Below are positions 1 to 64,000 of a stretch of 64,000 bases of DNA, one piece after another. Source of the DNA: Elusimicrobiota bacterium (GTDB lineage: Bacteria > Elusimicrobiota > Elusimicrobia > UBA1565); assembly GCA_043827405.1 (NCBI GenBank), contig JBDRPD010000083.1, positions 141,166 to 205,165 on the forward strand. Reading direction: 5' to 3'. The notes beneath the pieces were generated by a model. That model saw nothing but the letters and a program-made list of their open reading frames with translations, did no database searches and had not been told where the DNA came from. Both the position numbers and the translations under genes were made by a program. The stretch's first letter is position 1; the number at the start of each line of letters is the position of its first letter.

Positions 1-6
1 GGCTCA

Positions 7-1125
7 ATGGCAGCCCATATCCTTGTTTGCGACGATGATGCGAATCTGCGCGAAAGCATCCGCGACAACCTCGAGCTCGACGGCTACGAGGTCGTCGAGG
101 CGGGCATGGGCGGCGACGCGGTCGCCGCCGTCACGAAGCAGTCCTTCGATGTTATACTGATGGACTATAATCTCCCCGATATGACGGGGATCGACGCCAT
201 TCACAAGATTCGGGAGATCAACACCGAGAGTCAGATTCTTATGTTGACGGCCCATGCTTCTTTAGATACGGCGCTTAAGGCGATCCAGGAGGCGGTCTAC
301 GATTTCCTGGTTAAGCCCGTCGATTTCGACCACCTCAAGCGCGTCATCGCGAAGAGCGTGGATCGGCTGGCACTGCAGCAGGAAAACAGGCGCCTCGTCG
401 ATGATCTGCGGAAGGCCAACGAGCAGATGCTGTATCTGTCCAATATGAAGTCGAAGTTCCTGTCGATGGCTTCCCATGATTTGTCCAATGTGTTAATGAC
501 GCTGCAGGTCTCCTTTGAGATGCTGTCGGGGTCGATGACTCCCGACGGAGAGCAGAAAAAGCGCATGGGCTATATCTCCAACGGGCTCGCCCAGTTGGCG
601 CGCCTGATTGAGGACCTTGTCGACTGGGCGTCGATCGAGCAGGGCAAGTTCCGCCTTGAGCGTGAGCCCCATGCCCCCGGCAGCATCGTCACCGACGCGG
701 TCGGCGCGATCTCGGCGCGTGCGGCGCAGCGCGGGGTCAATATCAGTCATGAGGTCGAGAAGGACCTGCCGAAAATCAATGTCGACAAGAGGCGCTTGTC
801 GCAGGTTCTGGGCAATCTCCTGGAGAACGCCCTGCGTCATACGCAGAAAAAGGGATCGGTGCGGGTTTGTGTGGCCCGCAACAAGAGGGGACTGTTATTT
901 AGCGTGCAGGACTCGGGCGAAGGCATCGAGCCCCAGGACCTGAAGAGGATTTTTGAGAGTTTTTATCAGTCCTCGGGGAAGGGATCGCAGGGCCGGTTGG
1001 GCTTGGGCCTGTCGATTTCTCGTGAGATCATCCATAGCCATGGCGGGGAGATATGGGTGGAATCCAAAGGCCACGGCAAGGGCGCCTCGTTTTTGTTTAC
1101 GATCCCTGAGGCCGCAAAGTCGTAG
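7..1125 (+). CDS. Hybrid two-component protein: N-terminal receiver (REC) domain fused to a histidine kinase (HisKA + HATPase_c)
   Basis: N-terminal CheY-like motifs (LVCDDD...VILMDYNLPDMTG...LTAH). H-box FLSMASHDLSN, then G-box motifs GLGLSISREIIHSHGGEIWVESKG. ATG at 7, stop at 1125. Confidence 0.85.
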   Translation: MAAHILVCDDDANLRESIRDNLELDGYEVVEAGMGGDAVAAVTKQSFDVILMDYNLPDMTGIDAIHKIREINTESQILMLTAHASLDTALKAIQEAVYDFLVKPVDFDHLKRVIAKSVDRLALQQENRRLVDDLRKANEQMLYLSNMKSKFLSMASHDLSNVLMTLQVSFEMLSGSMTPDGEQKKRMGYISNGLAQLARLIEDLVDWASIEQGKFRLEREPHAPGSIVTDAVGAISARAAQRGVNISHEVEKDLPKINVDKRRLSQVLGNLLENALRHTQKKGSVRVCVARNKRGLLFSVQDSGEGIEPQDLKRIFESFYQSSGKGSQGRLGLGLSISREIIHSHGGEIWVESKGHGKGASFLFTIPEAAKS

Positions 1126-1175
1126 CGATCAAGACGTTGTCGGCGCATAGATTCACGAGCGTTCCAGGAGGGACG

Positions 1176-1877
1176 ATGGCTGCTGCAAAGGCAAAGGCAA
1201 AGATTAAAATTAAGGCGAAGAAGCTGACGGTGCTGATCGCGGACGATCAAACGCTGTTTCGCGAGGGAATCAAGGATCTGCTGGAGAATGAAAAATCCAT
1301 CACCGTCGTCGGGGAAGCTGCGGACGGGCTGGAGGCTGTCGCGCTCGCTAAAAAGCTCAAACCCAACGTCGTGCTGATGGATATCAAGCTGCCGAAGCTG
1401 GACGGCGTGTCCGCGACGCGGAAGGTGCGTGAGGAATGTCCCGACACCAATGTCCTGATCTTGTCGTCTTATGAGGATGAGGCGCATGTCATGGAGTCGG
1501 TGCAGGCGGGCGCGAACGGCTATCTGTCCAAGATGCTCCCCGCCGCGGAGCTGGTCAACGCGCTAAAGACCTTCGCCAATGAGGGTTTGATGATCCCACA
1601 GCCTGTTATGGGCAAGCTGCTTGAGGGCCTGCGGTCCATGTCCTCTTCGACCGCGGAGGCGACTTTGGTGGCGCTGACCAAGACGGAGATCCGGGTGCTC
1701 GCGCTGCTGGGCAGGGGTAATGCCAATAAAGAGATCGCGGCAGGTCTCGGCTGCAGCGTCAAGACCATCAAGAACCATCTTAACAGCATCTTTCAGAAGC
1801 TGGACGTGAGCAACCGGACCGAGGCCGTGGTCAAGGCCATCGAGATCGGCATGATATCGCCCGAGGACAGCGACTAG
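1176..1877 (+). CDS. NarL/FixJ-family response regulator (REC + LuxR-type HTH)
   Basis: REC motifs (LIADDQ...VVLMDIKLPKLDG). C-terminal LuxR HTH (TKTEIRVLALLGRGNANKEIAAGLGCSVKTIKNHLNSIFQKL). AGGAGG RBS 5 nt upstream of the ATG at 1176; the ORF track's 1137 start is TTG. Lys/Ala-rich N-terminal tail (AAAKAKAKIKIKAKK). Confidence 0.85.
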   Translation: MAAAKAKAKIKIKAKKLTVLIADDQTLFREGIKDLLENEKSITVVGEAADGLEAVALAKKLKPNVVLMDIKLPKLDGVSATRKVREECPDTNVLILSSYEDEAHVMESVQAGANGYLSKMLPAAELVNALKTFANEGLMIPQPVMGKLLEGLRSMSSSTAEATLVALTKTEIRVLALLGRGNANKEIAAGLGCSVKTIKNHLNSIFQKLDVSNRTEAVVKAIEIGMISPEDSD

Positions 1878-1904
1878 GCTTCCCGCCGGACGATAAGGCG
1901 ACAT

Positions 1905-1946
1905 GGCCCCGCTCCCCGGAAGGGGGAGCGGGGCCTTGCTTTTTCC
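1905..1946 (+). terminator. Rho-independent terminator after the LuxR-type regulator gene
   Basis: GGCCCCGCTCCCC-GGAA-GGGGGAGCGGGGCC hairpin followed by TTGCTTTTTCC. Confidence 0.7.
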
Positions 1947-2082
1947 GGATATTGAGTGCTAGAATAATTTGCCGAGACGGCAGCCGGACCCTAAGTTCTT
2001 AAGTCTGGCACCGGCGAGCGAAAAGAGGGTAAAGATTTTCGACAATCCCTAAAGACGAACTCCCTAAACGTCTAAAGTGCGG

Positions 2083-2124
2083 CACCGGAGCCCTCGTATC
2101 GCGGGCTCCGGTGTTATTTTATGG
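2083..2124 (+). terminator. Second rho-independent terminator-like hairpin closing a noncoding stretch
   Basis: CACCGGAGCCC-(9 nt loop)-GGGCTCCGGTG perfect 11-bp stem followed by TTATTTTATGG. Confidence 0.55.
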
Positions 2125-2219
2125 CGGAATTTGGTCCCAAATCCGTAGGCCTAAAGGCCAACAAAAAATAGGACCAAGGGCCTATGTGGGCGATTTGGGG
2201 CTGGGTTATAATACCGGGG

Positions 2220-3445
2220 TGAGACGTGCTCTCCTGATACTAGGTCTATCAGTATTGGCGGCGGGACCCCTGTATGCCGCGAATCCCACGATGGAGGATG
2301 ATTTTACGTCCATCGTGGGCTGGTTGACCGCGCAGACGGCGCAGGGCTTGGCGTTCAACTCCGGCTCGACCTTTGATCCGCCCAACGAGATGCGGGCTTG
2401 GCGTATTCAGCCGGACTTCAGTTTGGGCCTCGGCTTGATGCCGTTCGACAAGAACGCTTTCCCTCAGATGCAGGTCGAGGCCCTGGCAGAGAAGGGGCTG
2501 AAAGACGACATGCCCAGCAAGGTCCTGTTCCCTAACTTGACGTTTCATTCCCGCATGGGGCTGCCCTGGCGTATGGATATGGGCATTCGGCTCGTTAATA
2601 TGACGGTCCCCAAAAACTATCGCCTGTCGGAAACCATGGTCGGCAACGGCCAGAGCAATACCATGGGCATCGGCTTGCGCAAGCACTTCTTCGGCCGCGG
2701 GATGCCGCTGCTGACGGTTTCGGGAGCGTATAACCGGGTATTCGGCTACTTCAATTTCAAAACCCGTTTCAATGATATGGAACTGGTGCCGAACGTATTA
2801 ACGGCCAGCAGCAATGTGTTCGGTCAGATGGACTGGAACGTGACGAGCATCGGCGTCAATTTTGTCGTCAGCCAGGTGTACGGCAAGTGGACGCCGTTTA
2901 TCGGCGCCGGCTACAATCGGATTTCGGGCATCGTGGACGGACGTATGGAGGCGGTCTGGGAGACGCCGCTGATCGCCACTACGGTCGGCCGGGCGAGCGG
3001 TCGCCCGGAGCCCCATAACACCCGCTTGCTTCTCGGCTTTCAACGCGACGGCTCGTTTTTTAGCCTATTCGTCAACGGCGAGCTCAAGACCAGCGGCGTG
3101 CATGCCGGCCGGTCCTATATCGTGTCTACCGGGCTGGCGGCGCCGTTTCGTATCGGGGCCAGAAGCAGCGTTGTGCGTTATGGGCGCAATAAGCCCAAGG
3201 GCTACGCGTCGCTTCCCGAGCCGTCGCGCTTTACGTCGAGCAGCCGGGCGCGCCGTAAGAAGAGCCGCGGGGACGACCGCGTCTCTCACCGCAAGAGCCG
3301 GCTGGAGCGGTACTGGAACTGGGGCCGCAACCGCGATATGCGCAAAGCCAAGGCCGCGGCCGAGCAGGCGCCGAAGAAATCGAAGAGCGCCAAGCGCGCC
3401 AAGCGTGCTCGTCGAGAGCCTCCCGAGCTGATCTTCATCTACTAA
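2220..3445 (+). CDS. Secreted hypothetical protein with an Arg/Lys-rich C-terminal tail
   Basis: The in-frame GTG at 2220 gives the signal peptide MRRALLILGLSVLAAGPLYAANP. The ORF track's 2111 start has no signal peptide upstream, and a TATAAT box lies at about 2207. The C-terminal 90 aa are extremely basic. No recognisable family. Confidence 0.6.
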
Positions 3446-3478
3446 ACTCCCAGTTGACGGCACGGTTCTGGGACGATG

Positions 3479-3508
3479 GGCCCACCATATGGAGGGCCTT
3501 TTTCTTTT
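3479..3508 (+). terminator. Rho-independent terminator after the 2220-3445 gene
   Basis: GGCCCACCATA/TGGAGGGCC imperfect stem followed by TTTTTCTTTT. Confidence 0.55.
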
Positions 3509-3575
3509 GCAAAAATCCCTAAAAGACCCATCCGCTCCCGAGGTTCTGCGGCTACCATCTATAGTAGGAGCACCT

Positions 3576-6500
3576 GTGAGAAGATACTGTGCCGTCATCC
3601 TGTCGGCGTCGTTGATCCTGGCCGCTCCCGGCCCGGGGAGCTGGGCGAGCGCCGCCCAGGTGGTGATACCGAAGACCGGAGCCGCGCCCGTGGTTTCGGG
3701 AGGCGTCGCGGTGCCGGTCGGGGCACAGTTTGCTTCGGGCATGCAGGCGGGCTTTAGCGCCGCTCCCGCGCTCTCCTTGGGCGTTTTGCCCGGGATGGAC
3801 AGGACGCCTTCTCAGGGTGCCGTCTTTCAGCTTCCGGTTTCCCTCACGCTTCCCGTTTCCCCCGCGCTGCGGCGCAGTCATCAGGGCCTTTCCGGCGTAA
3901 CCGGCGTCCCGGGTGTTATGCCCGTTCAGCCCGGCACGCATATGGGGGATGCGCAGAAGACCGGCCGGCTGCGGCAGGCTTCACCCTACGCGGCCCAGCC
4001 ATCGCGCGGCGCCTTTAAGAATACCTTGCTGCAGTCGCTGCGGCTGCCCTCGCGTCTGAAGGATAGTTCACAGATGAGCGGGGAGGAGTTGTCGCGGACT
4101 GCTGAACACGATTTCCGCCTGCATGCCGGCGCCGGTGCGGGCGGCGGTTCCGGCGCCGTCAGCGCGACGCCGTATAAAGGAAGCGCGGTTTTCGCAGCTC
4201 CTTCCGGCGCGGGGCACACCGCGGTTCCCGGCGAAGCATCGGGCATCCGTCAGGGCTGGCAGGCGCTCGCCAAGCTCTTCGCGCGCAGCGGACCGGCGGG
4301 GCTCCCTTCCGGAGTGCTGAAGCTGCACACTCCCGACGGACCGGTTAAATCCATGAATATCCGCTCTGTCGCGGGAAGAGCTCCCGGTTCGGCGGGCGGG
4401 AGCGCGGTCCTGAAAAACAGCGCGGTCGCCGAAAAGAACACTGTTTCCGACGTCTCTGCGGAGGCAATCGTGCCGGGCGGAAAAGCGGCGCCGGCTATGT
4501 CCGGATCCAGCGGAGTTAAGCCGGCGGCGGCGATTGAGAAATCTTTTTCCGTAGAGAACGGCTCGGAGTCCGGCGCGCCGGTACGCGAATATCGCTCGGC
4601 CTATTTCCCGCTGACCGTCGCCATGGTTTCGGCGGCGGTGCTGGGGCTCGCCCTCGGCCTGCCGGCGCTGCTGCAGACGATCGCTCCCGCTCTGCTGCCG
4701 AGCGCCGCTCTGCAGTCGCTGTCGGCATCGGCCGGCGTCGAATTCTTCGGCGCGGCCCTGCGTGCCGCCGTGGACGTCATCGCGGCGACGACCGCGCTGA
4801 GCGCCGCGTATGCGCTGTGGGAGGCGTTCACTTTCGCGCTGGGCGTCGCGGTGCGCAAGCCGGTATCCGACCAGGAATTCTGGAGCTTTATCCGCCAGGA
4901 GCTTAAGGGCTGGGACCTGCATCCCAGCGTCCGGGAAAGCCTGTTGGGGACGGGGCCGGGGCGCGGGATGCTCAAGCCTTATCGACCGCCGGGACGCTTC
5001 GGCGGTCTGGCCTACGGCTTTACGGCGGGCGGGGCGATCTACCTGCGGCCGGAGATGATCCGGACGCCGTGGCTGTTCCGCTGGGTGCTCAAGCATGAGC
5101 TGGTGCACCTTAACAGGCATTTCTCCCGCGGCCCGCCGGAGCGGTTAACCGGGCTGCATCGGATCTCCCGCTTTTTTGTTTCGGAACTCGGTGCGCGATT
5201 CGGGGAATGGCGCTCGATTCGCAAGCTGCGCAGCCTGCGCATCCCGGTTCTGCACCGCGTCCTGAGCGCCGCGCGGCTTTCGCTCAAACGCAGCAAGCCT
5301 TATGACATGCTCATCGTTCATCCGGGCCACCATGAATCCCGCAACTCCAAGACCTATGCCGAGCTTTCCGGGGGGCTGGCGAATGTCGTCGAGCTCTATA
5401 CCAAGGATCAGAGCGACAAGGCGGCGCTGCAGATTAAAAATGACGCTTTCGCGCCCGATGTCGAGGCCGGCATCCAGCGCCTGTCGAGCGGCGACCGGAC
5501 GCCGGATGGGAAGCGCGTTCGGGATTATTTGCAGCGCGAGGAGAACGACAGCCGGTTCCGCCTGATCGTCTATCCGCAGTCTTTCGGCGCCCTGCCCGCA
5601 GCCGCCTCCAATGACGGCCGCAAGCTGCGCCGCGCTCTGCAGCGTCTCGACCGGGTGTATATGCTGTCGCGGCAGATGCCGCTTCTGCAGCGCATCGAGA
5701 CGGTCCCGACTCGGCGGATCGGGCAGATCGAACGGCTGATCAATTCGCTCGGCATTGCCTGGAAGCCGGGAATGAGCCCCGAGCATCTCGAACAGCTGAT
5801 CAACGAAATGTATTACCGTGCGTCCCGCGACGTCATGAGCGACGACGCCTTCGTGCAGACTTTGGAGAGCGTCTATGATGCGCTGCATCATCGGGGCTCT
5901 CTGCTGCTGCCCTTCGCGCCGGGCGAGCCGGGACTCGATATGGTCGAGCGGGTCATGCGGTACTGGCGAGCGGAGGACGGGGGACGCTTTAATGTTATGC
6001 GCGTCGACCTGCCCGAAGGCGGGCATGTCCTCGTCGCGCGCAAGAGCGAGCCGCGGGTCGATTTGTGGCTGCGGCCGGCGGCGGATAAGGCGATAAAGAA
6101 GTCGGTGACGAATGTGAACACGGCGCGCAATCAGACGCCCAGCCCCGAGGATATCCTGCGCGAAGCCGGCTTCAACGATGCGGACCTTGAGCGTTTTAAG
6201 AACGCGGACATGGAGGTGCGGCACGTTTTCGGCGCCGATGTCGGCGATAACCGCATTTACGTCAATGTCCGCCGCAGCCATGCGCAGCTGCTCAAGCAGT
6301 ATGCGGTGGAGGCCGGCATCCAGTTCCAGAGCTCTGAGCGTTTCGCCCTGCATCTGGTGGAGAGCGGCCCGCTGCAGAAAGCGGATAAGGTGTGGAAGCT
6401 GGGCTTTACCGGCGCGGGCGGGCGCATCTACGATATCGACACCGGGCTTGATACGAGCCATCCGGATTTTGCGGACCGGCACATGGAATCGGTGGACTTC

Positions 6501-9500
6501 GTCGATGAAGGTCCGGAAGACTGGATCGGGCACGGCACGCATAAGGCGGGCATCTCCTACGCCAACGGCACGATTTATCGAGGCATGGCTCCGGGAGCCG
6601 AAGGACGCATGGGCAAGGTCTTCGCCCAGAACGGCATGGGCGCTTCCGACGGAGAGATTATGGCGGCCGCCGTGGATGCCATGCAGTGGGGCGCCGACGT
6701 CATCAGCCTCAGCCTCGGCAGCCCCGGGGCCGTTGAGTCGCCGCTTGCCGAGTTTTTCTCCCGCCTGACCAAGCAGAAGAACGCCAAGGGCGAATATCCG
6801 ATCGTGACCGGATCGGCCGGCAACTCCGGACCGTTCAACAGCACCAAGAGCCAGCCCTCGGTGGGCGAGAACGTGGCATCCATCACCGCCGCGGCGAAGA
6901 GCCTGGATGACGGCGTGCCGGAGATTTCCTTCTATTCCTCCGTGGGGCCCGCCTACGACCGTCGCTACGGCCGGCTGCGCTACCGGCGGCCGCTGGGGCT
7001 GACGGCTTTGGGCGGCGACGTGACGACGCCGCCCGGCGTCAAGGACGTCTACGCGGACGGCATCGAGTCGGTCAAGTCCAAGGATATGCCGGCGGGTCCG
7101 TCGGACGCCGCGGACGGGCGCCACACGCGGATGTCGGGCACGTCGATGTCCAACCCGATGATCGCGGGCATCGCCCTGCTGGTGAAGCAGGCGGTGCAGA
7201 GCGTCGTCAAATCCGGGACGGAGGCGTACGATTTCTTCACCGCCGAGCTGCCGTTCGCCGTCAATATGATCCTCATGCGTTCCGCCGAGGATATGCGGGT
7301 CCCTATCTTCTTCCAGGAGGGGGGCTTCGTTGACGCGCAGGCCGCCGTGCAGCTCGCGGTCCGGTCGTTCGGCGGCGAGTTGATCGGCGGGATGCGGCGC
7401 GCCGTCCGCGCCGTCCGGTCTTTGGGGCGCTCGACCAATAAGGTGAGCGAAGCCGCCGCGAACAGCGATGCGCGGTCGTGGGATTGGATCGTGCGCGCGA
7501 AAGCGGTATGGGAACTCGAGGATCGTCCCTTCGCGGCGGGCGAGCGGGCGCGGCAGCGCGCCATTAAGAACCTGCAGGCCAAGGCGGTCGCGGCGCCCGG
7601 CGGCAATATCGACGGTCCAGAAGAGAGCCCGCAAGCGGACATGGTCAGCAAGCGGAAGCTCGGTGACGCCGGCAACCGGGCGATGCAAAAGGACTTCGAC
7701 GCCGTGCGCAGCGACGTGGTCCCCGCGCTGATCGAGGCGCTGCAGGATAAGGTTTGGATCGTGCGGATGTACGCGGCCTTTGCGCTGCTGAATCTGCGGG
7801 CGCCCGAGGCGGTCCTGCCGCTGGCCGATGCGGCGCTGCAGGACGCCGACGGACGGGTACGGCAGACGGCCTTTCTCGCGCTGGCGGAGACGTCCGGCTA
7901 CGCCGCGGACGAAGCCCTGCGTCAGGCGCTCAACGATGGCCGCCCCGATGTCGAAATGTACGCCGCCTATGCTCTGGCGCGCCACGGCGTCATGGAGGGG
8001 ATCGCGCGCATCAGCGCCCATGCCCGCAACGCGGACAAGAAAGTGCGCTTTACGGCGGTCTGGCTCCTGGGGCAGCTGGGACGGCGGGCGCCTCCTGAAG
8101 TCACCGATGTCCTGGCCCGGCGCGTTATCGATACCGATGAGCGGGGAAATATTCGCCACCTCTCCGTCGCCTCGTTAACCGAAGTGGCGCGCGCCCGGCC
8201 CGAATCCCTCACCAATGAGACGATACTGAATCTCCTTTACTCTTCCGGCCCGCAGAACTTCGCGCTCACCCGCACGATCGCAAAATTCTTCGCCGTCGCT
8301 GCGCAGTCCTCGCTTATTCGCGATCGTATGGCCGAAAAGCCGCTGCGCGAAGACATCCTCCGCTTTATCCATAAATACAAGAACGCCGTGCATCGGCCCG
8401 GCGCCCTCGGCGAGATGGTGCGCCTGCTGTCGCGGATTTTGAACGTGCCGCTGGACTCTCCGACGCCGCTGCCCAACCCCAGCGGCGAGGGGGTGCCCGG
8501 AGTCGATCCGAACCTCGGCCCGGTCGATCTGATCGTTGAATTCCCGGAAGACGCGCCTGCGGGGGCGCGCATTCAGCGCTTCGAAGATTTTCGCGCTTAC
8601 TCCGATGTAAGCAGGCGGGGCGAACAGTCGCGGCAGCGCGCTGCGCAGACGCTCGGTGAGCTCGGTTTGGCGCCGGAGATGGTGGGCACGCATGGGGCCG
8701 ATCTCCAGGTCGCGATGCCGCACAGCCAGTCGCTGTGGTTCAGCGTGCCGGACGCCAAGGTGGTGGCGTTCGCCAGCGAGATGGAATCGCGCGGCTACCG
8801 CGTGCGCCGGGCGGCGCCGATGTACCGGCTGCTGCACGAGACCGGCGAGCTATCCGGCATGCCGGCGCTGCGCGAAAAAAGCGGGCTGACCGGCGACGGG
8901 GTTCTGGTGGCTTACCTCGATGAGGGGGGTGATACCCAGCACCCGGCCCTCCCGGCCAAGCGCATACGCGTCAAGAAGAATTTTACCACGGACGGCAGGT
9001 CCGGCGAAGTCGAGCGTGAGAGCGTTAGTCATGGGACCCATGGTATGGGCATCGTGGGCGGCGAAAGCGTCGACGGCTCGCCCTACGTCGGCATGGCGCC
9101 GGGCGTGGAGTTCGCGATCGGGAAGGTCCTCGGCGCCACCGGCGGCAGCGAGGCGACGGTGATGGCCGGCATGGAGTGGGCGGCCAGCTTGTCGGCCGAT
9201 CCGCTGAAGGACCCGGTGATTATAAATATGAGTCTCGGCGGTCCCGGTGCGGCCGACAGTCCGATCAGCCGTCTCGTCAACCGCTTGCGGCTGAAGAATA
9301 TCGGCGTCGTGGCGGCGGCGGGCAACTCCGGGCCGATGGAGGGCACGGTCTCCTCGCCGGCGAACGCGGCACTGGCCATCTCGGTCGGCGCGGTGGACAA
9401 GGCGAAGCATCTCGCCGACTATTCCTCACGCAGCGAGAAAGGCGTACGCGAGCTGTCCTGGGTGGACTTCGGCGGCGCGGTGTTCTTCGACCGGCCGAAC

Positions 9501-9998
9501 CTTTACGATATCGTCTCGGCGCTCAATACCCGCCTGCAGGAAGAGATGGCGGATTCTCCGACCGGCGTAAAGTGGAAGGATAAGCTGCTGTACCACACCA
9601 TGTCGGGGACGTCGATGGCCGCGCCGCATACCACGGGCAAGCTGGCGGTGCTCGTCGAGGGCATGCGCAAAGCCTTCCCCGAGGGCCTGCCGACCGGCTA
9701 CCTCTTTTATATTGAAAAGCTCGTCGAAGCGACGGCCGCGCGCATGAAGGACAACGGCGAGAACGAGGTCGGGGCGGGCTTAATAGACGAGGCCGCCGCT
9801 CTGGCGGCCCTTGAGAAGGCGCTCACGGACCCGGCGAAGGTCCGCTCCGAGTCGGAAGCCATGATCCGGCGGGCCGCGGCGGATTACGGGCAGCCCGCCG
9901 CTCCCGCGTCCGCGGGCGGCTGGCTTGCGCACCTGCGGTCGGTGCCGCGGGCGGTCGGCAGCGTCGTGCACTCTTTCATGACGCTGTTTCTCTTTTAG
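3576..9998 (+). CDS. Giant (about 2140 aa) secreted or membrane-anchored multidomain protein: Gly/Ala/Ser-rich N-terminus, HExxH motif, two subtilisin-like S8 peptidase domains separated by PBS-lyase HEAT repeats
   Basis: AGGAG RBS 6 nt before the GTG at 3576, giving the signal peptide VRRYCAVILSASLILAAPGPGSWASA. S8 domain 1 at about 6400-7200 (DTGLDTSHPDF / HGTHKAG / AGNSGP / GTSMSNPMIAG). HEAT repeats at about 7720-8110. S8 domain 2 at about 8890-9700 (LDEGGDTQHP / SHGTHGMG / AGNSGP / MSGTSMAAPH). HELVH at 5092-5112. Confidence 0.8.
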   Translation: MRRYCAVILSASLILAAPGPGSWASAAQVVIPKTGAAPVVSGGVAVPVGAQFASGMQAGFSAAPALSLGVLPGMDRTPSQGAVFQLPVSLTLPVSPALRRSHQGLSGVTGVPGVMPVQPGTHMGDAQKTGRLRQASPYAAQPSRGAFKNTLLQSLRLPSRLKDSSQMSGEELSRTAEHDFRLHAGAGAGGGSGAVSATPYKGSAVFAAPSGAGHTAVPGEASGIRQGWQALAKLFARSGPAGLPSGVLKLHTPDGPVKSMNIRSVAGRAPGSAGGSAVLKNSAVAEKNTVSDVSAEAIVPGGKAAPAMSGSSGVKPAAAIEKSFSVENGSESGAPVREYRSAYFPLTVAMVSAAVLGLALGLPALLQTIAPALLPSAALQSLSASAGVEFFGAALRAAVDVIAATTALSAAYALWEAFTFALGVAVRKPVSDQEFWSFIRQELKGWDLHPSVRESLLGTGPGRGMLKPYRPPGRFGGLAYGFTAGGAIYLRPEMIRTPWLFRWVLKHELVHLNRHFSRGPPERLTGLHRISRFFVSELGARFGEWRSIRKLRSLRIPVLHRVLSAARLSLKRSKPYDMLIVHPGHHESRNSKTYAELSGGLANVVELYTKDQSDKAALQIKNDAFAPDVEAGIQRLSSGDRTPDGKRVRDYLQREENDSRFRLIVYPQSFGALPAAASNDGRKLRRALQRLDRVYMLSRQMPLLQRIETVPTRRIGQIERLINSLGIAWKPGMSPEHLEQLINEMYYRASRDVMSDDAFVQTLESVYDALHHRGSLLLPFAPGEPGLDMVERVMRYWRAEDGGRFNVMRVDLPEGGHVLVARKSEPRVDLWLRPAADKAIKKSVTNVNTARNQTPSPEDILREAGFNDADLERFKNADMEVRHVFGADVGDNRIYVNVRRSHAQLLKQYAVEAGIQFQSSERFALHLVESGPLQKADKVWKLGFTGAGGRIYDIDTGLDTSHPDFADRHMESVDFVDEGPEDWIGHGTHKAGISYANGTIYRGMAPGAEGRMGKVFAQNGMGASDGEIMAAAVDAMQWGADVISLSLGSPGAVESPLAEFFSRLTKQKNAKGEYPIVTGSAGNSGPFNSTKSQPSVGENVASITAAAKSLDDGVPEISFYSSVGPAYDRRYGRLRYRRPLGLTALGGDVTTPPGVKDVYADGIESVKSKDMPAGPSDAADGRHTRMSGTSMSNPMIAGIALLVKQAVQSVVKSGTEAYDFFTAELPFAVNMILMRSAEDMRVPIFFQEGGFVDAQAAVQLAVRSFGGELIGGMRRAVRAVRSLGRSTNKVSEAAANSDARSWDWIVRAKAVWELEDRPFAAGERARQRAIKNLQAKAVAAPGGNIDGPEESPQADMVSKRKLGDAGNRAMQKDFDAVRSDVVPALIEALQDKVWIVRMYAAFALLNLRAPEAVLPLADAALQDADGRVRQTAFLALAETSGYAADEALRQALNDGRPDVEMYAAYALARHGVMEGIARISAHARNADKKVRFTAVWLLGQLGRRAPPEVTDVLARRVIDTDERGNIRHLSVASLTEVARARPESLTNETILNLLYSSGPQNFALTRTIAKFFAVAAQSSLIRDRMAEKPLREDILRFIHKYKNAVHRPGALGEMVRLLSRILNVPLDSPTPLPNPSGEGVPGVDPNLGPVDLIVEFPEDAPAGARIQRFEDFRAYSDVSRRGEQSRQRAAQTLGELGLAPEMVGTHGADLQVAMPHSQSLWFSVPDAKVVAFASEMESRGYRVRRAAPMYRLLHETGELSGMPALREKSGLTGDGVLVAYLDEGGDTQHPALPAKRIRVKKNFTTDGRSGEVERESVSHGTHGMGIVGGESVDGSPYVGMAPGVEFAIGKVLGATGGSEATVMAGMEWAASLSADPLKDPVIINMSLGGPGAADSPISRLVNRLRLKNIGVVAAAGNSGPMEGTVSSPANAALAISVGAVDKAKHLADYSSRSEKGVRELSWVDFGGAVFFDRPNLYDIVSALNTRLQEEMADSPTGVKWKDKLLYHTMSGTSMAAPHTTGKLAVLVEGMRKAFPEGLPTGYLFYIEKLVEATAARMKDNGENEVGAGLIDEAAALAALEKALTDPAKVRSESEAMIRRAAADYGQPAAPASAGGWLAHLRSVPRAVGSVVHSFMTLFLF

Positions 9999-10001
9999 GG
10001 T

Positions 10002-10892
10002 TTAGTCGCCGAGAATCTGCCGGGTTCGCTGTTCGGCGGAAATCACCGTGTTGTAGAGCAGGAAGGTGACGGTCAGCGGGCCGATGCCGCCCGGGACCGG
10101 AGTGATAAATCCCGCGACCTGGCGCGCCGATTCAAAGTCCACATCGCCGCATATCTCATTGCCCTTGCTGTATACGCCGGCGTCCAGCACGATTGCGCCG
10201 GGCTTGAGCCAGTCGCCGTGGATAAAGCGCGGTTTGCCGACCGCCGAGACTACGATGTCGGCGCGGCGGACGAGGCCCGGCAGGTCCTTGGTCTGGGAGT
10301 GGCACAAGGTCACCGTGGCGTCGAGGCAGGACAGCAGGTGCGCCGTCGGTTTGCCGACGATATTCGAGCGGCCGATTATGACCGCCGCCAGGCCCCGCGG
10401 GTCTACTCCGGTCTCCAGCAGCAGCTGGATGGTGGCGATTGCCGTGCAGGGGATGAGGGTGTCGGCGCGCTTGAGCTGCTGGAAGGACTTTTCCCGGAAC
10501 AGCTTGCCGAAGTTCGCCGAGGTCACTCCCTCGACGTCCTTTTCCTGAGGGATCGCTTCGATAATGCGGCGGGCGTCCAAGTGTTCGGGCATGGGCAGCT
10601 CGACGATAATCCCATCAATATTGAGATCCTGGTCGAGCTTGCCGAGGATGCGCAGGACATCTTTTTCCTTGATGGACTGCGGTAGTGCCTCGACGGTGCA
10701 CTCGACGCCCGCGTTCTTGCAGGCGTTGAGCTTATGCTTGAGATATATCTGGGATGACGGATCGCCGCCGATCGAGAGGATGGCGAGATGCGGCGGGCTG
10801 CCGCGCTTTTCCAGGACCAATGAAGAGCGTTCCTGCAGGTCCTTGAGCAGGTTCTGCGCGACCTTCTTCCCTTTGAGCAGCACCGCGCTCAT
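10002..10892 (-). CDS. folD: Bifunctional methylenetetrahydrofolate dehydrogenase/cyclohydrolase
   Basis: Full-length match to the FolD family (GGDPSSQIYLKHK...VELPMP...IGRSNIVGKP...ITPVPGGIGPLT). Confidence 0.93.
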   Translation of the reverse strand: MSAVLLKGKKVAQNLLKDLQERSSLVLEKRGSPPHLAILSIGGDPSSQIYLKHKLNACKNAGVECTVEALPQSIKEKDVLRILGKLDQDLNIDGIIVELPMPEHLDARRIIEAIPQEKDVEGVTSANFGKLFREKSFQQLKRADTLIPCTAIATIQLLLETGVDPRGLAAVIIGRSNIVGKPTAHLLSCLDATVTLCHSQTKDLPGLVRRADIVVSAVGKPRFIHGDWLKPGAIVLDAGVYSKGNEICGDVDFESARQVAGFITPVPGGIGPLTVTFLLYNTVISAEQRTRQILGD

Positions 10893-11833
10893 GGTCGGCG
10901 TCCCTCCAGTACCCGCAGCATCTTGTACAGCGGTTCAATAAAACGGACGGGGCGGCCGTTGCGTCTTGCCGCCGTGATCAGTGGTTTTAGGATGGCGTCC
11001 GCTTCGGTCGGTCGTCCGGCGGCGATGTCCTGAGCCATGGAGTTGACTTGATCGGGGGCCGCGGCGCAGCCGCGAACTACGCGCGCGGCGGGCCGGGAGT
11101 CCAGCGATGGATAGCCGGCGGCTTTGGCGATGTCCGCCGCTTCATTGACGACGCGCACCAGGAGTTCCCGCAGCGCGGGTTCGGAGGCCAGCTCGCCGTT
11201 GGTCCGCATCGCCAGCGTGCCGAGCGGATTGATCGCGGCGTTGTGAATCAGCTTCGTCCACAGCAGGCGCTCGGGCGAGCGCACGATCCGGACGGTCCAC
11301 CCGGCGCCGCGCAGCAGGACTGCGGCGGCGCGGCATGCCGTTTTGTTGGCCGGCGTCTCGGCGAGGGCGATCTCGCGGCCGCCGGTATGGCGGATTGTCG
11401 CGGAGCCCGTGCGCATGGCCGCGATATAGCAGGTTCCGAAGACGGCGCGCGCGGGCCCGTAAGCGCGCAGGATCGGTCCGGTGTGGCCGATTCCGTTTAT
11501 GAGGCTGACGATCGGCGTCGCGGGATCGACGATGCCGCGGACGGCGGCCAGCGCCTTGCTTAAGCCGGCGGCCTTCACGCAGAGGAAGACCGCCCGGCAT
11601 CCCGGACGGCGCGCGGGCCGGGGGGTTATGTCGAGCCAGCCGCGAATGAGCTTCCGGCGGCGGGGAGGCGCCGTGATGGTTAGGCCGCTGCGCTTGAGAG
11701 CGGCCGCGCGGGCGGCGCTGCGCGCGACCAGCAGCACCTGGTCGCCGCGGCGGCGCAGGCTGGCCGCGAGCGTGCCCCCGATCGCGCCCGGACCGACGAC
11801 GGCCGTAAAAGCGTTTGTATGTTTTCGCGGCAT
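10889..11833 (-). CDS. panE: 2-dehydropantoate 2-reductase (ketopantoate reductase, ApbA/PanE family)
   Basis: N-terminal GxGxxG NAD-binding motif (VVGPGAIGG). C-terminal ApbA_C signature region (LLWTKLIHNAAINPLGTLA...EADAILKPL). 4-nt overlap with folD. Confidence 0.8.
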   Translation of the reverse strand: MPRKHTNAFTAVVGPGAIGGTLAASLRRRGDQVLLVARSAARAAALKRSGLTITAPPRRRKLIRGWLDITPRPARRPGCRAVFLCVKAAGLSKALAAVRGIVDPATPIVSLINGIGHTGPILRAYGPARAVFGTCYIAAMRTGSATIRHTGGREIALAETPANKTACRAAAVLLRGAGWTVRIVRSPERLLWTKLIHNAAINPLGTLAMRTNGELASEPALRELLVRVVNEAADIAKAAGYPSLDSRPAARVVRGCAAAPDQVNSMAQDIAAGRPTEADAILKPLITAARRNGRPVRFIEPLYKMLRVLEGRRP

Positions 11834-11914
11834 CGCGCTAATGTACTATTTATCGCCGCAAAGAAAAACCCGCCCAGCATGGCTGGACGGGTTTTGTCTG
11901 CGGAACGTACGGTC

Positions 11915-12154
11915 TTAGCGCTTTTTCGCTTTCTTCGCGTTGACCATCTGGGCCCGGGAGATGTCGCCCTTCTTGTCGAGGAAGTAAAGGTAGCCTTTCT
12001 CCTTCGTGATGCCGGCCTTCGCGACCTTCTTCGGTTTGCCGCCCTTCTTGCCGCCGCGTGCCATGATCGCACGGGACACATCACCCTGCTTGTCGATGTA
12101 GTAAAGGAATCCCGACTCACGCGTCACGCCGACCTTCTGTACTTTCTCAGCCAT
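11915..12154 (-). CDS. Small (79 aa) Lys-rich protein with an internal tandem duplication; unknown function
   Basis: Two about 30-aa repeats (GFLYYIDKQGDVSRAIMARGGKKGGKPKK / GYLYFLDKKGDISRAQMVNAKKAKKR). Complete ORF with start and stop. Local GC drop. Confidence 0.55.
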   Translation of the reverse strand: MAEKVQKVGVTRESGFLYYIDKQGDVSRAIMARGGKKGGKPKKVAKAGITKEKGYLYFLDKKGDISRAQMVNAKKAKKR

Positions 12155-12335
12155 TCTTTTCTCCTGTGCAGCGCCTTGTGTTCAAGCACGCTACGACTTA
12201 ATATCTTCGACGGGGGATGCGGCATTTCCCGTCGGTCGACGGAGGATACTCCATCGGGTCTCAGAATACATTATCTCTCGTCGGAATGCAAGTATTTTCT
12301 CGTCGAGTTCCCGACGAGAAAAATAGGAGGCGGGG

Positions 12336-12596
12336 CTATTTGGTTTTAAACAGCGGGATCTGCGGCTCCGCCGGGCGCGTAATCAGCCGTTCCTTGAGCC
12401 ACTTGTCGATGAGGTCTTTCGAGAAGCGGTATTGGCGTCCGATGCGCGATGCGGGAACCTTTTTCTGCCGGATGAGGTTATAAATTTTGGACCGGCCCAT
12501 TCCCAGGTACTGCGCGAGTGTTTTGATGTCCATCACTTCGGGCGGCGGCCCCAGGAATTGCTTGCGTGAACTCTTTCTTTTTCGCTTTTTTGGCAT
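12336..12596 (-). CDS. Excisionase-family helix-turn-helix DNA-binding protein
   Basis: MPKKRKRKSS... then LAQYLGMGRSKIYNLIRQKKVPASRIGRQYRFSKDLIDKWL matches the excisionase/MerR-like HTH (TIGR01764-type) pattern. The ORF-track start at 12701 is probably too long; ATG at 12596 is preferred. Confidence 0.7.
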   Translation of the reverse strand: MPKKRKRKSSRKQFLGPPPEVMDIKTLAQYLGMGRSKIYNLIRQKKVPASRIGRQYRFSKDLIDKWLKERLITRPAEPQIPLFKTK

Positions 12597-12851
12597 AAAT
12601 TCGCCGTTTACTGCGTGATTAACCGCTTGTTCTAATAATAGGTTACAGTTTGTGTTATATTCTGTCAATAGTTGCTGTCGTCGCGGGGTTGCGAATAGCA
12701 ATTTTTATGGTACAATTTTGCATCTAGTTGGACCCCGCGCGGCGGTAGCCGGCGGCGGACACGGATAGCCGGAGGCTGACGTCCTGGATTCCGGAAGAGT
12801 ATTTTTTTCGGATTGTCGGCGTCGCCTACGTTTTGTTAAAATTGGTGAACA

Positions 12852-13268
12852 ATGCAAACCTATGAGACTGTAATTGTCGCACATCCGCGTCTTACTGATT
12901 CTGAAGTCGGTGTTTTCTCCGATAACGTCAAGGAGCAGATCGTATCGGGGGGCGGCGAGGTCGTGAGCGAGGATAAATGGGGCCGGCGCAAGCTGGCATA
13001 CCCGATCAAGAAGGTGCGGGAAGGTTTCTATATTTACTTCAAGTTTCAGGCGGCGGGTTCCGTCGTCCAAAAAATGAATAAAAACTTCCGTCTCCAGGAG
13101 ACGGTGCTCCGGACCCTGACGGTCGTCTCGCAGAAACCCAAAAGGGTGCGCATCAAGCCGGCAAAAGCGGCCAAGCTCGCGGCGACGGCGGCGGCGACGG
13201 CGGCGGCGACGGCGGCGACGGCGGCGACGGTGACGGCGGAACCATCCGAAATTATGGCGGCGGACTAA
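12852..13268 (+). CDS. rpsF: 30S ribosomal protein S6 with an Ala/Thr-rich low-complexity C-terminal tail
   Basis: MQTYETVIVAHP...EDKWGRRKLAYPIKK...GFYIYFKF is a canonical S6. The tail reads AATAAATAAATAATAATVTA. Confidence 0.93.
   Translation: MQTYETVIVAHPRLTDSEVGVFSDNVKEQIVSGGGEVVSEDKWGRRKLAYPIKKVREGFYIYFKFQAAGSVVQKMNKNFRLQETVLRTLTVVSQKPKRVRIKPAKAAKLAATAAATAAATAATAATVTAEPSEIMAAD
13180..13248 (+). repeat. Imperfect 9/12-bp tandem repeat (GCGGCGACG / GCGGCGGCGACG units) encoding the (A-A-T)n tail of S6
   Basis: Directly visible tandem units in the DNA at the 3' end of rpsF. Confidence 0.8.
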
Positions 13269-13678
13269 TGAAAGATATCCGACTTCTGCAGCAGAATATC
13301 GTACTGATCGCCGGACATTTGGCGCGGGATCCGGAGTTCCGAGTCACTCCGGGAGGCGCCCCCGTATGCAATTTCCGCGTCGGCGTCAGCCGCCGGTTCA
13401 AAGACGGCAAGACCGGCGACTGGAAGGACGAAACCACTTGGATCAACGTCGAGGTATGGCGCGAGGCGGCCGAGCGGCTGAAGGATCAGCTGAAGAAGGG
13501 CAGCCCGGTGCACGTCGAGGGTCGGCTGAAGTCCGAAGACTATGAGGACAAGCAGGGTCAGAAGCGCACTATGTATAAGGTAGTCGCCAACCGTGTGCAG
13601 GCCCTGGAGAAGCGTGATTCCGGCGCGTCGTCTTCCTCGGGCAAGGCCGCGGCGGATATAGAAGAGGTTCCCTTTTAA
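13268..13678 (+). CDS. ssb: Single-stranded DNA-binding protein
   Basis: OB-fold SSB signature ([20 protein letters not shown]...[13 protein letters not shown]). Acidic C-terminal tail ending EEVPF. ATG overlaps the rpsF stop (TAATG). Confidence 0.92.
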
Positions 13679-13998
13679 TGGCTAATACCGCACCGCAATC
13701 GTCGTCTTTTTCACGTCCCGGCGGAAAGTCCAGCGGCGGACCCCGCCGGGCGCCGGCTCCCGGGGGACGTCCCCCCCGTCGCGGCTTTACACCGCGCCGC
13801 AAGGTCTGCCGTTTTTGCGCGGACAAAGTGGGCAATGTGGACTTTAAGCAGGTCAACGTGCTTAAAACATTCACTACCGATCGCGGCAAGATTCTTTCCA
13901 GCCGCATTACGGGCAACTGCGCGAGCCACCAGCGTCAGCTGACGCGCGCAATCAAGCGCTGCCGCTATCTGGCGCTGCTGCCGTTCGCTTCTACTTGA
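13678..13998 (+). CDS. rpsR: 30S ribosomal protein S18
   Basis: [60 protein letters not shown]. Confidence 0.93.
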
Positions 13999-14017
13999 GC
14001 TAAGAGAGTAATTCGCC

Positions 14018-14464
14018 ATGAAGGTCATACTAAAATCTGATGTCGAAAAGTTGGGCCGCGCCGGGGACATTAAGAATGTCCGGCTCGGTTTTGCCCGCAA
14101 CTATCTCCTCGTTCGCGGCCTCGCGATGGAGGCCACTCCGGTCGCCGTCCGCGAGTACGAGAAGAGCCGGGAGCGGCGGGAAAAGGCCCGCACGCAGACG
14201 CTGGAGTCGGCCAAGGCGACCTGTGAGAAGTTGGCCGCCGTCAAGCTCACATTCGACCGCAAGGTCGCCGAGGGAGGCAGGCTCTTCGGCTCCGTCGGCA
14301 AGACCGACATCGTGAAGGGCCTGAAATCTTCCGGCTACACCGTTGAGAAGGGGGACATCCTCCTGGATGCGGCGATCAAAGAGCTCGGCGAGCTAGAGGT
14401 TGAAGTCCGTCTCGCGCCCGAAGCCAGCGCGAAGATCAAAGTCGCGGTTGTAGCGCGCACCTAA
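14018..14464 (+). CDS. rplI: 50S ribosomal protein L9
   Basis: MKVILKSDVEKLGRAGDIKNVRLGFARNYLL... with canonical L9 N- and C-domains. Confidence 0.93.
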   Translation: MKVILKSDVEKLGRAGDIKNVRLGFARNYLLVRGLAMEATPVAVREYEKSRERREKARTQTLESAKATCEKLAAVKLTFDRKVAEGGRLFGSVGKTDIVKGLKSSGYTVEKGDILLDAAIKELGELEVEVRLAPEASAKIKVAVVART

Positions 14465-14496
14465 GCTGTTAAGGGCTTCCCGCCCGGGATCGCCGT

Positions 14497-15906
14497 ATGC
14501 CGACCGATACGCTGCAAGTACCGCCGCAGGCCATTGATGCCGAAAAAGCCGTTCTCGGCTCGATGCTCATCGAAGGCGAGGCGGTCGAAAAGTCTATCGA
14601 GCTCCTCGAAGAGAAGCAGTTCTACAAGGATTCCCACCGCAAGGTCTTTCACGCCGCCGTCAACCTGTTCGAGCAGGGGCGGGCGGTCGATATCGTTACC
14701 GTCGGCGAAGAGCTTAAAAAGCTGAAGTGGATCGGTGAAATCGGCGGCACAACCTATCTTTCCGAGCTCGTTGCGCATGTCGCGACCGCGGCGCACGTCG
14801 AGCATTATGCCCGCATCGTGCGCGATAAGGCCGTCCTGCGCGAGTTGATCCGGGTCTGCACCGGCATCGTCGGCGAGTGCTACGGCGAGATCAAGAAGCC
14901 GGGCGACCTGCTCGACGACGTGCAGGGTCGCGTGCTGGCGGTGGCCCAGAAGCAGGCCACCACCTCGTTCGCGGATATCAAGACTCTCTCGCACGAGGCC
15001 ATCAAGGATATCGAGCGCCAGCATCAGAACAAGAATGCGGTCACCGGCGTGTCTACCGGCCTGGCCGAGTTTGACAAGATCACCGCCGGATTTCAGAAGG
15101 GCGACCTGATTCTGATCGCCGCCCGCCCGAGCCAGGGAAAGACCGCTTTGGCCCTCAATATCGCCGGGCAGGCGGTCCTGCGCAAGGACGGTCCGACGCC
15201 CACCGCCGTATTCTCCCTCGAGATGTCCAAGCATGCGATCATGACGCGCTTTATTTCGACGCAGGCGGGCGTCGACCTGCACAAGGTCCGCACTGGTTTT
15301 TTCCCGCGCAATCGTTGGACGGATTTGACCAATGCCGCGGCGCGCTTCTCGGAAGCGCCGCTCTACATCGACGACACGTCGGTCCTGTCCGTGCTCGAGC
15401 TGCGCTCGCGGGCGCGCCGGCTGGCGTCCGAGCTGCAGTCGCAGGGCAGGGAGCTGGGGCTGATTGTGATCGACTACCTGCAGCTGATGCGGGGTTCCAG
15501 CCGCCGCAGCGAAAGCCGGCAGCAGGAAGTGTCCGATATCTCCCGCGGCCTCAAGGGGCTGGCCCGCGACCTGAACATCCCCGTGGTCGCGCTGTCGCAG
15601 CTTTCCCGGCGCACCGAGGAGAAAGGGCGCAGCGACGCCCGCCCGCAGCTGTCGGACCTGCGGGACTCCGGGGCGTTGGAACAGGACGCCGATCTTGTGG
15701 CATTCATCTACCGCGAAGGCTACTACAAGCCGCAGGACCCGGATCCCGAGCTGCAGCGCAAGGCTGAGATTATCGTCGCCAAGCAGCGCAACGGCCCCAC
15801 CGGCATTATCCACGCCGTATTCGATCGGAACATCACGCGCTTCAGTGATGTGGCCTCCGTTGCCGAACCTGAAGGCGAGGAAGAGGTCCAGGTCGTATTT
15901 TCGTGA
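14497..15906 (+). CDS. dnaB: Replicative DNA helicase DnaB
   Basis: PPQAIDAEKAVLGSMLIEGE N-terminal domain. Walker A GARPSQGKTALALN, Walker B IVIDYLQLM and RecA-like C-terminal domain. 469 aa, no intein. Confidence 0.95.
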   Translation: MPTDTLQVPPQAIDAEKAVLGSMLIEGEAVEKSIELLEEKQFYKDSHRKVFHAAVNLFEQGRAVDIVTVGEELKKLKWIGEIGGTTYLSELVAHVATAAHVEHYARIVRDKAVLRELIRVCTGIVGECYGEIKKPGDLLDDVQGRVLAVAQKQATTSFADIKTLSHEAIKDIERQHQNKNAVTGVSTGLAEFDKITAGFQKGDLILIAARPSQGKTALALNIAGQAVLRKDGPTPTAVFSLEMSKHAIMTRFISTQAGVDLHKVRTGFFPRNRWTDLTNAAARFSEAPLYIDDTSVLSVLELRSRARRLASELQSQGRELGLIVIDYLQLMRGSSRRSESRQQEVSDISRGLKGLARDLNIPVVALSQLSRRTEEKGRSDARPQLSDLRDSGALEQDADLVAFIYREGYYKPQDPDPELQRKAEIIVAKQRNGPTGIIHAVFDRNITRFSDVASVAEPEGEEEVQVVFS

Positions 15907-17072
15907 CCGCGGGGCGCCGTCCCGTGGTCGAGTTCCCCCGGTTGTACCGCCCCACCTGGGCCGAGGTCGACCTCGGCGTCATTCTGGCCAATCTGAGAAA
16001 GCTGAAGCGCCGCGTCCGCGGCGCCGAGCTGCTGCTGGTGGTCAAAGCGAACGGCTACGGGCATGGAGCGGTGGAGGTCGCGCGCGCGGCGGAACAAGCC
16101 GGGCTGGTTCGCGGCTTCGGGGTGTCGTCGGTGGAGGAGGGTATCGCCCTGCGCGAGGCCGGCATCCGGCGCTCCATTCTGATCCTTGGCTCGCTCTATC
16201 CATTCGAGAGCACCATGGCGGCGATCCGTTACGGCCTGACGCCCACGGTCGCGTCGCTTGAAGGCGCGCGCCTGATCGAGCAGGCGGCGGAATCGATGGA
16301 GCGTCTGCATGCGGACGGGACCCAGGCCCTGCCGTTGAGCTGTCACTTGAAGATCGATACCGGTATGAGCCGGGTCGGCGTGCGTTGGCCCGCGGGCCGC
16401 GAGGTCGTCGATTACCTGGAGCGCGCTCCCGGCGTGCGGCTGGAGGGGGTGTTTACGCATTTGGCCTGCGCCGAGAACGACGTCCCGGCGACCCGCCGAC
16501 AGCTCCGGCAGTTCCGGGCGGCGGTGCGGGAGATCGAGCGGCGGGGACGAAAGATTCCCTGCCGGCATGCCGCGAACTCCGCGGCGGCGATGCGCTTTCC
16601 GGAGAGCCGCTGGGATATGATCCGGCCGGGGCTGGCCGCTTACGGTTTGTATCCCGGCTTCGCGCCGGCGCTTAGCCTGAAAACGCGGATCGTCTTCCTA
16701 AAAAGCGTTCCGCGGGCGACGCCCGTCAGCTACGGTGCGTTGTACCGGACCAGGCGCAAATCCCGGATCGCGACTTTGCCCATCGGCTACGGCGACGGAC
16801 TGCCGCGGCTGATCTCGCTGGCGCGGCGCGGCCGGCCCGGCGTGCTGCTGAAAGGAAGACGCTGCCCGATCGTGGGCGCCATCACCATGGATATGACCAT
16901 GGTCGATGTTTCCGGCGTTCCGGACGCCGCGGTGGGTGATGAGATCGTTCTGATCGGACGTCAGGGCCGCGCGATGGTGTCCGCCGGCGACTTGGCGCAG
17001 GCCGCTCAAACCATTCCCTACGAGATTGTTACCGGCCTGCAGCCCCGGCTCCCTCGGATATATATCCGTTAG
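15903..17072 (+). CDS. alr: Alanine racemase
   Basis: PLP-lysine motif VVKANGYGHG plus the conserved C-terminal beta-domain. GTG start overlapping the dnaB stop by 4 nt. Confidence 0.9.
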   Translation: MTAGRRPVVEFPRLYRPTWAEVDLGVILANLRKLKRRVRGAELLLVVKANGYGHGAVEVARAAEQAGLVRGFGVSSVEEGIALREAGIRRSILILGSLYPFESTMAAIRYGLTPTVASLEGARLIEQAAESMERLHADGTQALPLSCHLKIDTGMSRVGVRWPAGREVVDYLERAPGVRLEGVFTHLACAENDVPATRRQLRQFRAAVREIERRGRKIPCRHAANSAAAMRFPESRWDMIRPGLAAYGLYPGFAPALSLKTRIVFLKSVPRATPVSYGALYRTRRKSRIATLPIGYGDGLPRLISLARRGRPGVLLKGRRCPIVGAITMDMTMVDVSGVPDAAVGDEIVLIGRQGRAMVSAGDLAQAAQTIPYEIVTGLQPRLPRIYIR

Positions 17073-17189
17073 CCGTCTTGTGCGCTGTCGCGGCGCCGAG
17101 ATGGAAAACGTATAAAAAACATATACTTTTCTTCCTTTTCGCTTATTAAGGAAAATGGTAACATTGGAAAAGACCGCGCAGCATGCTGT

Positions 17190-17945
17190 GTGCATCACAT
17201 GAGAGCCTTCGCACTTTCCCTGGTTTTTGTTTTCGCTCCCTGCCTCTGGGCGTCCGCTGCCGCCTCGGATGCCGCCGCGCCGGCGGAGGACGCGGAATTC
17301 GGCGACTTTGAGGACGAATTCGGCGGCGCGGCGGAGGCAAAGAAGGTCTTCGATCCGCTGCGGGGCTACAATCGCTTCATGTTCAAGGTGAACGACAAGT
17401 TCTATTATTATTTGCTGCGGCCCCTGGCGCTGCATTACCGTTTCGCCGTTCCGAAGCAGGCGCGCACCGCGGTCAGCAAGTCCTTCCATAACCTGTACTT
17501 CCCGGTACGCTTCGTCAATACGCTGCTGCAGCTGAAATTCAAGAAGGCCGGGATGGAGTTCGGCCGTTTTGTCGTAAACTCCAGCGTCGGCGTCGGGGGC
17601 CTGTTTGATCCCGCGGGCCGCTACCTGAAATGGCGCCCCAGCGACGAGGATTTCGGCCAGACTCTCGGCCATTACGGCATGGGCGGCGGCTTCCCGGTGG
17701 TCCTGCCCCTGCTCGGCCCCAGCAATGTGCGCGACGGCCTGGCGCTGGCGCCGGACGCTCTGCTCAACCCCCTGTCTTATGCCGTCGAGCTGCCGATGAG
17801 CGTCGCCGCCAGGGCGGGGGAAAAATTCAACTATGCGTCGCTCCATCTCGGGGAGTATGAGAGCGTGAAAAAAGATGCGCTCGATCCGTATACTTTCCTC
17901 CGTGACGCCTACGAGCAGAATCGCGACAAGAAAATTCAGGAGTAG
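17190..17945 (+). CDS. mlaA: MlaA/VacJ-family outer-membrane lipoprotein (phospholipid trafficking)
   Basis: Signal peptide, then the VacJ signature DPLRGYNRFMFKVNDKF...GPSNVRDGL. Confidence 0.8.
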   Translation: MHHMRAFALSLVFVFAPCLWASAAASDAAAPAEDAEFGDFEDEFGGAAEAKKVFDPLRGYNRFMFKVNDKFYYYLLRPLALHYRFAVPKQARTAVSKSFHNLYFPVRFVNTLLQLKFKKAGMEFGRFVVNSSVGVGGLFDPAGRYLKWRPSDEDFGQTLGHYGMGGGFPVVLPLLGPSNVRDGLALAPDALLNPLSYAVELPMSVAARAGEKFNYASLHLGEYESVKKDALDPYTFLRDAYEQNRDKKIQE

Positions 17946-17948
17946 CCC

Positions 17949-18587
17949 ATGAACAAGATGATATTCGCCGTGCTCGCTCTTTTGCTGCTGTGCCCGCCGG
18001 TTTTCGCCGACGAAGAGCTGCAGAAGGTCTCCGTTCTCGTCGAGACTTCCGCCAACAAGATCTTGGCGGCGCTCAAGGACAAGACGCTCGAGCGCGAAGC
18101 CAAGCGCAAGCCGGTCATGGCGGAAGTCGACCGGCTTTTCGACATGGAGCGCATGGCGAAGCTGGTGCTGGGACCGACAAATTGGAAGCGGTTCGACGAG
18201 AAGCAGCGCGCGCAGTTTACGGAGCTGTTTGTCCGGCTGCTGAAGGATTCCTATTTTGAGAAGGTCGACCTCCTGTCGGACGAGAAGATCGAGTTCGGCA
18301 AGCCCGCGTGGGAGGAGAAGAAGATCCATATGTCGGCCTTCATCCTGTCGAAGGACAAGCGCTACGAGATGATTTACAAGCTGTACAAGAAGGGCAGCGG
18401 CTGGAAGGCCTACGACGTCGAGATCGAGGGGATCAGCGTGGTGCGGTCCTACCGGTCGCAGTACGAACAGTTTCTCAGGGACGGCACGCCCCAGGAGCTG
18501 CTGGTCAAGATGAAGGAGAAGTCCCTGGCGGCGCCCGCAGCTTTTCAGAAAAAGGACGGCGATAAGCCGCAGGAGAAAAAACCCTGA
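17949..18587 (+). CDS. mlaC: MlaC/Ttg2D-family periplasmic phospholipid-binding protein
   Basis: Signal peptide plus a Tol-tolerance Ttg2D-like sequence (MAKLVLGPTNWKRFDEKQRAQFTELFVRLL...YRSQYEQFL). Confidence 0.8.
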   Translation: MNKMIFAVLALLLLCPPVFADEELQKVSVLVETSANKILAALKDKTLEREAKRKPVMAEVDRLFDMERMAKLVLGPTNWKRFDEKQRAQFTELFVRLLKDSYFEKVDLLSDEKIEFGKPAWEEKKIHMSAFILSKDKRYEMIYKLYKKGSGWKAYDVEIEGISVVRSYRSQYEQFLRDGTPQELLVKMKEKSLAAPAAFQKKDGDKPQEKKP

Positions 18588-18628
18588 TCTCCATCTACGA
18601 ATCCATCGTCCTGCAGCGCGCGAAGGCC

Positions 18629-21070
18629 GTGCTCCTCGTGCTGTTGGCCTGCCTTACCTTTTTCGCCTACTGGATCAAGGACTTCAGGCTCGACGCTTCC
18701 AGCGACTCGCTGGTTCTCGAGCACGACGACGATATCCGCTACTATCGCGAGATCAACGTCCGTTATGAGAGCGGCGATTCCGTCGTTATTACCTATGCGC
18801 CCGAGGCGGATCTTTTCTCCGATCAGTCGCTCGCCCGGCTGACGGCGCTGCGCGACGAGCTGCGCGCTTTCAAGAGCGTGAGCTCGGTCGTTACCCTCCT
18901 GGACGTTCCGCTGCTGAAGAATCCTCCGGGGCTGCTCAATGAGCTCAAGGATAATATTAAGACGCTCGAGTCGCCGGGCGCCGACCGGCGGCTCGCGATT
19001 GCTGAATTTCGCGACAGTCCGATCTACAGCAATATGCTCGTCAGCCCGGATCTGAAGACGACCGTGCTGCAGGTTAACTTTCAGTCCGACAACGACCACG
19101 AGAAGCTCCTGATCCGCCGCTCGGAGCTCCTCGAAAAGAAGTTGGCCGGGCCCCTGCCCGAGGCCGAGCGCGAAGAGCTGGCGCGCATCGAGTTGGAGCA
19201 CCGGCTGTTCAAGGACCAGCGGCGGGCGCAGCGCCATGAGGATATCGCCCGCATTCGCGGCGTTATCAAGCGCTACGGCGCCGACGCCCGGTTGTTCCTC
19301 GGCGGAGTGCCGATGATCGTCGACGATATACTGTCGTTTATCCGCAGCGACCTCAAGATTTTCGGAGCGGGGATGCTCGGCTTCCTGGTGCTGGCGCTAA
19401 GCGTCATCTTCCGCAAGCCGCGCTGGGTGTTTTTGCCGATGCTCTGCTGCGCCGCCTCGACCCTCTCGATGATGGGACTGCTGGGCCTGCTGCGCTGGGA
19501 CGTGACGGTCGTCTCCTCGAACTTCATCTCCCTGCAGCTCATCTTCACCATGTCTTTGGCGATCCATATCGTCGTGCGCTACCGGGAACTGCTTAAGATC
19601 AGCCCGGACGCCGCCAACCGCCGGCTGATCTCCGATGCCGTCGCGTCCACCTTCATTCCCTGTCTCTATGCGGTTCTGACGACGATCGCGGGCTTTACTT
19701 CTCTGGTCGTCTGCGACATCCTGCCCGTCGTCAATTTCGGCTGGATGATGACGCTGGGCCTGGTCGTTTCGCTGCTCGTCACGTTTCTGCTGCTGCCCGC
19801 CTGTCTGGTCCTGATGCCGAAGCATGCGGCCGCAACGGAAAAGGATTTCGGCCTCCCCCTGACGGCCTTCTTCGCCGGTTTAACGGAGAGATACGGGCGG
19901 GCGATACTCGTGGTGAGCGGCTGTGTGGCGGTGGCGGTCGTCGCCGGCATTATGCGGCTGGAAGTGGAAAACAGCTTCATCGATTATTTTAAGGAGTCGA
20001 CCGACATCTACCAAGGGATGCGGTTCATCGACCGGGAGCTCGGCGGAACGACGCCGCTCGACATCATGCTCGATTTCTCGAAGGAGGAGCCGGCTGAAAA
20101 GACGGCGCCGGCGGCGGGCGCTGAGGATGAGGACTTCGACGATTTCGGGGAGTTCGAGGAAGCGGAGAAGGACCCGTCGAAGTACTGGTATACGAAATCC
20201 AAGCTCCAACGCATCAGCGAAGTGCACGACTATCTCGACGGCTTGCCGGCGACCGGCAAAGTCCTGTCTTTGGCGACGCTGTGGAGGACGGCCGGCGAAC
20301 TTAATCAGGGGCGGGAGTTTGATAACTTTACGCTGGCCATCCTGTTCGGACAGATGCCGGATCAGTTCAAGGGCGCACTGGTGACCCCGTACGTCTCGCT
20401 CGAGAACAGCCAGGCGCGCCTGACCACGCGCATTAAGGACTCGATGAAAGATCTTCGCCGCGACGCCCTGATCAAGAAGATCAAGTCGGACCTCGTCAAT
20501 GTATACGGCCTTAAGGAGAGTGAGTTTCGCGTTACGGGCCTGATGGTGCTCTACAATAATATGCTGCAGAGCCTGTTCCGCTCCCAGATTCAGACCATCG
20601 GGCTAACGGTCCTGGCGCTGACGCTGATGTTCCTGGTCCTGTTCCGCTCGCTCAAGATCGCGCTCATCGCGATCTTCCCCAACCTGCTCGCCTCGATGAC
20701 GGTGCTGGGTGTTATGGGGCTCGCCGGGCTGCCCTTGGACGTGATGACGATCACGATCTCGGCCATCAGCGTCGGCATTGCCGTGGATAATACCATCCAC
20801 TACCTGCACCGCTTTCGGCGCGAGATCACTAAGGACTGGGACTACCTGCAAACCATGCACCGCTGCCACGCCAGCATCGGTCACGCCATGTACTATACGT
20901 CGCTGACGATTACGATCGGCTTCTCGATCCTGTCGATGTCCAATTTCATCCCGACGATCCTGTTCGGCCTGCTGACGGCGCTGGCGATGGTGATGGCGCT
21001 GGCCGCCTCGCTGAGCCTGCTGCCCCGGCTCCTGATCATCTTCCGGCCGTTCGGTACGGGCAAGAGCTGA
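18629..21070 (+). CDS. MMPL/RND-superfamily transporter (HpnN-like lipid exporter)
   Basis: Two 6-TM bundles each followed by a large periplasmic loop. RND/MMPL motifs (GVPMIVDDILSFIRSDL; GIAVDNTIHYLHRF). The true start may lie upstream, with an in-frame extension back to about 18584. Confidence 0.8.
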   Translation: MLLVLLACLTFFAYWIKDFRLDASSDSLVLEHDDDIRYYREINVRYESGDSVVITYAPEADLFSDQSLARLTALRDELRAFKSVSSVVTLLDVPLLKNPPGLLNELKDNIKTLESPGADRRLAIAEFRDSPIYSNMLVSPDLKTTVLQVNFQSDNDHEKLLIRRSELLEKKLAGPLPEAEREELARIELEHRLFKDQRRAQRHEDIARIRGVIKRYGADARLFLGGVPMIVDDILSFIRSDLKIFGAGMLGFLVLALSVIFRKPRWVFLPMLCCAASTLSMMGLLGLLRWDVTVVSSNFISLQLIFTMSLAIHIVVRYRELLKISPDAANRRLISDAVASTFIPCLYAVLTTIAGFTSLVVCDILPVVNFGWMMTLGLVVSLLVTFLLLPACLVLMPKHAAATEKDFGLPLTAFFAGLTERYGRAILVVSGCVAVAVVAGIMRLEVENSFIDYFKESTDIYQGMRFIDRELGGTTPLDIMLDFSKEEPAEKTAPAAGAEDEDFDDFGEFEEAEKDPSKYWYTKSKLQRISEVHDYLDGLPATGKVLSLATLWRTAGELNQGREFDNFTLAILFGQMPDQFKGALVTPYVSLENSQARLTTRIKDSMKDLRRDALIKKIKSDLVNVYGLKESEFRVTGLMVLYNNMLQSLFRSQIQTIGLTVLALTLMFLVLFRSLKIALIAIFPNLLASMTVLGVMGLAGLPLDVMTITISAISVGIAVDNTIHYLHRFRREITKDWDYLQTMHRCHASIGHAMYYTSLTITIGFSILSMSNFIPTILFGLLTALAMVMALAASLSLLPRLLIIFRPFGTGKS

Positions 21071-21074
21071 AGTT

Positions 21075-22463
21075 ATGCCGAAGCTGAAATCCATCTATAT
21101 CTGCCAGGAGTGCGGCCAGTCCACGACCAAGTGGGCGGGCCAGTGTCCGGCCTGCCGCGCCTGGAATACTTTGGTCGAGGAGGTCGTCGAAGAGCGGCCC
21201 GCCGCGGCGGTCAAGAGCGCGCCGCGGCCGCTGACGGACTTCACTTCCGAAACGGTCCCCCTGGCCGATGTCCAGGCGGCGGAGGCCGCGCGGACGCCGA
21301 CGCGCCTGAGCGAGCTGGACCGCCTGCTGGGCGGCGGGCTGGTGCCCGGACACGTGCTGCTTCTCGCCGGAGCCCCCGGGATCGGGAAATCCACTTTGAT
21401 GCTGCACGCCGCCGGCAGCCTGGCGGCCGCGGGCAAGGTCCTTTATGTCAGCGGCGAGGAGTCTCTCAGCCAGGTCAGCGGCCGCGCCAAGCGGCTGGGC
21501 CTGCGGGGCGAAGGCATCTACCTGCTGGCGGAGACCGATCTGGTGAAGATTTTGGACGCGATCCGCAAGCATGAGCCGCGCTTTATCGTTATCGATTCGG
21601 TGCAGACCGTCTATCATCCCGAGCTGGGGGGCGGCCCGGGCTCGGTCGGACAGGTGCGCGAGTGCGCCGCCGAGCTCCTGCGGGCGGTCAAGCAGCGGGA
21701 CGCGGCGCTGTTTCTGCTGGGGCATGTCACCAAGGAGGGCAGCGTCGCCGGGCCCAAGGTCCTTGAGCATATCGTCGACACGGTCCTGCAGTTCGACACC
21801 GAAAAGCATCATCAGCTGCGCGTGCTGCGGGCGCAGAAGAACCGCTTCGGACCGACCTCCGAGATCGGAATCTTCGAGATGCGCGAGGACGGGCTGCATG
21901 GGGTAACCGATGCCTCGGCCTTTTTTATTGAGGAACTCGACCGGGCCCCGGTACCCGGGCGCGCGATCTCGGTGGCGGTTGAGGGCTCCCGGCCGATGCT
22001 CGTCGAAGTACAGGCGCTGGTGTCGCCGACCCGCTATCCCTTGCCGCGGCGCATGGCGACCGGTATCGACGTCAACCGCGTGCTGGTGCTGGTAGCGGCG
22101 CTGGAGAAGCATCTGGCGGTGCGCTTTGAGAATCAGGATATCTTCGTGAACCTGGCCGGCGGGGTGCGGCTGCGCGATCCCGCGATTGATTTGGCGGTGT
22201 GCCTGGCGCTTGTTTCCTCGGCGCGCGAGGCCGCGCTGCCGTCGGATCAGGTCTATATCGGCGAGGTCGGCTTGCTGGGCGGCCTCGGCCGGGTCGCTTT
22301 TCTTACCGAGCGGCTGCAGGCGGCCGAGCGCGTCGGCTTTAAGAGCGCGGTCATCCCCAGCCGGTCGCGCAAGGACCTCGCCGGCGGCAAAAGAAAGCTG
22401 CGGCTCGTCCTGCAGGAAGCCGACGACATGGTCGCCGCTGTCGGCCGGGTACTAAAAATATGA
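21075..22463 (+). CDS. radA: DNA repair protein RadA/Sms
   Basis: N-terminal C4 zinc finger (CQECGQSTTKWAGQCPACRAW). Walker A GAPGIGKST, KNRFG motif, Lon-like C-terminal domain. Confidence 0.95.
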   Translation: MPKLKSIYICQECGQSTTKWAGQCPACRAWNTLVEEVVEERPAAAVKSAPRPLTDFTSETVPLADVQAAEAARTPTRLSELDRLLGGGLVPGHVLLLAGAPGIGKSTLMLHAAGSLAAAGKVLYVSGEESLSQVSGRAKRLGLRGEGIYLLAETDLVKILDAIRKHEPRFIVIDSVQTVYHPELGGGPGSVGQVRECAAELLRAVKQRDAALFLLGHVTKEGSVAGPKVLEHIVDTVLQFDTEKHHQLRVLRAQKNRFGPTSEIGIFEMREDGLHGVTDASAFFIEELDRAPVPGRAISVAVEGSRPMLVEVQALVSPTRYPLPRRMATGIDVNRVLVLVAALEKHLAVRFENQDIFVNLAGGVRLRDPAIDLAVCLALVSSAREAALPSDQVYIGEVGLLGGLGRVAFLTERLQAAERVGFKSAVIPSRSRKDLAGGKRKLRLVLQEADDMVAAVGRVLKI

Positions 22464-22473
22464 GGGAGTCATT

Positions 22474-23472
22474 ATGATTACATGGCTGTATCGAGTAATG
22501 GTTTTGGTCGGCTGTCCCGCTCTCGTCTACTTTCAGATCGCCAAAGACCCGCGGGCGGTGCTTATCGGGCTCGGCGTCGGCGTCGTCCTCGTGGTGTTTG
22601 AGCTGCTGCTTGAGAAGATCAGTCTTATTACCTTGGTTTCCGGCGTTCTCGGCGCGAGCGCGGGGCTCATTATGGCGAAGCTCGCCGACTATACGGCCTT
22701 CCAGGTCGGCGACGAGGCCTTTTATCATGCCTGGGGCAAGTATTCCGCGCTGCGCTACTTCGCCTTCGGCATCCTCGGCATGTTCGTGACCATCCGCAAG
22801 ATCCTGCCTGAGATCGATACCCTGGACAAGGATATTCTGGCGATTTCCAAGCGCCGGGGATCCAATATGAAGGTCCTCGATACCAGCGCCATTATCGACG
22901 GCCGGGTCGTGGATATCTGCGAGACCCATTTTATCGGCGGCTCGCTGATCGTTCCGCGCTTTGTCCTTAACGCGCTGCAGCACATGGCGGACTCCGGCGA
23001 CAGCATGAAGCGCGCGCGCGGCCGGCGCGGACTCGACATCCTGGCGCGCCTGCAGGAGAACCCGGAAATCCCGCTCAAGATCATCGACAAGGACGTCCCC
23101 GAGATCGAGGACACGGACGCCAAGGTCGTGCGGCTGGCCAAGCAGCTCGGCGGCAAGGTTTTTACGACGGACTTCAATCTCAATAAGATCGCGTCTCTGG
23201 AGGGCGTGCAGGTCCTCAACGTCAACGACCTGACCAACGCGCTCAAGCCGGTGGTGCTGCCGGGCGAGAAGATGTCGCTGTTTGTCATGAAAGAGGGCAA
23301 GGAGCGCAGCCAGGGGGTCGGCTATCTCGACGACGGAACCATGGTGGTCGTCGAAGACGGCAAGTCGTATATCGGCGAACGCATCGATCTTGTGGTTACT
23401 TCCATCCTGCAGACTTCGCAGGGCCGGATGATATTCGGCAAGTTCCAGGAGCCCGAACAGGAGCCGGCCTAG
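22474..23472 (+). CDS. PIN/TRAM-domain membrane protein (YacL family)
   Basis: Four N-terminal TM helices. PIN domain (VLDTSAIIDGRV...TTDFNLNK). C-terminal TRAM-like beta domain. Typical radA-neighbour position. Confidence 0.75.
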   Translation: MITWLYRVMVLVGCPALVYFQIAKDPRAVLIGLGVGVVLVVFELLLEKISLITLVSGVLGASAGLIMAKLADYTAFQVGDEAFYHAWGKYSALRYFAFGILGMFVTIRKILPEIDTLDKDILAISKRRGSNMKVLDTSAIIDGRVVDICETHFIGGSLIVPRFVLNALQHMADSGDSMKRARGRRGLDILARLQENPEIPLKIIDKDVPEIEDTDAKVVRLAKQLGGKVFTTDFNLNKIASLEGVQVLNVNDLTNALKPVVLPGEKMSLFVMKEGKERSQGVGYLDDGTMVVVEDGKSYIGERIDLVVTSILQTSQGRMIFGKFQEPEQEPA

Positions 23473-25541
23473 CGGTCTTCTTCTTCCGCCGGCAGGTCCG
23501 CCAGCGAGTCGGGGAGCTGCTCCAGCATCCGCAGGAAGTCCTTGACGTCGGGCATCCGCGTCCGGTGGTCGAGGTCGAGCGCGCGCTCAAGCAGCACGGT
23601 CAGGCGCGGGTCCGGCTCGCGTCCGCCGATATGCGGGAGTTCGCCGGTCAGCATCTCGTAGCAGCATAAGCCCAGCGAATAGATGTCCGAGATCGGCGTC
23701 GTCTCTCCGCGCTTAGCCTCGGGCGCCGCGTAGCGTTCGGCGCCTTCCCCGGTGGTGCGCGCCAGCACGAAATCCGAGACCTTGATATAGCCCTTATTGG
23801 TCACGATGATGCGCTCGGGGCTCAAGCCCCCGTGCGCTATGCCGTGATGGTGCGCATGCTCCAGGGCGCGGCAGACGGGGATCAGGATGTCGCGCACCTG
23901 GCCGACCGGGAATTCGCCGACCTCTTCCAGGATGCTGTGAACGCTCTTGCCCGGGGTGTAGCCGTAGACGATATAGAGTCCGGAGGCGATATCGAGAATC
24001 TCGTAGAGGTCGACGATATTGGGATGGCGCAGCTTGGCCGCCGCGCGCGCCTCGTCGAGGCGGCGGGCGCGCTCTTCGGCGGGCTGGGCCTTGCTGCCGG
24101 CGTAGAGCCGCTTGATGAGGGCGGCGCGGCCCAGCGTCTGGTCCTGCGCCTTCCATATTTCGACGGTTCCGTCGTAGCCCATGAAGCGGATTAGATCGTA
24201 CTTCTCGGCGATCGTCATATTGCGCCGCAGCTTCAGCGGCGGCAGCGGGGTGCGTGAGATTATTGTTGTTTTCGTTTCTGTCTTCTGCTTCGGGGCGACG
24301 TTTTCCGTCCAGGAGCGGAGGCGCTTGGCGACGGTTCCGAAGGCGTCCAGCTTCGTCTGCTTCGGGTCTTTACGGCGGCGCGTCAGCATCACGATCGCCG
24401 CCATGAGAGCGACTCCGAGCAGCGCCCCTAGTATCATGAAAAGCGCGTTGGTGCCCGAGCCGCCCTGCGCTGTCGCCGCCGCCGGCGCCTCCTCGTCGCG
24501 CAGCAGCTTCCAGCTGCTGCCTTCGGCATCGAACAGGTCGCGGCTGTCGGCGTATTTTAGGTAGCGCAAAAAGCGAGCCGGGTCCAGCTTGGCGGCGATG
24601 CGCAGGTTCTGCATCCGCAGCTCTTTGTCTCCGCTCTGCTCATGCGCCAGCGCCAGCAGGAAGAAGGCGTCCGCGTTATGCGGTGCCAACGCGGTCGCAT
24701 AAGTTGCGCTTTCCACCGCTTCGGCGAAGCGTTTCTGCTCCAGCAGGCTTTGCGTCAGGATGATGACCGCTTTGATGTCGCCGGTGCCGCCGACCATGGC
24801 GGAGCGCGCCGCGGCCTCGGCCTCGGGGAGGCGGTTGCCGCGCAGCAGCTTCTCCGCCTGACGCAGCGGGGCGCCGCGCACGGCGTTGGTCGCCGCAGCG
24901 CGGGGCAAATCCTTTTCTGTCGCCGGGCGGGGCGGGGGTTCGGCGAATTTCTTAAACGCCGGCCAATCCGACACGGAGGAGGTCGCCGGTATGCTCGCCG
25001 GCGATGCGTCCCCGGCGCTTTTCGGGCTCTTGCGCGCGGGTTCGCGCCGCGTCGCGCGCGCGCCCGCGTCCTGATTATTATCCTGGTCGCCGCCGGATTT
25101 TCTGAACTTCCAGTGATCCCGAGTGCTTATGTCGGGCCGCGGGTCGCGCTTGAGGCTCTGCGCCGGGGGCTTGACGTCGAGGTTGTTGTAGCCCGCGGGG
25201 CGGGTATAGGATACGTCGCCCGCGGGCTTCTGCTCTACGATCGGCTTTTGCGCGTTGAGGTTCTGCAGCATGAGGTCGATCTGTTCGCGCTGTTCGGGGG
25301 GGAGAGATTCATTGGCGGAGATCTTCTTCAGGGTATCGATCTGCCGCATCAGCAGTACCGCGTCGTCCATCTGCTTTTGGCCGTCCTGCATGGAATATTC
25401 GTAGTCCTTGTCCTTGCGCTTGCCGGATTTCTGCTTATCGCCGGACGCTTTCTGCGGCGGCGGGTCGGCGTTCTGCGGCGCGGCGGCGATCAGCAGCGAC
25501 GCGGCGAGAAGGCCGGCGGAGCAGCGGAGGAAGCTCCTCAT
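23469..25541 (-). CDS. Signal peptide + TPR repeats + TM helix + C-terminal Ser/Thr-kinase-like domain with a degenerate catalytic loop (predicted pseudokinase)
   Basis: Kinase subdomains are recognisable (AALIK; E in alpha-C; DFV for DFG; AAPE; DIYSLG). The HRDLKPEN motif is replaced by IAHGGLSPER, so the catalytic Asp, Lys and Asn are lost. TPR-like helices in the N-terminal periplasmic half. TM ALFMILGALLGVALMAAIVML. Confidence 0.75.
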   Translation of the reverse strand: MRSFLRCSAGLLAASLLIAAAPQNADPPPQKASGDKQKSGKRKDKDYEYSMQDGQKQMDDAVLLMRQIDTLKKISANESLPPEQREQIDLMLQNLNAQKPIVEQKPAGDVSYTRPAGYNNLDVKPPAQSLKRDPRPDISTRDHWKFRKSGGDQDNNQDAGARATRREPARKSPKSAGDASPASIPATSSVSDWPAFKKFAEPPPRPATEKDLPRAAATNAVRGAPLRQAEKLLRGNRLPEAEAAARSAMVGGTGDIKAVIILTQSLLEQKRFAEAVESATYATALAPHNADAFFLLALAHEQSGDKELRMQNLRIAAKLDPARFLRYLKYADSRDLFDAEGSSWKLLRDEEAPAAATAQGGSGTNALFMILGALLGVALMAAIVMLTRRRKDPKQTKLDAFGTVAKRLRSWTENVAPKQKTETKTTIISRTPLPPLKLRRNMTIAEKYDLIRFMGYDGTVEIWKAQDQTLGRAALIKRLYAGSKAQPAEERARRLDEARAAAKLRHPNIVDLYEILDIASGLYIVYGYTPGKSVHSILEEVGEFPVGQVRDILIPVCRALEHAHHHGIAHGGLSPERIIVTNKGYIKVSDFVLARTTGEGAERYAAPEAKRGETTPISDIYSLGLCCYEMLTGELPHIGGREPDPRLTVLLERALDLDHRTRMPDVKDFLRMLEQLPDSLADLPAEEEDR

Positions 25542-26938
25542 TTCTTTTTGTGGTAAAAGTCCTTTCCGGGCTGGATCTTAAGCATCATGCCCGGGCGCAG
25601 GAGGCGCGGGTTATGGATATTGTTCTGCTGCATGATATTTTTGACCGTGGTCCGGTAGCTGCGGGCGATTTTTCCGAGGTAGTCTCCGCGGCGGACCTTG
25701 TAGCGGACGAGCTCCGGCCCGGGGTTCCAATCCTTCACTGCGGCAAGTTTTTTCAGGAACTCCTCCTTGACGCCCTGCGGGATGCGCAGCGGAAAGCCGG
25801 GGCGGTTGCGGGGCGTGCACCAGGCGCGGATATGCGGATTGAGCCGCTGGATCACTTCCTTGGTTGTCCCGGCGCACTTGGCCGCGATGCCGAGATCGAG
25901 GTCGCGGTCGAGCTCCACGATGTCGTAGGGTTCGGGTTCCTCGTAGTTGGGCTTGATGCCGTAGTTTTCCGGAGCTTCGCCGATGAGCACGCAGGCCATG
26001 AATTTCGGCACATAGTTGTGCGTCTCCTGCGGCAGGACCTTGCGGTCCGCCAGCTTGCCGAAGTCGGCCGAGTTGGAAAACTTAAGATCGCGGCCGATGC
26101 CGTTGAGCCCCCGGTTGTAGGCGGCCAGCGCCAGGTGCCAGTCCTTGAACCACTGGTGCAGGTCGCTCAGATGACGGATCGCGGCCTTGGTCGCCTTCTC
26201 CGGGTCGAACCGTTCGTCGACCCAGTACGAAACCTCCAGGCCGTAGGCGCGCGCGGTGAAGGGCATGAACTGCCATAAGCCCGCGGCCCCGGAGCGGGAG
26301 ACCGCGTTGCGCTTGTATTCGCTCTCGGTCATGACGAGGTAGAAGAGCTCGCGCGGCAGGCCCGCTTGGCGCAGCTCGGACTCGATGAAAGCGCGGTAGC
26401 GTCCGGAGCGTTCCAGCGCTTCACGGACGGAATCGGGCCGCTTTTCAGTGTAGAGCTGGATAAACTTCTTGGTGATCTCGTTTTCCGGATCGATCTCGAT
26501 GGTATGCTGCTGGGAGGAAATGGGAGCGGCCGGCGCGGGCGGGGTCTCCTCGAGCACTTCAGCGGAAACCTGCAGGTCGGAGGGGTACTCGGTCTGTGTT
26601 TCGCCCGCCTCCCAGGTCCGGACCTTCTCGAGCATGCTCAGAAAATCGGCCTTAAGCTCGATCGTCAGCTGGTCCTCCTCCAGCGAGGAGGTCAGCAGGG
26701 CAAAGGCTTTCTTGACGGCCGCCCGCGCCTGGCGGACCTTGCCTTCCTGAAAGAGCTTGATCCCCTGTTCGTATTGGCTCTCCGCCACCCGCAGCTGTTC
26801 GAGGAGCAGCGCGTCCGGATCGGCGTTCTCTTCCTGTCGGTCGGAGGCGTAGACGGGCGCCTCGGGCGGCGAGGTGTCGGGCGGCAATGCCCGCGCCGCG
26901 GGAACGAGCAGCAGCAGCAGCGCGGCGAACGGTTTCAC
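25538..26938 (-). CDS. MltD-like membrane-bound lytic murein transglycosylase (SLT domain + C-terminal LysM)
   Basis: SLT motif ESEYKRNAVSRSGAAGLWQFMPFTA. C-terminal LysM YKVRRGDYLGKIARSYRTTVKNIMQQN. Confidence 0.85.
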   Translation of the reverse strand: MKPFAALLLLLVPAARALPPDTSPPEAPVYASDRQEENADPDALLLEQLRVAESQYEQGIKLFQEGKVRQARAAVKKAFALLTSSLEEDQLTIELKADFLSMLEKVRTWEAGETQTEYPSDLQVSAEVLEETPPAPAAPISSQQHTIEIDPENEITKKFIQLYTEKRPDSVREALERSGRYRAFIESELRQAGLPRELFYLVMTESEYKRNAVSRSGAAGLWQFMPFTARAYGLEVSYWVDERFDPEKATKAAIRHLSDLHQWFKDWHLALAAYNRGLNGIGRDLKFSNSADFGKLADRKVLPQETHNYVPKFMACVLIGEAPENYGIKPNYEEPEPYDIVELDRDLDLGIAAKCAGTTKEVIQRLNPHIRAWCTPRNRPGFPLRIPQGVKEEFLKKLAAVKDWNPGPELVRYKVRRGDYLGKIARSYRTTVKNIMQQNNIHNPRLLRPGMMLKIQPGKDFYHKKK

Positions 26939-28078
26939 CTAGGCCAGCTTCTTGCCGCAGCCGCCGCAGAACTTCACGGTCGGTCCCGCTTGCGCGCCGC
27001 ACTTCGGGCAGGCGATCGAGCCGAGTCCCTTGCCGCAGTTCTGGCAGAACTTGGCGCCGGCGGCGACGTCGGCCTTGCAGCCGGGGCATTTGGCTGTCGG
27101 CGCGACGACCGGCTTGCCGCATTCGGGGCAGAATTTCGCGGTGGCCGGCACCTGGGCGTTGCACTGGTCGTTGGTGCAGGAAGCCGTCTGCTGCGGCTGC
27201 GTCGAGGCGGCCGAGCCCATGACGCCCGCCATCATCCCGCCCATGCCGGCGCCGGCGCCCAGGCCCATGCCCAGGCCCATGCCGCCGCCCATCATGCCGC
27301 CGCCCTCGTTTTTGGCCGCGCCCTCCATGGTGTCGAAGGTGCGCTTCATGCGGTAGTTCTGGCCGCCGAGGATGTCGATTTCGGCCCGCTCGGAAAGGGC
27401 TTTCTTCAGGCGCTTGACGGTATCGTCGTCGTCCGGGACGTTGACCGACTGCAGCATGAAGTTGACCAGCTGGATGCCGAAGTTCGCGAAATCCTTGCCG
27501 ATCTTCTTATGCAGATCTTCGGAGAGGTCCTCGAGGTAAGCGCTGATTTCGAGCAGGTTGATCTTCTTGCGGATGATCGTCTCCGCGATGTAGTCCTTGG
27601 CCTTGGTCAGGATGATGCCGCGGAAGTAGTCGGTCAGGGCGTTGACCGTGAACTCGTTCTGCGTACCCGCCAGCTGGACCACGAACTTGCGCGCGTCCGT
27701 GACGCGCACGCCGAACTGCCCGAAAGCGCGTATCGGCAGGAAGATGTTGTACTTTGGGTCCAGGATCGGGATCGGGGATTTTGTACCCCACTTCACATCG
27801 AGCTTGGTGGCCTTGTTGATGAAGTATATCTCGGCCGCGAACGGAGTCTCGCCGCCGAACGGGGCCTTGATCAGGCGCCGGAGGAGCGGAATGTTCAGGG
27901 TGCGCAGAGTATGCGTCCCGGGGCCGAGCAGATCAAGCGCCTGGCCGCCCTTGAAGAACAGGGCCTCCTGGGATTGGTTGACGATGACCTGCGTGCCCCA
28001 GGTCAGGTCGTCCGGAGGATGCCGCCAAACCAAGATGTCCGCCGGGCCGTCAAATTTTACTCTGTCGATTATCGCCAT
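26939..28078 (-). CDS. SPFH/band-7 superfamily protein of the COG4260 (virion-core-like) type with four C-terminal zinc-ribbon motifs
   Basis: N-terminal MAIIDRVKFDG...WGTQVIVNQSQEALFFKGG pattern typical of COG4260 SPFH proteins. C-terminal CxxC pairs (CTNDQC...CPECG, CPGCK...CQNCG, CPKCG...CGGCG). GGAGGG RBS before the ATG at 28078. Confidence 0.75.
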   Translation of the reverse strand: MAIIDRVKFDGPADILVWRHPPDDLTWGTQVIVNQSQEALFFKGGQALDLLGPGTHTLRTLNIPLLRRLIKAPFGGETPFAAEIYFINKATKLDVKWGTKSPIPILDPKYNIFLPIRAFGQFGVRVTDARKFVVQLAGTQNEFTVNALTDYFRGIILTKAKDYIAETIIRKKINLLEISAYLEDLSEDLHKKIGKDFANFGIQLVNFMLQSVNVPDDDDTVKRLKKALSERAEIDILGGQNYRMKRTFDTMEGAAKNEGGGMMGGGMGLGMGLGAGAGMGGMMAGVMGSAASTQPQQTASCTNDQCNAQVPATAKFCPECGKPVVAPTAKCPGCKADVAAGAKFCQNCGKGLGSIACPKCGAQAGPTVKFCGGCGKKLA

Positions 28079-28139
28079 ATTCCCTCCGCAGAAAAGCAAA
28101 GTTAGCTTAAGACTCCGTCCGACGGTTGTCAAGCCCTCA

Positions 28140-29597
28140 TTATTTCGCGGGCCGGACGATGGGCGGGTCGCCGGCCTCTATGATCTCGACGGTCGCGCCC
28201 TTCTCGATCGCGCCGCTGTCGGCGAGCGCCTCGACAATCTGGGTGCCGAACTGCACCCGGCCTTCGGGTTTGAGCGGGCCCAGAGCGAGACCACGGCGCC
28301 CGACGGCCAGCTCGCCCTCCTCCGGAGTGTCGAGCGGCGCGGTGCTCCCCGCGTCGGTGTCGAGCGGGCCGCGATTGAACATCGGCAGGCGGGGGATCAT
28401 GAACAGCAGCGATATGATGCCCGCGACCCCGCCGGCGCCCGCGGCGGCCAGGACCCAGAGAACTTCGCGCAGGCGGTCCCACTCCCAAGGAGCGTGCGGC
28501 ACGACAAAAGGGACGATCATGAGATAGAATCCGATCATCAGGCACAGGAAGCCCCCGATGCCTGCGAGCCCGAAGCCCGGCACCACGAAGATCTCGAGCG
28601 CGATCAGAAACAGTCCGGCCAGGACCAGCAGCAGATCGAACCAGCCCGCCATGTCCGCCAGGTAATGGCCCCAGAAGACCACGATGAAGCAGGCGATGCC
28701 GGCGGCGCCCATCCAGCCGAAGCCGGGCATATGCATCTCGCCGGAGATCAGCATGAAGCCGAGAAATACCAGCAGACTCGTCGCGGCGCTGCCGGTGATG
28801 ATATCAATGAACTTTTCCAGCCCGGTCTTGCGGGCATCGATCAGCGTCGGGTCCGGGATGTTTTCCCGGCGCAGCGCATACGTGATCGAGTCGGCCGGCT
28901 CGGCGAGCCCGTAGCGGATCGCCCGGCGGGCGCTGAGGTTCAGGAGCTTCCCCTTGGCGATGACCAGCTCGGGCTCGCCGCGGATTCGCCCTTCCTTCTT
29001 CAGGCGTTCCAGCTCCGGCGCGGTGACGAAGTGCGTTTCGCCGCCGGCGGTGACGCGATGAACTTCCAGGTCCTTGTCGACCATGGCGGCGGCGAGCGCC
29101 GCCGGGTAATTGTTGCGCTCGGCAAGGGCGCGGAACTTCGCCCGCAGGGCGGAGATGTGCTTCTCTCCCGCCGCCTCCGTTTTGCCGCCGCCGCTCATCA
29201 CGGGAGCGGCGGAGCCGATCGAGGCGCTTGGGGCCATGTAGATTTTGCCGCAGGCGAGCGAGATCAGCGCCCCGGCCGACCAGGCCTTGTCCTCTACCCA
29301 GGCGAATACCGGGATATTGGGCTCCTGCGCCGCGCGGGCGATGTCGAGCGCCGCGTCCACGCGCCCGCCGAAAGTGTCGATGCGCAGGACAACGGCGCGC
29401 GCGTCTTCCCTGCCGGCGAGCGAGCGCCGGACATAGGAGGCGAGGCCATGGGTAATCTCGCCGTCGATATGGATGACCAGAACCTTGCTGCCGGCGGTCG
29501 TGGGAGCGGGTCCGCGGCTGGCGGCGAAGCCGACGGCCGCATAGAGCAGGCCGGCGGCCAATGCGGCCAGCGATCTTGTAAGCGGTTGCGCGTTCAT
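28140..29597 (-). CDS. NfeD-family membrane-bound ClpP-class serine protease with C-terminal OB-fold
   Basis: Signal or TM start MNAQPLTRSLAALAAGLLYAAV. ClpP-like region VLVIHIDGEITHG...DTFGGRVDAALDI...KAWSAGALISLA. Several TM helices, then a C-terminal beta domain. Classic partner of SPFH proteins. ATG overlaps the upstream stop (ATGA). Confidence 0.8.
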   Translation of the reverse strand: MNAQPLTRSLAALAAGLLYAAVGFAASRGPAPTTAGSKVLVIHIDGEITHGLASYVRRSLAGREDARAVVLRIDTFGGRVDAALDIARAAQEPNIPVFAWVEDKAWSAGALISLACGKIYMAPSASIGSAAPVMSGGGKTEAAGEKHISALRAKFRALAERNNYPAALAAAMVDKDLEVHRVTAGGETHFVTAPELERLKKEGRIRGEPELVIAKGKLLNLSARRAIRYGLAEPADSITYALRRENIPDPTLIDARKTGLEKFIDIITGSAATSLLVFLGFMLISGEMHMPGFGWMGAAGIACFIVVFWGHYLADMAGWFDLLLVLAGLFLIALEIFVVPGFGLAGIGGFLCLMIGFYLMIVPFVVPHAPWEWDRLREVLWVLAAAGAGGVAGIISLLFMIPRLPMFNRGPLDTDAGSTAPLDTPEEGELAVGRRGLALGPLKPEGRVQFGTQIVEALADSGAIEKGATVEIIEAGDPPIVRPAK

Positions 29598-31486
29598 GCC
29601 TGAAGGTCCTGCTGCGCCTGTTGGTAGAGGAGCTTGCGTTCCGCCGCGATCATGCCGCGGATGTCCTGCGCGTTCATCTTGAGCTGCCGTCCGAAGGCCA
29701 GCAGGGTGTTCATCTCCGGCCGGGATATCTCGCCGTCGGCGAGGCTCATTTGGATGACGCCGCGGAGGAATATCCGAGCCTCCTCGGGCGTCTTCGGCGC
29801 CGGCACTTCCAGGTGTCCGCTGCGGGCCGCGCTGAGCAGCCCGTCGAGCTTGACCCGCGGTATCGTATGCTTCCTGGCATAGGCCTGCGCGAACGCCAGC
29901 TCCCGCTGGTCGATGCGGCCGTCGAGGATCATCGCCCCGACGAGCACGGCCAGCGCCTGTATGGGCGGCATGGCGCCCGACCAGCCGGCGTCCGCGCCGC
30001 GCGCCGCAACGCTCTCGGCGGCCAGCAGCGGAGTCGGCTGGCGCCACTGGCCGTGGGGCATGATGCCGGTCAGGACCCAGCGGCGGCTGCCGTCGTTGGC
30101 CGGCGAGCCGCAGAACTCGCAGGCGGCCTGCCGGCGCTCCGCGGGCGGCGCGCCGCAGCTCGCGCACAGCAGCGAGCGCAGCCCGGAGCCGGCGTCGGTC
30201 TTGGCGGCGGCCTGGCGGCTAAGGATGAAAACGTGGTGGTTGAGCACCGAGCCCTGAGCGGCGGCTTCGCCGTTATGGACCGCGAATTTCTCGCCGGACC
30301 ATTTGACGAGGACGTGGGCCTTGTCGTCGGGCCGGCCCGCCTCTATCGCGAGGATATCGACGGCGCCCACGGCGGCGCCGCGGTACAGGGCGCGGGTGCG
30401 CGACTGGCTTTCCCGGTGCGCGGCGACCAGCGCCTCCGCGGCTACCGGGACCAGCGAGGAGGCCTCCGGCTCCCAGTGCGCCATCTGCCAGCGCCAGAAG
30501 ACGGCCGAGGCGCGGTCCTCCAGGAACTGAACGTTGAGCGCGGGATCGCGCTGCTTGATCTCCACCAGCCCCGGAATCTGCGCCTCCGAGGTGCGGATGC
30601 GCCATTCGCAGGCTTGGGTGATTTCGGCGAGCACCCAGTCATACTCGCCGGAGCTGACCCAGGAGCCGCAGGCCGCGCATTTGGCGGCGTCGGCGATATC
30701 CAGCGGCGCCCCGCAGTTCGGGCAGAACCCTTCAAGCAGTCCGGGTTTTTTCAGGGTCTGCGCGCCCGGGCGCCGCAGGAAGGACCAGACCTCGATAAAC
30801 TCTTCTTCTTTCCCGGAGCGGTTCTTGACGACGCTGTCGTCGTCCAGCCGCACGTCCTGGTCCACCGCCGAGGCGCGAACGCTTACATGGAGCGTGTCGA
30901 AGTGCGCGTCCGATTCGACATGGACCACGTCGGCTTTGAGAACCCGGACCTCGTGCATGCGGTTGCGGATGCCCATCGCCCGCTGCATGCGGATATAAAT
31001 GGCGAAGCGCTCGTTGATCCCGTCGGAGATGAAGGCGCGCGCCGGGCCCATGTCTTGGTTCGACCAGGCCTCCTGGATGCGCAGGAAGGCCTTCTGCACC
31101 CGGTCGAGAAAGGCGGGCGTGCTGAAGCCCGGGTCGCGCTGATGGATCTTCGCGATGCCGGCCATGATGGCATGGGACTGGGCGCGCGCCGCGCCCTGCA
31201 CGATGGTCCGCTGCGTGCGGCCCTCCCCGTTGATGGCGCCGAATACGCGCAGCATGACGAAGACGCCGATGACGGCGAGCCAGATGACGTTTTCCGTCCG
31301 GCTCATGCGCCGGCTGGAACGGTAGCCGCCGTAGCTGCCGCCGCTGAAACTTCCGCCGCTGAAACCACCGCCGCTGAAGCCTCCGCCGCCGCCCGAATAG
31401 CCGCCGCCGCCGCCGGCGCGGGCGAAGACGATCGGGGGCGCGAACAGGGCGAGCAGAAACAGGGCCAGCGCGAGGCGGCGGATCAC
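29594..31486 (-). CDS. Membrane protein with Gly-rich N-terminus, Tim44-like domain(s), two CxxC zinc ribbons and a C-terminal TerB-like domain
   Basis: Signal-anchor MIRRLALALFLLALFAPPIVFA, then GGGGGYSGGGGGFSGG. Tim44-like region FLDRVQKAFLRIQEAWSNQD...HFDTLHVSV. CPNCG...CAACG and CASCG...CEFCG zinc ribbons. C-terminal TerB-like helices (ILDGRIDQRELAFAQAY...SLADGEISRPEMNTLLAFGRQL). Confidence 0.7.
   Translation of the reverse strand: MIRRLALALFLLALFAPPIVFARAGGGGGYSGGGGGFSGGGFSGGSFSGGSYGGYRSSRRMSRTENVIWLAVIGVFVMLRVFGAINGEGRTQRTIVQGAARAQSHAIMAGIAKIHQRDPGFSTPAFLDRVQKAFLRIQEAWSNQDMGPARAFISDGINERFAIYIRMQRAMGIRNRMHEVRVLKADVVHVESDAHFDTLHVSVRASAVDQDVRLDDDSVVKNRSGKEEEFIEVWSFLRRPGAQTLKKPGLLEGFCPNCGAPLDIADAAKCAACGSWVSSGEYDWVLAEITQACEWRIRTSEAQIPGLVEIKQRDPALNVQFLEDRASAVFWRWQMAHWEPEASSLVPVAAEALVAAHRESQSRTRALYRGAAVGAVDILAIEAGRPDDKAHVLVKWSGEKFAVHNGEAAAQGSVLNHHVFILSRQAAAKTDAGSGLRSLLCASCGAPPAERRQAACEFCGSPANDGSRRWVLTGIMPHGQWRQPTPLLAAESVAARGADAGWSGAMPPIQALAVLVGAMILDGRIDQRELAFAQAYARKHTIPRVKLDGLLSAARSGHLEVPAPKTPEEARIFLRGVIQMSLADGEISRPEMNTLLAFGRQLKMNAQDIRGMIAAERKLLYQQAQQDLQA
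31306..31417 (-). repeat. GGC-rich simple repeat encoding the Gly/Ser-rich segment (GGGGGYSGGGGGFSGGGFSGGSFSGGSYGGY)
   Basis: Runs of gccgcc / ggcggc trinucleotide repeats visible in the DNA. Confidence 0.7.
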
Positions 31487-32748
31487 CGCGGGTTCCCGCC
31501 TTGCTGTTGCTGCTGCTGCCCCATGACCTGATTGAGCATTTCCATGCTTTGACCGAGCATTTCGTTGACGCCGCGCGTGGCTTCGATCATCTCCTTAACG
31601 GTGCCGGCGCGGTCCGCCTTGGGGATATTGGGCAGGGTCTCGACCAATGACTGGCGGATGGGCCCGCTCATTTTCGGCCACTCCTTCACCAGCAGGCTGC
31701 TGGTGCGGCTGTCGAGGAGCAGCAGGGTTTCGTTGGGAGGATGCTGCATTTTCTGGTAGCGCTGCATCTCCTGGATGACGCCCATGGGATTGGTCTGCGC
31801 CTGGTGCATCGCCTGCTGGAAGTCGTTGTTGGCCTGCTCGTCGCCCAGCGCCTGCATCATGGCCGAGGCCGCCTGGATGGCCTGCTGGGGGTTCATCGGC
31901 TGCTGCTGTTGCTGCGTTCCGATGACGGCGGGCGGCCCGCCGAAGGAGGAGCTCTGCTGTGTTGAGATCTGTCCCTGGAAGTTGCCGAGCGACGACTTGA
32001 GGCGCTGGGCGGCTATGGCCGCCGAGATGCTGAGCAGCAGCCAGAAGACCGTTAAGGCGCCGAAGACCAGCCAGGCCTTCTTCTTGTCGACCCGGTGCAG
32101 GCCCGCCGCCGCATGAACGGCAAGGTAGAGCCCGCATAGCTGGGGGATGATCGCTCCGGCATAGGGGATGAGGCCCAGAAGAGAACTAATAGGCATCAGC
32201 GCCGCCATGGCGGCGAAGGCGCCGAAGCTGCCGTTGTAGGAGACGCCGCCGCCGAGGACTTTGCACAGGACGTGGAAGATCGCGGCGCCGATGAAGCTCA
32301 TGATGATCGCCACGATCGGCAGCATGAACAGCCCGCCGGTGGCGGCAGCGATCGTGAAGGGGACCGACTGGGTCTTGGCGTAAACCGTGAAGGCGGACAG
32401 CGGGGCGCTGATCAGCGCCCACAGGATGATGACGACCAGCGGCGGGCCGAAGCCGCCGTTGGGGTTGATGCGGGAAAAGAAAAGCGTGGGCTGCTGGGCC
32501 ATGAATACGGCATTGGCGATCAGCTTGCCGGGCTTGAAATCGATAAACCCGCCGACATCGGCTTCCCGGCCGGGGCCGATGGGCGCCGCGGCGGGCGGCG
32601 GCGGGACGTTTTGTGCCATGACGGCCCGGACCGCTTCCTCGATAGCTTCGGGGGGAAAGCCGTTGCCGGCCAGCGCCGTCTTGAGGCTTTCGATGGGGTA
32701 GCTGCCCATGTTCTGGCGCAGATAGTCGACGATTCTCTGGTCGGGCAT
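31483..32748 (-). CDS. Yip1-domain multi-pass membrane protein with a Gln-rich C-terminal extension
   Basis: Five-TM Yip1-like core (LVVIILWALISAPLSAF...LPIVAIIMSFIGAAIFHVL...). Tail rich in Q (TQQQQQPMNPQQ...QQQQQQGGNPR). The ATG at 32748 is preferred over the TTG at 32784. 4-nt overlap with the downstream gene. Confidence 0.65.
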   Translation of the reverse strand: MPDQRIVDYLRQNMGSYPIESLKTALAGNGFPPEAIEEAVRAVMAQNVPPPPAAAPIGPGREADVGGFIDFKPGKLIANAVFMAQQPTLFFSRINPNGGFGPPLVVIILWALISAPLSAFTVYAKTQSVPFTIAAATGGLFMLPIVAIIMSFIGAAIFHVLCKVLGGGVSYNGSFGAFAAMAALMPISSLLGLIPYAGAIIPQLCGLYLAVHAAAGLHRVDKKKAWLVFGALTVFWLLLSISAAIAAQRLKSSLGNFQGQISTQQSSSFGGPPAVIGTQQQQQPMNPQQAIQAASAMMQALGDEQANNDFQQAMHQAQTNPMGVIQEMQRYQKMQHPPNETLLLLDSRTSSLLVKEWPKMSGPIRQSLVETLPNIPKADRAGTVKEMIEATRGVNEMLGQSMEMLNQVMGQQQQQQGGNPR

Positions 32749-32815
32749 AATAGGCAATATACCGCGCTTTGACGACGGAAGCAAGACCCGGCGGGCCCCC
32801 TAGCGTATTTCCTAT

Positions 32816-34753
32816 ATGCAAGCTATGCTCTTCTCAGCGGTGAAAAAGAAGGGCAATAAAAAGTCGGAAAAATTCGGCACGGTTCTGGGCTGCGCTCCCG
32901 GAAACGTGCCGGTTTACTCGTCGGACTACGGTACGGTCGACAAAGAGCGGCTTCCCACGCGGCATACCTTCCGGAGCTATGTCGATGGGATATTCATGGG
33001 GTACAAATGGCAGTGCGTGGAGTTCGCCCGACGCTGGCTGTACCTGAACCGCGGGTTTGTTTTCGACGATATCGCGATGGCATACGATATATTCCGTCTC
33101 AAATCCGTTCGGGTGGTTAAAGACGGCGCCGTTCTGCCGCTCCACTCGTTCGCCAACGGATCGGCACGGCTTCCCGAACCGGGCTGCCTGCTCATATGGA
33201 ACGAGGGCGGGGAATTCGCGGATGCGGGGCATGTGGCTGTCGTTACGGAAGTTTTTCCCGATCGAATCCGTTTCGTGGAGCAGAATGTCGAGCATGAGTT
33301 ATGGCCGGCAGGACAAAATTATTCCCGGGAGCTGCGCGCAAAAGAAGATGAGAACGGCGGCTACTGGATAGAGTGCTTTTACAGCGGAGCGACCATCCTG
33401 GGCTGGGTCATTCAGACCGGCGATCCGCAGGGGGCGGAAATCTTCCCGGACCTCGATATAGAGCTGCTGAATCTTCAGGCGCGCGAGGTTAAGAACCGCG
33501 GCCAGGCCAACCGATCCTGGCTCAATGTCGCCAATCCCGATGAGGCCGCCTATGTGGCTGTCCAGGGTCACAAGGTGACCGACAGGAAGGACAAGGAGTA
33601 TAAGTATTTTTGTATTTCCGAATCGGCGTACGGCGAGCTCAAGCGGGCGACCAACCAGCTGCATTCCATGTTCATGCACGCCACCGACTATGTGCTGCAG
33701 AATGAAGCGGTGCTGGAGAGGTTTTGCATTCCCCGGCCTCTCTGGTCCAGGCTTCGGCGGTCATGGGACAATCGCCGCAATCAGGCGATAACCGGGAGGC
33801 TTGATTTTTCGGTCTCGGAGAACGGGATAAAAATCTATGAATACAACGCTGATTCCGCCGCCTGCTATATGGAATGCGGAGTCATCCAGACAAAATGGTC
33901 CAAGCACTTCGGCTGCAAGGAAGGATGGTGCGCGGGAGAGAAGCTGCACCGCGAGCTGGTCGACGCCTGGAAGGACAGCGAAGTGGACGGCATCCTGCAT
34001 ATCATGCGGGATAATGATCGCGAGGAGGCTTATCATGCCCTCTTCATGAAAGCGGCGATCGAGCAGGCCGGAATCGAGTGCCGGGTAATCACCGGATGCA
34101 GGGGGCTGTCCTGGGACGCGGACGGACGGGTCATCGATTCGGCGGGCGTTCCCATTCGCTGGGTTTGGAAAACGTGGGCATGGGAAACGGCGCTGGATCA
34201 AATCCGCGCCGAATGCGACGAAGATGATACGCGGGAGCCGCAATCCCTGCTGCGGGGTCCCGCGAGGGGGGCGCCCCGCTTGGTCGACGTGCTGCTGGGA
34301 GAGGATGTTCTGGTTTTTGAGCCCCTCTGGACGCTGATCCCGAGCAACAAGGCGATTCTTCCCGTGCTATGGACCCTGTATCCCGGCCACCCGTACCTGC
34401 TTGATTCACAGTTTGAGCTGACTGCGGAGTTGCGGGGAAAGGGGTTCGTGGCAAAGCCCATCGTGGGGCGCTGCGGGGCCAATATAAGTATTTTCAGCAA
34501 AGACGACTCTCTGGTCTCCCGGACCGGCGGTCAGTTCGAAAAGCGTGAGCAGATCTATCAGGAGTTCTTTCCTCTGCCGAAAATCGACGGCGACAATGTG
34601 CAGGTCGGGACGTTTCCGGTGTCCGGAGTGTTTGCCGGGGCCAACGTCAGAATGGACCCATCTCTCATCCTGGTGTCCGACAGCGACATGCCCGCATTAA
34701 GAGTGGTCAACGACGAGGCGCTGCTGGACGGCGGGCGGCTTAGGGGGTCTTAG
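32816..34753 (+). CDS. gsp: Bifunctional glutathionylspermidine amidase/synthetase
   Basis: N-terminal CHAP amidase (FGTVLGCAPGNVPVYSSDY...KWQCVEFARRW...GHVAVV). C-terminal GSP-synthetase ATP-grasp domain. Length and motif order match E. coli Gss. Confidence 0.88.
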   Translation: MQAMLFSAVKKKGNKKSEKFGTVLGCAPGNVPVYSSDYGTVDKERLPTRHTFRSYVDGIFMGYKWQCVEFARRWLYLNRGFVFDDIAMAYDIFRLKSVRVVKDGAVLPLHSFANGSARLPEPGCLLIWNEGGEFADAGHVAVVTEVFPDRIRFVEQNVEHELWPAGQNYSRELRAKEDENGGYWIECFYSGATILGWVIQTGDPQGAEIFPDLDIELLNLQAREVKNRGQANRSWLNVANPDEAAYVAVQGHKVTDRKDKEYKYFCISESAYGELKRATNQLHSMFMHATDYVLQNEAVLERFCIPRPLWSRLRRSWDNRRNQAITGRLDFSVSENGIKIYEYNADSAACYMECGVIQTKWSKHFGCKEGWCAGEKLHRELVDAWKDSEVDGILHIMRDNDREEAYHALFMKAAIEQAGIECRVITGCRGLSWDADGRVIDSAGVPIRWVWKTWAWETALDQIRAECDEDDTREPQSLLRGPARGAPRLVDVLLGEDVLVFEPLWTLIPSNKAILPVLWTLYPGHPYLLDSQFELTAELRGKGFVAKPIVGRCGANISIFSKDDSLVSRTGGQFEKREQIYQEFFPLPKIDGDNVQVGTFPVSGVFAGANVRMDPSLILVSDSDMPALRVVNDEALLDGGRLRGS

Positions 34754-35639
34754 CCGTCATCGCCAGCTTGAATATCTCGGTCACGTCGCTGGAGAAGGCG
34801 AATTCGAACCGCGGATCCAGCACATAGGCCTTGATTTTCAGCGTCGTGCGCAGCTGCTTTTCCGACGGCGCATCCTGGAACAGCACGACGATCGGCTTGG
34901 CGAGATTTATGTAGCGGGAGGTGACAGCCGCCTCCCATGCGGTGCGTTTCGCCGCGAGCAGGTCGGTTTCCGGCGGCAGCGTGATTTCCGTGACGACCTG
35001 GCAGGTCAGTGCTCCGGAATTGGCGTTCGCTATGATGCGGTTGACGATCTCCGCGTTGGGGACCGTAACCAGATTGTCGTCCGATGTGACGAGCCGCACG
35101 GTGCGCAGCCCAATGCCGACGACCTCGCCGTAGTGTTCTCCGATGCGGATCTTGTCGCCGACCTGGAATGGACGATCCAGGATAATGACCAGCCCGCCGA
35201 AGATATTCTTTAAGATGTCCTGGGAGGCAAAACCGATGGCGACTCCGGAAGCGGTTAGTACGGCGAAAAACGCGTCCCTGGTCGGAGAGAATACCCAGCG
35301 GACGATGATATAGGCGGTGCCCGCCCATACCAGTACGCGGATGATCGGAATGCCCTTTTTGAGGAAGCGGTAGCGCGCGCTGCGTTCCCCGATAAGGTCG
35401 AGCAGGTAAGTGCTGGTTAAGATGGCCAGCCAGGCGAGTGCGAACAAGAGCGCCGCGATGAGGATCTTTAGGGAAAGCCTTGACGCGCCGCGGCGGACCT
35501 CGCCCAGTTTCTGCTGCCCCGTGACCGGCGTCGAAGCGGCCTCCGTCGTCGGCACGGAGACGGCGGCGTGAGATGTCGCGACGGCCGCGAAAGCGGTGGG
35601 GACCAGAAGGACGATAATGAGCGGCAGCGCTTTATGCAT
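34740..35639 (-). CDS. Small-conductance mechanosensitive channel (MscS family)
   Basis: Signal or TM start MHKALPLIIVLLVPTAFA. MscS core (GFASQDILKNIFGGLVIILDRPFQVGDKIRIGEHYGEVVGIGLRTVRL). The 3' end is convergent with and overlaps gsp by 14 nt. Confidence 0.88.
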   Translation of the reverse strand: MHKALPLIIVLLVPTAFAAVATSHAAVSVPTTEAASTPVTGQQKLGEVRRGASRLSLKILIAALLFALAWLAILTSTYLLDLIGERSARYRFLKKGIPIIRVLVWAGTAYIIVRWVFSPTRDAFFAVLTASGVAIGFASQDILKNIFGGLVIILDRPFQVGDKIRIGEHYGEVVGIGLRTVRLVTSDDNLVTVPNAEIVNRIIANANSGALTCQVVTEITLPPETDLLAAKRTAWEAAVTSRYINLAKPIVVLFQDAPSEKQLRTTLKIKAYVLDPRFEFAFSSDVTEIFKLAMTAKTP

Positions 35640-38091
35640 GGATGAAGTTTTTGTCCCGGAGCGCTTCCAGCACCGGGCCCAGCAGGATGGGATTGGGCGC
35701 ATACCGCGGTTCGGCGCCTTCCTCGCGGCGGCACGACAAAATCCGCCGGTGCGTCAGGTAGTCCAGCAAGGTCCGGCTCTCGGTGAGGGGCGAGCGCAGC
35801 AGCTGTGAGAGGAGCGGTGCGGTGAGGTGGTCGTGCTCGAGCGTGTAGAGCATCCCGAACAGCTCGCTCAGGGTGAGGTCGCCCAGAATTTCCTTACGGA
35901 AGGGCGAGAGCGGCGCGACGTGGACTTTCCGCCGGCCCTCGCTCTGGGTTGAGCGCAGCCAATAGTACAGAGCGGCGTGCAGGTTGCGTCCGGCGGCGGC
36001 ATGCAGAGTATCGAAGAACTCCTCGCACAGGATCGCCTGGCGCTTCTCCCGGTCTTTAGCCTGGCGCAGCTTCCACCGGATATCGGCCGACAGGCTGGGG
36101 CCCTCAGTGAACTCTAGATCGTAGCCGCTGACCTCGTGACGAGCCATGAGCGCGGATTCGAGTTCCGTCCGGTCGAGGCCTCGGAGCATGATGCACGAGT
36201 CGAAGCGTTTAAAGATATCAAAGGTCCGGTCCAGGTAATCCCATCCGGCCTGTGAAAAAGTGATGATCCAACACGCCTTTCCCTCGGTGTTGGAGAGCAG
36301 TGAGAAAAGGGAGCGTACAGCGTCGAAGCCGCCGACGCGCCGGAGGTGGAGCATGCTTCCGCCCTCGATGACGAACACCGGCCTGTCGGGCAAGGCGCGA
36401 ATCGCGGAGACGAGGTTCGGGAGGGCATTCTCCCGGACCGGGGTGCTCCATCCGATGGATGTCGAGATGAGCTCGACAAAATCGGACTCGGAGCTTAGAT
36501 GTTTTTGGAGCTGTATCCACGCCGGCTTTTGGTCGGGGAAGTGTCTTTGCAGTGCGCAGCGGGTGAAGCTGGTCTTGCCCAGCCCCACCGGGCCGATGAC
36601 GGCGACGGCCGCCGACAGGCCGGAGTTGAACCGCTGGCGGATGGCCCGCATGGCGGGCATGAATTTCTCGCATCCGGTCAGGAAATCCTCGTCGGTTAGG
36701 GGCTCGAAGCGGAACAGGCGGCGGTAGAGGAGCGGGGTATTCTTGAGCGCGAACTCAATGGTCGCCTCCTCCAGAGTCGCTTGGGAGAGTTCGATCTGCG
36801 GCTTCTTGATGCCCAGGGCGGTTTGCAGGCCGGCAAAGGCTTCCCGCCCGCGGGCACGCAAGGCCTCTGTCCAGGAACGGGTGGAGTGGAGTTTGCGTTG
36901 GCCCCGTTCTTCGAACAGACGCCAGGTCGACAGAAGCGATGCGGTCGCGACCGCCACCCGTTCGCCGAACGTATCGGCGACGTCACAATCGCGACGAAGC
37001 TGCTTGCCTGCCCGCTCGACCGCCGTCGACACGGCGGCGGCGAAAGCCGTGGTGAGAGTTTCTATTTCTTCGGGCAGCTTCTCGATGCGGGCTCCGGTGC
37101 GGTCGATCCCGTCGAGCGCGAGCTGGAGGGCTTCGCCCGGCGGTTCCGCGGCGGTTCCCTCGTCGCCGTCAAGCAACGCTCCCGCGGAGTGCAGATTAAA
37201 TCTGGCGATCTTGGCGCTCTCCCGCATCTGGGTGGAGGACTCCGCATAATCCCGGTCCAGCGTTTCAGCGGGTGGGCGAAGATCATCGATCATGTCCTCC
37301 AGCAGGATGCGGACCACGATGGAGCGCAGCGGAATGCGGCGCACTCTTCCCTGGGCTCTGGCTTTGCCGGTCAAGCTGGTCAGAAACAGCGTCAACCGGC
37401 GCTGCAGCTTGAACGCACGCACGAACAGGGTGTCTCCCGGTTCGGCGCCGAGCTGTTCCTTTGTCTGACGAACCCGGTATTCGAGAGGAACGCTTTGCGC
37501 AAGCTTGAGGAGCTCTGCGCGCAGGTGTCGAACCGCGGATAGGCCCAAAGGCGCCGCAGCGGCGGTGTGGCGATGTTCGGATGCCGCGCTGAGTAGGAGG
37601 TGCCCTATCATGCGGGCTTCGCTTTCCAGGAGTTCAATTTGGGCGGATGATTCCTTATCCCGGAAGGCCTTTTTTAACCGGTCGGCGGAAAGCCGGCACT
37701 CTTCGAGAATCGAGCGGGAGACCTGCTGCGCCCGCGCACCCGCTTGTTCCGTCGCTTTAGCTGAGACGGCGGCGGCGGCTCGGGCGAGGTCATCAAGGAC
37801 CAAAGAGACGCTTTCTTCGAGGTGCTGGGATTGGTCGTCAGCGTCGGCGCCGGGTATCTCGGGGGGGAAGGCTGTGACCCAGAACTGGCGCAGTTGGTTC
37901 CAGAGGGCCCGCCGCACGACCAGGGCGAGGCGGGTCACACGGTCGAGCAACCAATAGGCGAGAAGCGCTCCTACCGCGAGCGCCGCGAGCTTGGCGCCAT
38001 ACGCATAGTCTCCCAGTACGGGTAGGGGTTGGTCGAGCCAAGCCAGCAGCGCGTGCCAGGAAAGATGCAGCGGTCGCAGATGCGTCATCAC
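35632..38091 (-). CDS. Large (819 aa) protein: N-terminal TM helix, long helical region, C-terminal P-loop AAA+/STAND-like ATPase
   Basis: TM LAALAVGALLAYWLL. Walker A VIGPVGLGKTS. Walker-B-like RPVFVIEGG. Sensor-1-like CWIITFSQ. Stop overlaps the MscS ATG by 8 nt. Confidence 0.7.
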   Translation of the reverse strand: MMTHLRPLHLSWHALLAWLDQPLPVLGDYAYGAKLAALAVGALLAYWLLDRVTRLALVVRRALWNQLRQFWVTAFPPEIPGADADDQSQHLEESVSLVLDDLARAAAAVSAKATEQAGARAQQVSRSILEECRLSADRLKKAFRDKESSAQIELLESEARMIGHLLLSAASEHRHTAAAAPLGLSAVRHLRAELLKLAQSVPLEYRVRQTKEQLGAEPGDTLFVRAFKLQRRLTLFLTSLTGKARAQGRVRRIPLRSIVVRILLEDMIDDLRPPAETLDRDYAESSTQMRESAKIARFNLHSAGALLDGDEGTAAEPPGEALQLALDGIDRTGARIEKLPEEIETLTTAFAAAVSTAVERAGKQLRRDCDVADTFGERVAVATASLLSTWRLFEERGQRKLHSTRSWTEALRARGREAFAGLQTALGIKKPQIELSQATLEEATIEFALKNTPLLYRRLFRFEPLTDEDFLTGCEKFMPAMRAIRQRFNSGLSAAVAVIGPVGLGKTSFTRCALQRHFPDQKPAWIQLQKHLSSESDFVELISTSIGWSTPVRENALPNLVSAIRALPDRPVFVIEGGSMLHLRRVGGFDAVRSLFSLLSNTEGKACWIITFSQAGWDYLDRTFDIFKRFDSCIMLRGLDRTELESALMARHEVSGYDLEFTEGPSLSADIRWKLRQAKDREKRQAILCEEFFDTLHAAAGRNLHAALYYWLRSTQSEGRRKVHVAPLSPFRKEILGDLTLSELFGMLYTLEHDHLTAPLLSQLLRSPLTESRTLLDYLTHRRILSCRREEGAEPRYAPNPILLGPVLEALRDKNFIHA

Positions 38092-38207
38092 CTGAGGCTA
38101 GCAAAGAAATCGGCACGAAGAACAGAGGACGATTCAAGTATCTTTTCCTCCGTCAGGGATATATACTTTTCGGGAAAAGAGACGCTTATTCCGCTGGATA
38201 ATATGAC

Positions 38208-39737
38208 ATGACCAAGCAGCCATTGGCCGGGCTCCATCGCCCGGTCTCCCCCGACGCTCTGACCTGCGCCGGCTTGGCGACCGGTTTCACGCTGCTGTAT
38301 TTAAGCTTCTTAAGCCGGTATTACGTCTTCGAGGGCTTGGCGCGCGCTATGCCGATCGAGGCCGGCCGGTTCCGGGAGCTCTTCAACGCCAACCATATGC
38401 TCTACGGCACCGTGGGCTGGTGCTTCCACGGCCTGCTCAAGATGCTGGGCGTCGTCCAGCTGTCGGTCCATTCACTGCAGCAGTTGGATGCGCTTCTCGG
38501 CGCCGCGGGCGTCGGGCTGTTTTTTCTGACTTTGCGCCGGCTGGATGCGCCGCGCATCACCGCCGCTTTGTGGGCCGCGGCGCTGGGCTTCTTTCTCGGC
38601 TATTGGCTCTGGAGCATCGATGCCGAAAATTACATCTTTTCCACTTTTCTCCTGCAGCTCAACTTCTTCGCTCTGGTCCGTTATACGCGGCAAAGAAAGG
38701 GGCATCCCGTCCTGCTGGGCGCCCTGCATGCCCTGGCCGTCATGGGACATATCGTCAATGGCGTTTTCGGCGTGGTCGTTTTATGGGTCATCTATCGCAC
38801 CCACCGGCGCAACTGGCTGCGGCCGGCACTCCTCTATGTCGCCGCGGTAGCCGTTCTCACCTTGGGCGCCTATGCCTTGACGCTGGCGGTGATCGTTCGT
38901 CCGCAAACCATGGACGAGGCGAGGCGTTGGTTTATGGGCAGTGCGGGGAGAACCGATGGGGCATGGAATTGGCGCGGCGGCTATGGCTGGACCAAGCTGG
39001 GGCAATGGCTGACGTCGTCGCTCAATGTCATCTGCTCTTTCAAGAGCGGCTATCAGAACCCGCCTCCCTGGCCGCTGGCCGGTCTCTGGCAATGGATCGC
39101 GCGGCTGATGCTCGCCGGTTTCGCCGCCGCCGCTCTATGGAACCGCCGCCGGATATGGCGCGAGAGCGGAACCGAGCTGGGAGCCTGCCTGCTGTGGGTG
39201 GGGGCCTATGCCTGTGTATTCCTCTCCTGGGAACCGCATATGCTGATGTATCACGTCACCAATACGGTCCCGTTCTGCGTCATCCTCTACCTTTCGTCGC
39301 GGGCGATGCGCCTGCCGGCGCCGCGGCAGTACGCGGCCGCCGGCGTCTTTACCCTTTCTTTAGGCTTAGCCAACTTTTCGGCCGAGGTCCTGCCGCGATC
39401 TTATCGGGAGAACAACCCCGCTCTCATGGCTATGGATTTTATCCGGAACCATACCGAGGACCGGGCCTGGATCGCGACCGACCTCGACCTGGATCAGCTC
39501 TATATCCCCTTCTTCGCCCGGCGGCGGCCGCTGCTTCTCGGCCGTTACGGGGGGAGCTCCGGGCATGAGCGGCTCTCAGGCGAACTGGACCGGCTGCTGC
39601 AGGACGGCCAACGGCTCTACCTGACGTCGAATGTGCTCGCTATTGAGGAGTGGCGCCGGTACTTCGGCGGCGCTCAGCTTGAGGTCGCGGCGCGTTATGA
39701 GGACGGTTTTACGCTCTACCGCCTGCGTGGCAGGTAA
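38208..39737 (+). CDS. Polytopic membrane protein, probable GT-C-fold glycosyltransferase
   Basis: About 11 predicted TM helices with a C-terminal soluble domain. No precise family assignable from sequence alone. Confidence 0.6.
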   Translation: MTKQPLAGLHRPVSPDALTCAGLATGFTLLYLSFLSRYYVFEGLARAMPIEAGRFRELFNANHMLYGTVGWCFHGLLKMLGVVQLSVHSLQQLDALLGAAGVGLFFLTLRRLDAPRITAALWAAALGFFLGYWLWSIDAENYIFSTFLLQLNFFALVRYTRQRKGHPVLLGALHALAVMGHIVNGVFGVVVLWVIYRTHRRNWLRPALLYVAAVAVLTLGAYALTLAVIVRPQTMDEARRWFMGSAGRTDGAWNWRGGYGWTKLGQWLTSSLNVICSFKSGYQNPPPWPLAGLWQWIARLMLAGFAAAALWNRRRIWRESGTELGACLLWVGAYACVFLSWEPHMLMYHVTNTVPFCVILYLSSRAMRLPAPRQYAAAGVFTLSLGLANFSAEVLPRSYRENNPALMAMDFIRNHTEDRAWIATDLDLDQLYIPFFARRRPLLLGRYGGSSGHERLSGELDRLLQDGQRLYLTSNVLAIEEWRRYFGGAQLEVAARYEDGFTLYRLRGR

Positions 39738-39762
39738 GGGTATTGACGACTTGATAAATTAA

Positions 39763-39780
39763 TGGTATATTATAATATAC
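39763..39780. promoter_or_regulatory. 18-bp perfect AT-rich palindrome (GGTATATTATAATATACC), candidate operator/promoter of the HTH-NTase module
   Basis: Self-complementary sequence contains TATAAT. Sits in an AT-rich island immediately upstream of the ATG at 39789. Confidence 0.55.
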
Positions 39781-39788
39781 CACAAATT

Positions 39789-40352
39789 ATGCTTGAATTT
39801 AAACAAATAACCAGCCTAAGGAAGAAGAACGAGGTGTCAGAGCGAGGGCTCGCGCGTATAGTCGGCATGAGCCGGATAACGGTCCGAAAATTCGTATCGG
39901 GAGATGGGAATCCCACCCTGCGTACGGTCGAGAAGTTGGCGAAGGGATTCGGGCGCAAGGCGTGCGTCCTCTTGGAGCCGGATGCCGATTGCTGGGCGGA
40001 AATGTCTACGGTAGCCGTTTCGATGCGGACCGCCGCCGGCGAGGATTGGAAGATCGCTTTTTTCGATCTTGTCGACGCCTTGCGCAGTACGCTGGACTAC
40101 CGTCTCGTCCTGCTGCCGCCGGTGCGGAAATTGGCGGACCGTCCGCGGGCGCTGCTGGCGTCCATGGTGTGCGAGCTTTGTCATGAATGCGGATTCACGC
40201 CTCCTTCCTGGGCGGACCGGACATATTTTTTGGACCAGCCATGGTTCGTCGCGGGGATGCGATCGTTAAAGGCTTGCGCAATTCAGGAATCGCCGCTGTG
40301 CTTCCGCCGGAATAATATATTCGTGCTGGCGAATTTCATGCACCGCGTTTAA
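39789..40352 (+). CDS. XRE-family HTH protein with a Cys-rich C-terminal domain (CELCHEC)
   Basis: Cro/C1-type HTH (ERGLARIVGMSRITVRKFVSGDGNPTLRTVEKLAKGFG). About 120-aa C-terminal domain of unknown fold containing a CxxCxxC motif. Confidence 0.65.
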   Translation: MLEFKQITSLRKKNEVSERGLARIVGMSRITVRKFVSGDGNPTLRTVEKLAKGFGRKACVLLEPDADCWAEMSTVAVSMRTAAGEDWKIAFFDLVDALRSTLDYRLVLLPPVRKLADRPRALLASMVCELCHECGFTPPSWADRTYFLDQPWFVAGMRSLKACAIQESPLCFRRNNIFVLANFMHRV

Positions 40353-40353
40353 T

Positions 40354-40881
40354 ATGCTGACGACGAAGGAAATCCGCTCTCTCTTCGCCGAGCTCAATGT
40401 CCGTCTGGCGGAGGCGGGTATGCGCGGGGAGATCGGTATCGTGGGCGGCGCCGCGATGTGCCTTGTCTACAACGCGCGCGAATCGACGCGGGATGTCGAC
40501 GCCGTGTTCGCTCCGGCGGGTGAAATCCGCGCTATGGCGGCCAGGATCGCGCAAGAGAAGGGGATCGGAAAAGACTGGCTCAACGATGCCGTCAAAGGAT
40601 ATATCGAAAAGGGATTCGAGCGCGAGATCGTGCTCCAGCTGTCGCATCTGCATGTCTGGACGCCCGAGCCGCGCTACCTGCTGGCGATGAAGTGCGTCAG
40701 CGCGCGTTTCGACTCGCATGACGGCGACGATATCCGTTTCTTGATCCGGCATCTTGGTTTACGGAAGATCGACCAGGTCTTGTCCGTCATCGAGAAATAC
40801 TATCCGCGGGATCGCGTGCCGGCGAAGACGAGCTTCTTCCTGGAAGAGGTGATTGAGGGATTGAATGACCGAAGCGAATAA
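40354..40881 (+). CDS. Pol-beta-superfamily nucleotidyltransferase-like protein (DUF6036-like minimal NTase)
   Basis: hGG-x13-DVD motif (IGIVGGAAMCLVYNARESTRDVDAVF) typical of minimal nucleotidyltransferases. 175 aa. Starts 2 nt after the HTH gene stop. Its 3' end overlaps the next gene by 17 nt. Confidence 0.65.
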   Translation: MLTTKEIRSLFAELNVRLAEAGMRGEIGIVGGAAMCLVYNARESTRDVDAVFAPAGEIRAMAARIAQEKGIGKDWLNDAVKGYIEKGFEREIVLQLSHLHVWTPEPRYLLAMKCVSARFDSHDGDDIRFLIRHLGLRKIDQVLSVIEKYYPRDRVPAKTSFFLEEVIEGLNDRSE

Positions 40882-42580
40882 ATCCCTTTACGCCGCGGTC
40901 CTCCTGATATTCCTTTCGGGGTTTTGCGCGATCCGGGCTGTGGACCGCCATTCCCTGACCTACGACGCCGTTAAATACCCCGCTTCGGGCTACGACTATC
41001 TGCGCACCCTGCGGCTGCGGACCGATCCCGAGAACCCGCCGGTCGGCAAGGTCCTGACCGCCCTGCCCTTCCTGATTATCGACGCCGACCCTCCCCAGCT
41101 GACCGACGGCTCCGATGAACGGGGCTTCGACACCGGCTGGCGCTTCTTCTTTCGCAACAAGGTTCCCGGCGATGTGCTCGCCTACTACGCCCGTCTGCCC
41201 GCGGTCGCCGCCGGGATGCTGCTGGCGCTGACGCTGTTTCTCTTCGCCCGGCGGCGCTTCAGCGGTTGGGGTTCGCTGGTCGCCTTGGTCTTTCTGCTCG
41301 CCGGGCCGATGTACCGGGCGCTGACGACTTTGGCGACGACCGACATCTTCCTGGCGCTGTTTTTTCTGTCGGCGGTCTATTGGCTCGACAGGGAGCTGGA
41401 GGGCGAGAGGCCCAATCAGCACTACCTAAGCGGAGCGGGGATCTTCGCGGCGGCGGCGGTGCTGACCAAATTCTCGGGCCTGCTGTTTTATCCATTGGCC
41501 GCCGCTGCCGTTCTGCGCCGGCGCCGGCTCATGCTGGGAATCCTGGATCTGATCGTCCTCGGCATGCCGCTGCTGATTCTCAGCACCATGCTCTACGGCT
41601 CCGATTTCGGCCGCTTGTGGGAGGGAGTGCTGTTTCAGAAGACGGTGCTCTCCCGGGGGCCGCACCTGACTTTCTTCTGGGATGTCTTGGAGAAGCGGGC
41701 CTGGCCGCAGTACTATTTGGTCTCGTTTTTCCTCAAGACGCCGTATCCCTTCCTGCTGGCGCTGGCCGCCGGCCTTTTCTTTTGGGTTCGCACCCCGGAA
41801 CGCCGCCAGATCGTCCTGGTGGCGGCGCCGTTTTTGCTCTTTCTGGCGGCGGCGAGCGGCAACCGCTTCTACGCCACGCGCTACCTGTTCCCCGTCTATC
41901 CTCTGCTGGCTTTGACCGCGGCGGCGGCCTGGGACTTCGGCCGCCGGCGCGGCAAGGTCCTGATCCTGATTTTGGCCGCCTGGCAGGTTGGGGAAGCAGC
42001 CTGGGCCTATCCGCATTACCTTTCCTACATGAACCTGCCGTGGCGGGCGCAGGGCCACCGCTACCTGGCCAACTCGGATTTCGACTGGGGCCAGGACTTG
42101 CCGGCGCTGGCTGATTTCCTGACGCTGGAGAGGCGGCCGCCGCTGCAGCTCTGCTACTTCGGCACCTCCGATCCCGAGGCTTGGGGCATCGAGGCGCAGC
42201 AGCTGGCAACGGTCTCCAAGTCCTATGTCTCGGACACGGTGCTGCCGTTGGCGCCGGAGCGGGAGCTCCTGGCGGTAAGCGCCGGCTGCCGGCAGTACAT
42301 GACCGTGCGCGCGGGTGCGGAGACGCTGCGCGCCTGGGCCTGGCTCGATAAGCGGCGGCCGATCAAGGTCGTGGCGGGCACTTTCTTCATCTATGATATC
42401 CGCGACGACGCCGAGGCGCATGGACGTATCGGCCAGCTGCATGCCGCGCAGGGCGACCTCCGCAAAGCCCTGCGCGAGGCCCAGCGGGTTCTCGAGATCG
42501 AACCCGGCAGCGCCGAGGGCAAGGCCTTCCTCTCCTTCGTGCGCGGGCGAATGGGCGGTGAGGCAGGTTTGATACAATGA
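40865..42580 (+). CDS. GT-C glycosyltransferase of the PMT/ArnT type (GT39/GT83-like) with C-terminal TPR motif
   Basis: N-terminal DxD-like loop after TM1. 11-13 TM helices with ArnT/PMT-like topology. C-terminal HGRIGQLHAAQGDLRKALREAQRVLEIEPGS TPR. Confidence 0.7.
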   Translation: MTEANKSLYAAVLLIFLSGFCAIRAVDRHSLTYDAVKYPASGYDYLRTLRLRTDPENPPVGKVLTALPFLIIDADPPQLTDGSDERGFDTGWRFFFRNKVPGDVLAYYARLPAVAAGMLLALTLFLFARRRFSGWGSLVALVFLLAGPMYRALTTLATTDIFLALFFLSAVYWLDRELEGERPNQHYLSGAGIFAAAAVLTKFSGLLFYPLAAAAVLRRRRLMLGILDLIVLGMPLLILSTMLYGSDFGRLWEGVLFQKTVLSRGPHLTFFWDVLEKRAWPQYYLVSFFLKTPYPFLLALAAGLFFWVRTPERRQIVLVAAPFLLFLAAASGNRFYATRYLFPVYPLLALTAAAAWDFGRRRGKVLILILAAWQVGEAAWAYPHYLSYMNLPWRAQGHRYLANSDFDWGQDLPALADFLTLERRPPLQLCYFGTSDPEAWGIEAQQLATVSKSYVSDTVLPLAPERELLAVSAGCRQYMTVRAGAETLRAWAWLDKRRPIKVVAGTFFIYDIRDDAEAHGRIGQLHAAQGDLRKALREAQRVLEIEPGSAEGKAFLSFVRGRMGGEAGLIQ

Positions 42581-44025
42581 GTGTCATGCCGAAGCTGCGA
42601 TTTTTTAATACGCTGACGCGTTCCGTTGAAGATTTCACGCCGGCGCGTGAAGACGGGATCGTCCGCCTCTACACCTGCGGACCGACCGTCTACGACTACC
42701 TGCATGTCGGCAACTACCGGACCTATATTTTTGAAGATGTCCTCAAGCGGACGCTCAAGCTCTTCGGCCTTCCGGTGCGCCACGTCATGAACATTACCGA
42801 CGTCGGACATCTGACCAGCGACGCGGACGAGGGCGAGGACAAGCTCGAGCTCGGCGCCAAGCGCGAAGGCAAGACCGCCTGGGATATCGCCCGCTTCTAT
42901 GAGCAGACCTTTATCGAGGACATTAAGAAGCTCAATATCGACTTCGCTCCCGAGCCGGACCCGGCGCGGGAGGATGCCCCGCGCGCGGCCGATATCCTGT
43001 GCCGCGCCACCGACCATATCAACGAGCAGGCGGCCATGGTCGACCGGCTGGTGCTTAACCGCTTCACCTACGATACCGCGGACGGCATCTACTTCGACAC
43101 CTCCATGCTCCCGGACTACGGCAAGCTGGCGGGGGCGGCGCATATCGCGGGCCTGCAGGAGGGCGCGCGCGTCGCTATGGGAGAGAAGCGCAATTCGACC
43201 GACTTCGCGTTGTGGAAGTTCTCGCCCAAGGGCGAGCAGCGCCAGATGGAGTGGGAGTACCGCGGCCGCAAGGGCTTCCCCGGCTGGCATATCGAATGCT
43301 CGTCGATGGGGCAGACTTATCTGGGGGAGTCCTTCGACATCCACTGCGGCGGGGTCGACCATATCCCGATCCATCACACCAACGAGATCGCCCAGGCCGA
43401 GGCGGCGACTGGCAAGCCCTTTGTCCGCTGCTGGATGCATGCCGAGTTCCTGATAATGAACAAGGCCAAGATGGCCAAGTCGGCCGGCGGCTTTATCAAG
43501 CTCGCCGATCTCGAAGAGAAGCGCATCGACCCGCTCGACTACCGCTACTTCTGCTTCGGCGCCCACTACCGCAAGCAGCTGGAGTTCTCCTGGGAAGGCC
43601 TGCAGGCGGCGCGTACCGCGCGCCGGCGGCTGCGCGACCGGGTGCGGGGCTGGCTCGCCGAGTCCGCGGCGGGCGTGGAGAGCGCGGCGGTGGCCCAGGC
43701 GCGGCGGGACTTCTCCGCGACGCTGGCCGACGATCTGAACGTGCCCGAGGCGCTGGCCTGCGTATACGGCGTGCTCGATAATCTCGGCAGTGCGGGTGAG
43801 CGCATCGCTTTCCTGCGGGAAGCCGAGAAGGTCCTCGCTTTGGGGCTGTTTGCCGCTGCTAAAGAAGAATGCCTGCCGGGCGACGTGCAGCGGGCATTCG
43901 AGGACTACGTCGCCGCCCGCCGTGATAAGAACTTCGCGGTTTCCGACGCCCTGCGCTCCAAGCTTAAGGACTGCGGGATTCAGGTACTGGATTCCAAGGA
44001 TGGTTCCAGCTGGAGGCGTTTATGA
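42577..44025 (+). CDS. cysS: Cysteinyl-tRNA synthetase
   Basis: HIGH motif (YLHVGNYRTY). KMSKS variant (KMAKSAGG). Zinc-binding Cys and His, C-terminal DALR domain. Confidence 0.95.
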   Translation: MSVMPKLRFFNTLTRSVEDFTPAREDGIVRLYTCGPTVYDYLHVGNYRTYIFEDVLKRTLKLFGLPVRHVMNITDVGHLTSDADEGEDKLELGAKREGKTAWDIARFYEQTFIEDIKKLNIDFAPEPDPAREDAPRAADILCRATDHINEQAAMVDRLVLNRFTYDTADGIYFDTSMLPDYGKLAGAAHIAGLQEGARVAMGEKRNSTDFALWKFSPKGEQRQMEWEYRGRKGFPGWHIECSSMGQTYLGESFDIHCGGVDHIPIHHTNEIAQAEAATGKPFVRCWMHAEFLIMNKAKMAKSAGGFIKLADLEEKRIDPLDYRYFCFGAHYRKQLEFSWEGLQAARTARRRLRDRVRGWLAESAAGVESAAVAQARRDFSATLADDLNVPEALACVYGVLDNLGSAGERIAFLREAEKVLALGLFAAAKEECLPGDVQRAFEDYVAARRDKNFAVSDALRSKLKDCGIQVLDSKDGSSWRRL

Positions 44026-44855
44026 GAAAGGAAAAACCTGGACGCCGCCGCTGGGCGGGCGACAAGGGGAGACCGGCGCGGCGGGGCAGGGCGGGCGACT
44101 TCGCGCGTCAGCTCAAGGAGGACGAGCGCTGGGTCTTCGGCCGGCATGTGGTCGAGGAGGTGATCGACTCGCGCCGGTGCCGGGTGCTGAGCCTGTGGGC
44201 GATCGACGGCGACAAGTACGCCGACCTTCTGCGCCGCGTCCGCAAGCGCGGCACCCGGGTCTCCGTCGTGCCGAAGAAGGAGCTCGACCGCATTACCAAC
44301 GGCGGGGCGCATCAGGGGCTGGCGGCCAAGATCGCCGACAAGCCCGGCGCCGCGCTGGAGGATTACCTGGAGGCGCTGTCGCCCGCCGAGAAGGCGAAAG
44401 CCGTCATCGTCGTCCTCGACCAGATACAGGACCCGCACAATTTCGGCGCCATTTCCCGCAGCGCGGTTTGTCTGGGCGCGAGCGCCTTGGTCTATCCGCA
44501 GCGGCGCAGCGCCCCGCTGACCCAGGCGGTGCATGCCGCGTCGGCCGGCGCCATATCCAAAATCAAGACCTTTTCCGTCGTGAACCTCGCCCAGACCTTG
44601 GAGCTGTTCAAGCGGGCGGAATTTTGGATCTACGGCGCGGATGTCGCCGGCCGGCCGCTGGCCGGGACGCGCTTTAACCGGCCGCTGGTGCTGGTGATCG
44701 GCTCCGAGGGCCAGGGCATCCGTCCGTTGGTGCGGCGCTGCTGCGACGAGCTGGTCTCCATCCCGCAGGCCGCGGGCGGCGTGCAGAGCCTCAACGCCTC
44801 CTGTGCGGCGAGCGTACTGCTTTACGAAGCCGCCCGCCAAGGGGCGAAGGGGTAG
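44022..44855 (+). CDS. rlmB: TrmH-family 23S rRNA 2'-O-methyltransferase (RlmB-like)
   Basis: SpoU substrate-binding N-domain and SPOUT methylase motifs (VVLDQIQDPHNFGAISRSA...LVIGSEGQGI...LNASCAASVLLYE). The N-terminal basic extension suggests the real start may be later. Confidence 0.85.
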   Translation: MRKEKPGRRRWAGDKGRPARRGRAGDFARQLKEDERWVFGRHVVEEVIDSRRCRVLSLWAIDGDKYADLLRRVRKRGTRVSVVPKKELDRITNGGAHQGLAAKIADKPGAALEDYLEALSPAEKAKAVIVVLDQIQDPHNFGAISRSAVCLGASALVYPQRRSAPLTQAVHAASAGAISKIKTFSVVNLAQTLELFKRAEFWIYGADVAGRPLAGTRFNRPLVLVIGSEGQGIRPLVRRCCDELVSIPQAAGGVQSLNASCAASVLLYEAARQGAKG

Positions 44856-45736
44856 TGTCCGCGACCCAGCCTACCGGTCTCGAGCATGCGAGCGGGGAGA
44901 CCGCCATCCGGCCGCTCGCGCTCGCCTTCGCCATCACCTTCTGCATCTTCCTGCTCGAGTTCGGCGGCGGCATATGGTGCGGCTCGCTGGCCCTGGTCGC
45001 CGATGCCATGCATATGGCGGTGGACCTCGTCGCTCTGGCCCTCGGCCTGTTCGCCGCTTGGGCGGCGGGCCGGCCGGCGGACGACAAGCGAACTTTCGGC
45101 TATCATCGCGTTGAGGTTCTGGCGGCGCTGGGCAACGGCATCGGCCTGTGGATCATCGTCGGCGTGCTGCTGCATGAGGCCTGGGGCCGGTTCAATGCGC
45201 CGCGCGACGTGCGTGTCGTGGAGATGATTATCATCGCGGTCATCGGTTTGGCCGCCAACCTCATCGCGGCGGCGCTCCTTTTTCGCCACAGCCACAACAA
45301 CCTCAACGTTAAGGGCGTGCTGCTGCACGTGCTCTCCGACGCCTTGGGTTCGATCGGCGCCATCGCCGCGGGTATCGCGATGTGGGCGGGCGGCTGGATG
45401 ATCGCGGACTCCCTGGCCACCGTTTTTATTTGCGTTGTGATTACCTTTACATCCTATAAGCTGATCCGCGAATCGATTCATATCCTGCTCGAGGGGGCGC
45501 CGGCTGATGTGGACATCGGTGCGCTGCGCCGCTCCCTTGGCAGCCTCGAAGGCGTGGTCGAGGTCCACGACCTGCATCTGTGGTCGTTATGCTCGGGCAG
45601 CGCGTCGATGAGCGGCCATCTCGTGATTGAGCCCGGACGGGACGAGCAGGCGGTGCGTCTCGCGGGCGCCGAACTCCTGCGGCGGGAATTCGGGCTCACC
45701 CATCTGACCCTGCAGATAGAAAGACGCGGAGACTAG
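44855..45736 (+). CDS. Cation diffusion facilitator (CDF) family metal efflux transporter (CzcD/ZitB-like)
   Basis: Six TM helices with metal site residues (ADAMHMAVD...HVLSDALGS). C-terminal cytoplasmic domain. Confidence 0.88.
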   Translation: MSATQPTGLEHASGETAIRPLALAFAITFCIFLLEFGGGIWCGSLALVADAMHMAVDLVALALGLFAAWAAGRPADDKRTFGYHRVEVLAALGNGIGLWIIVGVLLHEAWGRFNAPRDVRVVEMIIIAVIGLAANLIAAALLFRHSHNNLNVKGVLLHVLSDALGSIGAIAAGIAMWAGGWMIADSLATVFICVVITFTSYKLIRESIHILLEGAPADVDIGALRRSLGSLEGVVEVHDLHLWSLCSGSASMSGHLVIEPGRDEQAVRLAGAELLRREFGLTHLTLQIERRGD

Positions 45737-46119
45737 CCTTTTGCCATGAGCTCGAAGATGCGGTCGAGCTTGTTCTTGATGATCTCCACGTCGATCGGCT
45801 TGACCACGTAGTCGATGGCGCCGAACAGGATGGCGTCGTTGAGGGTGGCGGCGTCGCTGAGGCCGCTGACTACCAGGATGGGGATATGCGCGGTTTCCGG
45901 ATCGGAGCGGATCTCCTGGGTGAGGCTGATCCCGTCCTGGTCCGGCATCATGATATCCATGAGGATGGCATCGGGCTTGTGCTTTTTGAGGGCTTCCCGG
46001 CACTTGCCCGCGCTGGAAGCGCAGACGACGTCGAAGCCGACGATGGGGAGTCCCTTTTCGTAGATGTCGCAGACGGATGCGTCATCATCGACGGCGAGTA
46101 TCAGTTTCTTGTCAGGCAT
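45733..46119 (-). CDS. Single-domain CheY-like response regulator
   Basis: LAVDDD...ILMDIMMPDQDG...VVSG receiver motifs. 128 aa. Confidence 0.85.
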   Translation of the reverse strand: MPDKKLILAVDDDASVCDIYEKGLPIVGFDVVCASSAGKCREALKKHKPDAILMDIMMPDQDGISLTQEIRSDPETAHIPILVVSGLSDAATLNDAILFGAIDYVVKPIDVEIIKNKLDRIFELMAKG

Positions 46120-46615
46120 GACCGGTGTCCTCTTTTCCCCGTTGGATCCAGGAGCCGATCGGGGCGTACGCGCTCCCTTTCCGATACGCTAAGTATGCCA
46201 GGCATAGCAGCACGCTGTCCAGGGTCAGCGCCTGGGCCGGCGTCAGGTGAAAGCCGCCGAAGCAGCCGCAGCTCTCCAGGGGGACGCCGCGCACGAGCGT
46301 CGAGGCGAGCGCGCCGATGAACATCAGGAAGAGGGCGCCCGCCGTCGCCGCCGAGAGCCGGCACAGGTAGCCGCCCAGAAGCGCCAGGCCGAGCAGGATC
46401 TCCACCGGCGGCAGCGCCCGTGCCATGTTTAACGCCATTTCGGGCGATATGAGATGGTAGGCCTCGATTATGACCGCGAATTCTTCGGCCGGCGCCGCAG
46501 CCTTCTGCAGCCCCGAAACCAGAAAGACCGCGGCCAGCAAGGTGCGCGCCGCCGCTCCCGGGATGTCCCAGGCAGGAGACGACGGCGGCTCGTTCTTTTT
46601 GCGCTGCTTGCTCAT
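46112..46615 (-). CDS. MauE/DoxX-family membrane protein (thiol-disulfide oxidoreductase partner)
   Basis: Four TM helices and a CGCFGG motif, typical of MauE-like proteins found with DsbA-like partners. Confidence 0.7.
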   Translation of the reverse strand: MSKQRKKNEPPSSPAWDIPGAAARTLLAAVFLVSGLQKAAAPAEEFAVIIEAYHLISPEMALNMARALPPVEILLGLALLGGYLCRLSAATAGALFLMFIGALASTLVRGVPLESCGCFGGFHLTPAQALTLDSVLLCLAYLAYRKGSAYAPIGSWIQRGKEDTGHA

Positions 46616-47268
46616 TTTCCCTTGAGGATGTTTTCGATATGGTTTAGGCCGTGGGTGCGCAGCTGGAGGTCCCCGACGAAGCGGCGGCCGTTGATGATGA
46701 AAGTCGGAGTCGAGCCGACCCAGCGTTTTTTGGCTTCCTTAAACTCCGCATCCACCGCCTCGCCGACCGCGGGGGTGTCCAGGCAGGCGGCAAAAGCCGC
46801 TTCATCCAGCTTGAGCTCCTTGGCGAAGGTGAAAAAGACGCCGCGTACCTCGTCTTTCTTCGTCTTCACTGTCCATTGGTGCTGCCGGGCGAACAGGCGG
46901 TCGTGAAAACCCCAGAAATCGCCGCCCTTGCCCGCGCATTCGGCGGCAATGGCGGCGTCGCGGGCCCAGTCGTGAAAATCCCAGGGGAAGTGCTTGAATA
47001 TAATGCGGACCTTGCCGGGGAACAAGATCTGCGCGAACTTGCCGACGGTGGGGGCCGCAACCCGGCAGGCCGGACATTGAAAATCGGAGTACTCGGCGAT
47101 GATTACGGCCGCGTCGGCGGGGCCCTTTTGGCGGTAGGCGGGGGCATCCGGCACGTATGGGGTCGATTTGCCGCGAACGGCGCAGGCCAGCGCCGCCGTC
47201 GCGGCCAGCAGGGCCGCGCCCGCGAATAGTCTTCGTCCCGACTTGGTCGTTGGCAGCATTCGCGCCAT
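46612..47268 (-). CDS. DsbA-family thioredoxin-fold thiol:disulfide oxidoreductase
   Basis: Signal peptide, CPAC active site (EYSDFQCPACR), DsbA-like C-terminus (GSTPTFIINGRR). Confidence 0.85.
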   Translation of the reverse strand: MARMLPTTKSGRRLFAGAALLAATAALACAVRGKSTPYVPDAPAYRQKGPADAAVIIAEYSDFQCPACRVAAPTVGKFAQILFPGKVRIIFKHFPWDFHDWARDAAIAAECAGKGGDFWGFHDRLFARQHQWTVKTKKDEVRGVFFTFAKELKLDEAAFAACLDTPAVGEAVDAEFKEAKKRWVGSTPTFIINGRRFVGDLQLRTHGLNHIENILKGK

Positions 47269-47270
47269 AA

Positions 47271-47306
47271 TAGCAAAAAGACCTCCCGGCGCAGTGCCGG
47301 GAGGTC
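47271..47306 (-). terminator. Bidirectional-looking rho-independent terminator downstream of the S8 protease gene
   Basis: GACCTCCCGGC-GCAGT-GCCGGGAGGTC stem with T-runs on both sides (CTTTTTGC on each strand). Confidence 0.65.
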
Positions 47307-47325
47307 CTTTTTGCCGAATAATCGC

Positions 47326-48603
47326 TTATTGGACGAGCTTGCCCGCGTCCACCATGCCGGCGCCCTGCTGGGTGTCCGGCACGCCGTCGAACTTCGTCGC
47401 GGCGCTCTGCAGCGCTTCCATGACCGCGTCGAAGCCGCTGGCGCCGTTGGCGATCGCGAGCGCCGCCAGGCCCGCCGCATGCGGGCAGGCCATGGACGTT
47501 CCCGAGAGGCTCCGGTAGCCGCCGCCCATATAGGTCGACTCCACGCTGACGCCGGGGGCGATGATGTCCACTTCCGGGCCGCGGCTCGAGAAGTAGGCGA
47601 CCTGGTCGCTCGAGTCCGACGCCGCGACCGCGATCGCTTCCGGGTAGGCCGCGGGATAGCCCACGGCGCGTCCGGAGTTGCCGGCGGCGGCGACGATGGT
47701 CGTCCCCTGCTTTTTGGCGTTGGCGATCGCTTCCGCGAGGGACTCCGTCCCGGATGAAGCGCCGAGGCTCATGCTGCCGATGTCCATATTGTTCTTGACC
47801 GCCCACTGGATGCCGTCGATGACGCCCTCGAAGGTTCCGCTGCCGCTGGCCGACAGGACCTTGACGCCGTAGAGGGTCACGTCGGGAGCGACGCCGACGA
47901 CGCCGATGCCGTTGTCCTGTCCGGCGATGGTGCCGGCGCAGTGTGTTCCGTGGCCGTTGTCGTCCTTGTATGAGACACTGTTGTCGATGGCGTTGTAGCC
48001 GCCGGCCACCACGAGATCCTCATGGTCGAAGTCGATGCCGGTGTCGATAACCGCGACCTTGACGCCCTTGCCGCGGGTGACGGGCCAGGCCGCCTTGGCG
48101 TTGACGCGCTTGATGCCCCACGGTACCTTTTGACCGGCGGCGTCCGGCGGCGCTTCTTCAGTCGTCGTCGCCTTGAGCCAGTTCTGTACGTAGTCCTTCT
48201 CGACGCGCAGCACCTCGCTCAGCGAGGCCAGGCTCCGGTCGACGCCGGCCGCCTTGACCTTGGGCACGATAACCGCCACCGCGTTGACCAGCCATAGGTC
48301 CTTGGTGGGAATGCCGCCGGTGTCGCGCACCAGGCTCATCCGCCGGGTCAGGGACGTGCTTTTCTTGAAAACGACGATGCGCCGCTCGATCGAATCGTCG
48401 AGCTCCTGAACGGCGACCTTTTCGCCCTGGATTTGCTCGGCGGGCGAGGACTTGGACGCCTGCTCCATCTTGGCGACGAGGCCTTCGACCTTAACGCCCT
48501 GGTCGAAGTTGACCGCGGCCGCGGGAAGAGTCGTTTGCGGGGCCAAAAGAGCCGCCGCGCACAACAACGCAGATAGTTTGCTTCGAGACATGACCACCCC
48601 CAT
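47326..48603 (-). CDS. Secreted subtilisin-like serine protease (peptidase S8 with N-terminal I9 propeptide)
   Basis: Signal peptide. Catalytic triad motifs VAVIDTGID / HGTHCAGTIAG / GTSMACPHAAG. Oxyanion-hole N in AAAGNSG. Confidence 0.9.
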   Translation of the reverse strand: MGVVMSRSKLSALLCAAALLAPQTTLPAAAVNFDQGVKVEGLVAKMEQASKSSPAEQIQGEKVAVQELDDSIERRIVVFKKSTSLTRRMSLVRDTGGIPTKDLWLVNAVAVIVPKVKAAGVDRSLASLSEVLRVEKDYVQNWLKATTTEEAPPDAAGQKVPWGIKRVNAKAAWPVTRGKGVKVAVIDTGIDFDHEDLVVAGGYNAIDNSVSYKDDNGHGTHCAGTIAGQDNGIGVVGVAPDVTLYGVKVLSASGSGTFEGVIDGIQWAVKNNMDIGSMSLGASSGTESLAEAIANAKKQGTTIVAAAGNSGRAVGYPAAYPEAIAVAASDSSDQVAYFSSRGPEVDIIAPGVSVESTYMGGGYRSLSGTSMACPHAAGLAALAIANGASGFDAVMEALQSAATKFDGVPDTQQGAGMVDAGKLVQ

Positions 48604-48679
48604 TACGATTTCACCACTAGCCGTAACTTAGCATAATTAAAACCGAAAGGCCTAGTGAAAAATAGGCCTAAAGGGAGGG

Positions 48680-49141
48680 TTATTCTGGGCGCGCTTTGGG
48701 GGCTAAAAGGTCCGGTTCTTCGCCGGGAGCGGCGCTTTTGGCGCAGCCCGGCTCGGCGTCCAGGAGCCCGGAGTTTCCGTCGGTAATATTCGGTTTCGCG
48801 GGCTCCGGTTCAGCGCAGGGCGGGGAGTCTGCAGGGGGAGCTGGATTGCGTACCGCCTCCTGGAAGGCGGCGTCGTCTGCGAACCTGTCGACCACGGTCT
48901 GCAGGCGGCGCCGGTCCGCCTCGGCGGCGCCTTGCTGCAGCGCTGGGCGCAAGCCCGGCACGGCGTCGAGTTCCCGGTTGAAGCCGGCGGCGCCGGGGTG
49001 ATCGTAAAGAGCGTCCAGGTTGAGCAGAACCTGCTTGGCGAAGGTCGTCAGCTCGAAGCGCTCTTCTACCGGCGGTTTCTCCGCCGCGGGCTGGCAGCCC
49101 AGACTGATAAGCGCGAGCGAGATCAGGAGGAGGAGCTTCAT
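48680..49141 (-). CDS. Small lipoprotein, unknown function
   Basis: MKLLLLISLALISLGCQ contains a lipobox Cys. Pro/Ala-rich. The long upstream ORF extension is probably spurious. Confidence 0.55.
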   Translation of the reverse strand: MKLLLLISLALISLGCQPAAEKPPVEERFELTTFAKQVLLNLDALYDHPGAAGFNRELDAVPGLRPALQQGAAEADRRRLQTVVDRFADDAAFQEAVRNPAPPADSPPCAEPEPAKPNITDGNSGLLDAEPGCAKSAAPGEEPDLLAPKARPE

Positions 49142-49833
49142 CGGAAGAGGGACAGGAAGCGGTCTTCGTACTCCGCGAACAAGCCATACTCCCGGAGCTT
49201 GGTTCCCAGGCTCTGCCGGGCGCCGGCGTCGCGGCGCGCCCGCGTGAAGAGCCGGTCTACTTCGTTGCGGCGGCGGCGGTCGGCGTTCGCGCCGGGCTCG
49301 AACATCCCGTGGTTGCTGAGGTCGCGGACATTGGTCGGAAAGGAGCGGGCGGCCTCCTCGATGGTGAAGCGCATAAGAGCCAGCGACCAGGCGGCGTCGG
49401 GGCATTGGATGACGGCGGCCTGCGGGGAGCCGAGGTCGTCGAGCTCCTTGAGAATCCGCTCCGCGGCGACCTGCGGCTTTTGGGCGAGAACGCGGGTTTT
49501 CAGGTCCTGGTTTTTAAACCGGTATTCCAGCGCCTGCAGGACGTCCTGATACTGGGTGCCGAGCCAGTCGGCGAATTCCGCCGCGTTCTTGCCGAAGCCC
49601 TCGAAGCGGTCCCGCAGGGCGTCCGCCGTTAGAATCTTGGGGCGTTCCGATATCACCCAGCCCTCGCGCAGGCGCGTCTTGTTGGGCAGCTGATCGACGG
49701 CGGAAATCAGGTGGTACTGGATGCGGGTGTCGCCGAAGGTCGACAGCGTCTTTTTCGGCGGCCGCAGCAGTTTCGTTTCGCTTAGGAACTTGCGGATCAG
49801 GGATGGCTTCATCTGCTGCCGATATCTTAACAA
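49138..49833 (-). CDS. Conserved-looking cytoplasmic hypothetical protein (231 aa)
   Basis: Complete ORF tightly coupled (4-nt overlap) to the lipoprotein gene. No family recognised. Confidence 0.5.
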   Translation of the reverse strand: MLRYRQQMKPSLIRKFLSETKLLRPPKKTLSTFGDTRIQYHLISAVDQLPNKTRLREGWVISERPKILTADALRDRFEGFGKNAAEFADWLGTQYQDVLQALEYRFKNQDLKTRVLAQKPQVAAERILKELDDLGSPQAAVIQCPDAAWSLALMRFTIEEAARSFPTNVRDLSNHGMFEPGANADRRRRNEVDRLFTRARRDAGARQSLGTKLREYGLFAEYEDRFLSLFR

Positions 49834-49945
49834 CCCCCCAGCGGACCGTCAATGAAGGCCCGTTGTTTTTCGCGAACTCCCTTTAGTACAATGGGCCTAG
49901 TTCAGGATGGGACCTTCGGTCCCAAAGGGGAAGCAAGGGGGGAGT

Positions 49946-50842
49946 ATGGCGGGGTATCTTGCCGCGGTTCTCGCGGTGCTGTTGTCTGCTAATCTGTTCG
50001 CACAGGTGCCGGATTTCGACCAGGGCGTCCCGGACGTCAAGGACGTCGTGGCCGGGCTTAAGAAAGAAGCCGTACCGGATGGCTCCGCCGTCCAGGAGTC
50101 CTACCAGGTCGCTTACCGTTCCGACCGCGACTGCGTGACCTTCGTTTTCCGGCCGGATGGCCCGACGGTATCCGAGAAGGTTTGGCTGCGCAGCACCGAA
50201 TACCGCGAGGAGTGCCGCTGGGAGGGCGACCCGCGCAACGGCGGCCGGCAGTACTGCCGCGAGGTGCCGCGCTGGACCTATCGCGAGCTGGTGCAGGTCG
50301 AACTGCGCGAGCGCAAGGAGCTCTACCCGTGGGAGAAGGAGGCGGTCGCCGTCTGCCTGGACGGGAACTGGCTGAGCGTCCACGAAGTGCAGCTGGCGCA
50401 TAAATACACCGCGTCGCGCAACGGCGGCTACTATACGCTGACCGCCGGCGAGAAGAAGCCGATGGACCCCGACAAGCACGGCATTGAGGCCGCGGCTCCG
50501 GAAAGCACCGGCGATAACCTGGCGGTGACCTTTACCGACCGCTGGGCTTCCTACTATGCCGGCGAGCAGGTTGTGCTCTCGATGAAGCTCAAGCGCGAGG
50601 TCAAGAACTGGTTTGACCCGGTACTGGTCGAGAAGGAGTTTACGTTCGCCGCCGCTGACGCCTATCCGGTCGATTTCGCGCCCTACGCCGCGGAATTCTC
50701 CGAAAAGCTTAAGCCCGGGAGCAACTATTATGTGGAATGGAGCTTTAAGCGTATCGGCGTGATTTCCAAGCCCACCCAGATGAAGCGGGGAGACGGCCCG
50801 ACGGGGACGTATCGGCCGCGCTTGATCATGGTCGCGCGCTAG
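49946..50842 (+). CDS. Secreted hypothetical protein
   Basis: AAGGGGGGA RBS then ATG. Signal peptide MAGYLAAVLAVLLSANLFAQ. Followed by a strong terminator. Confidence 0.6.
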   Translation: MAGYLAAVLAVLLSANLFAQVPDFDQGVPDVKDVVAGLKKEAVPDGSAVQESYQVAYRSDRDCVTFVFRPDGPTVSEKVWLRSTEYREECRWEGDPRNGGRQYCREVPRWTYRELVQVELRERKELYPWEKEAVAVCLDGNWLSVHEVQLAHKYTASRNGGYYTLTAGEKKPMDPDKHGIEAAAPESTGDNLAVTFTDRWASYYAGEQVVLSMKLKREVKNWFDPVLVEKEFTFAAADAYPVDFAPYAAEFSEKLKPGSNYYVEWSFKRIGVISKPTQMKRGDGPTGTYRPRLIMVAR

Positions 50843-50859
50843 AGCCCGAACCGCGTGAG

Positions 50860-50899
50860 GATCCCGGTCTGCTTCGCGCAGGCCGGGATCGTTTTTTTG
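50860..50899 (+). terminator. Rho-independent terminator
   Basis: GATCCCGGTCTGC-TTCG-CGCAGGCCGGGATC 13-bp stem followed by GTTTTTTTGG. Confidence 0.8.
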
Positions 50900-50923
50900 G
50901 TTTAATCTAAAGCAGGGAGCGAA

Positions 50924-51709
50924 ATGGAGAAAATTTGCCCACGCTGCGCGAAGGCTGTTGACGCGGGAGATTCCATCTGCGACGCCTGCGGGATGGAGCT
51001 GCTGATCCAGCATGATCCCCGGTGCCCGGGCTGCGGCCAAATCGTGCGGCCGGGCCGCGACATGTGCAGCAACTGCGGCCTGGAACTCGAGATAACGCCG
51101 GACGTCCCGGCGGCCGGAGGGACCACCTACAAGATCTCGCTGAGCACGCTGCTGGTGCCGTTGGTCGCGGTCTTGGTCGTCGGCGGCATCCTGCGCGGCC
51201 GCAAGGAGCAGGCCCCGAAGGCGCCGTACCAGCCGCCGGTGGCGGCCGTGACGGCCGGCGCGGGTGAGGGCCCGTACGAGGACGATCCCGCGGCGGGCAG
51301 TTCGTCCCATGTCAAGTCCGCGGCCGTCAAGATCCCCGACGCCTTCCTGCTTAAGGGCTCGGTGTTCGATATCCAGACTCTTAAGCCGGTCATGCAGCCC
51401 ACTCTGGTCTTCCACAATCCGAACAGCAATGAGTATTTCGGCGCCTATGCGGACGCCCAGGGCCGCTCCCAGGCCTGGCTCAAGGCCGTGACCGGCGGCT
51501 ATATCGTCACGCTGCAGCATGCGAACTATCAGGAAACGTATACCGCGGACTGGGCGCCGTCGATCCGCACCCTCAGCGAGGTGCAGCGCCGTTTCGTGAT
51601 CGGCGACCTGCTCGCCAATCCGCCGAAGCCGCTGCATCTATACGGCTTGCCGGACGCGAAGATTGAGAAGGACTTCGGGATGATCCCCATTCCGAAAAAG
51701 ATCCCTTAA
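50924..51709 (+). CDS. Membrane protein with N-terminal double zinc ribbon and C-terminal extracytoplasmic domain
   Basis: CPRCA...CDACG and CPGCG...CSNCG ribbons. One TM (LLVPLVAVLVVGGIL), then a 170-aa domain with no recognised family. Confidence 0.6.
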   Translation: MEKICPRCAKAVDAGDSICDACGMELLIQHDPRCPGCGQIVRPGRDMCSNCGLELEITPDVPAAGGTTYKISLSTLLVPLVAVLVVGGILRGRKEQAPKAPYQPPVAAVTAGAGEGPYEDDPAAGSSSHVKSAAVKIPDAFLLKGSVFDIQTLKPVMQPTLVFHNPNSNEYFGAYADAQGRSQAWLKAVTGGYIVTLQHANYQETYTADWAPSIRTLSEVQRRFVIGDLLANPPKPLHLYGLPDAKIEKDFGMIPIPKKIP

Positions 51710-51724
51710 CCGCCGGCCGGCGGG

Positions 51725-52534
51725 CTAACCGAAGGCCAATAGGCTGACCGCCATGACGGCCATCCCCGCGATCAGGCCGTAGACGGCCAGGTGATGCTCG
51801 CCGTACTTGTGCGCCGCCGGCAGGAGCTCGTCGAAGGAGATGAATACCATGATGCCGCCGACCATACCGAAAAGCAGGCCGAAGGTCGCATCGTTGAGCA
51901 CGGACATCAGGAAGAGGTAGCCGATCAGCGCTCCCGCCGGCTCGGCCAGGCCGGAGAGAAACGAGTAGAAGAAAGCTTTGCCGCGGCTTCCCGTGGCATA
52001 GAAGATCGGGACCGAGACACTGATCCCCTCCGGAATATTATGGATGGCGATGGCGGCGACGATGGGGAGGCTGGCCATCGGGTTGTCGAGCGCCGCCACG
52101 AAGGTGGCCAGCCCCTCGGGAAAGTTATGGATGGCGATGGCGAGGCCCGAGAAGACGCCCATGCGCAGCAGGGCGGTCTCCTGATCCTTTTTGCGGGGCC
52201 TTTCCATCTCCTCGATCCCGCGCGACTCGTGCGGGTTCTCGAAGGACGGGACCAGCTTGTCTATTAAGGCGGTGAGCAGGATGCCGCCGAAGAATGCGCC
52301 CGCCGTCGCCCAGCCGCCGGCCGTATCACCCCAGGCCGCGCTCAGGTACTGCCGCGACTTGCTCATGATCTCGGTCATGGAGATGTAGACCATCACGCCC
52401 GCCGAGAAGCCGAGCGAGACCGCCAATAGGCGGGTGTTCGTCTTTTTGGCGAAGAAGGCTATGGCGCCGCCGATGCCGGTGCATAATCCGGCGAAGGTGG
52501 TCAGCCCGAAGGCCCAGAGAAGATTTTCGTGCAT
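51725..52534 (-). CDS. zupT: ZIP-family zinc transporter ZupT
   Basis: Aligns along its length with E. coli ZupT, including HNFPEG and HNIPEG metal-binding motifs. The start at MHENLL matches the ZupT N-terminus. Confidence 0.85.
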   Translation of the reverse strand: MHENLLWAFGLTTFAGLCTGIGGAIAFFAKKTNTRLLAVSLGFSAGVMVYISMTEIMSKSRQYLSAAWGDTAGGWATAGAFFGGILLTALIDKLVPSFENPHESRGIEEMERPRKKDQETALLRMGVFSGLAIAIHNFPEGLATFVAALDNPMASLPIVAAIAIHNIPEGISVSVPIFYATGSRGKAFFYSFLSGLAEPAGALIGYLFLMSVLNDATFGLLFGMVGGIMVFISFDELLPAAHKYGEHHLAVYGLIAGMAVMAVSLLAFG

Positions 52535-52538
52535 GGTC

Positions 52539-53477
52539 TCAGTTAAAGAATACCGCAAATAGCGTCATCGCCGCCGGGATCGTTACCAGCGAGGCGGCGA
52601 AGCTCGCGATCAGGAACTGGTTGGCCGCGTTGCGGTTGCCGCCCATGCGCGATATCGCCACGGGTACGGCGGAGAGCGGCGGGACGGCGCTTTCCAGCAT
52701 GATCAAGAGCGCCACCGGCTGCGGCGGACGGATCAGCAGCAGCAGTCCGAGCGCCGTTAGGGGGAATACGATGTTCTTGAGGAGGACAAACTTGACGCAT
52801 TCGACTGTGTAGAGTTCGCCGCCGCGGCGGAAGTCCGCGTATGCGCTGCCGCCCAGGATCAGCATCAATAGCGGGATCGCGGTCGCTCCCAGCATGCTGA
52901 GGATCTGCAGGCCGAAAGCGGGGAGCAGCCAGTGCAGGCCCGAGAGCTTCAGAACGACGGCCAGCACCGTGGCGATGAGGACGATGTTGAAGATCCGGCT
53001 CAGGTCCAGTTTGCTTTTGCCCGCGCCGTAAAAGAGATGGTAGGAGCCGAAGAAGAGGCTGGGAAACAGCAAGGTGAAGAGAAACAGGTCGACCAGGCGC
53101 GGCGACTCCGCGCCGAAGAGGCCGGTGAGCACGGCGAGCGGAATAAAGATGGCGTTGGGATAGAGCAGGCTCATGGTGAACTCGCGCCGCAGATGAGGGG
53201 GCGCCAGGCGTGAGCCGAGGGCGGTCAGGACGCCGACCATGGCCATAAAGCCGCACCACCAGAGCGGCAGGGACCACCAGCCGGGATGCGCGGCGGGATT
53301 GAAGCCCTTGAGTATGCTGACGAAGATCAGGCTGGGCAGGGCGATGTCGAGCGCGAACGGCGACAAAATGTCGAGCGCGGTTTCGGGCATGACCCGCCGG
53401 CTGATGATCCAGAAGCCGAGCAGGCCCAAGCCGAACAGCACCGCGATCGATTCGAGGGTGGCGTACAGAATCTCCAT
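52539..53477 (-). CDS. AEC (auxin efflux carrier)-family membrane transporter
   Basis: Ten TM helices with an N-terminal pattern (ILPFALDIALPSLIF) typical of the AEC/malate-permease family. Confidence 0.75.
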   Translation of the reverse strand: MEILYATLESIAVLFGLGLLGFWIISRRVMPETALDILSPFALDIALPSLIFVSILKGFNPAAHPGWWSLPLWWCGFMAMVGVLTALGSRLAPPHLRREFTMSLLYPNAIFIPLAVLTGLFGAESPRLVDLFLFTLLFPSLFFGSYHLFYGAGKSKLDLSRIFNIVLIATVLAVVLKLSGLHWLLPAFGLQILSMLGATAIPLLMLILGGSAYADFRRGGELYTVECVKFVLLKNIVFPLTALGLLLLIRPPQPVALLIMLESAVPPLSAVPVAISRMGGNRNAANQFLIASFAASLVTIPAAMTLFAVFFN

Positions 53478-53574
53478 GGCGAGGGGGGATTCTACAATAC
53501 TCCGCGGGCGCGGTTTTCGAATATCCTATACCAGGCTTGGGAAAATCGCTATGATTTGACGCGGAAACAGCTTT

Positions 53575-54378
53575 ATGGTACCGGTAATCACTTTGCTTAT
53601 GGTGCTGGCCCTGATGGTCCTCGTAACGAGGATCGCGGCCATCGCCTTGACCTATACCGGGATGTCGCACGAGACCGCCAGGTTCCAGGCCCTGTCGGCC
53701 TTCACCGGCGCCGGCTTCACCACTAAGGAATCGGAGCAGGTCGTCAATCATCCGGTGCGCCGCCGCATCATGCTGACCTTGCTGGTGCTGGGCAATGCCG
53801 GTATCGTCACCGCGGTGTCGTCGCTGATCCTGACCTTTATCCGCTCCGACGGCACGGGCTCCATCGCCGTCAAGATATCCTTCCTGTTCGGCGGCCTCAT
53901 CGTGCTGTGGTTCGTCGCCGCCAGCCGCTGGGCCGACCGCGTGCTCTCGAGGATCGTAGGCGGCCTCCTCAAGCGCTATACGCGGCTGGATGTGCAGGAT
54001 TATTCGGCGCTGCTGCATTTGGCGGGAGAGTATCAGGTTTCCGAGCTGGTTATTGAGCCCGATGACTGGCTGGAAGGCAAGAGCGTCGTCGACTCGGACC
54101 TGCGCAAGGAGGGCCTGCTGGTCCTCGGCATCCGCCGCGGCGACGGGGTCTTTCGCGGCATCCCTGATACTGATACCCGGTTTGAGGCCGGCGACACCCT
54201 CATCATCTACGGCCGCGCGACCTCGGTGGCGCTCATCGACGACCGCAAGAGCGGCAAGCTCGGCGATATCGAGCACTTCGACGCGGTGCTCGAAGAGAAG
54301 CGCATCGAGGAAGAAGAGAAGCAGCGCGACCCCTCCGAGACGGGTTCCCAGGACGCCCCTCCGCCCTCCGGGGCTTGA
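53575..54378 (+). CDS. Membrane protein with C-terminal TrkA-C (RCK_C) regulatory domain
   Basis: Four TM helices, then an RCK_C-like domain (VSELVIEPDDWLEGKSVVDSDLRKEGLLVLGIRRGDGVF...GDTLIIYG). Confidence 0.7.
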   Translation: MVPVITLLMVLALMVLVTRIAAIALTYTGMSHETARFQALSAFTGAGFTTKESEQVVNHPVRRRIMLTLLVLGNAGIVTAVSSLILTFIRSDGTGSIAVKISFLFGGLIVLWFVAASRWADRVLSRIVGGLLKRYTRLDVQDYSALLHLAGEYQVSELVIEPDDWLEGKSVVDSDLRKEGLLVLGIRRGDGVFRGIPDTDTRFEAGDTLIIYGRATSVALIDDRKSGKLGDIEHFDAVLEEKRIEEEEKQRDPSETGSQDAPPPSGA

Positions 54379-54436
54379 CTCAGGTCAAGGCGGCTGCGCC
54401 CGTTTCCGGCTAACCTAATCCATGAGAGGCGATATT

Positions 54437-54775
54437 ATGAATTCAAGCGATGTCCCGGTGAAAAAGTTCGATATGCCGTGCGCGCTCGCGGAGCTGACGG
54501 CGTATCAAGAGGGCGCGGTGACCAGCCGGCAGATCGTCAAGAAAGATGCCGGCGGCGTCACCGTCTTCGCGTTCGCTAAGGGGGAGGGGCTCAGCGAACA
54601 TACCGCGCCCTTCGACGCCATGGTTTACGTGGTGGACGGGGCGGCGGAAATCAGCATCTCCGGCCGGCCGCACCTGCTCAAGACCGGCGACATGATCGTC
54701 ATGCCCGCCAATGAGCCGCATGCCGTACAGGCGGTCGAGAAGTTCAAGATGCTGCTGGTCATGATCAAGAAGTGA
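54437..54775 (+). CDS. Cupin-domain protein
   Basis: Small beta-barrel cupin pattern (GEGLSEHTAPFDAMVYVVDGAAEISISGRPHLLKTGDMIVMPANEPHAV). Confidence 0.75.
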   Translation: MNSSDVPVKKFDMPCALAELTAYQEGAVTSRQIVKKDAGGVTVFAFAKGEGLSEHTAPFDAMVYVVDGAAEISISGRPHLLKTGDMIVMPANEPHAVQAVEKFKMLLVMIKK

Positions 54776-54784
54776 GGAGGTTTT

Positions 54785-55324
54785 ATGGGCGCCACGAAAG
54801 AGCTGACGAGCGAGCATAAGAATATTCTGCAGGTGATCGATGCGCTCGAACGGGAGTGCGCCGCGCTGGATAGCGGCAAGGCGGTGGATTCGGTGTTTTT
54901 CGCCAAGGCAGTCGATTTCATCCGCAGCTATGCCGACAAGTTCCATCACGCCAAGGAGGAGGATATCCTCTTCGCCGAGCTCAGTGGGCCGGGCGTCGCG
55001 ATGCATTGCGATCCCCGCGAGCAGATGCTCTATGAGCATGATGCTGGCCGCAAGTTTGTGCGGGGCTTGGAGGAGGCCGTCGCGGCCGGTGACAAAGGCC
55101 GGGTTGTCGAGAACGCCGGCGGCTATGCCCAGCTTCTGCGGCAGCATATCTACAAAGAGGACCGGATCCTCTATCCCATGGCCGAACAGGCCTTGGGCGA
55201 GGAGCGGGGCGCTAAGATGGCCGAGCGCTTTCGCGCCGTGGATGAGAAGTTCGCCGCCGCCAACGAAAAGCAGCTCGCTTTCGTGCGTGAGGCTTCCGAG
55301 AGGTATACACAAAAGGCCGCTTGA
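54785..55324 (+). CDS. Hemerythrin-like (HHE cation-binding) domain protein
   Basis: H...HH...E iron-binding ligand pattern (EHKNI..., DKFHHAKEEDILF, HIYKEDRILYP). Confidence 0.8.
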   Translation: MGATKELTSEHKNILQVIDALERECAALDSGKAVDSVFFAKAVDFIRSYADKFHHAKEEDILFAELSGPGVAMHCDPREQMLYEHDAGRKFVRGLEEAVAAGDKGRVVENAGGYAQLLRQHIYKEDRILYPMAEQALGEERGAKMAERFRAVDEKFAAANEKQLAFVREASERYTQKAA

Positions 55325-55327
55325 CCC

Positions 55328-55346
55328 CATATACCCCATGGGGGTA
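55328..55346. promoter_or_regulatory. CsoR-type operator: perfect inverted repeat TATACCCC-ATG-GGGGTATA
   Basis: 8-bp perfect arms, GC-rich core flanked by AT, located between the hemerythrin gene and csoR. Resembles known CsoR boxes. Confidence 0.7.
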
Positions 55347-55365
55347 TACTATGGGCGGAGGCTTT

Positions 55366-55638
55366 ATGGAACAAAAGCATTCCGGCCAGGTGCGGCGGCT
55401 CAACCGCATCGAGGGGCAGGTCCGGGGCATCCGGAAAATGATCGAGGACGGCCGCTACTGCGTCGACATCGCGACGCAGATCAAGGCGGTGCGCGCGGCG
55501 CTCAAGCAGGTGGAGCTCAGCGTCTTCGACTCGCATATGCGCACCTGCGTGAAGTCCGCGTTCGAATCCAAAAACAAGAAGCGCATCGAAGCCAAGCTCG
55601 GCGAGATCCAAAAGCTGCTGCGGGCCCGGGATGGCTGA
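55366..55638 (+). CDS. csoR: CsoR/RcnR-family metal-sensing transcriptional repressor
   Basis: [36 protein letters not shown]...HMRTC carries the Cys-His-Cys copper-site pattern. GGAGG RBS before the ATG at 55366. 8-nt overlap with copA. Confidence 0.85.
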
Positions 55639-58078
55639 GACCGGGCTGGAGCTGCGCATCGAGGGCATGACCTGCGCCTCCTGCGTTCGCCACGTCGAGC
55701 GGGCGCTGGCCGGGGTCGCCGGCGTGCGCACGGCCGAGGTCAACCTCGCGAGCGAGACCGCGCGCGTTACCGCCGACGGAGCGATGCCGCCGCTGGCGCT
55801 CTTCCGGGAAGCGGCGCGACGCGCGGGCTACCGTGCCGAGCTCAGCACCGGGCGGGGGGAGAATATCGCCCGCCGGGACGGCGAACGGGAGGCTCTGCGG
55901 CGCCGGCTGCTGACCGCCGCGGCCTTTACTATCCCCCTGTTTTTTCTCGCCATGACGGAGATGGCTGGTCTTCCTTTGCCGGGGGCTCTGCAGCCGGCGG
56001 CACACCCCCTGCGCTTCTCGCTGCTGCAGCTCATGCTCGTGCTGCCGGCGCTGTTTGCCGGACGGGCTTTCTACACCACGGGCTTGTCGCGTCTTTTTCG
56101 GCTCGATCCCAGCATGGATTCGCTCATCGCGGTCGGCACGGCCGCCGCCTTCATCTACAGCGCCTGGAATACCGGCTTGATCGCCGTCGGCCGTTACGAA
56201 ATGGCCAGGCATCTGTACTATGAGACCGCCGGCATGATCATCACCTTGATCCTGCTGGGCAAATACCTGGAGTCTCTCAGCAAGGGACGGGCCTCCGCCG
56301 CGGTAGCAAAGCTTATGGATATGAGCCCGCAGGCCGCGCGCATGATGCGGGACGGCGAGGAACGCGAGATTCCGCTGTCCGAGGTCGGCGTCGGCGACGA
56401 ACTATTGGTGCGGCCGGGTGAACGGGTGCCCGTCGACGGGGTGGTTCTGGAAGGCCGCACCAGCATCGACGAGTCCATGCTGACGGGTGAGCCGCTGCCG
56501 GCCGACAAGGAGCCGGGCGCCGCCGTCACCGGCGCTACCATCAACCAGCAGGGATTTTTCCGCATGCGGGCCGAGCGCGTGGGCGGCGCCACCGTGCTGG
56601 CGCAGATCGTGCGCATGGTGGAGGCCGCCCAAGGGAGCAAGGCGCCGATCGCGCGCATCGCGGATACGATATCCGGCTATTTCGTGCCGGCCGTCGTCGG
56701 CTTCGCGTTGGCCGCGGCCTTGGGCTGGTACGCCGTCGGCATGGCGGCTCCCTTCGTGCTCAAGATTTTTATCGCGGTGCTGATTATCGCCTGCCCTTGC
56801 GCGCTCGGTCTGGCCACTCCTACGGCGGTGATGGTCGGCACGGGGCGCGGGGCCTCGCTCGGGGTTTTGCTCAAGGGCGGAGAGGCTCTCGAGGCTGCCG
56901 GCCGCCTGGATACCATGGTATTCGACAAGACCGGGACGATTACCTGCGGTCGGCCGTTGGTTACGGACGTCGTGGCGCTGGGCGCGCGTGATGAAGCGGA
57001 GCTGCTGGCGCTCGCTGCCGGCGCCGAGCGCGGTTCCGAGCATGTCTTGGGACAGGCGGTGCTTGCGGAGGCGCGGCGCCGGGGCGTCGAACCGGCCGCC
57101 GTCACGGATTTCCAGGCCTTGACCGGCTACGGAATCGCTGCCGGAGATGTCCTGGTCGGCAGTGCTCGGCTTATGCGTGAGCGCGGAATCTTTACCGAGC
57201 CGCCGCTGGAGCATGCGCGGCTCGCCGCGGAAGGAAAGACCCCTATTTGCGTGGCGGTCGGCGGGAAGCTCGCGGGGCTGATCGCGGCGGCCGACGAGGT
57301 CAAGCCCGACAGCCGTGAAGCGGTCGCCGCGCTGCGCGCGCTGGGCATGGAAATCGTTATGCTCACCGGCGACGGCCGCAGCACCGCCGAGGCGGTCGCT
57401 AAAGAGGTCGGCATCGACCGGGTGTACGCCGAGATACTTCCCGGCGGCAAAGCCGATAAGGTCCGCGAGCTGCAGCGTGAGGGGCGCCGAGTCGGCATGG
57501 TCGGCGACGGCATAAACGACGCGCCGGCGCTGGCGCAGGCCGATGTGGGTATCGCCATGGGGTCGGGGACCGATATCGCCATAGAGTCGGCCGATATCGT
57601 GCTGATGCGCGAAAGCCTATGGGGCGCGGTCGACGCCGTCGCGCTGAGCCGCGCCGCGCTGCGCACGATAAAACAGAACCTGTTCTGGGCCTTGGCCTAC
57701 AATGCCGTCTGTATTCCCATCGCGGCGGGCCTGCTGACCTTGTTCGGCGGTCCGGCGCTTAACCCGATGATCGCGGCGGCGGCCATGGCGCTGAGCTCGG
57801 TCTCGGTGGTGACCAACGCTTTAAGGCTGCGCGGCTTCGTGTCGTTACGACCGGCGGTCGGGAAACGGGGAGTGGATATGAAGAAACTTACCATAGACGG
57901 CATGACGTGCAAAAACTGCGTACGCCACGCTGTCGAGGCGCTGCAAGGCGTCGCGGGCGTGACCAAGGCCGAGGTCGATCTTGAAAGCAAGACCGCGACG
58001 GTCGAAGGCGATGTTCCCGAGCAGTTGCTGCGCGAGGCGGTGGAGAAAGCGGGCTACAAGGTTACCGGCGTCGAATAG
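55631..58078 (+). CDS. copA: Copper-translocating P1B-type ATPase with N- and C-terminal heavy-metal-associated domains
   Basis: N-terminal HMA ([12 protein letters not shown]). CPC motif ([11 protein letters not shown]). DKTGTIT phosphorylation site. [10 protein letters not shown]. An extra C-terminal HMA ([13 protein letters not shown]). Confidence 0.93.
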
Positions 58079-58079
58079 C

Positions 58080-58658
58080 TCAGCCCAGCTGCGCCGCCGC
58101 GAATTTCCAGTTCACCAGCTTCCAGAACGCCTCAAGGTACTTGGGGCGGGCGTTGCGGTAGTCGATATAGTAGGCATGCTCCCATACGTCGCAGGTCAAT
58201 AGCGGCGTTTTCCCAGCGGTCAGCGGATTGCCGGCGTTCTGGGTGCTGAGTATCTCCAGCGTCCCGTCGGCATTCTTCACCAGCCAGGCCCAGCCCGAGC
58301 CGAAAGTCGTGGCGGCTGTTTGGGTGAAGGCTTCCTGGAACTTGGCAAAGGATCCGAAGTCGTTCTCGATTGCCTCCGCCAGCGCGCCGGTCGGGGCGCC
58401 GCCGCCCTGGGGGCTGAGGCAGTTCCAGTAGAAGGTGTGGTTGTAGACCTGGGCGGCGTTGTTGAATAGGCCGCCTTTCGCTTTGCGGATGATGTCTTCG
58501 AGCGCGGCGTCGGCGAACTCGGTGCCCTCAATCAGCTTGTTGAGGTTGGCGACATAGGCGTTGTGGTGCTTGCCGTAGTGAAAATCCAGAGTCTCGGCCG
58601 AGATATACGGCGCCAAGGCGTCCTTCGCGTAGGGAAGATCGGGCAGGGTATGGGTCAT
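58080..58658 (-). CDS. sodB: Fe/Mn superoxide dismutase
   Basis: [16 protein letters not shown]...HHNAYV...[11 protein letters not shown] metal ligands. Convergent with copA, with 1 nt between the stops. Confidence 0.93.
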
Positions 58659-58708
58659 GGTGCGCTCCTTTTTGGTTTCGGTTTTATGGTAGCAAAAGCC
58701 GCCGCTCC

Positions 58709-60187
58709 TCACTCCATGGCGGCGATGATTTCAGCCATGGCAATGACGGCGAATCCGGTCACGCGGTCCGATATGCCGTAGGGCAGGATCAATTGGTCGC
58801 CGTATAGCAGCGCGCCGCAGGTATAGAGGACATTGGGAACATAGCCTTTCCGTTCGGCTCCTTCGGGTGCCATCAGGGGCCGGCGCAGCCGGCCGATCAC
58901 CTTGGAAGGATCGTCGCGGTCCAGCAAAAAAGCGCCGAGGCAGTACTTCCGCATGGGCCCCACCCCGTGACTCAGCACCAGCCAGCCCGCATCCGTCTCG
59001 ATGGGAGACCCGCAGTTTCCCAGCTTCACGAACTCCCAGGGGTGAGCGGGCGAGATGATGCGCCGGGACTTGTTCCAAAAATGCACGTTGTCGGAGTACA
59101 TCAGGGAAATGTTCTCGCCGTCCTGGCGGGAGAGCATGGCGAATCGGCCGTTTATCCGGCGCGGGAAGAGGGCCATCCCCTTGTCCTGCACCCCGGGGCC
59201 GTTGAGCGTGGCGAACTTGAAGTGCCGGAAGTCCTTCGTCGCAAAGAGCTGCGGAAGCACGTTGCGGCCGTCGTAGGCGGTATAGGTGGCGTAATAGATC
59301 GTTTTTCCGTCGTCGTCTCGATGCGCGGTCAGACGCACGTCCTCGAGGCCGTTGCTTTGGATGGGCGTGACGGGAAAGATGATCCTTTCGGAGAGCTCCT
59401 GGCCCGCGGGAAACCGGATGTCGTAGTTGGACTGCGCCAAAAGCCACAGGCCCTTGGCGGTGTCGTTGTCCATTATTTTTTGGCCGGGGGCCGTTTCGCG
59501 CAGGATTTCGTTGAGGCGGCGCTTGAGCTCTTTGAGGGTGAAAAAGTCTCCCAGGCGGTCCAGCACTCGCTCCACCCATTCGCCGGCCAGGCCCATTTCC
59601 GCGACTTTCCGTCCGAAGAGCGCTTTGTGATAAGTCGAGTTTTCAATGACCTCGGGCGTGGTTAGATACCGCGATGCCGGGTCAACGGAAATGCTGGTGT
59701 GCGCGTCAATGACGCCGCTGCGGAAAGAGATGGAAGATATATGGCCCTCACCCGTCGACCGCAAGCTCAGCAGGAAGCGCAGGCTCCCCCGCGGCAGCTT
59801 CGATTGGTCGGGATGGGGAATGATGGACGGATTGAAGAGCGCCGCGGACTCGGCCGAGTATTCGAACATGAAGTAGGAGCCGATCAGCAGCTTGCGCGCC
59901 GGCGAAATGCCGCCGCCCGGGGGCAGATGACGCTCCAGGTGGTGAAACCTCGCCAGCAGGCGCTTGCTCAGCAGCCGGTGGCGGGAGGAAAACTCCTCGA
60001 GGACCTGATCCAGCAGGCGCTCGACGTCGTCCTCCGGCAGCGCCAGCGCGCGGCGAATTATTTTGTCGTACTCCATGTCGGAGGCGAGCCCCAGCGGCCG
60101 CAGGACCACCCGGCTTTGGTCCGGGGACAGCTGGATATCCGTCCGGCGGACGTCGATGGGCTTGGGTTCGCGCGCGGGGCGTTTCAT
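58709..60187 (-). CDS. GH130-family glycoside phosphorylase/hydrolase with an about 200-aa N-terminal extension
   Basis: C-terminal five-bladed propeller GH130 motifs (EDVRLTAH...[12 protein letters not shown]...[21 protein letters not shown]...[10 protein letters not shown]). Confidence 0.75.
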
Positions 60188-62469
60188 TTAACAGGGTGGG
60201 GGTTTTTAAAGGCGGCCAGTTCGTTGTGCGCCCGCTGCATCTCCGCCAGCGAGACAAGGAACGCCAAGGTGGATTCCGCTCCTTGGTTCTGGTTCGCGCG
60301 GTCCACATGCAGGCCGTCCCGGCAGCCGCCGGTGTTGGGATCGTAGAGAAAGAGGCCCAAATCGTTTCGTCCTAAAAACCAGTCGAAGGCGCGGCGCGCC
60401 TGGCTGAACCAATATTCATCCGCGGTGCACCGGTAAGCCTCCAGGCAGGCGGACACCATGGTCTGCGCCTCGATGGGCTGCTGGTCGAAATTCGCCCGCT
60501 CGCCGCCGCGCTCATAAAAACCGTTGGAGCCGATGGGACGGAGATAGCCCCCTTCGGCGGTCTGGATTTCGGTGAGCCAGCGCAGGCTTTTCAAGCCGAC
60601 CTCGAGCACGTCGGCACGGGAGGTTTCCTTGCCGCTGATAATCAGCGCGTGGGGAAGCCCGGCGTTCATGTAGGTCACCGAGTCCTCGAACCAGGGCCAC
60701 TCGGGGGTGGCGGTGCGATGGTAGAGGCCCAGCAAAAGGTCGGTGAGAGTGTCCCGCACTTGGCTTACCTGCCGGTCTCCGTTGAGACGCCGCAGGTATT
60801 CGTGGGCGCCGATCAGGGCCAGCGCCCATGCCCGGGGGGAGCTGAATTCCGTCACCGGAGTGAGCGCCCGCGGGAAAATATGTCCCGCGAGGGCTTGAAA
60901 GCCGGGATTTTTCGAGCGGCCGACGCAGGTCCCCAGGGCCATCAGCGCGCGGCCGCAGCAGTCCTCGGATACGGCTTCGTCTTCCCACGACCGGTTGAAT
61001 CCCATGAAGTTCCGAAAACGCTTCAGCTTCGGGTCGAAGGCGTATTGCAGGAAGGCGGCATAGGTGGTGGCGGCGTTCAAGAGCGGGGGCGAATCTTCCC
61101 CCAGCTCATCGAGAAGAACCGATAAAATCAGGGCGCGGGCATTGTCGTCGGTGCAGTAGCCGGTGTGAAAGTTCGGTACCGCCGCGATGGCGTGCTGAAA
61201 GATGCCCGTGGAGTCGGTCATCCGGTAAAGGTGATCGAGCTTCATTTCGGGCAGGCCCGTGAGCTGCTTGTCGAGCGTCTTCACGGTGAAAAGCTTCCGG
61301 GCCAGGCCGGCCCGTTCATTGCGGGCCTGCTCGAAAACCTGCATGTAGGCGCAGGCCGCGTTGCCCCATACCATTTCCCGTCCCATTTTGTAGGCGTTCT
61401 TGCGCATGGCGTTGCGCCGGACATCGTCGGTCAACAGCCCCAACACCTCCCGCGCGATGGCATCCGGGTCGTTGAAGGGAACCAATACCCCGCGGTTGTC
61501 GGCCAACAGCTCCTGGGCGTGCCAGTAGGGGGTGGACACCACCGCCTTGCCCGCGCCGAAGCAATAGGCCAGCGTCCCGGATACGATCTGGGCTTCGTTT
61601 AAATAGGGAGTGATGTAGATGTCGGCGGCGCCGATGAACTCCTTGAGCTCGGTCAGCTCCACGAAGCGGTTGTAAAAGATCACGTTCTTCTTTACGCCGT
61701 TCTTCTCGGCCAGCAGCTCCAGGCTTAGACGGTAAGACTCACCCGCCTCCCGTCGGAGGTGCGGATGGGTGGCCCCTAAAATGATGTAAACCACGTCGGG
61801 GCGCTCCGCTACGATTTTGGGCAGGGCGTTAAGCACGTGCTCGATGCCCTTGTTGGGAGAGAGCAGGCCGAAGGTCAGCAGCACCTGCTTGCCCTCCACG
61901 CCGAAGAGATCCTTGTAGTAGCTGGAATCCACGAACGAGGTCTCCGGGATGCCGTGGGGAATTATGTCTATCTTGGCGGCGGGGGCCTGGTGAACATCGC
62001 GCAGGAACTCCGCCGCCTTATGGGACATCACCACCGTGCGGGTGGAGAGCTGGATCAGCTCCTGCATCACCCGCTTCTGCTCGGCGCTGGGCGTTTTAAG
62101 CACGGTATGGAGCGTGGTGACGATGGGCAGCTCCACCTCGCGCAGCAGCGCCAGCAGGTGCCCGCCCGAAGGCCCTCCGTAAATGCCGTACTCGTGCTGG
62201 ACGCAGAGCACGTCCACATTGCTGATGCCCAGGAAATCCGCCGCCCGCCCGTACGACGCCAAATTCTGCTCCTCGATTTCAAAGCGGACCTCGTGGGGGT
62301 AGTCGTAGCCTCCCTTGACGTCGTTTATGGGCACGGCGAAGCACTGTACTTTCGGGAATTGGGCCGTGACGGAGGTGCATAGATCCGTGGTGAAGGTGGC
62401 GATGCCGCAAAGCCGCGGCAGGTAGTTGCCTAAAAAGGCGATCTTGCGGATTTCGCAGCGGGGCGTCAT
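60184..62469 (-). CDS. Fusion protein: N-terminal GT4 (group 1) glycosyltransferase + C-terminal (alpha/alpha)6-barrel glycoside-hydrolase-like domain
   Basis: GT4 motifs (LLSPNKGIEHV...FITPYLNEAQIVSGTLAYCFGAGKAVVSTP). C-terminal 380 aa with a six-hairpin glycosidase-like pattern. 4-nt overlap with the GH130 gene. Confidence 0.75.
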   Translation of the reverse strand: MTPRCEIRKIAFLGNYLPRLCGIATFTTDLCTSVTAQFPKVQCFAVPINDVKGGYDYPHEVRFEIEEQNLASYGRAADFLGISNVDVLCVQHEYGIYGGPSGGHLLALLREVELPIVTTLHTVLKTPSAEQKRVMQELIQLSTRTVVMSHKAAEFLRDVHQAPAAKIDIIPHGIPETSFVDSSYYKDLFGVEGKQVLLTFGLLSPNKGIEHVLNALPKIVAERPDVVYIILGATHPHLRREAGESYRLSLELLAEKNGVKKNVIFYNRFVELTELKEFIGAADIYITPYLNEAQIVSGTLAYCFGAGKAVVSTPYWHAQELLADNRGVLVPFNDPDAIAREVLGLLTDDVRRNAMRKNAYKMGREMVWGNAACAYMQVFEQARNERAGLARKLFTVKTLDKQLTGLPEMKLDHLYRMTDSTGIFQHAIAAVPNFHTGYCTDDNARALILSVLLDELGEDSPPLLNAATTYAAFLQYAFDPKLKRFRNFMGFNRSWEDEAVSEDCCGRALMALGTCVGRSKNPGFQALAGHIFPRALTPVTEFSSPRAWALALIGAHEYLRRLNGDRQVSQVRDTLTDLLLGLYHRTATPEWPWFEDSVTYMNAGLPHALIISGKETSRADVLEVGLKSLRWLTEIQTAEGGYLRPIGSNGFYERGGERANFDQQPIEAQTMVSACLEAYRCTADEYWFSQARRAFDWFLGRNDLGLFLYDPNTGGCRDGLHVDRANQNQGAESTLAFLVSLAEMQRAHNELAAFKNPHPVK

Positions 62470-62519
62470 TGCGTGTTCTCGTGCTCGGCCATGAACTTCA
62501 AGGGGCGGGTGCTCACGGG

Positions 62520-63272
62520 CTAATTCTTGCCGTCGGCGAACTTATTAAGCACGCTTAAGAAATCCAGCGGTATGGGGAAGATCACCGTCGAGTTCTTGTC
62601 GACCGAGATCTCGGTCAGGGTCTGCAGGTAGCGCAGCTGGATGCCGGCCGGGTTCTTCGAAAGCACGGCCGCGGCCTGGGTCAGCTTCTCGGAGGCCTGC
62701 AGCTCGCCCTCGGCATGGATGATCTTGGCCCGCCGCTCGCGCTCCGCCTCGGCCTGCTTGGCCATGGAGCGCTGCATGGTTTCGGGCAGGTCCACATCCT
62801 TGACTTCGACCTTGCTGACCTTCACTCCCCATGGATCGGTGTCCGTATCGAGGATCTTCTGCAGTTCCATGTTGATCTTGTCGCGATTGCTGAGCAGGTC
62901 GTCGAGCTCCATCTTGCCCAGCACCCCGCGCAGGGTCGTCTGCGCCAGCTGGCTGGTGGCGTAGTAGTAGTCTTCGACCTCGATGACGGCCTTTTCCGCC
63001 GCCATGACCCGGTAGTAGACCACGGCATTGACCTTCACCGTGACGTTGTCGCGCGTGATGACGTCCTGCGGCGGGACGTCGAGCACTATGGTGCGCAGGC
63101 TGATGCGGGTCATCTGCTGGATGCCGGGGATGACGATGATCAGGCCCGGCCCCTTGACGCCTGAGTAGCGCCCCAAAGTGAAGATGACCCCGCGCTCGTA
63201 CTCCTGGAGTATTTTGATCGCGCTGAAGAGCACGACGACCAGGATGACGACAATAGGAACAAATCCAATCAT
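62520..63272 (-). CDS. Stomatin/prohibitin-type SPFH (band 7) protein
   Basis: N-terminal TM, then a canonical stomatin core ([22 protein letters not shown]...[17 protein letters not shown]...). Confidence 0.9.
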
Positions 63273-63958
63273 TGTTTCTCCTCCTTCCTGCGTGGCGGCA
63301 GCTTCCTTTGGTCGGCCGATATCTTAACATCCTTTTTATGCGCCTCGCGTCCGGCTCGCCCCCGCGCCGCCTCGGCGAGCACTTTGTCGATCTTTGCGGT
63401 CTCTTTAGGCAGCAGGCGCCGCGCCAGCGCGATCCACTCCGGGACGCTATCGGCCAGCGCCCTGTCGTCGCCCCGGTTCTTGACCCCGGCGCCGTCGTGA
63501 TCCGCGAGGGTGAGCTGGTATATCCTGGCGATAAGGTAGGCGTCGTCGAGGTACCTGAAGAGCCCCGAGCTGTTTGCGGGCAAAAAGTCGATGGGGTCAT
63601 AGAGGTAGGCCAGGGCGAATCGCTGCATACGGATGACGCGCGCGGGCAGGCCCGACTGGTCGCCCCAGCGGCGTACTTGGGCGATCATGGGGGGCATGGC
63701 CAGGATCATCCGGCGCAGCGGCTGGCCGTAGCGCGCCGCCTCGCGCGGCCCCGTCAGCTGCCGGATGGTCGAAGCGAAATGGTTCCTTGGGTCCGCGGCC
63801 AGCAGCTTCAGCTGCTGGCCTAGAGCTCTCAGCATCCGGGAGCCGCGTAAACGACGTTCGCCGGGCAATTCATAACCCATAGCATACACCCTATGCCGAA
63901 TGTTATAAACTAGATAATTCGAAGGGATACCTTTCAGAAAACTTATGATTCCACTCAA
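63269..63958 (-). CDS. DUF1232 (YkvA-like)-domain protein
   Basis: [29 protein letters not shown] resembles the DUF1232 signature. The start may be the internal MGYEL at 63880. 4-nt overlap with the stomatin gene. Confidence 0.55.
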
Positions 63959-64000
63959 CTACCACCACCTGTATTACTTCTACAGCGTCGCGCGGGCGGG

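Follow-up and report, generated by a model that had tools for sequence, protein, structure and literature searches.

The two overlapping genes described here, one for an ATPase of 819 aa and the other for a 299-aa pressure-release channel of the MscS family, lie in a 64,000-nt stretch of Elusimicrobiota DNA (the window) and represent a widespread, unnamed two-gene module. The best explanation, to which we assign a probability of about 0.5, is that the ATPase serves a dedicated MscS channel as an accessory regulatory subunit of the nucleotide-switch type, with a role in ion or turgor homeostasis.

The overlapping gene pair

All features are on the minus strand of the window:

35632..38091, minus: MscS-associated ATPase gene (ORF list; 819 aa from GTG 38091)
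37945..38001, minus: probable N-terminal membrane anchor, residues 31-49 (YGAKLAALAVGALLAYWLL; hydropathy, orthologue alignment)
36937..37842, minus: elongated helical-bundle domain, residues 84-385 (AlphaFold; matches no known fold)
37171..37203, minus: motif RFNLHSAGALL, residues 297-307, in the helical domain (family alignments)
36712..36735, minus: motif P-x-x-Y-x-R-L-F, residues 453-460, directly ahead of the ATPase core
36184..36669, minus: predicted AAA+ nucleotide-binding core, about residues 475-636 (AlphaFold, Foldseek, Pfam matches of relatives)
36568..36594, minus: Walker A GPVGLGKTS, residues 500-508 (strand-loop-helix 494-517 in the AlphaFold model)
36358..36378, minus: Walker B strand VFVIEGG, residues 572-578 (model strand 572-576)
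36253..36270, minus: sensor-1-type strand WIITFS, residues 608-613 (model strand 607-613)
36121..36147, minus: family signature MARHEVSGY, residues 649-657, in the lid domain (family alignment)
35653..35895, minus: predicted C-terminal winged-helix domain, residues 733-813 (AlphaFold; part of the Foldseek matches)
35632..35639, minus: 8-nt overlap ATGCATAA, with the MscS start inside the last ATPase codons and stop (read directly)
34740..35639, minus: partner MscS-family channel gene, 299 aa (PF00924, 2.1e-20)
35565..35639, minus: signal-peptide-like MscS N-terminus, residues 1-25 (hydrophobic segment, residues 4-22)
35178..35270, minus: pore-lining TM3 of MscS, residues 124-154, with DRPFQVGD after it (alignment with TM3 of solved MscS)

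The ATPase is 100% identical to the NCBI hypothetical protein ABIJ96_14425 (Elusimicrobiota MAG), and an 818-aa version, starting at ATG 38088, fits that record. The MscS ATG (35639-35637) is embedded in the context ...CATCC-ATG-CAT-AA, and the ATPase stop codon TAA occupies 35634-35632. The overlap, which an earlier note on this DNA had pointed out, is real, and is kept in the same register in the closest orthologues, L001 (ATGATTAA) and L002 (ATGCGTGA). A longer MscS ORF beginning at ATG 35702 was rejected as an artefact of ORF listing, because L001 and L002 have the same overlap and no in-frame ATG, GTG or TTG was found upstream of their MscS genes.

Conservation of the pair

The ATPase family is large, with more than 1,100 clusters (50% identity) at E<=1e-30. 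Sixty-seven loci were retrieved via the ATPase alone, using the MARHEVSGY signature in one motif-based scan, and do not constitute a random sample of the family. An MscS gene lies directly adjacent, on the same strand, in 57 of them, the other 10 being cut by contig ends, so that every assessable locus, from close orthologues to distant relatives in at least five phylum-level groups, has an adjoining channel gene. The spacing is usually between -13 and +13 nt. The ATPase gene comes first in Elusimicrobiota and in most metagenome loci (those named being Flavobacteriales, Calditrichaceae and Marinimicrobia/FCB), and the MscS gene in Gemmatimonadota; since the gene order is flipped between phyla, the adjacency has survived rearrangement. 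The earlier note had regarded an NTPase paired with a mechanosensitive channel as a non-standard arrangement; the pair is indeed real, but far from being peculiar to the window it is conserved across several phyla. No literature on such a pairing was found.

The assignment of the partner to the MscS family is solid: the NCBIfam models MscS, MscK and MscM all match, there are three TM segments, and residues 56-257 align to the solved MscS structure 7dlu. The signal-peptide-like N-terminus may be cleaved, and similar N-termini occur in the partners at L001, L002, L014, L024 and L032. Sequence comparison also indicates that the partners form a distinct, ATPase-linked MscS subfamily that is co-inherited with the ATPase, with a TM3 consensus of G.a.GfA.QDiLKNifGG. 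In comparisons with the window pair across phyla, the MscS partners share 45-52% identity and the ATPases only 28-33%, and the pairwise identities of the two proteins are correlated (r=0.73, a value reached in 0 of 2000 Mantel permutations). Mere coincidence of two functionally unrelated neighbours is effectively refuted by the adjacency in all assessable loci of at least five phylum-level groups, by the flipped order and by this correlated divergence.

The ATPase

At the level of sequence models the ATPase is nearly silent. It falls under every Pfam threshold and matches none of the sequence models of Pfam, NCBIfam, PADLOC or PDB; searches of PDB chains gave no match even with the family profile. 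Its relatives, on the other hand, match AAA_16, AAA_22 and nSTAND models; KAP_NTPase gave no meaningful match (E=0.3 in one orthologue). The AlphaFold model has an alpha/beta core with pLDDT 80-93, and Foldseek places Orc1/Cdc6 first (1e-8) and Apaf-1 next (1e-5), with TnsC and MuB also among the matches to the core and ClpB, NSF and RuvB among the weaker ones. The earlier note had the 819-aa gene end in a P-loop ATPase, and this ATPase is a canonical one: by model and matches, the C-terminal half is a genuine P-loop module of AAA+/STAND-like type.

The Walker A, Walker-B-like and sensor-1-like motifs are all present at the expected AAA+ positions of the model. Walker A keeps G503 and G505 throughout the family. 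Of 214 family sequences, 56% have its lysine, as does the window protein, and the other 44% have R, A, T or I in that place. The sole acidic residue of Walker B is E576 (E in 203 of 217 sequences), followed by a variable residue (N, D, G or H). In WIITFS, 217 of 219 sequences have W608, and 190 of 220 have T or S at position 611. In the lid signature, R651 and G656 occur without exception across the 220 sequences aligned, and H652 is missing from three of them. The predicted winged helix comprises helices 741-752, 758-765 and 769-781, a hairpin (785-799) and helix 801-813; its residues fall within the Orc1/Cdc6 and Apaf-1 Foldseek alignments, and H753 is conserved in 94% of sequences. Since the Walker A lysine is lost in many members, ATP hydrolysis cannot be a universal mechanism. 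The variation of this lysine, combined with P-loop glycines and an RH.VSGY motif that almost every member retains, speaks for a binding switch or a scaffold more than for a motor.

Ahead of this module the model has a long helical bundle of about 400 aa, as had been noticed from the sequence, of which about 300 aa of long helices (84-200, 255-385) are modelled at high confidence, helices 84-145, 148-179, 255-308 and 339-385 having a pLDDT of about 90. Foldseek of this domain against PDB gave no significant match (best E-value 0.018). Within RFNLHSAGALL, alignments A1-A6 show no variation at F298 and little or none at N299, and in P-x-x-Y-x-R-L-F, P453 and Y456 are invariant and F460 nearly so among 33 diverse relatives. 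The single N-terminal TM helix proposed earlier stands less firmly for the window protein, where residues 31-49 are borderline (Kyte-Doolittle mean 1.56) and AlphaFold confidence is low, than for its orthologues, in which the aligned segments are clearly hydrophobic (1.96-3.13) and P0002, P0003, P0007, P0009, P0013 and P0016 have a clear TM at this position. The anchor is limited to one clade of the family, as most members are soluble.

Genomic context

An N-terminal region of 7-12 TM segments is present in about 15 of 222 family sequences, several of which match Pfam Na_H_Exchanger/CPA2, and TrkH lies directly upstream of such long forms in three divergent branches. CorA adjoins the module in 12 loci, including that of the window relative L002, and at least 13 loci have a second MscS paralogue. 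No CorA, TrkH or CPA2 gene was found near the pair in the 64-kb window, so the ion-transport theme derives from the relatives. It is this context of CPA2 fusions, TrkH, CorA and a second MscS that leads us to read the pair as a regulated channel, one of the options raised in the earlier note, and the stable housekeeping flanks of one subclade, in which purB and an M3 peptidase gene stay syntenic with the module even at ATPase identities as low as 47%, fit it as well. The identified neighbours in the window are housekeeping or membrane-maintenance genes, with the exception of one small HTH-DUF6036 pair. The window and its closest relatives have different genes around the pair, which may therefore move as a unit.

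Comparison with known systems

The C-terminal 340 aa of the ATPase find their top structural match in Orc1/Cdc6 (PDB 2qby, 1fnn, 7jgr): about 400 columns align at Foldseek E-values between 1e-8 and 1e-6, and core, lid and winged helix are similar, at an identity of just 12-15%; two relatives also weakly match TIGR02928 (orc1/cdc6). Unlike these initiators, the window ATPase is bacterial and probably membrane-tethered; it has a 400-aa helical bundle and a channel partner, and no replication context. With STAND NTPases (Apaf-1, NLR, Avs, bNACHT) it shares an NBD-helical-WH switch architecture, Foldseek matches to Apaf-1 and a plant TIR-NLR, AAA_16 matches in 23 of 33 relatives (nSTAND1 and nSTAND6 being weak) and a conserved His in the WH region, but it has no C-terminal TPR, WD40 or LRR repeat sensor, no fused effector and no defence context.

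Among channels, MscK, MscM, YnaI and bCNG likewise combine an MscS pore and cage core with a gating-modulating element, and the window MscS aligns to the MscK, MscM and YnaI cores. Their extra domains (TM helices, periplasmic or cNMP-binding domains) are fused in cis, whereas here the element is a protein apart, the 819-aa ATPase, whose gene overlaps that of the channel. The concept of a separate nucleotide-binding regulator is that of KtrAB/TrkAH, and TrkH adjoins some ATPase family members; in KtrAB, the activity of an ion pathway in the membrane is set by a cytoplasmic subunit that binds ATP/ADP (PMC11078986). The regulator there is an RCK/KTN Rossmann fold rather than AAA+, and its partner an SKT-type K+ transporter rather than MscS. 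The cmaX-cfrX-cmpX operon of P. aeruginosa links an MscS-like channel genetically to a Mg2+ channel of the CorA type (PMC7641640), which recalls the CorA genes adjoining the module in relatives, but that system lacks an AAA+ ATPase and the window lacks CorA.

Alternative explanations

Information could also flow the other way, from channel to ATPase, with MscS sensing membrane tension or fluidity and the ATPase transducing the signal to another target, such as DNA (via the winged helix) or neighbouring transporters. Orc1/Cdc6-type winged helices, to which the C-terminal domain belongs, bind DNA, the conservation pattern is switch-like and not motor-like, and strict pairing would fit equally well. 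In STAND and ORC proteins, however, the winged helix is integral to the nucleotide switch and DNA binding is not required; a membrane anchor or fusion to an antiporter of 10-12 TM segments would be awkward for a DNA-binding output, and neither a conserved target gene nor an extra output domain was found. MscS-like proteins have been proposed as tension sensors that influence regulators, CmpX being linked to SigX activity (PMC7641640), and yet we consider this explanation unlikely. Even less probable is that the ATPase assembles, stabilises or removes the heptameric channel without gating it. AAA+ proteins commonly remodel complexes, ClpB, NSF and RuvB are among the weaker Foldseek matches, and tight translational coupling suggests a co-translational partnership, but the fold is nearest the initiator/STAND switch clade and not the pore-loop unfoldases, the lysine missing in 44% of members is incompatible with an obligatory motor, and ordinary MscS channels are not known to need such a factor for their assembly.

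STAND-like ATPases are often immune sensors, and the earlier note had also raised an effector pair of the abortive-infection kind, in which the ATPase would sense phage and open MscS as a depolarising effector. The relation of the NBD-lid-WH module to Apaf-1 and NLR-type proteins, weak nSTAND1/5/6 matches in relatives, a variable N-terminal domain, unshared flanks among close relatives and the nearby HTH-DUF6036 pair are all consistent with such a role. The nearest precedent would be Tmn, a membrane-associated P-loop NTPase that is linked to ion flux and defends against phage by ion export (PMC13001434), although Tmn belongs to a different NTPase family (YobI/KAP) and has its TM segments within the NTPase protein. 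For the present pair little points to defence: PADLOC found nothing meaningful among the window proteins (one marginal Cas6d match, E=0.045) and two marginal mads matches in 33 diverse relatives, no ATPase relatives were found in phage, plasmid and IMG/VR collections, and no defence genes were found among the recurrent neighbours, which are ion transporters and housekeeping genes, with one subclade stably syntenic. The ATPase also lacks a repeat-type sensor domain, and its partner belongs to a conserved orthologous MscS subfamily, not a swappable effector. We regard a role in conflict as very improbable.

A proposed regulated channel

If the ATPase does regulate the channel, the two genes would form a self-contained, co-translated module. 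The ATPase would be a cytoplasmic, membrane-tethered switch composed of anchor, helical bundle, Orc1/Cdc6-like (STAND-like) AAA+ core, lid and winged helix, the tether being the N-terminal anchor or, in relatives, a fused CPA2 antiporter, or absent. It may bind the cytoplasmic face of the MscS heptamer, presumably contacting channel or membrane through the helical domain, although the interface is a guess, and its ATP/ADP-dependent conformation or oligomeric state could set whether, or how easily, the channel opens. The gene structure, fold class, strict adjacency, co-inheritance and ion-transport context are observed; that the two proteins touch, that control runs from ATPase to channel, and which physiological signal is involved are inferences. 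A conserved pair that often lies near ion transporters suggests an unstudied form of channel control rather than phage defence and, if this is true, solute release would be tied to the energy or ion status of the cell, within K+, Mg2+ or turgor homeostasis.

The gene pair and its junction

The ATPase and the channel are encoded by consecutive, overlapping genes:

38091–35632, minus strand: ATPase, 819 aa from a GTG start
35639–34740, minus strand: MscS-family channel, 299 aa, downstream of the ATPase

An identical NCBI protein from an Elusimicrobiota MAG, ABIJ96_14425, has 818 aa, which fits an ATG one codon downstream at 38088. In the ATPase frame the junction reads ...TTC ATC CAT GCA TAA, with the MscS ATG at 35639–35637, giving the 8-nt overlap that the earlier note had reported. 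The ORF listing alone stretches the MscS gene to an ATG at 35702, and an upstream start of this kind had been named as a possible source of an artefactual overlap. No in-frame ATG, GTG or TTG occurs upstream of the MscS start in the two closest orthologous loci, L001 and L002, so 35702 was ruled out; since both loci also retain the register at the junction (ATGATTAA in L001, ATGCGTGA in L002), the overlap is a real, conserved feature. Scans for sigma-70 promoters and intrinsic terminators around the pair gave nothing informative, and no riboswitches or other known RNA elements (Rfam) were found in the window or in 19 related loci.

Distribution of the module

The first three relatives found all had an overlapping MscS neighbour. 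In L001 and L002 the ATPase gene precedes MscS with an 8-nt overlap, and in a third locus, L003, MscS comes first and the overlap is 4 nt, an arrangement shared by the Gemmatimonadota genomes. A word-indexed homologue search yielded only five relatives, even when queried with alignments, and it was an exhaustive search of cluster representatives that exposed a large family: the profile matched 3,195 representatives at E<=1e-3 and 1,163 at E<=1e-30, mostly proteins of about 1,000 aa covering profile positions of about 240–811. The ATPase family comprises more than 1,000 clusters at 50% identity. The named members belong to Flavobacteriales, Calditrichaceae, Marinimicrobia/FCB, KSB1, Deferribacteres, Gemmatimonadota and Elusimicrobiota, and their annotations go no further than 'hypothetical' or 'ATP-binding protein'.

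Further loci came from a genome-contig scan with narrow patterns (5 loci) and from a metagenome scan built on a six-sequence alignment and keyed solely on the ATPase motif RH[ER][VLI]SGY (57 more), and all 67 loci were then scanned with HMMs for both proteins. In 57 of the 67, MscS and the ATPase are direct neighbours on one strand, with MscS downstream in 51 and upstream in 6, typically at a spacing of -13 to +13 nt. In the other ten, either no more than about 300 nt separate the ATPase from the contig end, or the 5' end is missing from an ATPase of the high-GC type, in which MscS lies upstream; none of the 67 has both flanks present and no MscS. The possibility raised in the earlier note, that orthologues are never adjacent to MscS, is thereby contradicted. 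Even the most divergent ATPase branch has an MscS-like neighbour, as do the long CPA2-fused forms (KSB1 and Deferribacteres records) wherever their flanks are readable, and the pairing was found in Elusimicrobiota, Gemmatimonadota, Bacteroidota (Flavobacteriales), Calditrichota and Marinimicrobia. The ATPase and MscS pair is a widespread module.

The partner channel

The 299-aa protein is, by its sequence, an ordinary-looking member of the MscS family. It matches PF00924 at 2e-20 (73.1 bits, cut-off 20.2) and the NCBIfam models for MscS, MscK and MscM, and it aligns with a solved MscS (7dlu) over residues 56–257, from TM1 into the cytoplasmic domain. The N-terminus is signal-peptide-like and there are three TM segments, with hydrophobic stretches at 57–75 and 99–117 and TM3 at 124–154, followed by DRPFQVGD.

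Over the C-terminal 230 aa the channel shares 45–52% identity with partners in other phyla, compared with only 28–33% for the ATPases. Pairwise identities of the two proteins are correlated across 45 pairs (r=0.73), a value reached by none of 2000 Mantel permutations, and the motifs QDILKN, GE.nC.V and KAYV.D.R.EF mark the partner subfamily, being missing from second MscS paralogues of the same operon. By these features the partner channels form a subfamily of their own, co-inherited with the ATPase. This dedicated subfamily is essentially never encoded without the ATPase (rarely if ever, the 67 loci having been retrieved by their ATPase).

Fold and relationships of the ATPase

The three nucleotide-binding motifs listed in the earlier note are all present. 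Walker A (GPVGLGKTS, residues 500–508) lies between a strand (494–500) and a helix (506–517) of the AlphaFold model, Walker B (VFVIEGG, 572–578) has VFVIE (572–576) on a strand with E576 as its acidic end, and the sensor-1-type motif WIITFS occupies residues 608–613. The proposed membrane anchor is less clear in the window protein itself, where the N-terminal hydrophobic segment (residues 31–49) has a borderline mean hydropathy of 1.56, but the aligned segments of orthologues are clear TM helices.

No Pfam or NCBIfam family matches the window ATPase at E<=0.1 to 1, and neither PADLOC nor PDB sequences gave a usable match; the family profile likewise found nothing among PDB sequences, and hence no solved structure related by sequence. 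Relatives do pass curated thresholds: the homologue P0004 matches AAA_16 at 34.2 bits (cut-off 32.6) and the protein of locus L007 matches AAA_22 at 28.9 (cut-off 27), with weak nSTAND, ATPase_2 and ORC-CDC6-like matches in addition. Because only relatives pass these models, AAA+ membership of the window protein is assigned by homology transfer and structure. Its AlphaFold model (mean pLDDT 71, and 80–92 over residues 480–819) has a five-stranded P-loop core, a helical lid and a C-terminal winged helix, and a Foldseek search of the PDB placed Orc1/Cdc6 at the top (1e-8 to 1e-6), then Apaf-1 (1e-5), with further matches to TnsC and MuB (1e-5 to 1e-4) and to a plant NLR. Taken together, the profile matches of the relatives, the model and the Foldseek matches show that the label 'AAA+/STAND-like' was right for the C-terminal half, and the protein is predicted to be a P-loop AAA+ ATPase of the initiator/STAND-like branch.

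The protein was also compared with known groups. STAND NTPases such as Apaf-1, NLR and Avs have a repeat sensor after the NBD-HD-WHD unit, whereas Pfam detected no C-terminal TPR, WD40 or LRR repeats in the window ATPase, which ends six residues past the last winged-helix helix. KAP NTPases have TM helices in or attached to the P-loop domain, unlike the window protein, whose only hydrophobic segment is N-terminal and far from the NTPase; the KAP_NTPase profile reached E=0.3 in one orthologue and gave nothing in the window ATPase. Membership of BREX BrxC/BrxD (PF10923) is not supported, the only matches being P0004 (23.7 bits, 52 residues around the P-loop) and one of 33 diverse relatives, and no BREX genes are encoded nearby. 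Residues 84–385 are modelled with high confidence as very long helices, for which Foldseek found nothing significant among solved folds. With the domain modelled separately, the best E-value was 0.018, and matches to designed bundles, dynamin stalks and ClyA-like toxins were discarded as non-specific.

Conservation of the active site

Across about 214 aligned family sequences, the P-loop glycines, W608, R651, H652, G656 and W711 are invariant or nearly so. The Walker B Glu (E576 column) is present in 203/217 (about 95%), and the residue after it varies between N, D, G and H, the window clade having Gly at this second acidic position. H753, in the winged-helix region and a candidate for the nucleotide-contacting MHD-type His of STAND NTPases, is conserved in 201/218, and R584 is nearly invariant (R 174, K 37), located before sensor 1 and not at the classical arginine-finger position. 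At the Walker A Lys column (K506) the family has K in 56%, R in 21%, A in 14%, and T or I in 6%; the window ATPase retains the canonical K506, T507 and E576. Replacement of K506 between invariant flanking glycines suggests that many members may bind nucleotide without hydrolysing it, or do neither. Since the glycines, W608, R651, H652, G656 and W711 are kept while the Walker A Lys is often lost, the family looks like a nucleotide-binding switch or scaffold rather than a motor, with hydrolysis probably dispensable for many members.

Architectures and ion-transport context

Most of the ATPases are soluble proteins of about 1,000 aa. The window's clade has the form of about 800 aa with one N-terminal TM, and a third form, of about 1,400–1,700 aa, begins with 7–12 TM helices, which in several cases are recognized by Pfam and NCBIfam as a CPA2-type Na_H_Exchanger. 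In three divergent branches a TrkH gene directly precedes that of the long N-terminal-TM form, and CorA adjoins the pair in 12 loci, including L002, whose ATPase is 51% identical to that of the window. In a low-GC subclade the order purB, M3 peptidase, OMP, ATPase, MscS, (second MscS in some loci), CorA holds down to 47% ATPase identity. Neither CorA nor TrkH is encoded in the window.

Giant fusions of a CPA2 antiporter, the helical domain and the ATPase (1,400–1,700 aa) occur in the following loci:

L009, 1144–6174
L043, 2202–6719
L058–L063

The giant fusions are flanked by TrkH immediately upstream and MscS immediately downstream, making a three-gene cation-transport cluster.

A second MscS paralogue, much more divergent and usually directly after the partner MscS, is found in at least 13 loci:

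L012–L014, L016, L018, L019, L022, L023, L026, L027, L032, L052, L057
L001, 6638–7522, minus strand

The L001 copy is encoded on the other strand, upstream of the ATPase gene. The 64-kb window has no second MscS. A conserved 181-aa protein without a Pfam match is encoded at position +3 or +4, after MscS and any CorA gene, in the low-GC subclade (L046, 6693–7238, and nine other loci).

The window neighbourhood

Most identified neighbours in the window are housekeeping or membrane-maintenance genes, among them an SPFH-NfeD-Tim44-like-Yip1 operon, glutathionylspermidine synthase, two PMT_2 glycosyltransferases, CysS, a SpoU methylase and a CDF transporter, and GC content gives no sign of an island. 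The features are:

3489–9998, plus strand: 2,169-aa ORF (giant protein), near the window start
23469–25541, minus strand: 690-aa protein with TPR repeats and a C-terminal eukaryotic-type Ser/Thr kinase domain
26939–32784, minus strand: SPFH/Band7 protein with double zinc ribbons, NfeD, Tim44-like/zinc-ribbon protein (630 aa) and Yip1-domain membrane protein, abutting or overlapping
32816–34753, plus strand: bifunctional glutathionylspermidine synthase/amidase (CHAP + GSP_synth), converging on MscS
38208–39737 and 40865–42580, plus strand: two PMT_2-type membrane glycosyltransferases, upstream of and divergent from the ATPase, flanking the HTH-DUF6036 pair
39762–40881, plus strand: HTH_3 (XRE-type) and, 1 nt on, DUF6036 nucleotidyltransferase, a toxin-antitoxin-like pair

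The run at 26939–32784 resembles a membrane-microdomain operon that has unusual additional members. The 3' ends of the glutathionylspermidine synthase/amidase and MscS genes overlap by 14 nt (34740–34753). In L001, about 4 kb away from the module (14888–16256), there is a pair with the same Pfam families as the HTH-DUF6036 pair but no BLAST similarity to that of the window, and in the CPA2-fusion locus L009 a 944-aa PMT_2 protein directly follows MscS (7080–9914). BLAST found no synteny between the window flanks and the other loci, and the flanks are not common to the closest relatives; the recurrences at Pfam level are for this reason treated as unproven, and that of PMT_2, which lacks BLAST-level similarity, may be a coincidence.

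Possible role of the ATPase

The most economical reading is that the ATPase is an accessory regulatory subunit of its dedicated MscS channel, acting in cation and turgor homeostasis, and a probability of about 0.5 is given to it. In the mechanism that we infer, the ATPase would be kept at the membrane and attached to the cytoplasmic side of the channel, its nucleotide state would set channel activity, and this activity would form part of cation and turgor homeostasis. Apoptosome-type and TnsC-type ATPases can be heptameric. It could be speculated, tentatively and with considerable doubt, that a STAND/Orc-like ring matched to the MscS heptamer docks on its cytoplasmic cage, so that ATP/ADP or ion status gates or licenses a valve otherwise opened by tension, and that fused or clustered versions also coordinate CPA2, TrkH and CorA within one machine for turgor and cation homeostasis; this would amount to a new class of channel regulation. 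Control of MscS by the ATPase would follow the same logic as that of KtrB by KtrA, in a different fold (PMC11078986).

Other explanations can be weighed against control by an accessory subunit. Information could flow in reverse, with MscS as the tension sensor and the ATPase as the transducer; CmpX and SigX provide a precedent (PMC7641640), and this is considered unlikely. That the ATPase serves as an assembly or quality-control chaperone of MscS is improbable. The earlier note had also suggested an effector pair for abortive infection, for which the nearest precedent is the membrane NTPase Tmn (PMC13001434), but the searches made here turned up no defence signal. Against PADLOC-DB 2.0 the sole match of the window proteins was Cas6d at E=0.045, which is noise, and the 33 relatives gave just two marginal mads matches; no homologues were found in phage, plasmid or IMG/VR collections, and the recurrent neighbours are ion transporters and housekeeping genes. 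Abortive infection is accordingly regarded as very improbable, and mere chance adjacency of the two genes, alongside 57 adjacent loci, as practically negligible.

MscS is the textbook channel that opens in direct response to membrane tension and needs no partner. A literature search found no account of an AAA+/STAND ATPase paired with an MscS, and neither Pfam nor NCBIfam has a model specific to the ATPase family. The components belong to known kinds, and regulation of channels by nucleotide-binding subunits has precedents in principle; that the pair embodies a new principle of mechanosensitive-channel control is a real, though minor, possibility. Two genes are enough to put the question to a direct test. 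Control of the channel by the ATPase would establish a new principle in the regulation of mechanosensitive channels and give the Orc/STAND switch fold a new task outside immunity and replication; if the ATPase instead reads out the channel, the pair would represent a new bacterial mechanotransduction pathway.

Follow-up and report, generated by a model that had tools for sequence, protein, structure and literature searches.

What is the business of a pair of genes, one for a helix-turn-helix (HTH) protein and one for a minimal nucleotidyltransferase (NTase), lodged between a membrane-protein gene and a glycosyltransferase gene? In other words, is it a toxin with its antitoxin, an enzyme with a ligand-sensing repressor, or a regulator of the genes next door? 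We argue that the locus is probably an autoregulated toxin–antitoxin cassette with the NTase as the toxin, because the two genes are strictly linked, because their order can be inverted, because the partner swaps its DNA-binding domain, because a putative operator covers the promoter from which the pair would be read, because the copies are scattered without regard to context, and because plasmids carry them. Toxicity, its target, the mode of neutralization, and DNA binding are all properties that we infer. Most likely, the cassette belongs to a class of toxin–antitoxin systems already known, within which it would form a branch not yet described; by its sequence, it is not AbiE.

The window—the whole stretch of DNA that was analyzed, 64 kb in length—comes from an Elusimicrobiota metagenome-assembled genome, and proteins identical to both members of the pair are encoded on a 276-kb contig. 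Rechecking confirmed the gene coordinates and lengths reported in the earlier note, as well as the single nucleotide between the two genes of the pair and the 17 nt shared by the NTase gene and the gene downstream. We call the partner HTH-CTD, after its HTH and its conserved C-terminal domain (CTD). Its start is placed at the ATG at 39789 rather than at the one at 39762, since the homologs are 180–195 aa long; the NTase stands at the long end of its family's range of 168–175 aa. Between the stop codon of the upstream gene and HTH-CTD lies an AT-rich gap of 51 nt. GC content is 0.445 across 39700–39899 vs. ~0.63 in the flanks, and the pair itself (~0.58) is somewhat below its flanks (~0.64). 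No RNA family in Rfam was matched between 38000 and 43000.

Table 1. Positions of the genes, domains, motifs, and putative control elements of the locus, numbered from the first letter of the window
Feature	Positions	Strand	Remarks
509-aa membrane-protein gene	38208-39737		Stop codon 39735-39737; upstream neighbor of the pair
Sigma-70-like promoter TTGACG-17-TATATT, TG before the -10	39743-39771	+	10/12 consensus positions
Putative operator, 20-bp perfect palindrome TGGTATATTATAATATACCA	39763-39782	.	Imperfect extension 39757-39788
HTH-CTD gene, putative antitoxin and autorepressor	39789-40352	+	564 bp, 187 aa
XRE/Cro-C1 helix-turn-helix, aa 9-57	39813-39959	+	Pfam HTH_3, E = 1.9e-8
Conserved C-terminal domain (CTD), ~aa 80-187	40026-40349	+	~110 aa; constant NTase partner
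DUF6036 NTase gene, putative toxin	40354-40881	+	528 bp, 175 aa
NTase motif I, G31 G32 ... R42 ... T45 R46 D47 V48 D49	40444-40500	+	
NTase K113 ... R118 ... D120, D123, D126	40690-40731	+	Motif III/IV-like
Overlap of NTase gene end and GT39/PMT_2 gene start	40865-40881	+	17 nt
GT39/PMT_2 glycosyltransferase gene	40865-42580		Downstream neighbor of the pair

Might the pair simply serve its neighbors? The pair had been described as flanked by two GT-C genes, and this holds downstream, where the product is a clear GT-C/PMT_2 protein (Pfam, E = 1.4e-12; NCBI name GT39), but is less secure upstream, where the PMT_2 score of the 509-aa protein stays under the cut-off (E = 0.0094, 16.6 bits vs. 26.1). 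In the window, the pair is part of a tightly packed chain of genes on the same strand, and its overlap with the GT39 gene makes co-transcription probable, so that one might imagine a regulatory pair without toxicity, in which the NTase modifies the HTH-CTD transcription factor, or acts as its co-factor, and the two control the GT-C/GT39 envelope glycosyltransferases. We regard such a role as very unlikely: the neighbors are different in every other locus, the putative operator sits at the pair's own promoter, there are forms of the partner that consist of the CTD alone and cannot bind DNA, and GT39 orthologs with 44–60% identity have no such pair upstream. The earlier description of the pair as “inserted” between GT-C genes found no support: no direct repeats flank the pair in the window, and in the closest GT39–cysS relative (L093, at 60% identity) the pair is absent, yet everything on the left side differs as well.

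If the neighbors change, what stays? A scan of genome contigs with a single protein as query (3 loci) and a metagenome scan supplied 88 loci with an NTase homolog, and these were searched with a profile of residues 80–187 (the CTD). A gene for the CTD lies directly beside the NTase gene and on the same strand in 85 of the 88; the 3 exceptions are loci with <121 nt of contig left upstream of the NTase gene. The search for homologous pairs elsewhere that the earlier note had proposed thus finds the two together almost everywhere. The pairwise identities of NTases and CTDs rise and fall together (r = 0.87; in a Mantel test, none of 2000 permutations reached this value), with the NTase changing less than the CTD (mean identity 50% vs. 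40%). These comparisons indicate that the HTH and NTase genes truly form a module of two, one that is conserved and bears the hallmarks of toxin–antitoxin systems.

They also indicate that the constant part of the partner is the CTD and not the HTH. An XRE-type HTH precedes the CTD in 35 loci and an RHH domain (NikA/TacA/ParD-like) in at least 16, all of them upstream of the NTase gene; an AbrB/MazE domain takes this place in 1 locus and DUF433 in 1 protein, the latter in the representative library only. The CTD stands alone upstream of the NTase in 4–5 loci and downstream of it in 16. When 1.84 billion representatives (clusters at 50% identity) were searched with the profile, 1,200 CTD proteins were returned, and the CTD is C-terminal in all of them; no fusion of NTase and CTD was found among the long CTD matches, of which P0242, P0249, and P0299 were checked and are not fusions.

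This variety bears on the idea that the NTase is an antibiotic-type, small-molecule enzyme, like ANT(2'') or Lnu(A), and that HTH-CTD is its ligand-sensing repressor. A repressor with its operator over the promoter is indeed typical of inducible resistance genes. A sensor-repressor makes no sense, however, if many of the partners have no DNA-binding domain or are encoded downstream of the enzyme, nor would one expect a constant CTD to be joined to DNA-binding domains of four different, unrelated folds. Moreover, one plasmid copy resides within a cluster of toxin–antitoxin modules, and the invariant T-R-D-x-D and K...D pattern of the NTase fits the MenT toxins. We give this idea very little credence, a shade less even than the regulatory role considered above, and return to the toxin–antitoxin reading.

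The named hosts of the cassette are Elusimicrobiota, Bdellovibrionota, Acidobacteriota, Pseudomonadota, and Verrucomicrobia, and copies are carried by plasmids of Mycobacterium, Rhodococcus, Tessaracoccus, and Brevibacillus. The plasmid copies are only 34–42% identical, yet the pairing of CTD and NTase is kept; RefSeq labels them “hypothetical protein” followed by “DUF6036 family nucleotidyltransferase.” The Mycobacterium intracellulare plasmid copy adjoins RES-Xre and PIN toxin–antitoxin modules, and other plasmid copies adjoin recombinase genes. Around the cassette, 124 neighboring ORFs match 104 Pfam families, none of which appears in more than 3 loci, and the genes next to the pair in the window recur in 0 of the loci compared. 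No copy was found in IMG/VR or among GenBank phages. A defense island or a conserved third gene was considered and rejected, the neighbors being heterogeneous and without a defense-island signal. Over evolutionary time, the cassette is mobile. Tight linkage of two genes, variable context, a patchy spread over phyla, and swapped DNA-binding domains on the partner are the traits by which comparative genomics recognizes toxin–antitoxin systems, and all of them are found here.

What, then, is the CTD? AlphaFold2 models HTH-CTD with a pLDDT of 94.5 and predicts a mostly helical CTD with a short beta-bridge. Its conserved residues are W87, D96, R99, ALLAS121-125, C131, PWFV151-154, K161, ESP167-169, NIFVL176-180, and R186, which fall in the motifs VDxFR, ALLAS, LC, PxW, PWFV, LKA, and ESPxxFRxxNIFVLxNFLxR. 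The cysteine-rich CxxCxxC that the earlier note took as the mark of the domain (C128, C131, and C134 in the window protein) does not characterize the family, in which C131 alone is conserved. The only Pfam families that match the HTH-CTD protein are HTH_3, HTH_31, and HTH_26; for the CTD, 27 members searched at E <= 10 gave no Pfam match, the AbiEi families included. A CTD profile search of PDB sequences returned nothing relevant, fold searches with the full-length model matched the HTH and left the CTD without a counterpart, and the papers searchable hold no record of it. The suspicion that this is no known antitoxin or HEPN domain, and perhaps an undescribed variant, has therefore held up, the CTD having no match in Pfam, in solved structures, or in papers.

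It is here that polarity must be considered, since a minimal NTase beside a small helical protein is also the makeup of the two-gene HEPN-MNT systems (HepT/MntA, type VII). That is, the NTase could be the antitoxin, which nucleotidylylates and so inactivates a toxic CTD protein. The 16 loci in which the NTase precedes a stand-alone CTD have the mntA-hepT gene order, and D96, R99, S125, K161, E167, S168, N176, and R186 of the CTD are conserved polar residues such as one might find in an enzyme or in a target of modification; so many of them are expected in enzymes more often than in antitoxins that act passively, which counts against our reading of the CTD as antitoxin. The CTD alignments, however, hold no conserved His and hence no Rx4-6H motif, the signature that together with the HEPN fold defines the HEPN-MNT partner, and the HEPN, DUF86, and NTase_sub_bind families of Pfam do not match the CTD even at E <= 10. 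Only the smaller part of the loci have the NTase first, the likeness of the NTase is to MenT toxins and not to MntA, and the DNA-binding domains are on the helical partner, which usually comes first in its operon; both are antitoxin traits. We judge reversed polarity improbable, and we keep the NTase as the putative toxin.

The second leg of the argument is the promoter. The best sigma-70-like site of the 5 kb scanned (38000–43000) is TTGACG-17-TATATT, just ahead of HTH-CTD, and its -10 falls within the palindrome TGGTATATTATAATATACCA. A perfect 18-bp palindrome embedding TATAAT had been noted, and GGTATATTATAATATACC is indeed present at 39764–39781, with TATAAT at 39771–39776; its full length, however, is 20 bp. 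The palindrome ends 6 nt before the start codon of HTH-CTD and a Shine–Dalgarno sequence is absent, and so we infer that the leader of the transcript would be very short or missing altogether. Is the palindrome there by chance? By raw count alone, the case against chance is weak: the window holds 3 perfect 18-bp palindromes vs. 0.78 expected from simulation, and an AT-rich stretch favors them. What makes it look like more than chance is its position, over the promoter, and its conservation in relatives.

GGTA-N8-12-TACC occurs a single time in the window, and two classes of palindrome are found at the promoters of homologous HTH-CTD genes: TGGTA-N-TACCA with the -10 at its center (the window, L001, L002, L011, L019, L032, L037, and others) and TTGACa-N-tGTCA, in which the -35 forms the left arm. 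Of the exact half-site pairs, 22 lie in the 4,356 nt upstream of HTH-CTD genes vs. 13 elsewhere in these loci (183,216 nt), an enrichment of ~70-fold, and 21 of the 37 distinct loci have the exact pattern. The Cro/C1 HTH that is expected of autoregulating XRE-family antitoxins is found in HTH-CTD, and so, it appears, is a palindromic operator that overlaps the antitoxin's own promoter. Such operators are shared with the type II antitoxins of the XRE family (HigA, HipB, and the Xre/MbcA/ParS proteins of RES systems), whose C-terminal domains bind the toxin; the differences are that the CTD shows no sequence relationship to DUF2384 or to the other families of Pfam, that a PDB counterpart of it was not found, and that the toxins of those systems are RES, HipA, or HigB rather than an NTase.

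The NTase itself belongs to DUF6036 (PF19502) by its Pfam match (35.0 bits vs. a gathering cut-off of 23.6, E = 1.5e-8), as do all 49 of the 49 relatives aligned, and an identical protein is named “DUF6036 family nucleotidyltransferase” by NCBI. The GG...DVD motif reported earlier is there, with the spacing GG-x14-DVD rather than GG-x13-DVD. Each of G31, G32, R42, T45, D47, D49, W75, N77, D78, K113, R118, D123, and D126 is conserved in at least 196 of 201 distinct relatives: G32, R42, and T45 in all 201, as are K113, R118, D123, and D126, with D47 in 200 and D49 in 196. The predicted catalytic aspartates D47 and D49, whose loss had been named as a reason to doubt the enzyme, are thus retained. 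AlphaFold2 (pLDDT 94) predicts an alpha/beta core with four helices behind it, which is the bi-lobed MenT-type fold of NTase core and helical bundle; MenT1 has been described as bi-lobed in the same way (PMC10435456). Structurally, the NTase is closest to NTase toxins of the MenT/AbiEii type.

In sequence, it is a stranger to them. The window NTase gives no PF08843/AbiEii match at E <= 1, and only 1 of its 49 relatives gives one (E = 0.008), the models of PADLOC and NCBIfam do not match it, PHROGs gave nothing informative, and a profile search of PDB sequences found neither MenT nor AbiEii nor anything else of relevance. Of the database comparisons suggested in the earlier note, the one with PADLOC therefore came up empty for the NTase, and the one with Pfam was split: HTH_3 and DUF6036 were matched, and the AbiEii and HEPN families were not. 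Full-text searches for DUF6036 and PF19502 gave no papers; DUF1814, DUF2253, and DUF4849 are the families treated in work on MenT, and DUF6036 is absent from it.

How close, then, are the known systems? The catalytic motifs that characterize the AbiEii and MenT toxins are hG[GS]...DxD (motifs I/II), a Lys (motif III), an Asp (motif IV), and a Ser/Thr phospho-acceptor located two positions ahead of the first Asp. In MenT1 of Mycobacterium tuberculosis (Rv0078A, with its antitoxin MenA1, Rv0078B), T39 is the site of an auto-phosphorylation that is induced by the antitoxin, D41 and K137 are required, and T39, R40, D41xD43, K137, and D152 are all needed for activity or auto-phosphorylation (PMC11375011). 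The NTase of the window has T45-R46-D47-V48-D49 where MenT1 has T39-R40-D41-x-D43, the phospho-acceptor Thr included; T45 is the invariant Thr, two positions ahead of D47, the first of the predicted catalytic Asp residues. The later conserved Lys and Asp appear to be shared as well, K113/D126 being the proposed counterparts of K137/D152 of MenT1 and K189/D211 of MenT3, so that T45, D47, D49, K113, and D126 come in the order of T39, D41xD43, K137, and D152, an equivalence drawn from sequence order only. As in the window, MenAT systems have the antitoxin gene directly upstream of the toxin and combine one toxin fold with diverse, mutually unrelated antitoxins. Yet the window NTase has no detectable sequence homology to MenT and is of DUF6036 rather than DUF1814/PF08843, and the partner is not MenA1 (68 aa), COG5340, or COG4861 and instead has a new domain of ~110 aa. 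MenAT1 is reported to be without transcriptional autoregulation (PMC11375011), in contrast to the XRE HTH and promoter-overlapping putative operator here.

AbiE (AbiEi/AbiEii, type IV) offers the other half of the likeness: a DNA-binding antitoxin with a separate C-terminal domain for antitoxicity, a toxin that shares the NTase superfold, and negative autoregulation through inverted repeats at the promoter. It differs in that its antitoxin has a winged HTH vs. an XRE HTH here, in that the CTD is not an AbiEi domain, in that the AbiEii/DUF1814 and PADLOC AbiE models do not match the window NTase, and in that neither evidence nor context of phage defense was found for the cassette. The winged HTH plus AbiEi-type C-terminal domain by which COG5340 is known is, accordingly, not what HTH-CTD has. 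The earlier note's proposal of an AbiE-type or type IV/VII architecture survives in part: the toxin–antitoxin hallmarks and a structure like that of MenT/AbiEii speak for it, and AbiE by its sequence definitions (PF08843, a COG5340/AbiEi partner, PADLOC) fails.

How might such a cassette work? MenT and AbiEii toxins transfer nucleotides to the 3' ends of tRNAs and so block aminoacylation (PMC7450476, PMC10435456). When free, the NTase of the cassette would most likely transfer nucleotides onto RNA and, if the analogy holds, would do so at the acceptor (3') end of tRNAs, with a block of translation as the result; tRNA 3' ends as the target are a tentative proposal, one for which we would claim somewhat less than an even chance. 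To neutralize the NTase, the CTD would either bind it or induce it to auto-phosphorylate T45, the latter being the mode shown for MenA1/MenA3. The invariance of T45 suggests auto-phosphorylation; plain sequestration is equally possible. The XRE HTH would bind the palindrome TGGTATATTATAATATACCA, probably as a dimer, and in doing so would repress the operon because the palindrome covers the -10 region. A bolder version is that the CTD is a new and widespread antitoxin domain, a third and independent solution beside MenA1 and AbiEi/MenA3, that acts catalytically or allosterically, for example, by triggering the auto-phosphorylation of T45; we think this rather unlikely as a whole.

NTase toxins such as AbiEii and MenT have only recently come to be understood as a class, one that blocks translation by extending the acceptor ends of tRNAs, and how they are controlled by very different antitoxins is an open question on which this cassette bears. 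The class is already known; what is new here is a putative minimal NTase toxin distinct in sequence together with a putative new antitoxin domain. That is, the cassette would add a compact (~170 aa) family of putative toxins that is unrelated in sequence and has the same key active-site loop, and it adds a conserved partner domain that carries no annotation in the libraries searched. Environmental bacteria carry the family in abundance, as do actinobacterial plasmids, those of Mycobacterium intracellulare among them. If the reading is confirmed, functional names could replace two “hypothetical” or DUF annotations, a small and well-defined operator–repressor pair would be gained, and the family would provide a test of Thr/Ser auto-phosphorylation as a general control of NTase toxins. 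Should T45 turn out to be what it resembles, the rule of antitoxin-induced auto-phosphorylation would extend past DUF1814 to an NTase family unrelated to it in sequence.

The nearest homologs of the putative toxin-antitoxin pair, the HTH gene and its NTase partner, are found together in relatives of Elusimicrobia CG1_02_63_36 (loci L006-L009), with identities of 58% for the HTH protein and 59% for the NTase. There, the pair has a different neighborhood from that in the window. An rve-family transposase gene lies directly 3′ of it in L006, L007, and L009 and is missing in L008.

At another locus, L004, the conserved C-terminal domain of the HTH partner (CTD) is fused to AbrB/MazE. Because no NTase gene lies downstream of the fusion gene and the contig begins 19 nt upstream, this protein may be an orphan antitoxin or, alternatively, part of a module in NTase-first order. 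A ParE-type toxin-antitoxin pair adjoins it on the opposite strand.

Features of the window and of L004
Feature	Location	Strand	Detail
GCCGAGGTCGACCTCGGC	15960-15977		perfect 18-bp palindrome, GC-rich
GGGCGCTGATCAGCGCCC	32403-32420		perfect 18-bp palindrome, GC-rich
819-aa ORF	35632-38091	-	Walker-A-like motif GPVGLGKTS
NTase/GT39 overlap	40865-40881	+	17 nt
GT39/cysteinyl-tRNA-synthetase-like overlap	42577-42580	+	4 nt
Cysteinyl-tRNA-synthetase-like/SpoU/TrmH-like overlap	44022-44025	+	4 nt
AbrB/MazE-CTD fusion protein	L004 20-607

Besides the pair's own palindrome, the window holds two further perfect 18-bp palindromes, both GC-rich. The 819-aa ORF, which matches no Pfam family at E <= 0.1, is divergent from the 509-aa membrane-protein gene (start 38208).

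From that start to 44855, the genes on the + strand are densely packed in one orientation, with overlapping stops and starts. Judged from this tight arrangement, therefore, transcription probably also runs from the neighbors into the putative toxin-antitoxin pair and from the pair into its neighbors.
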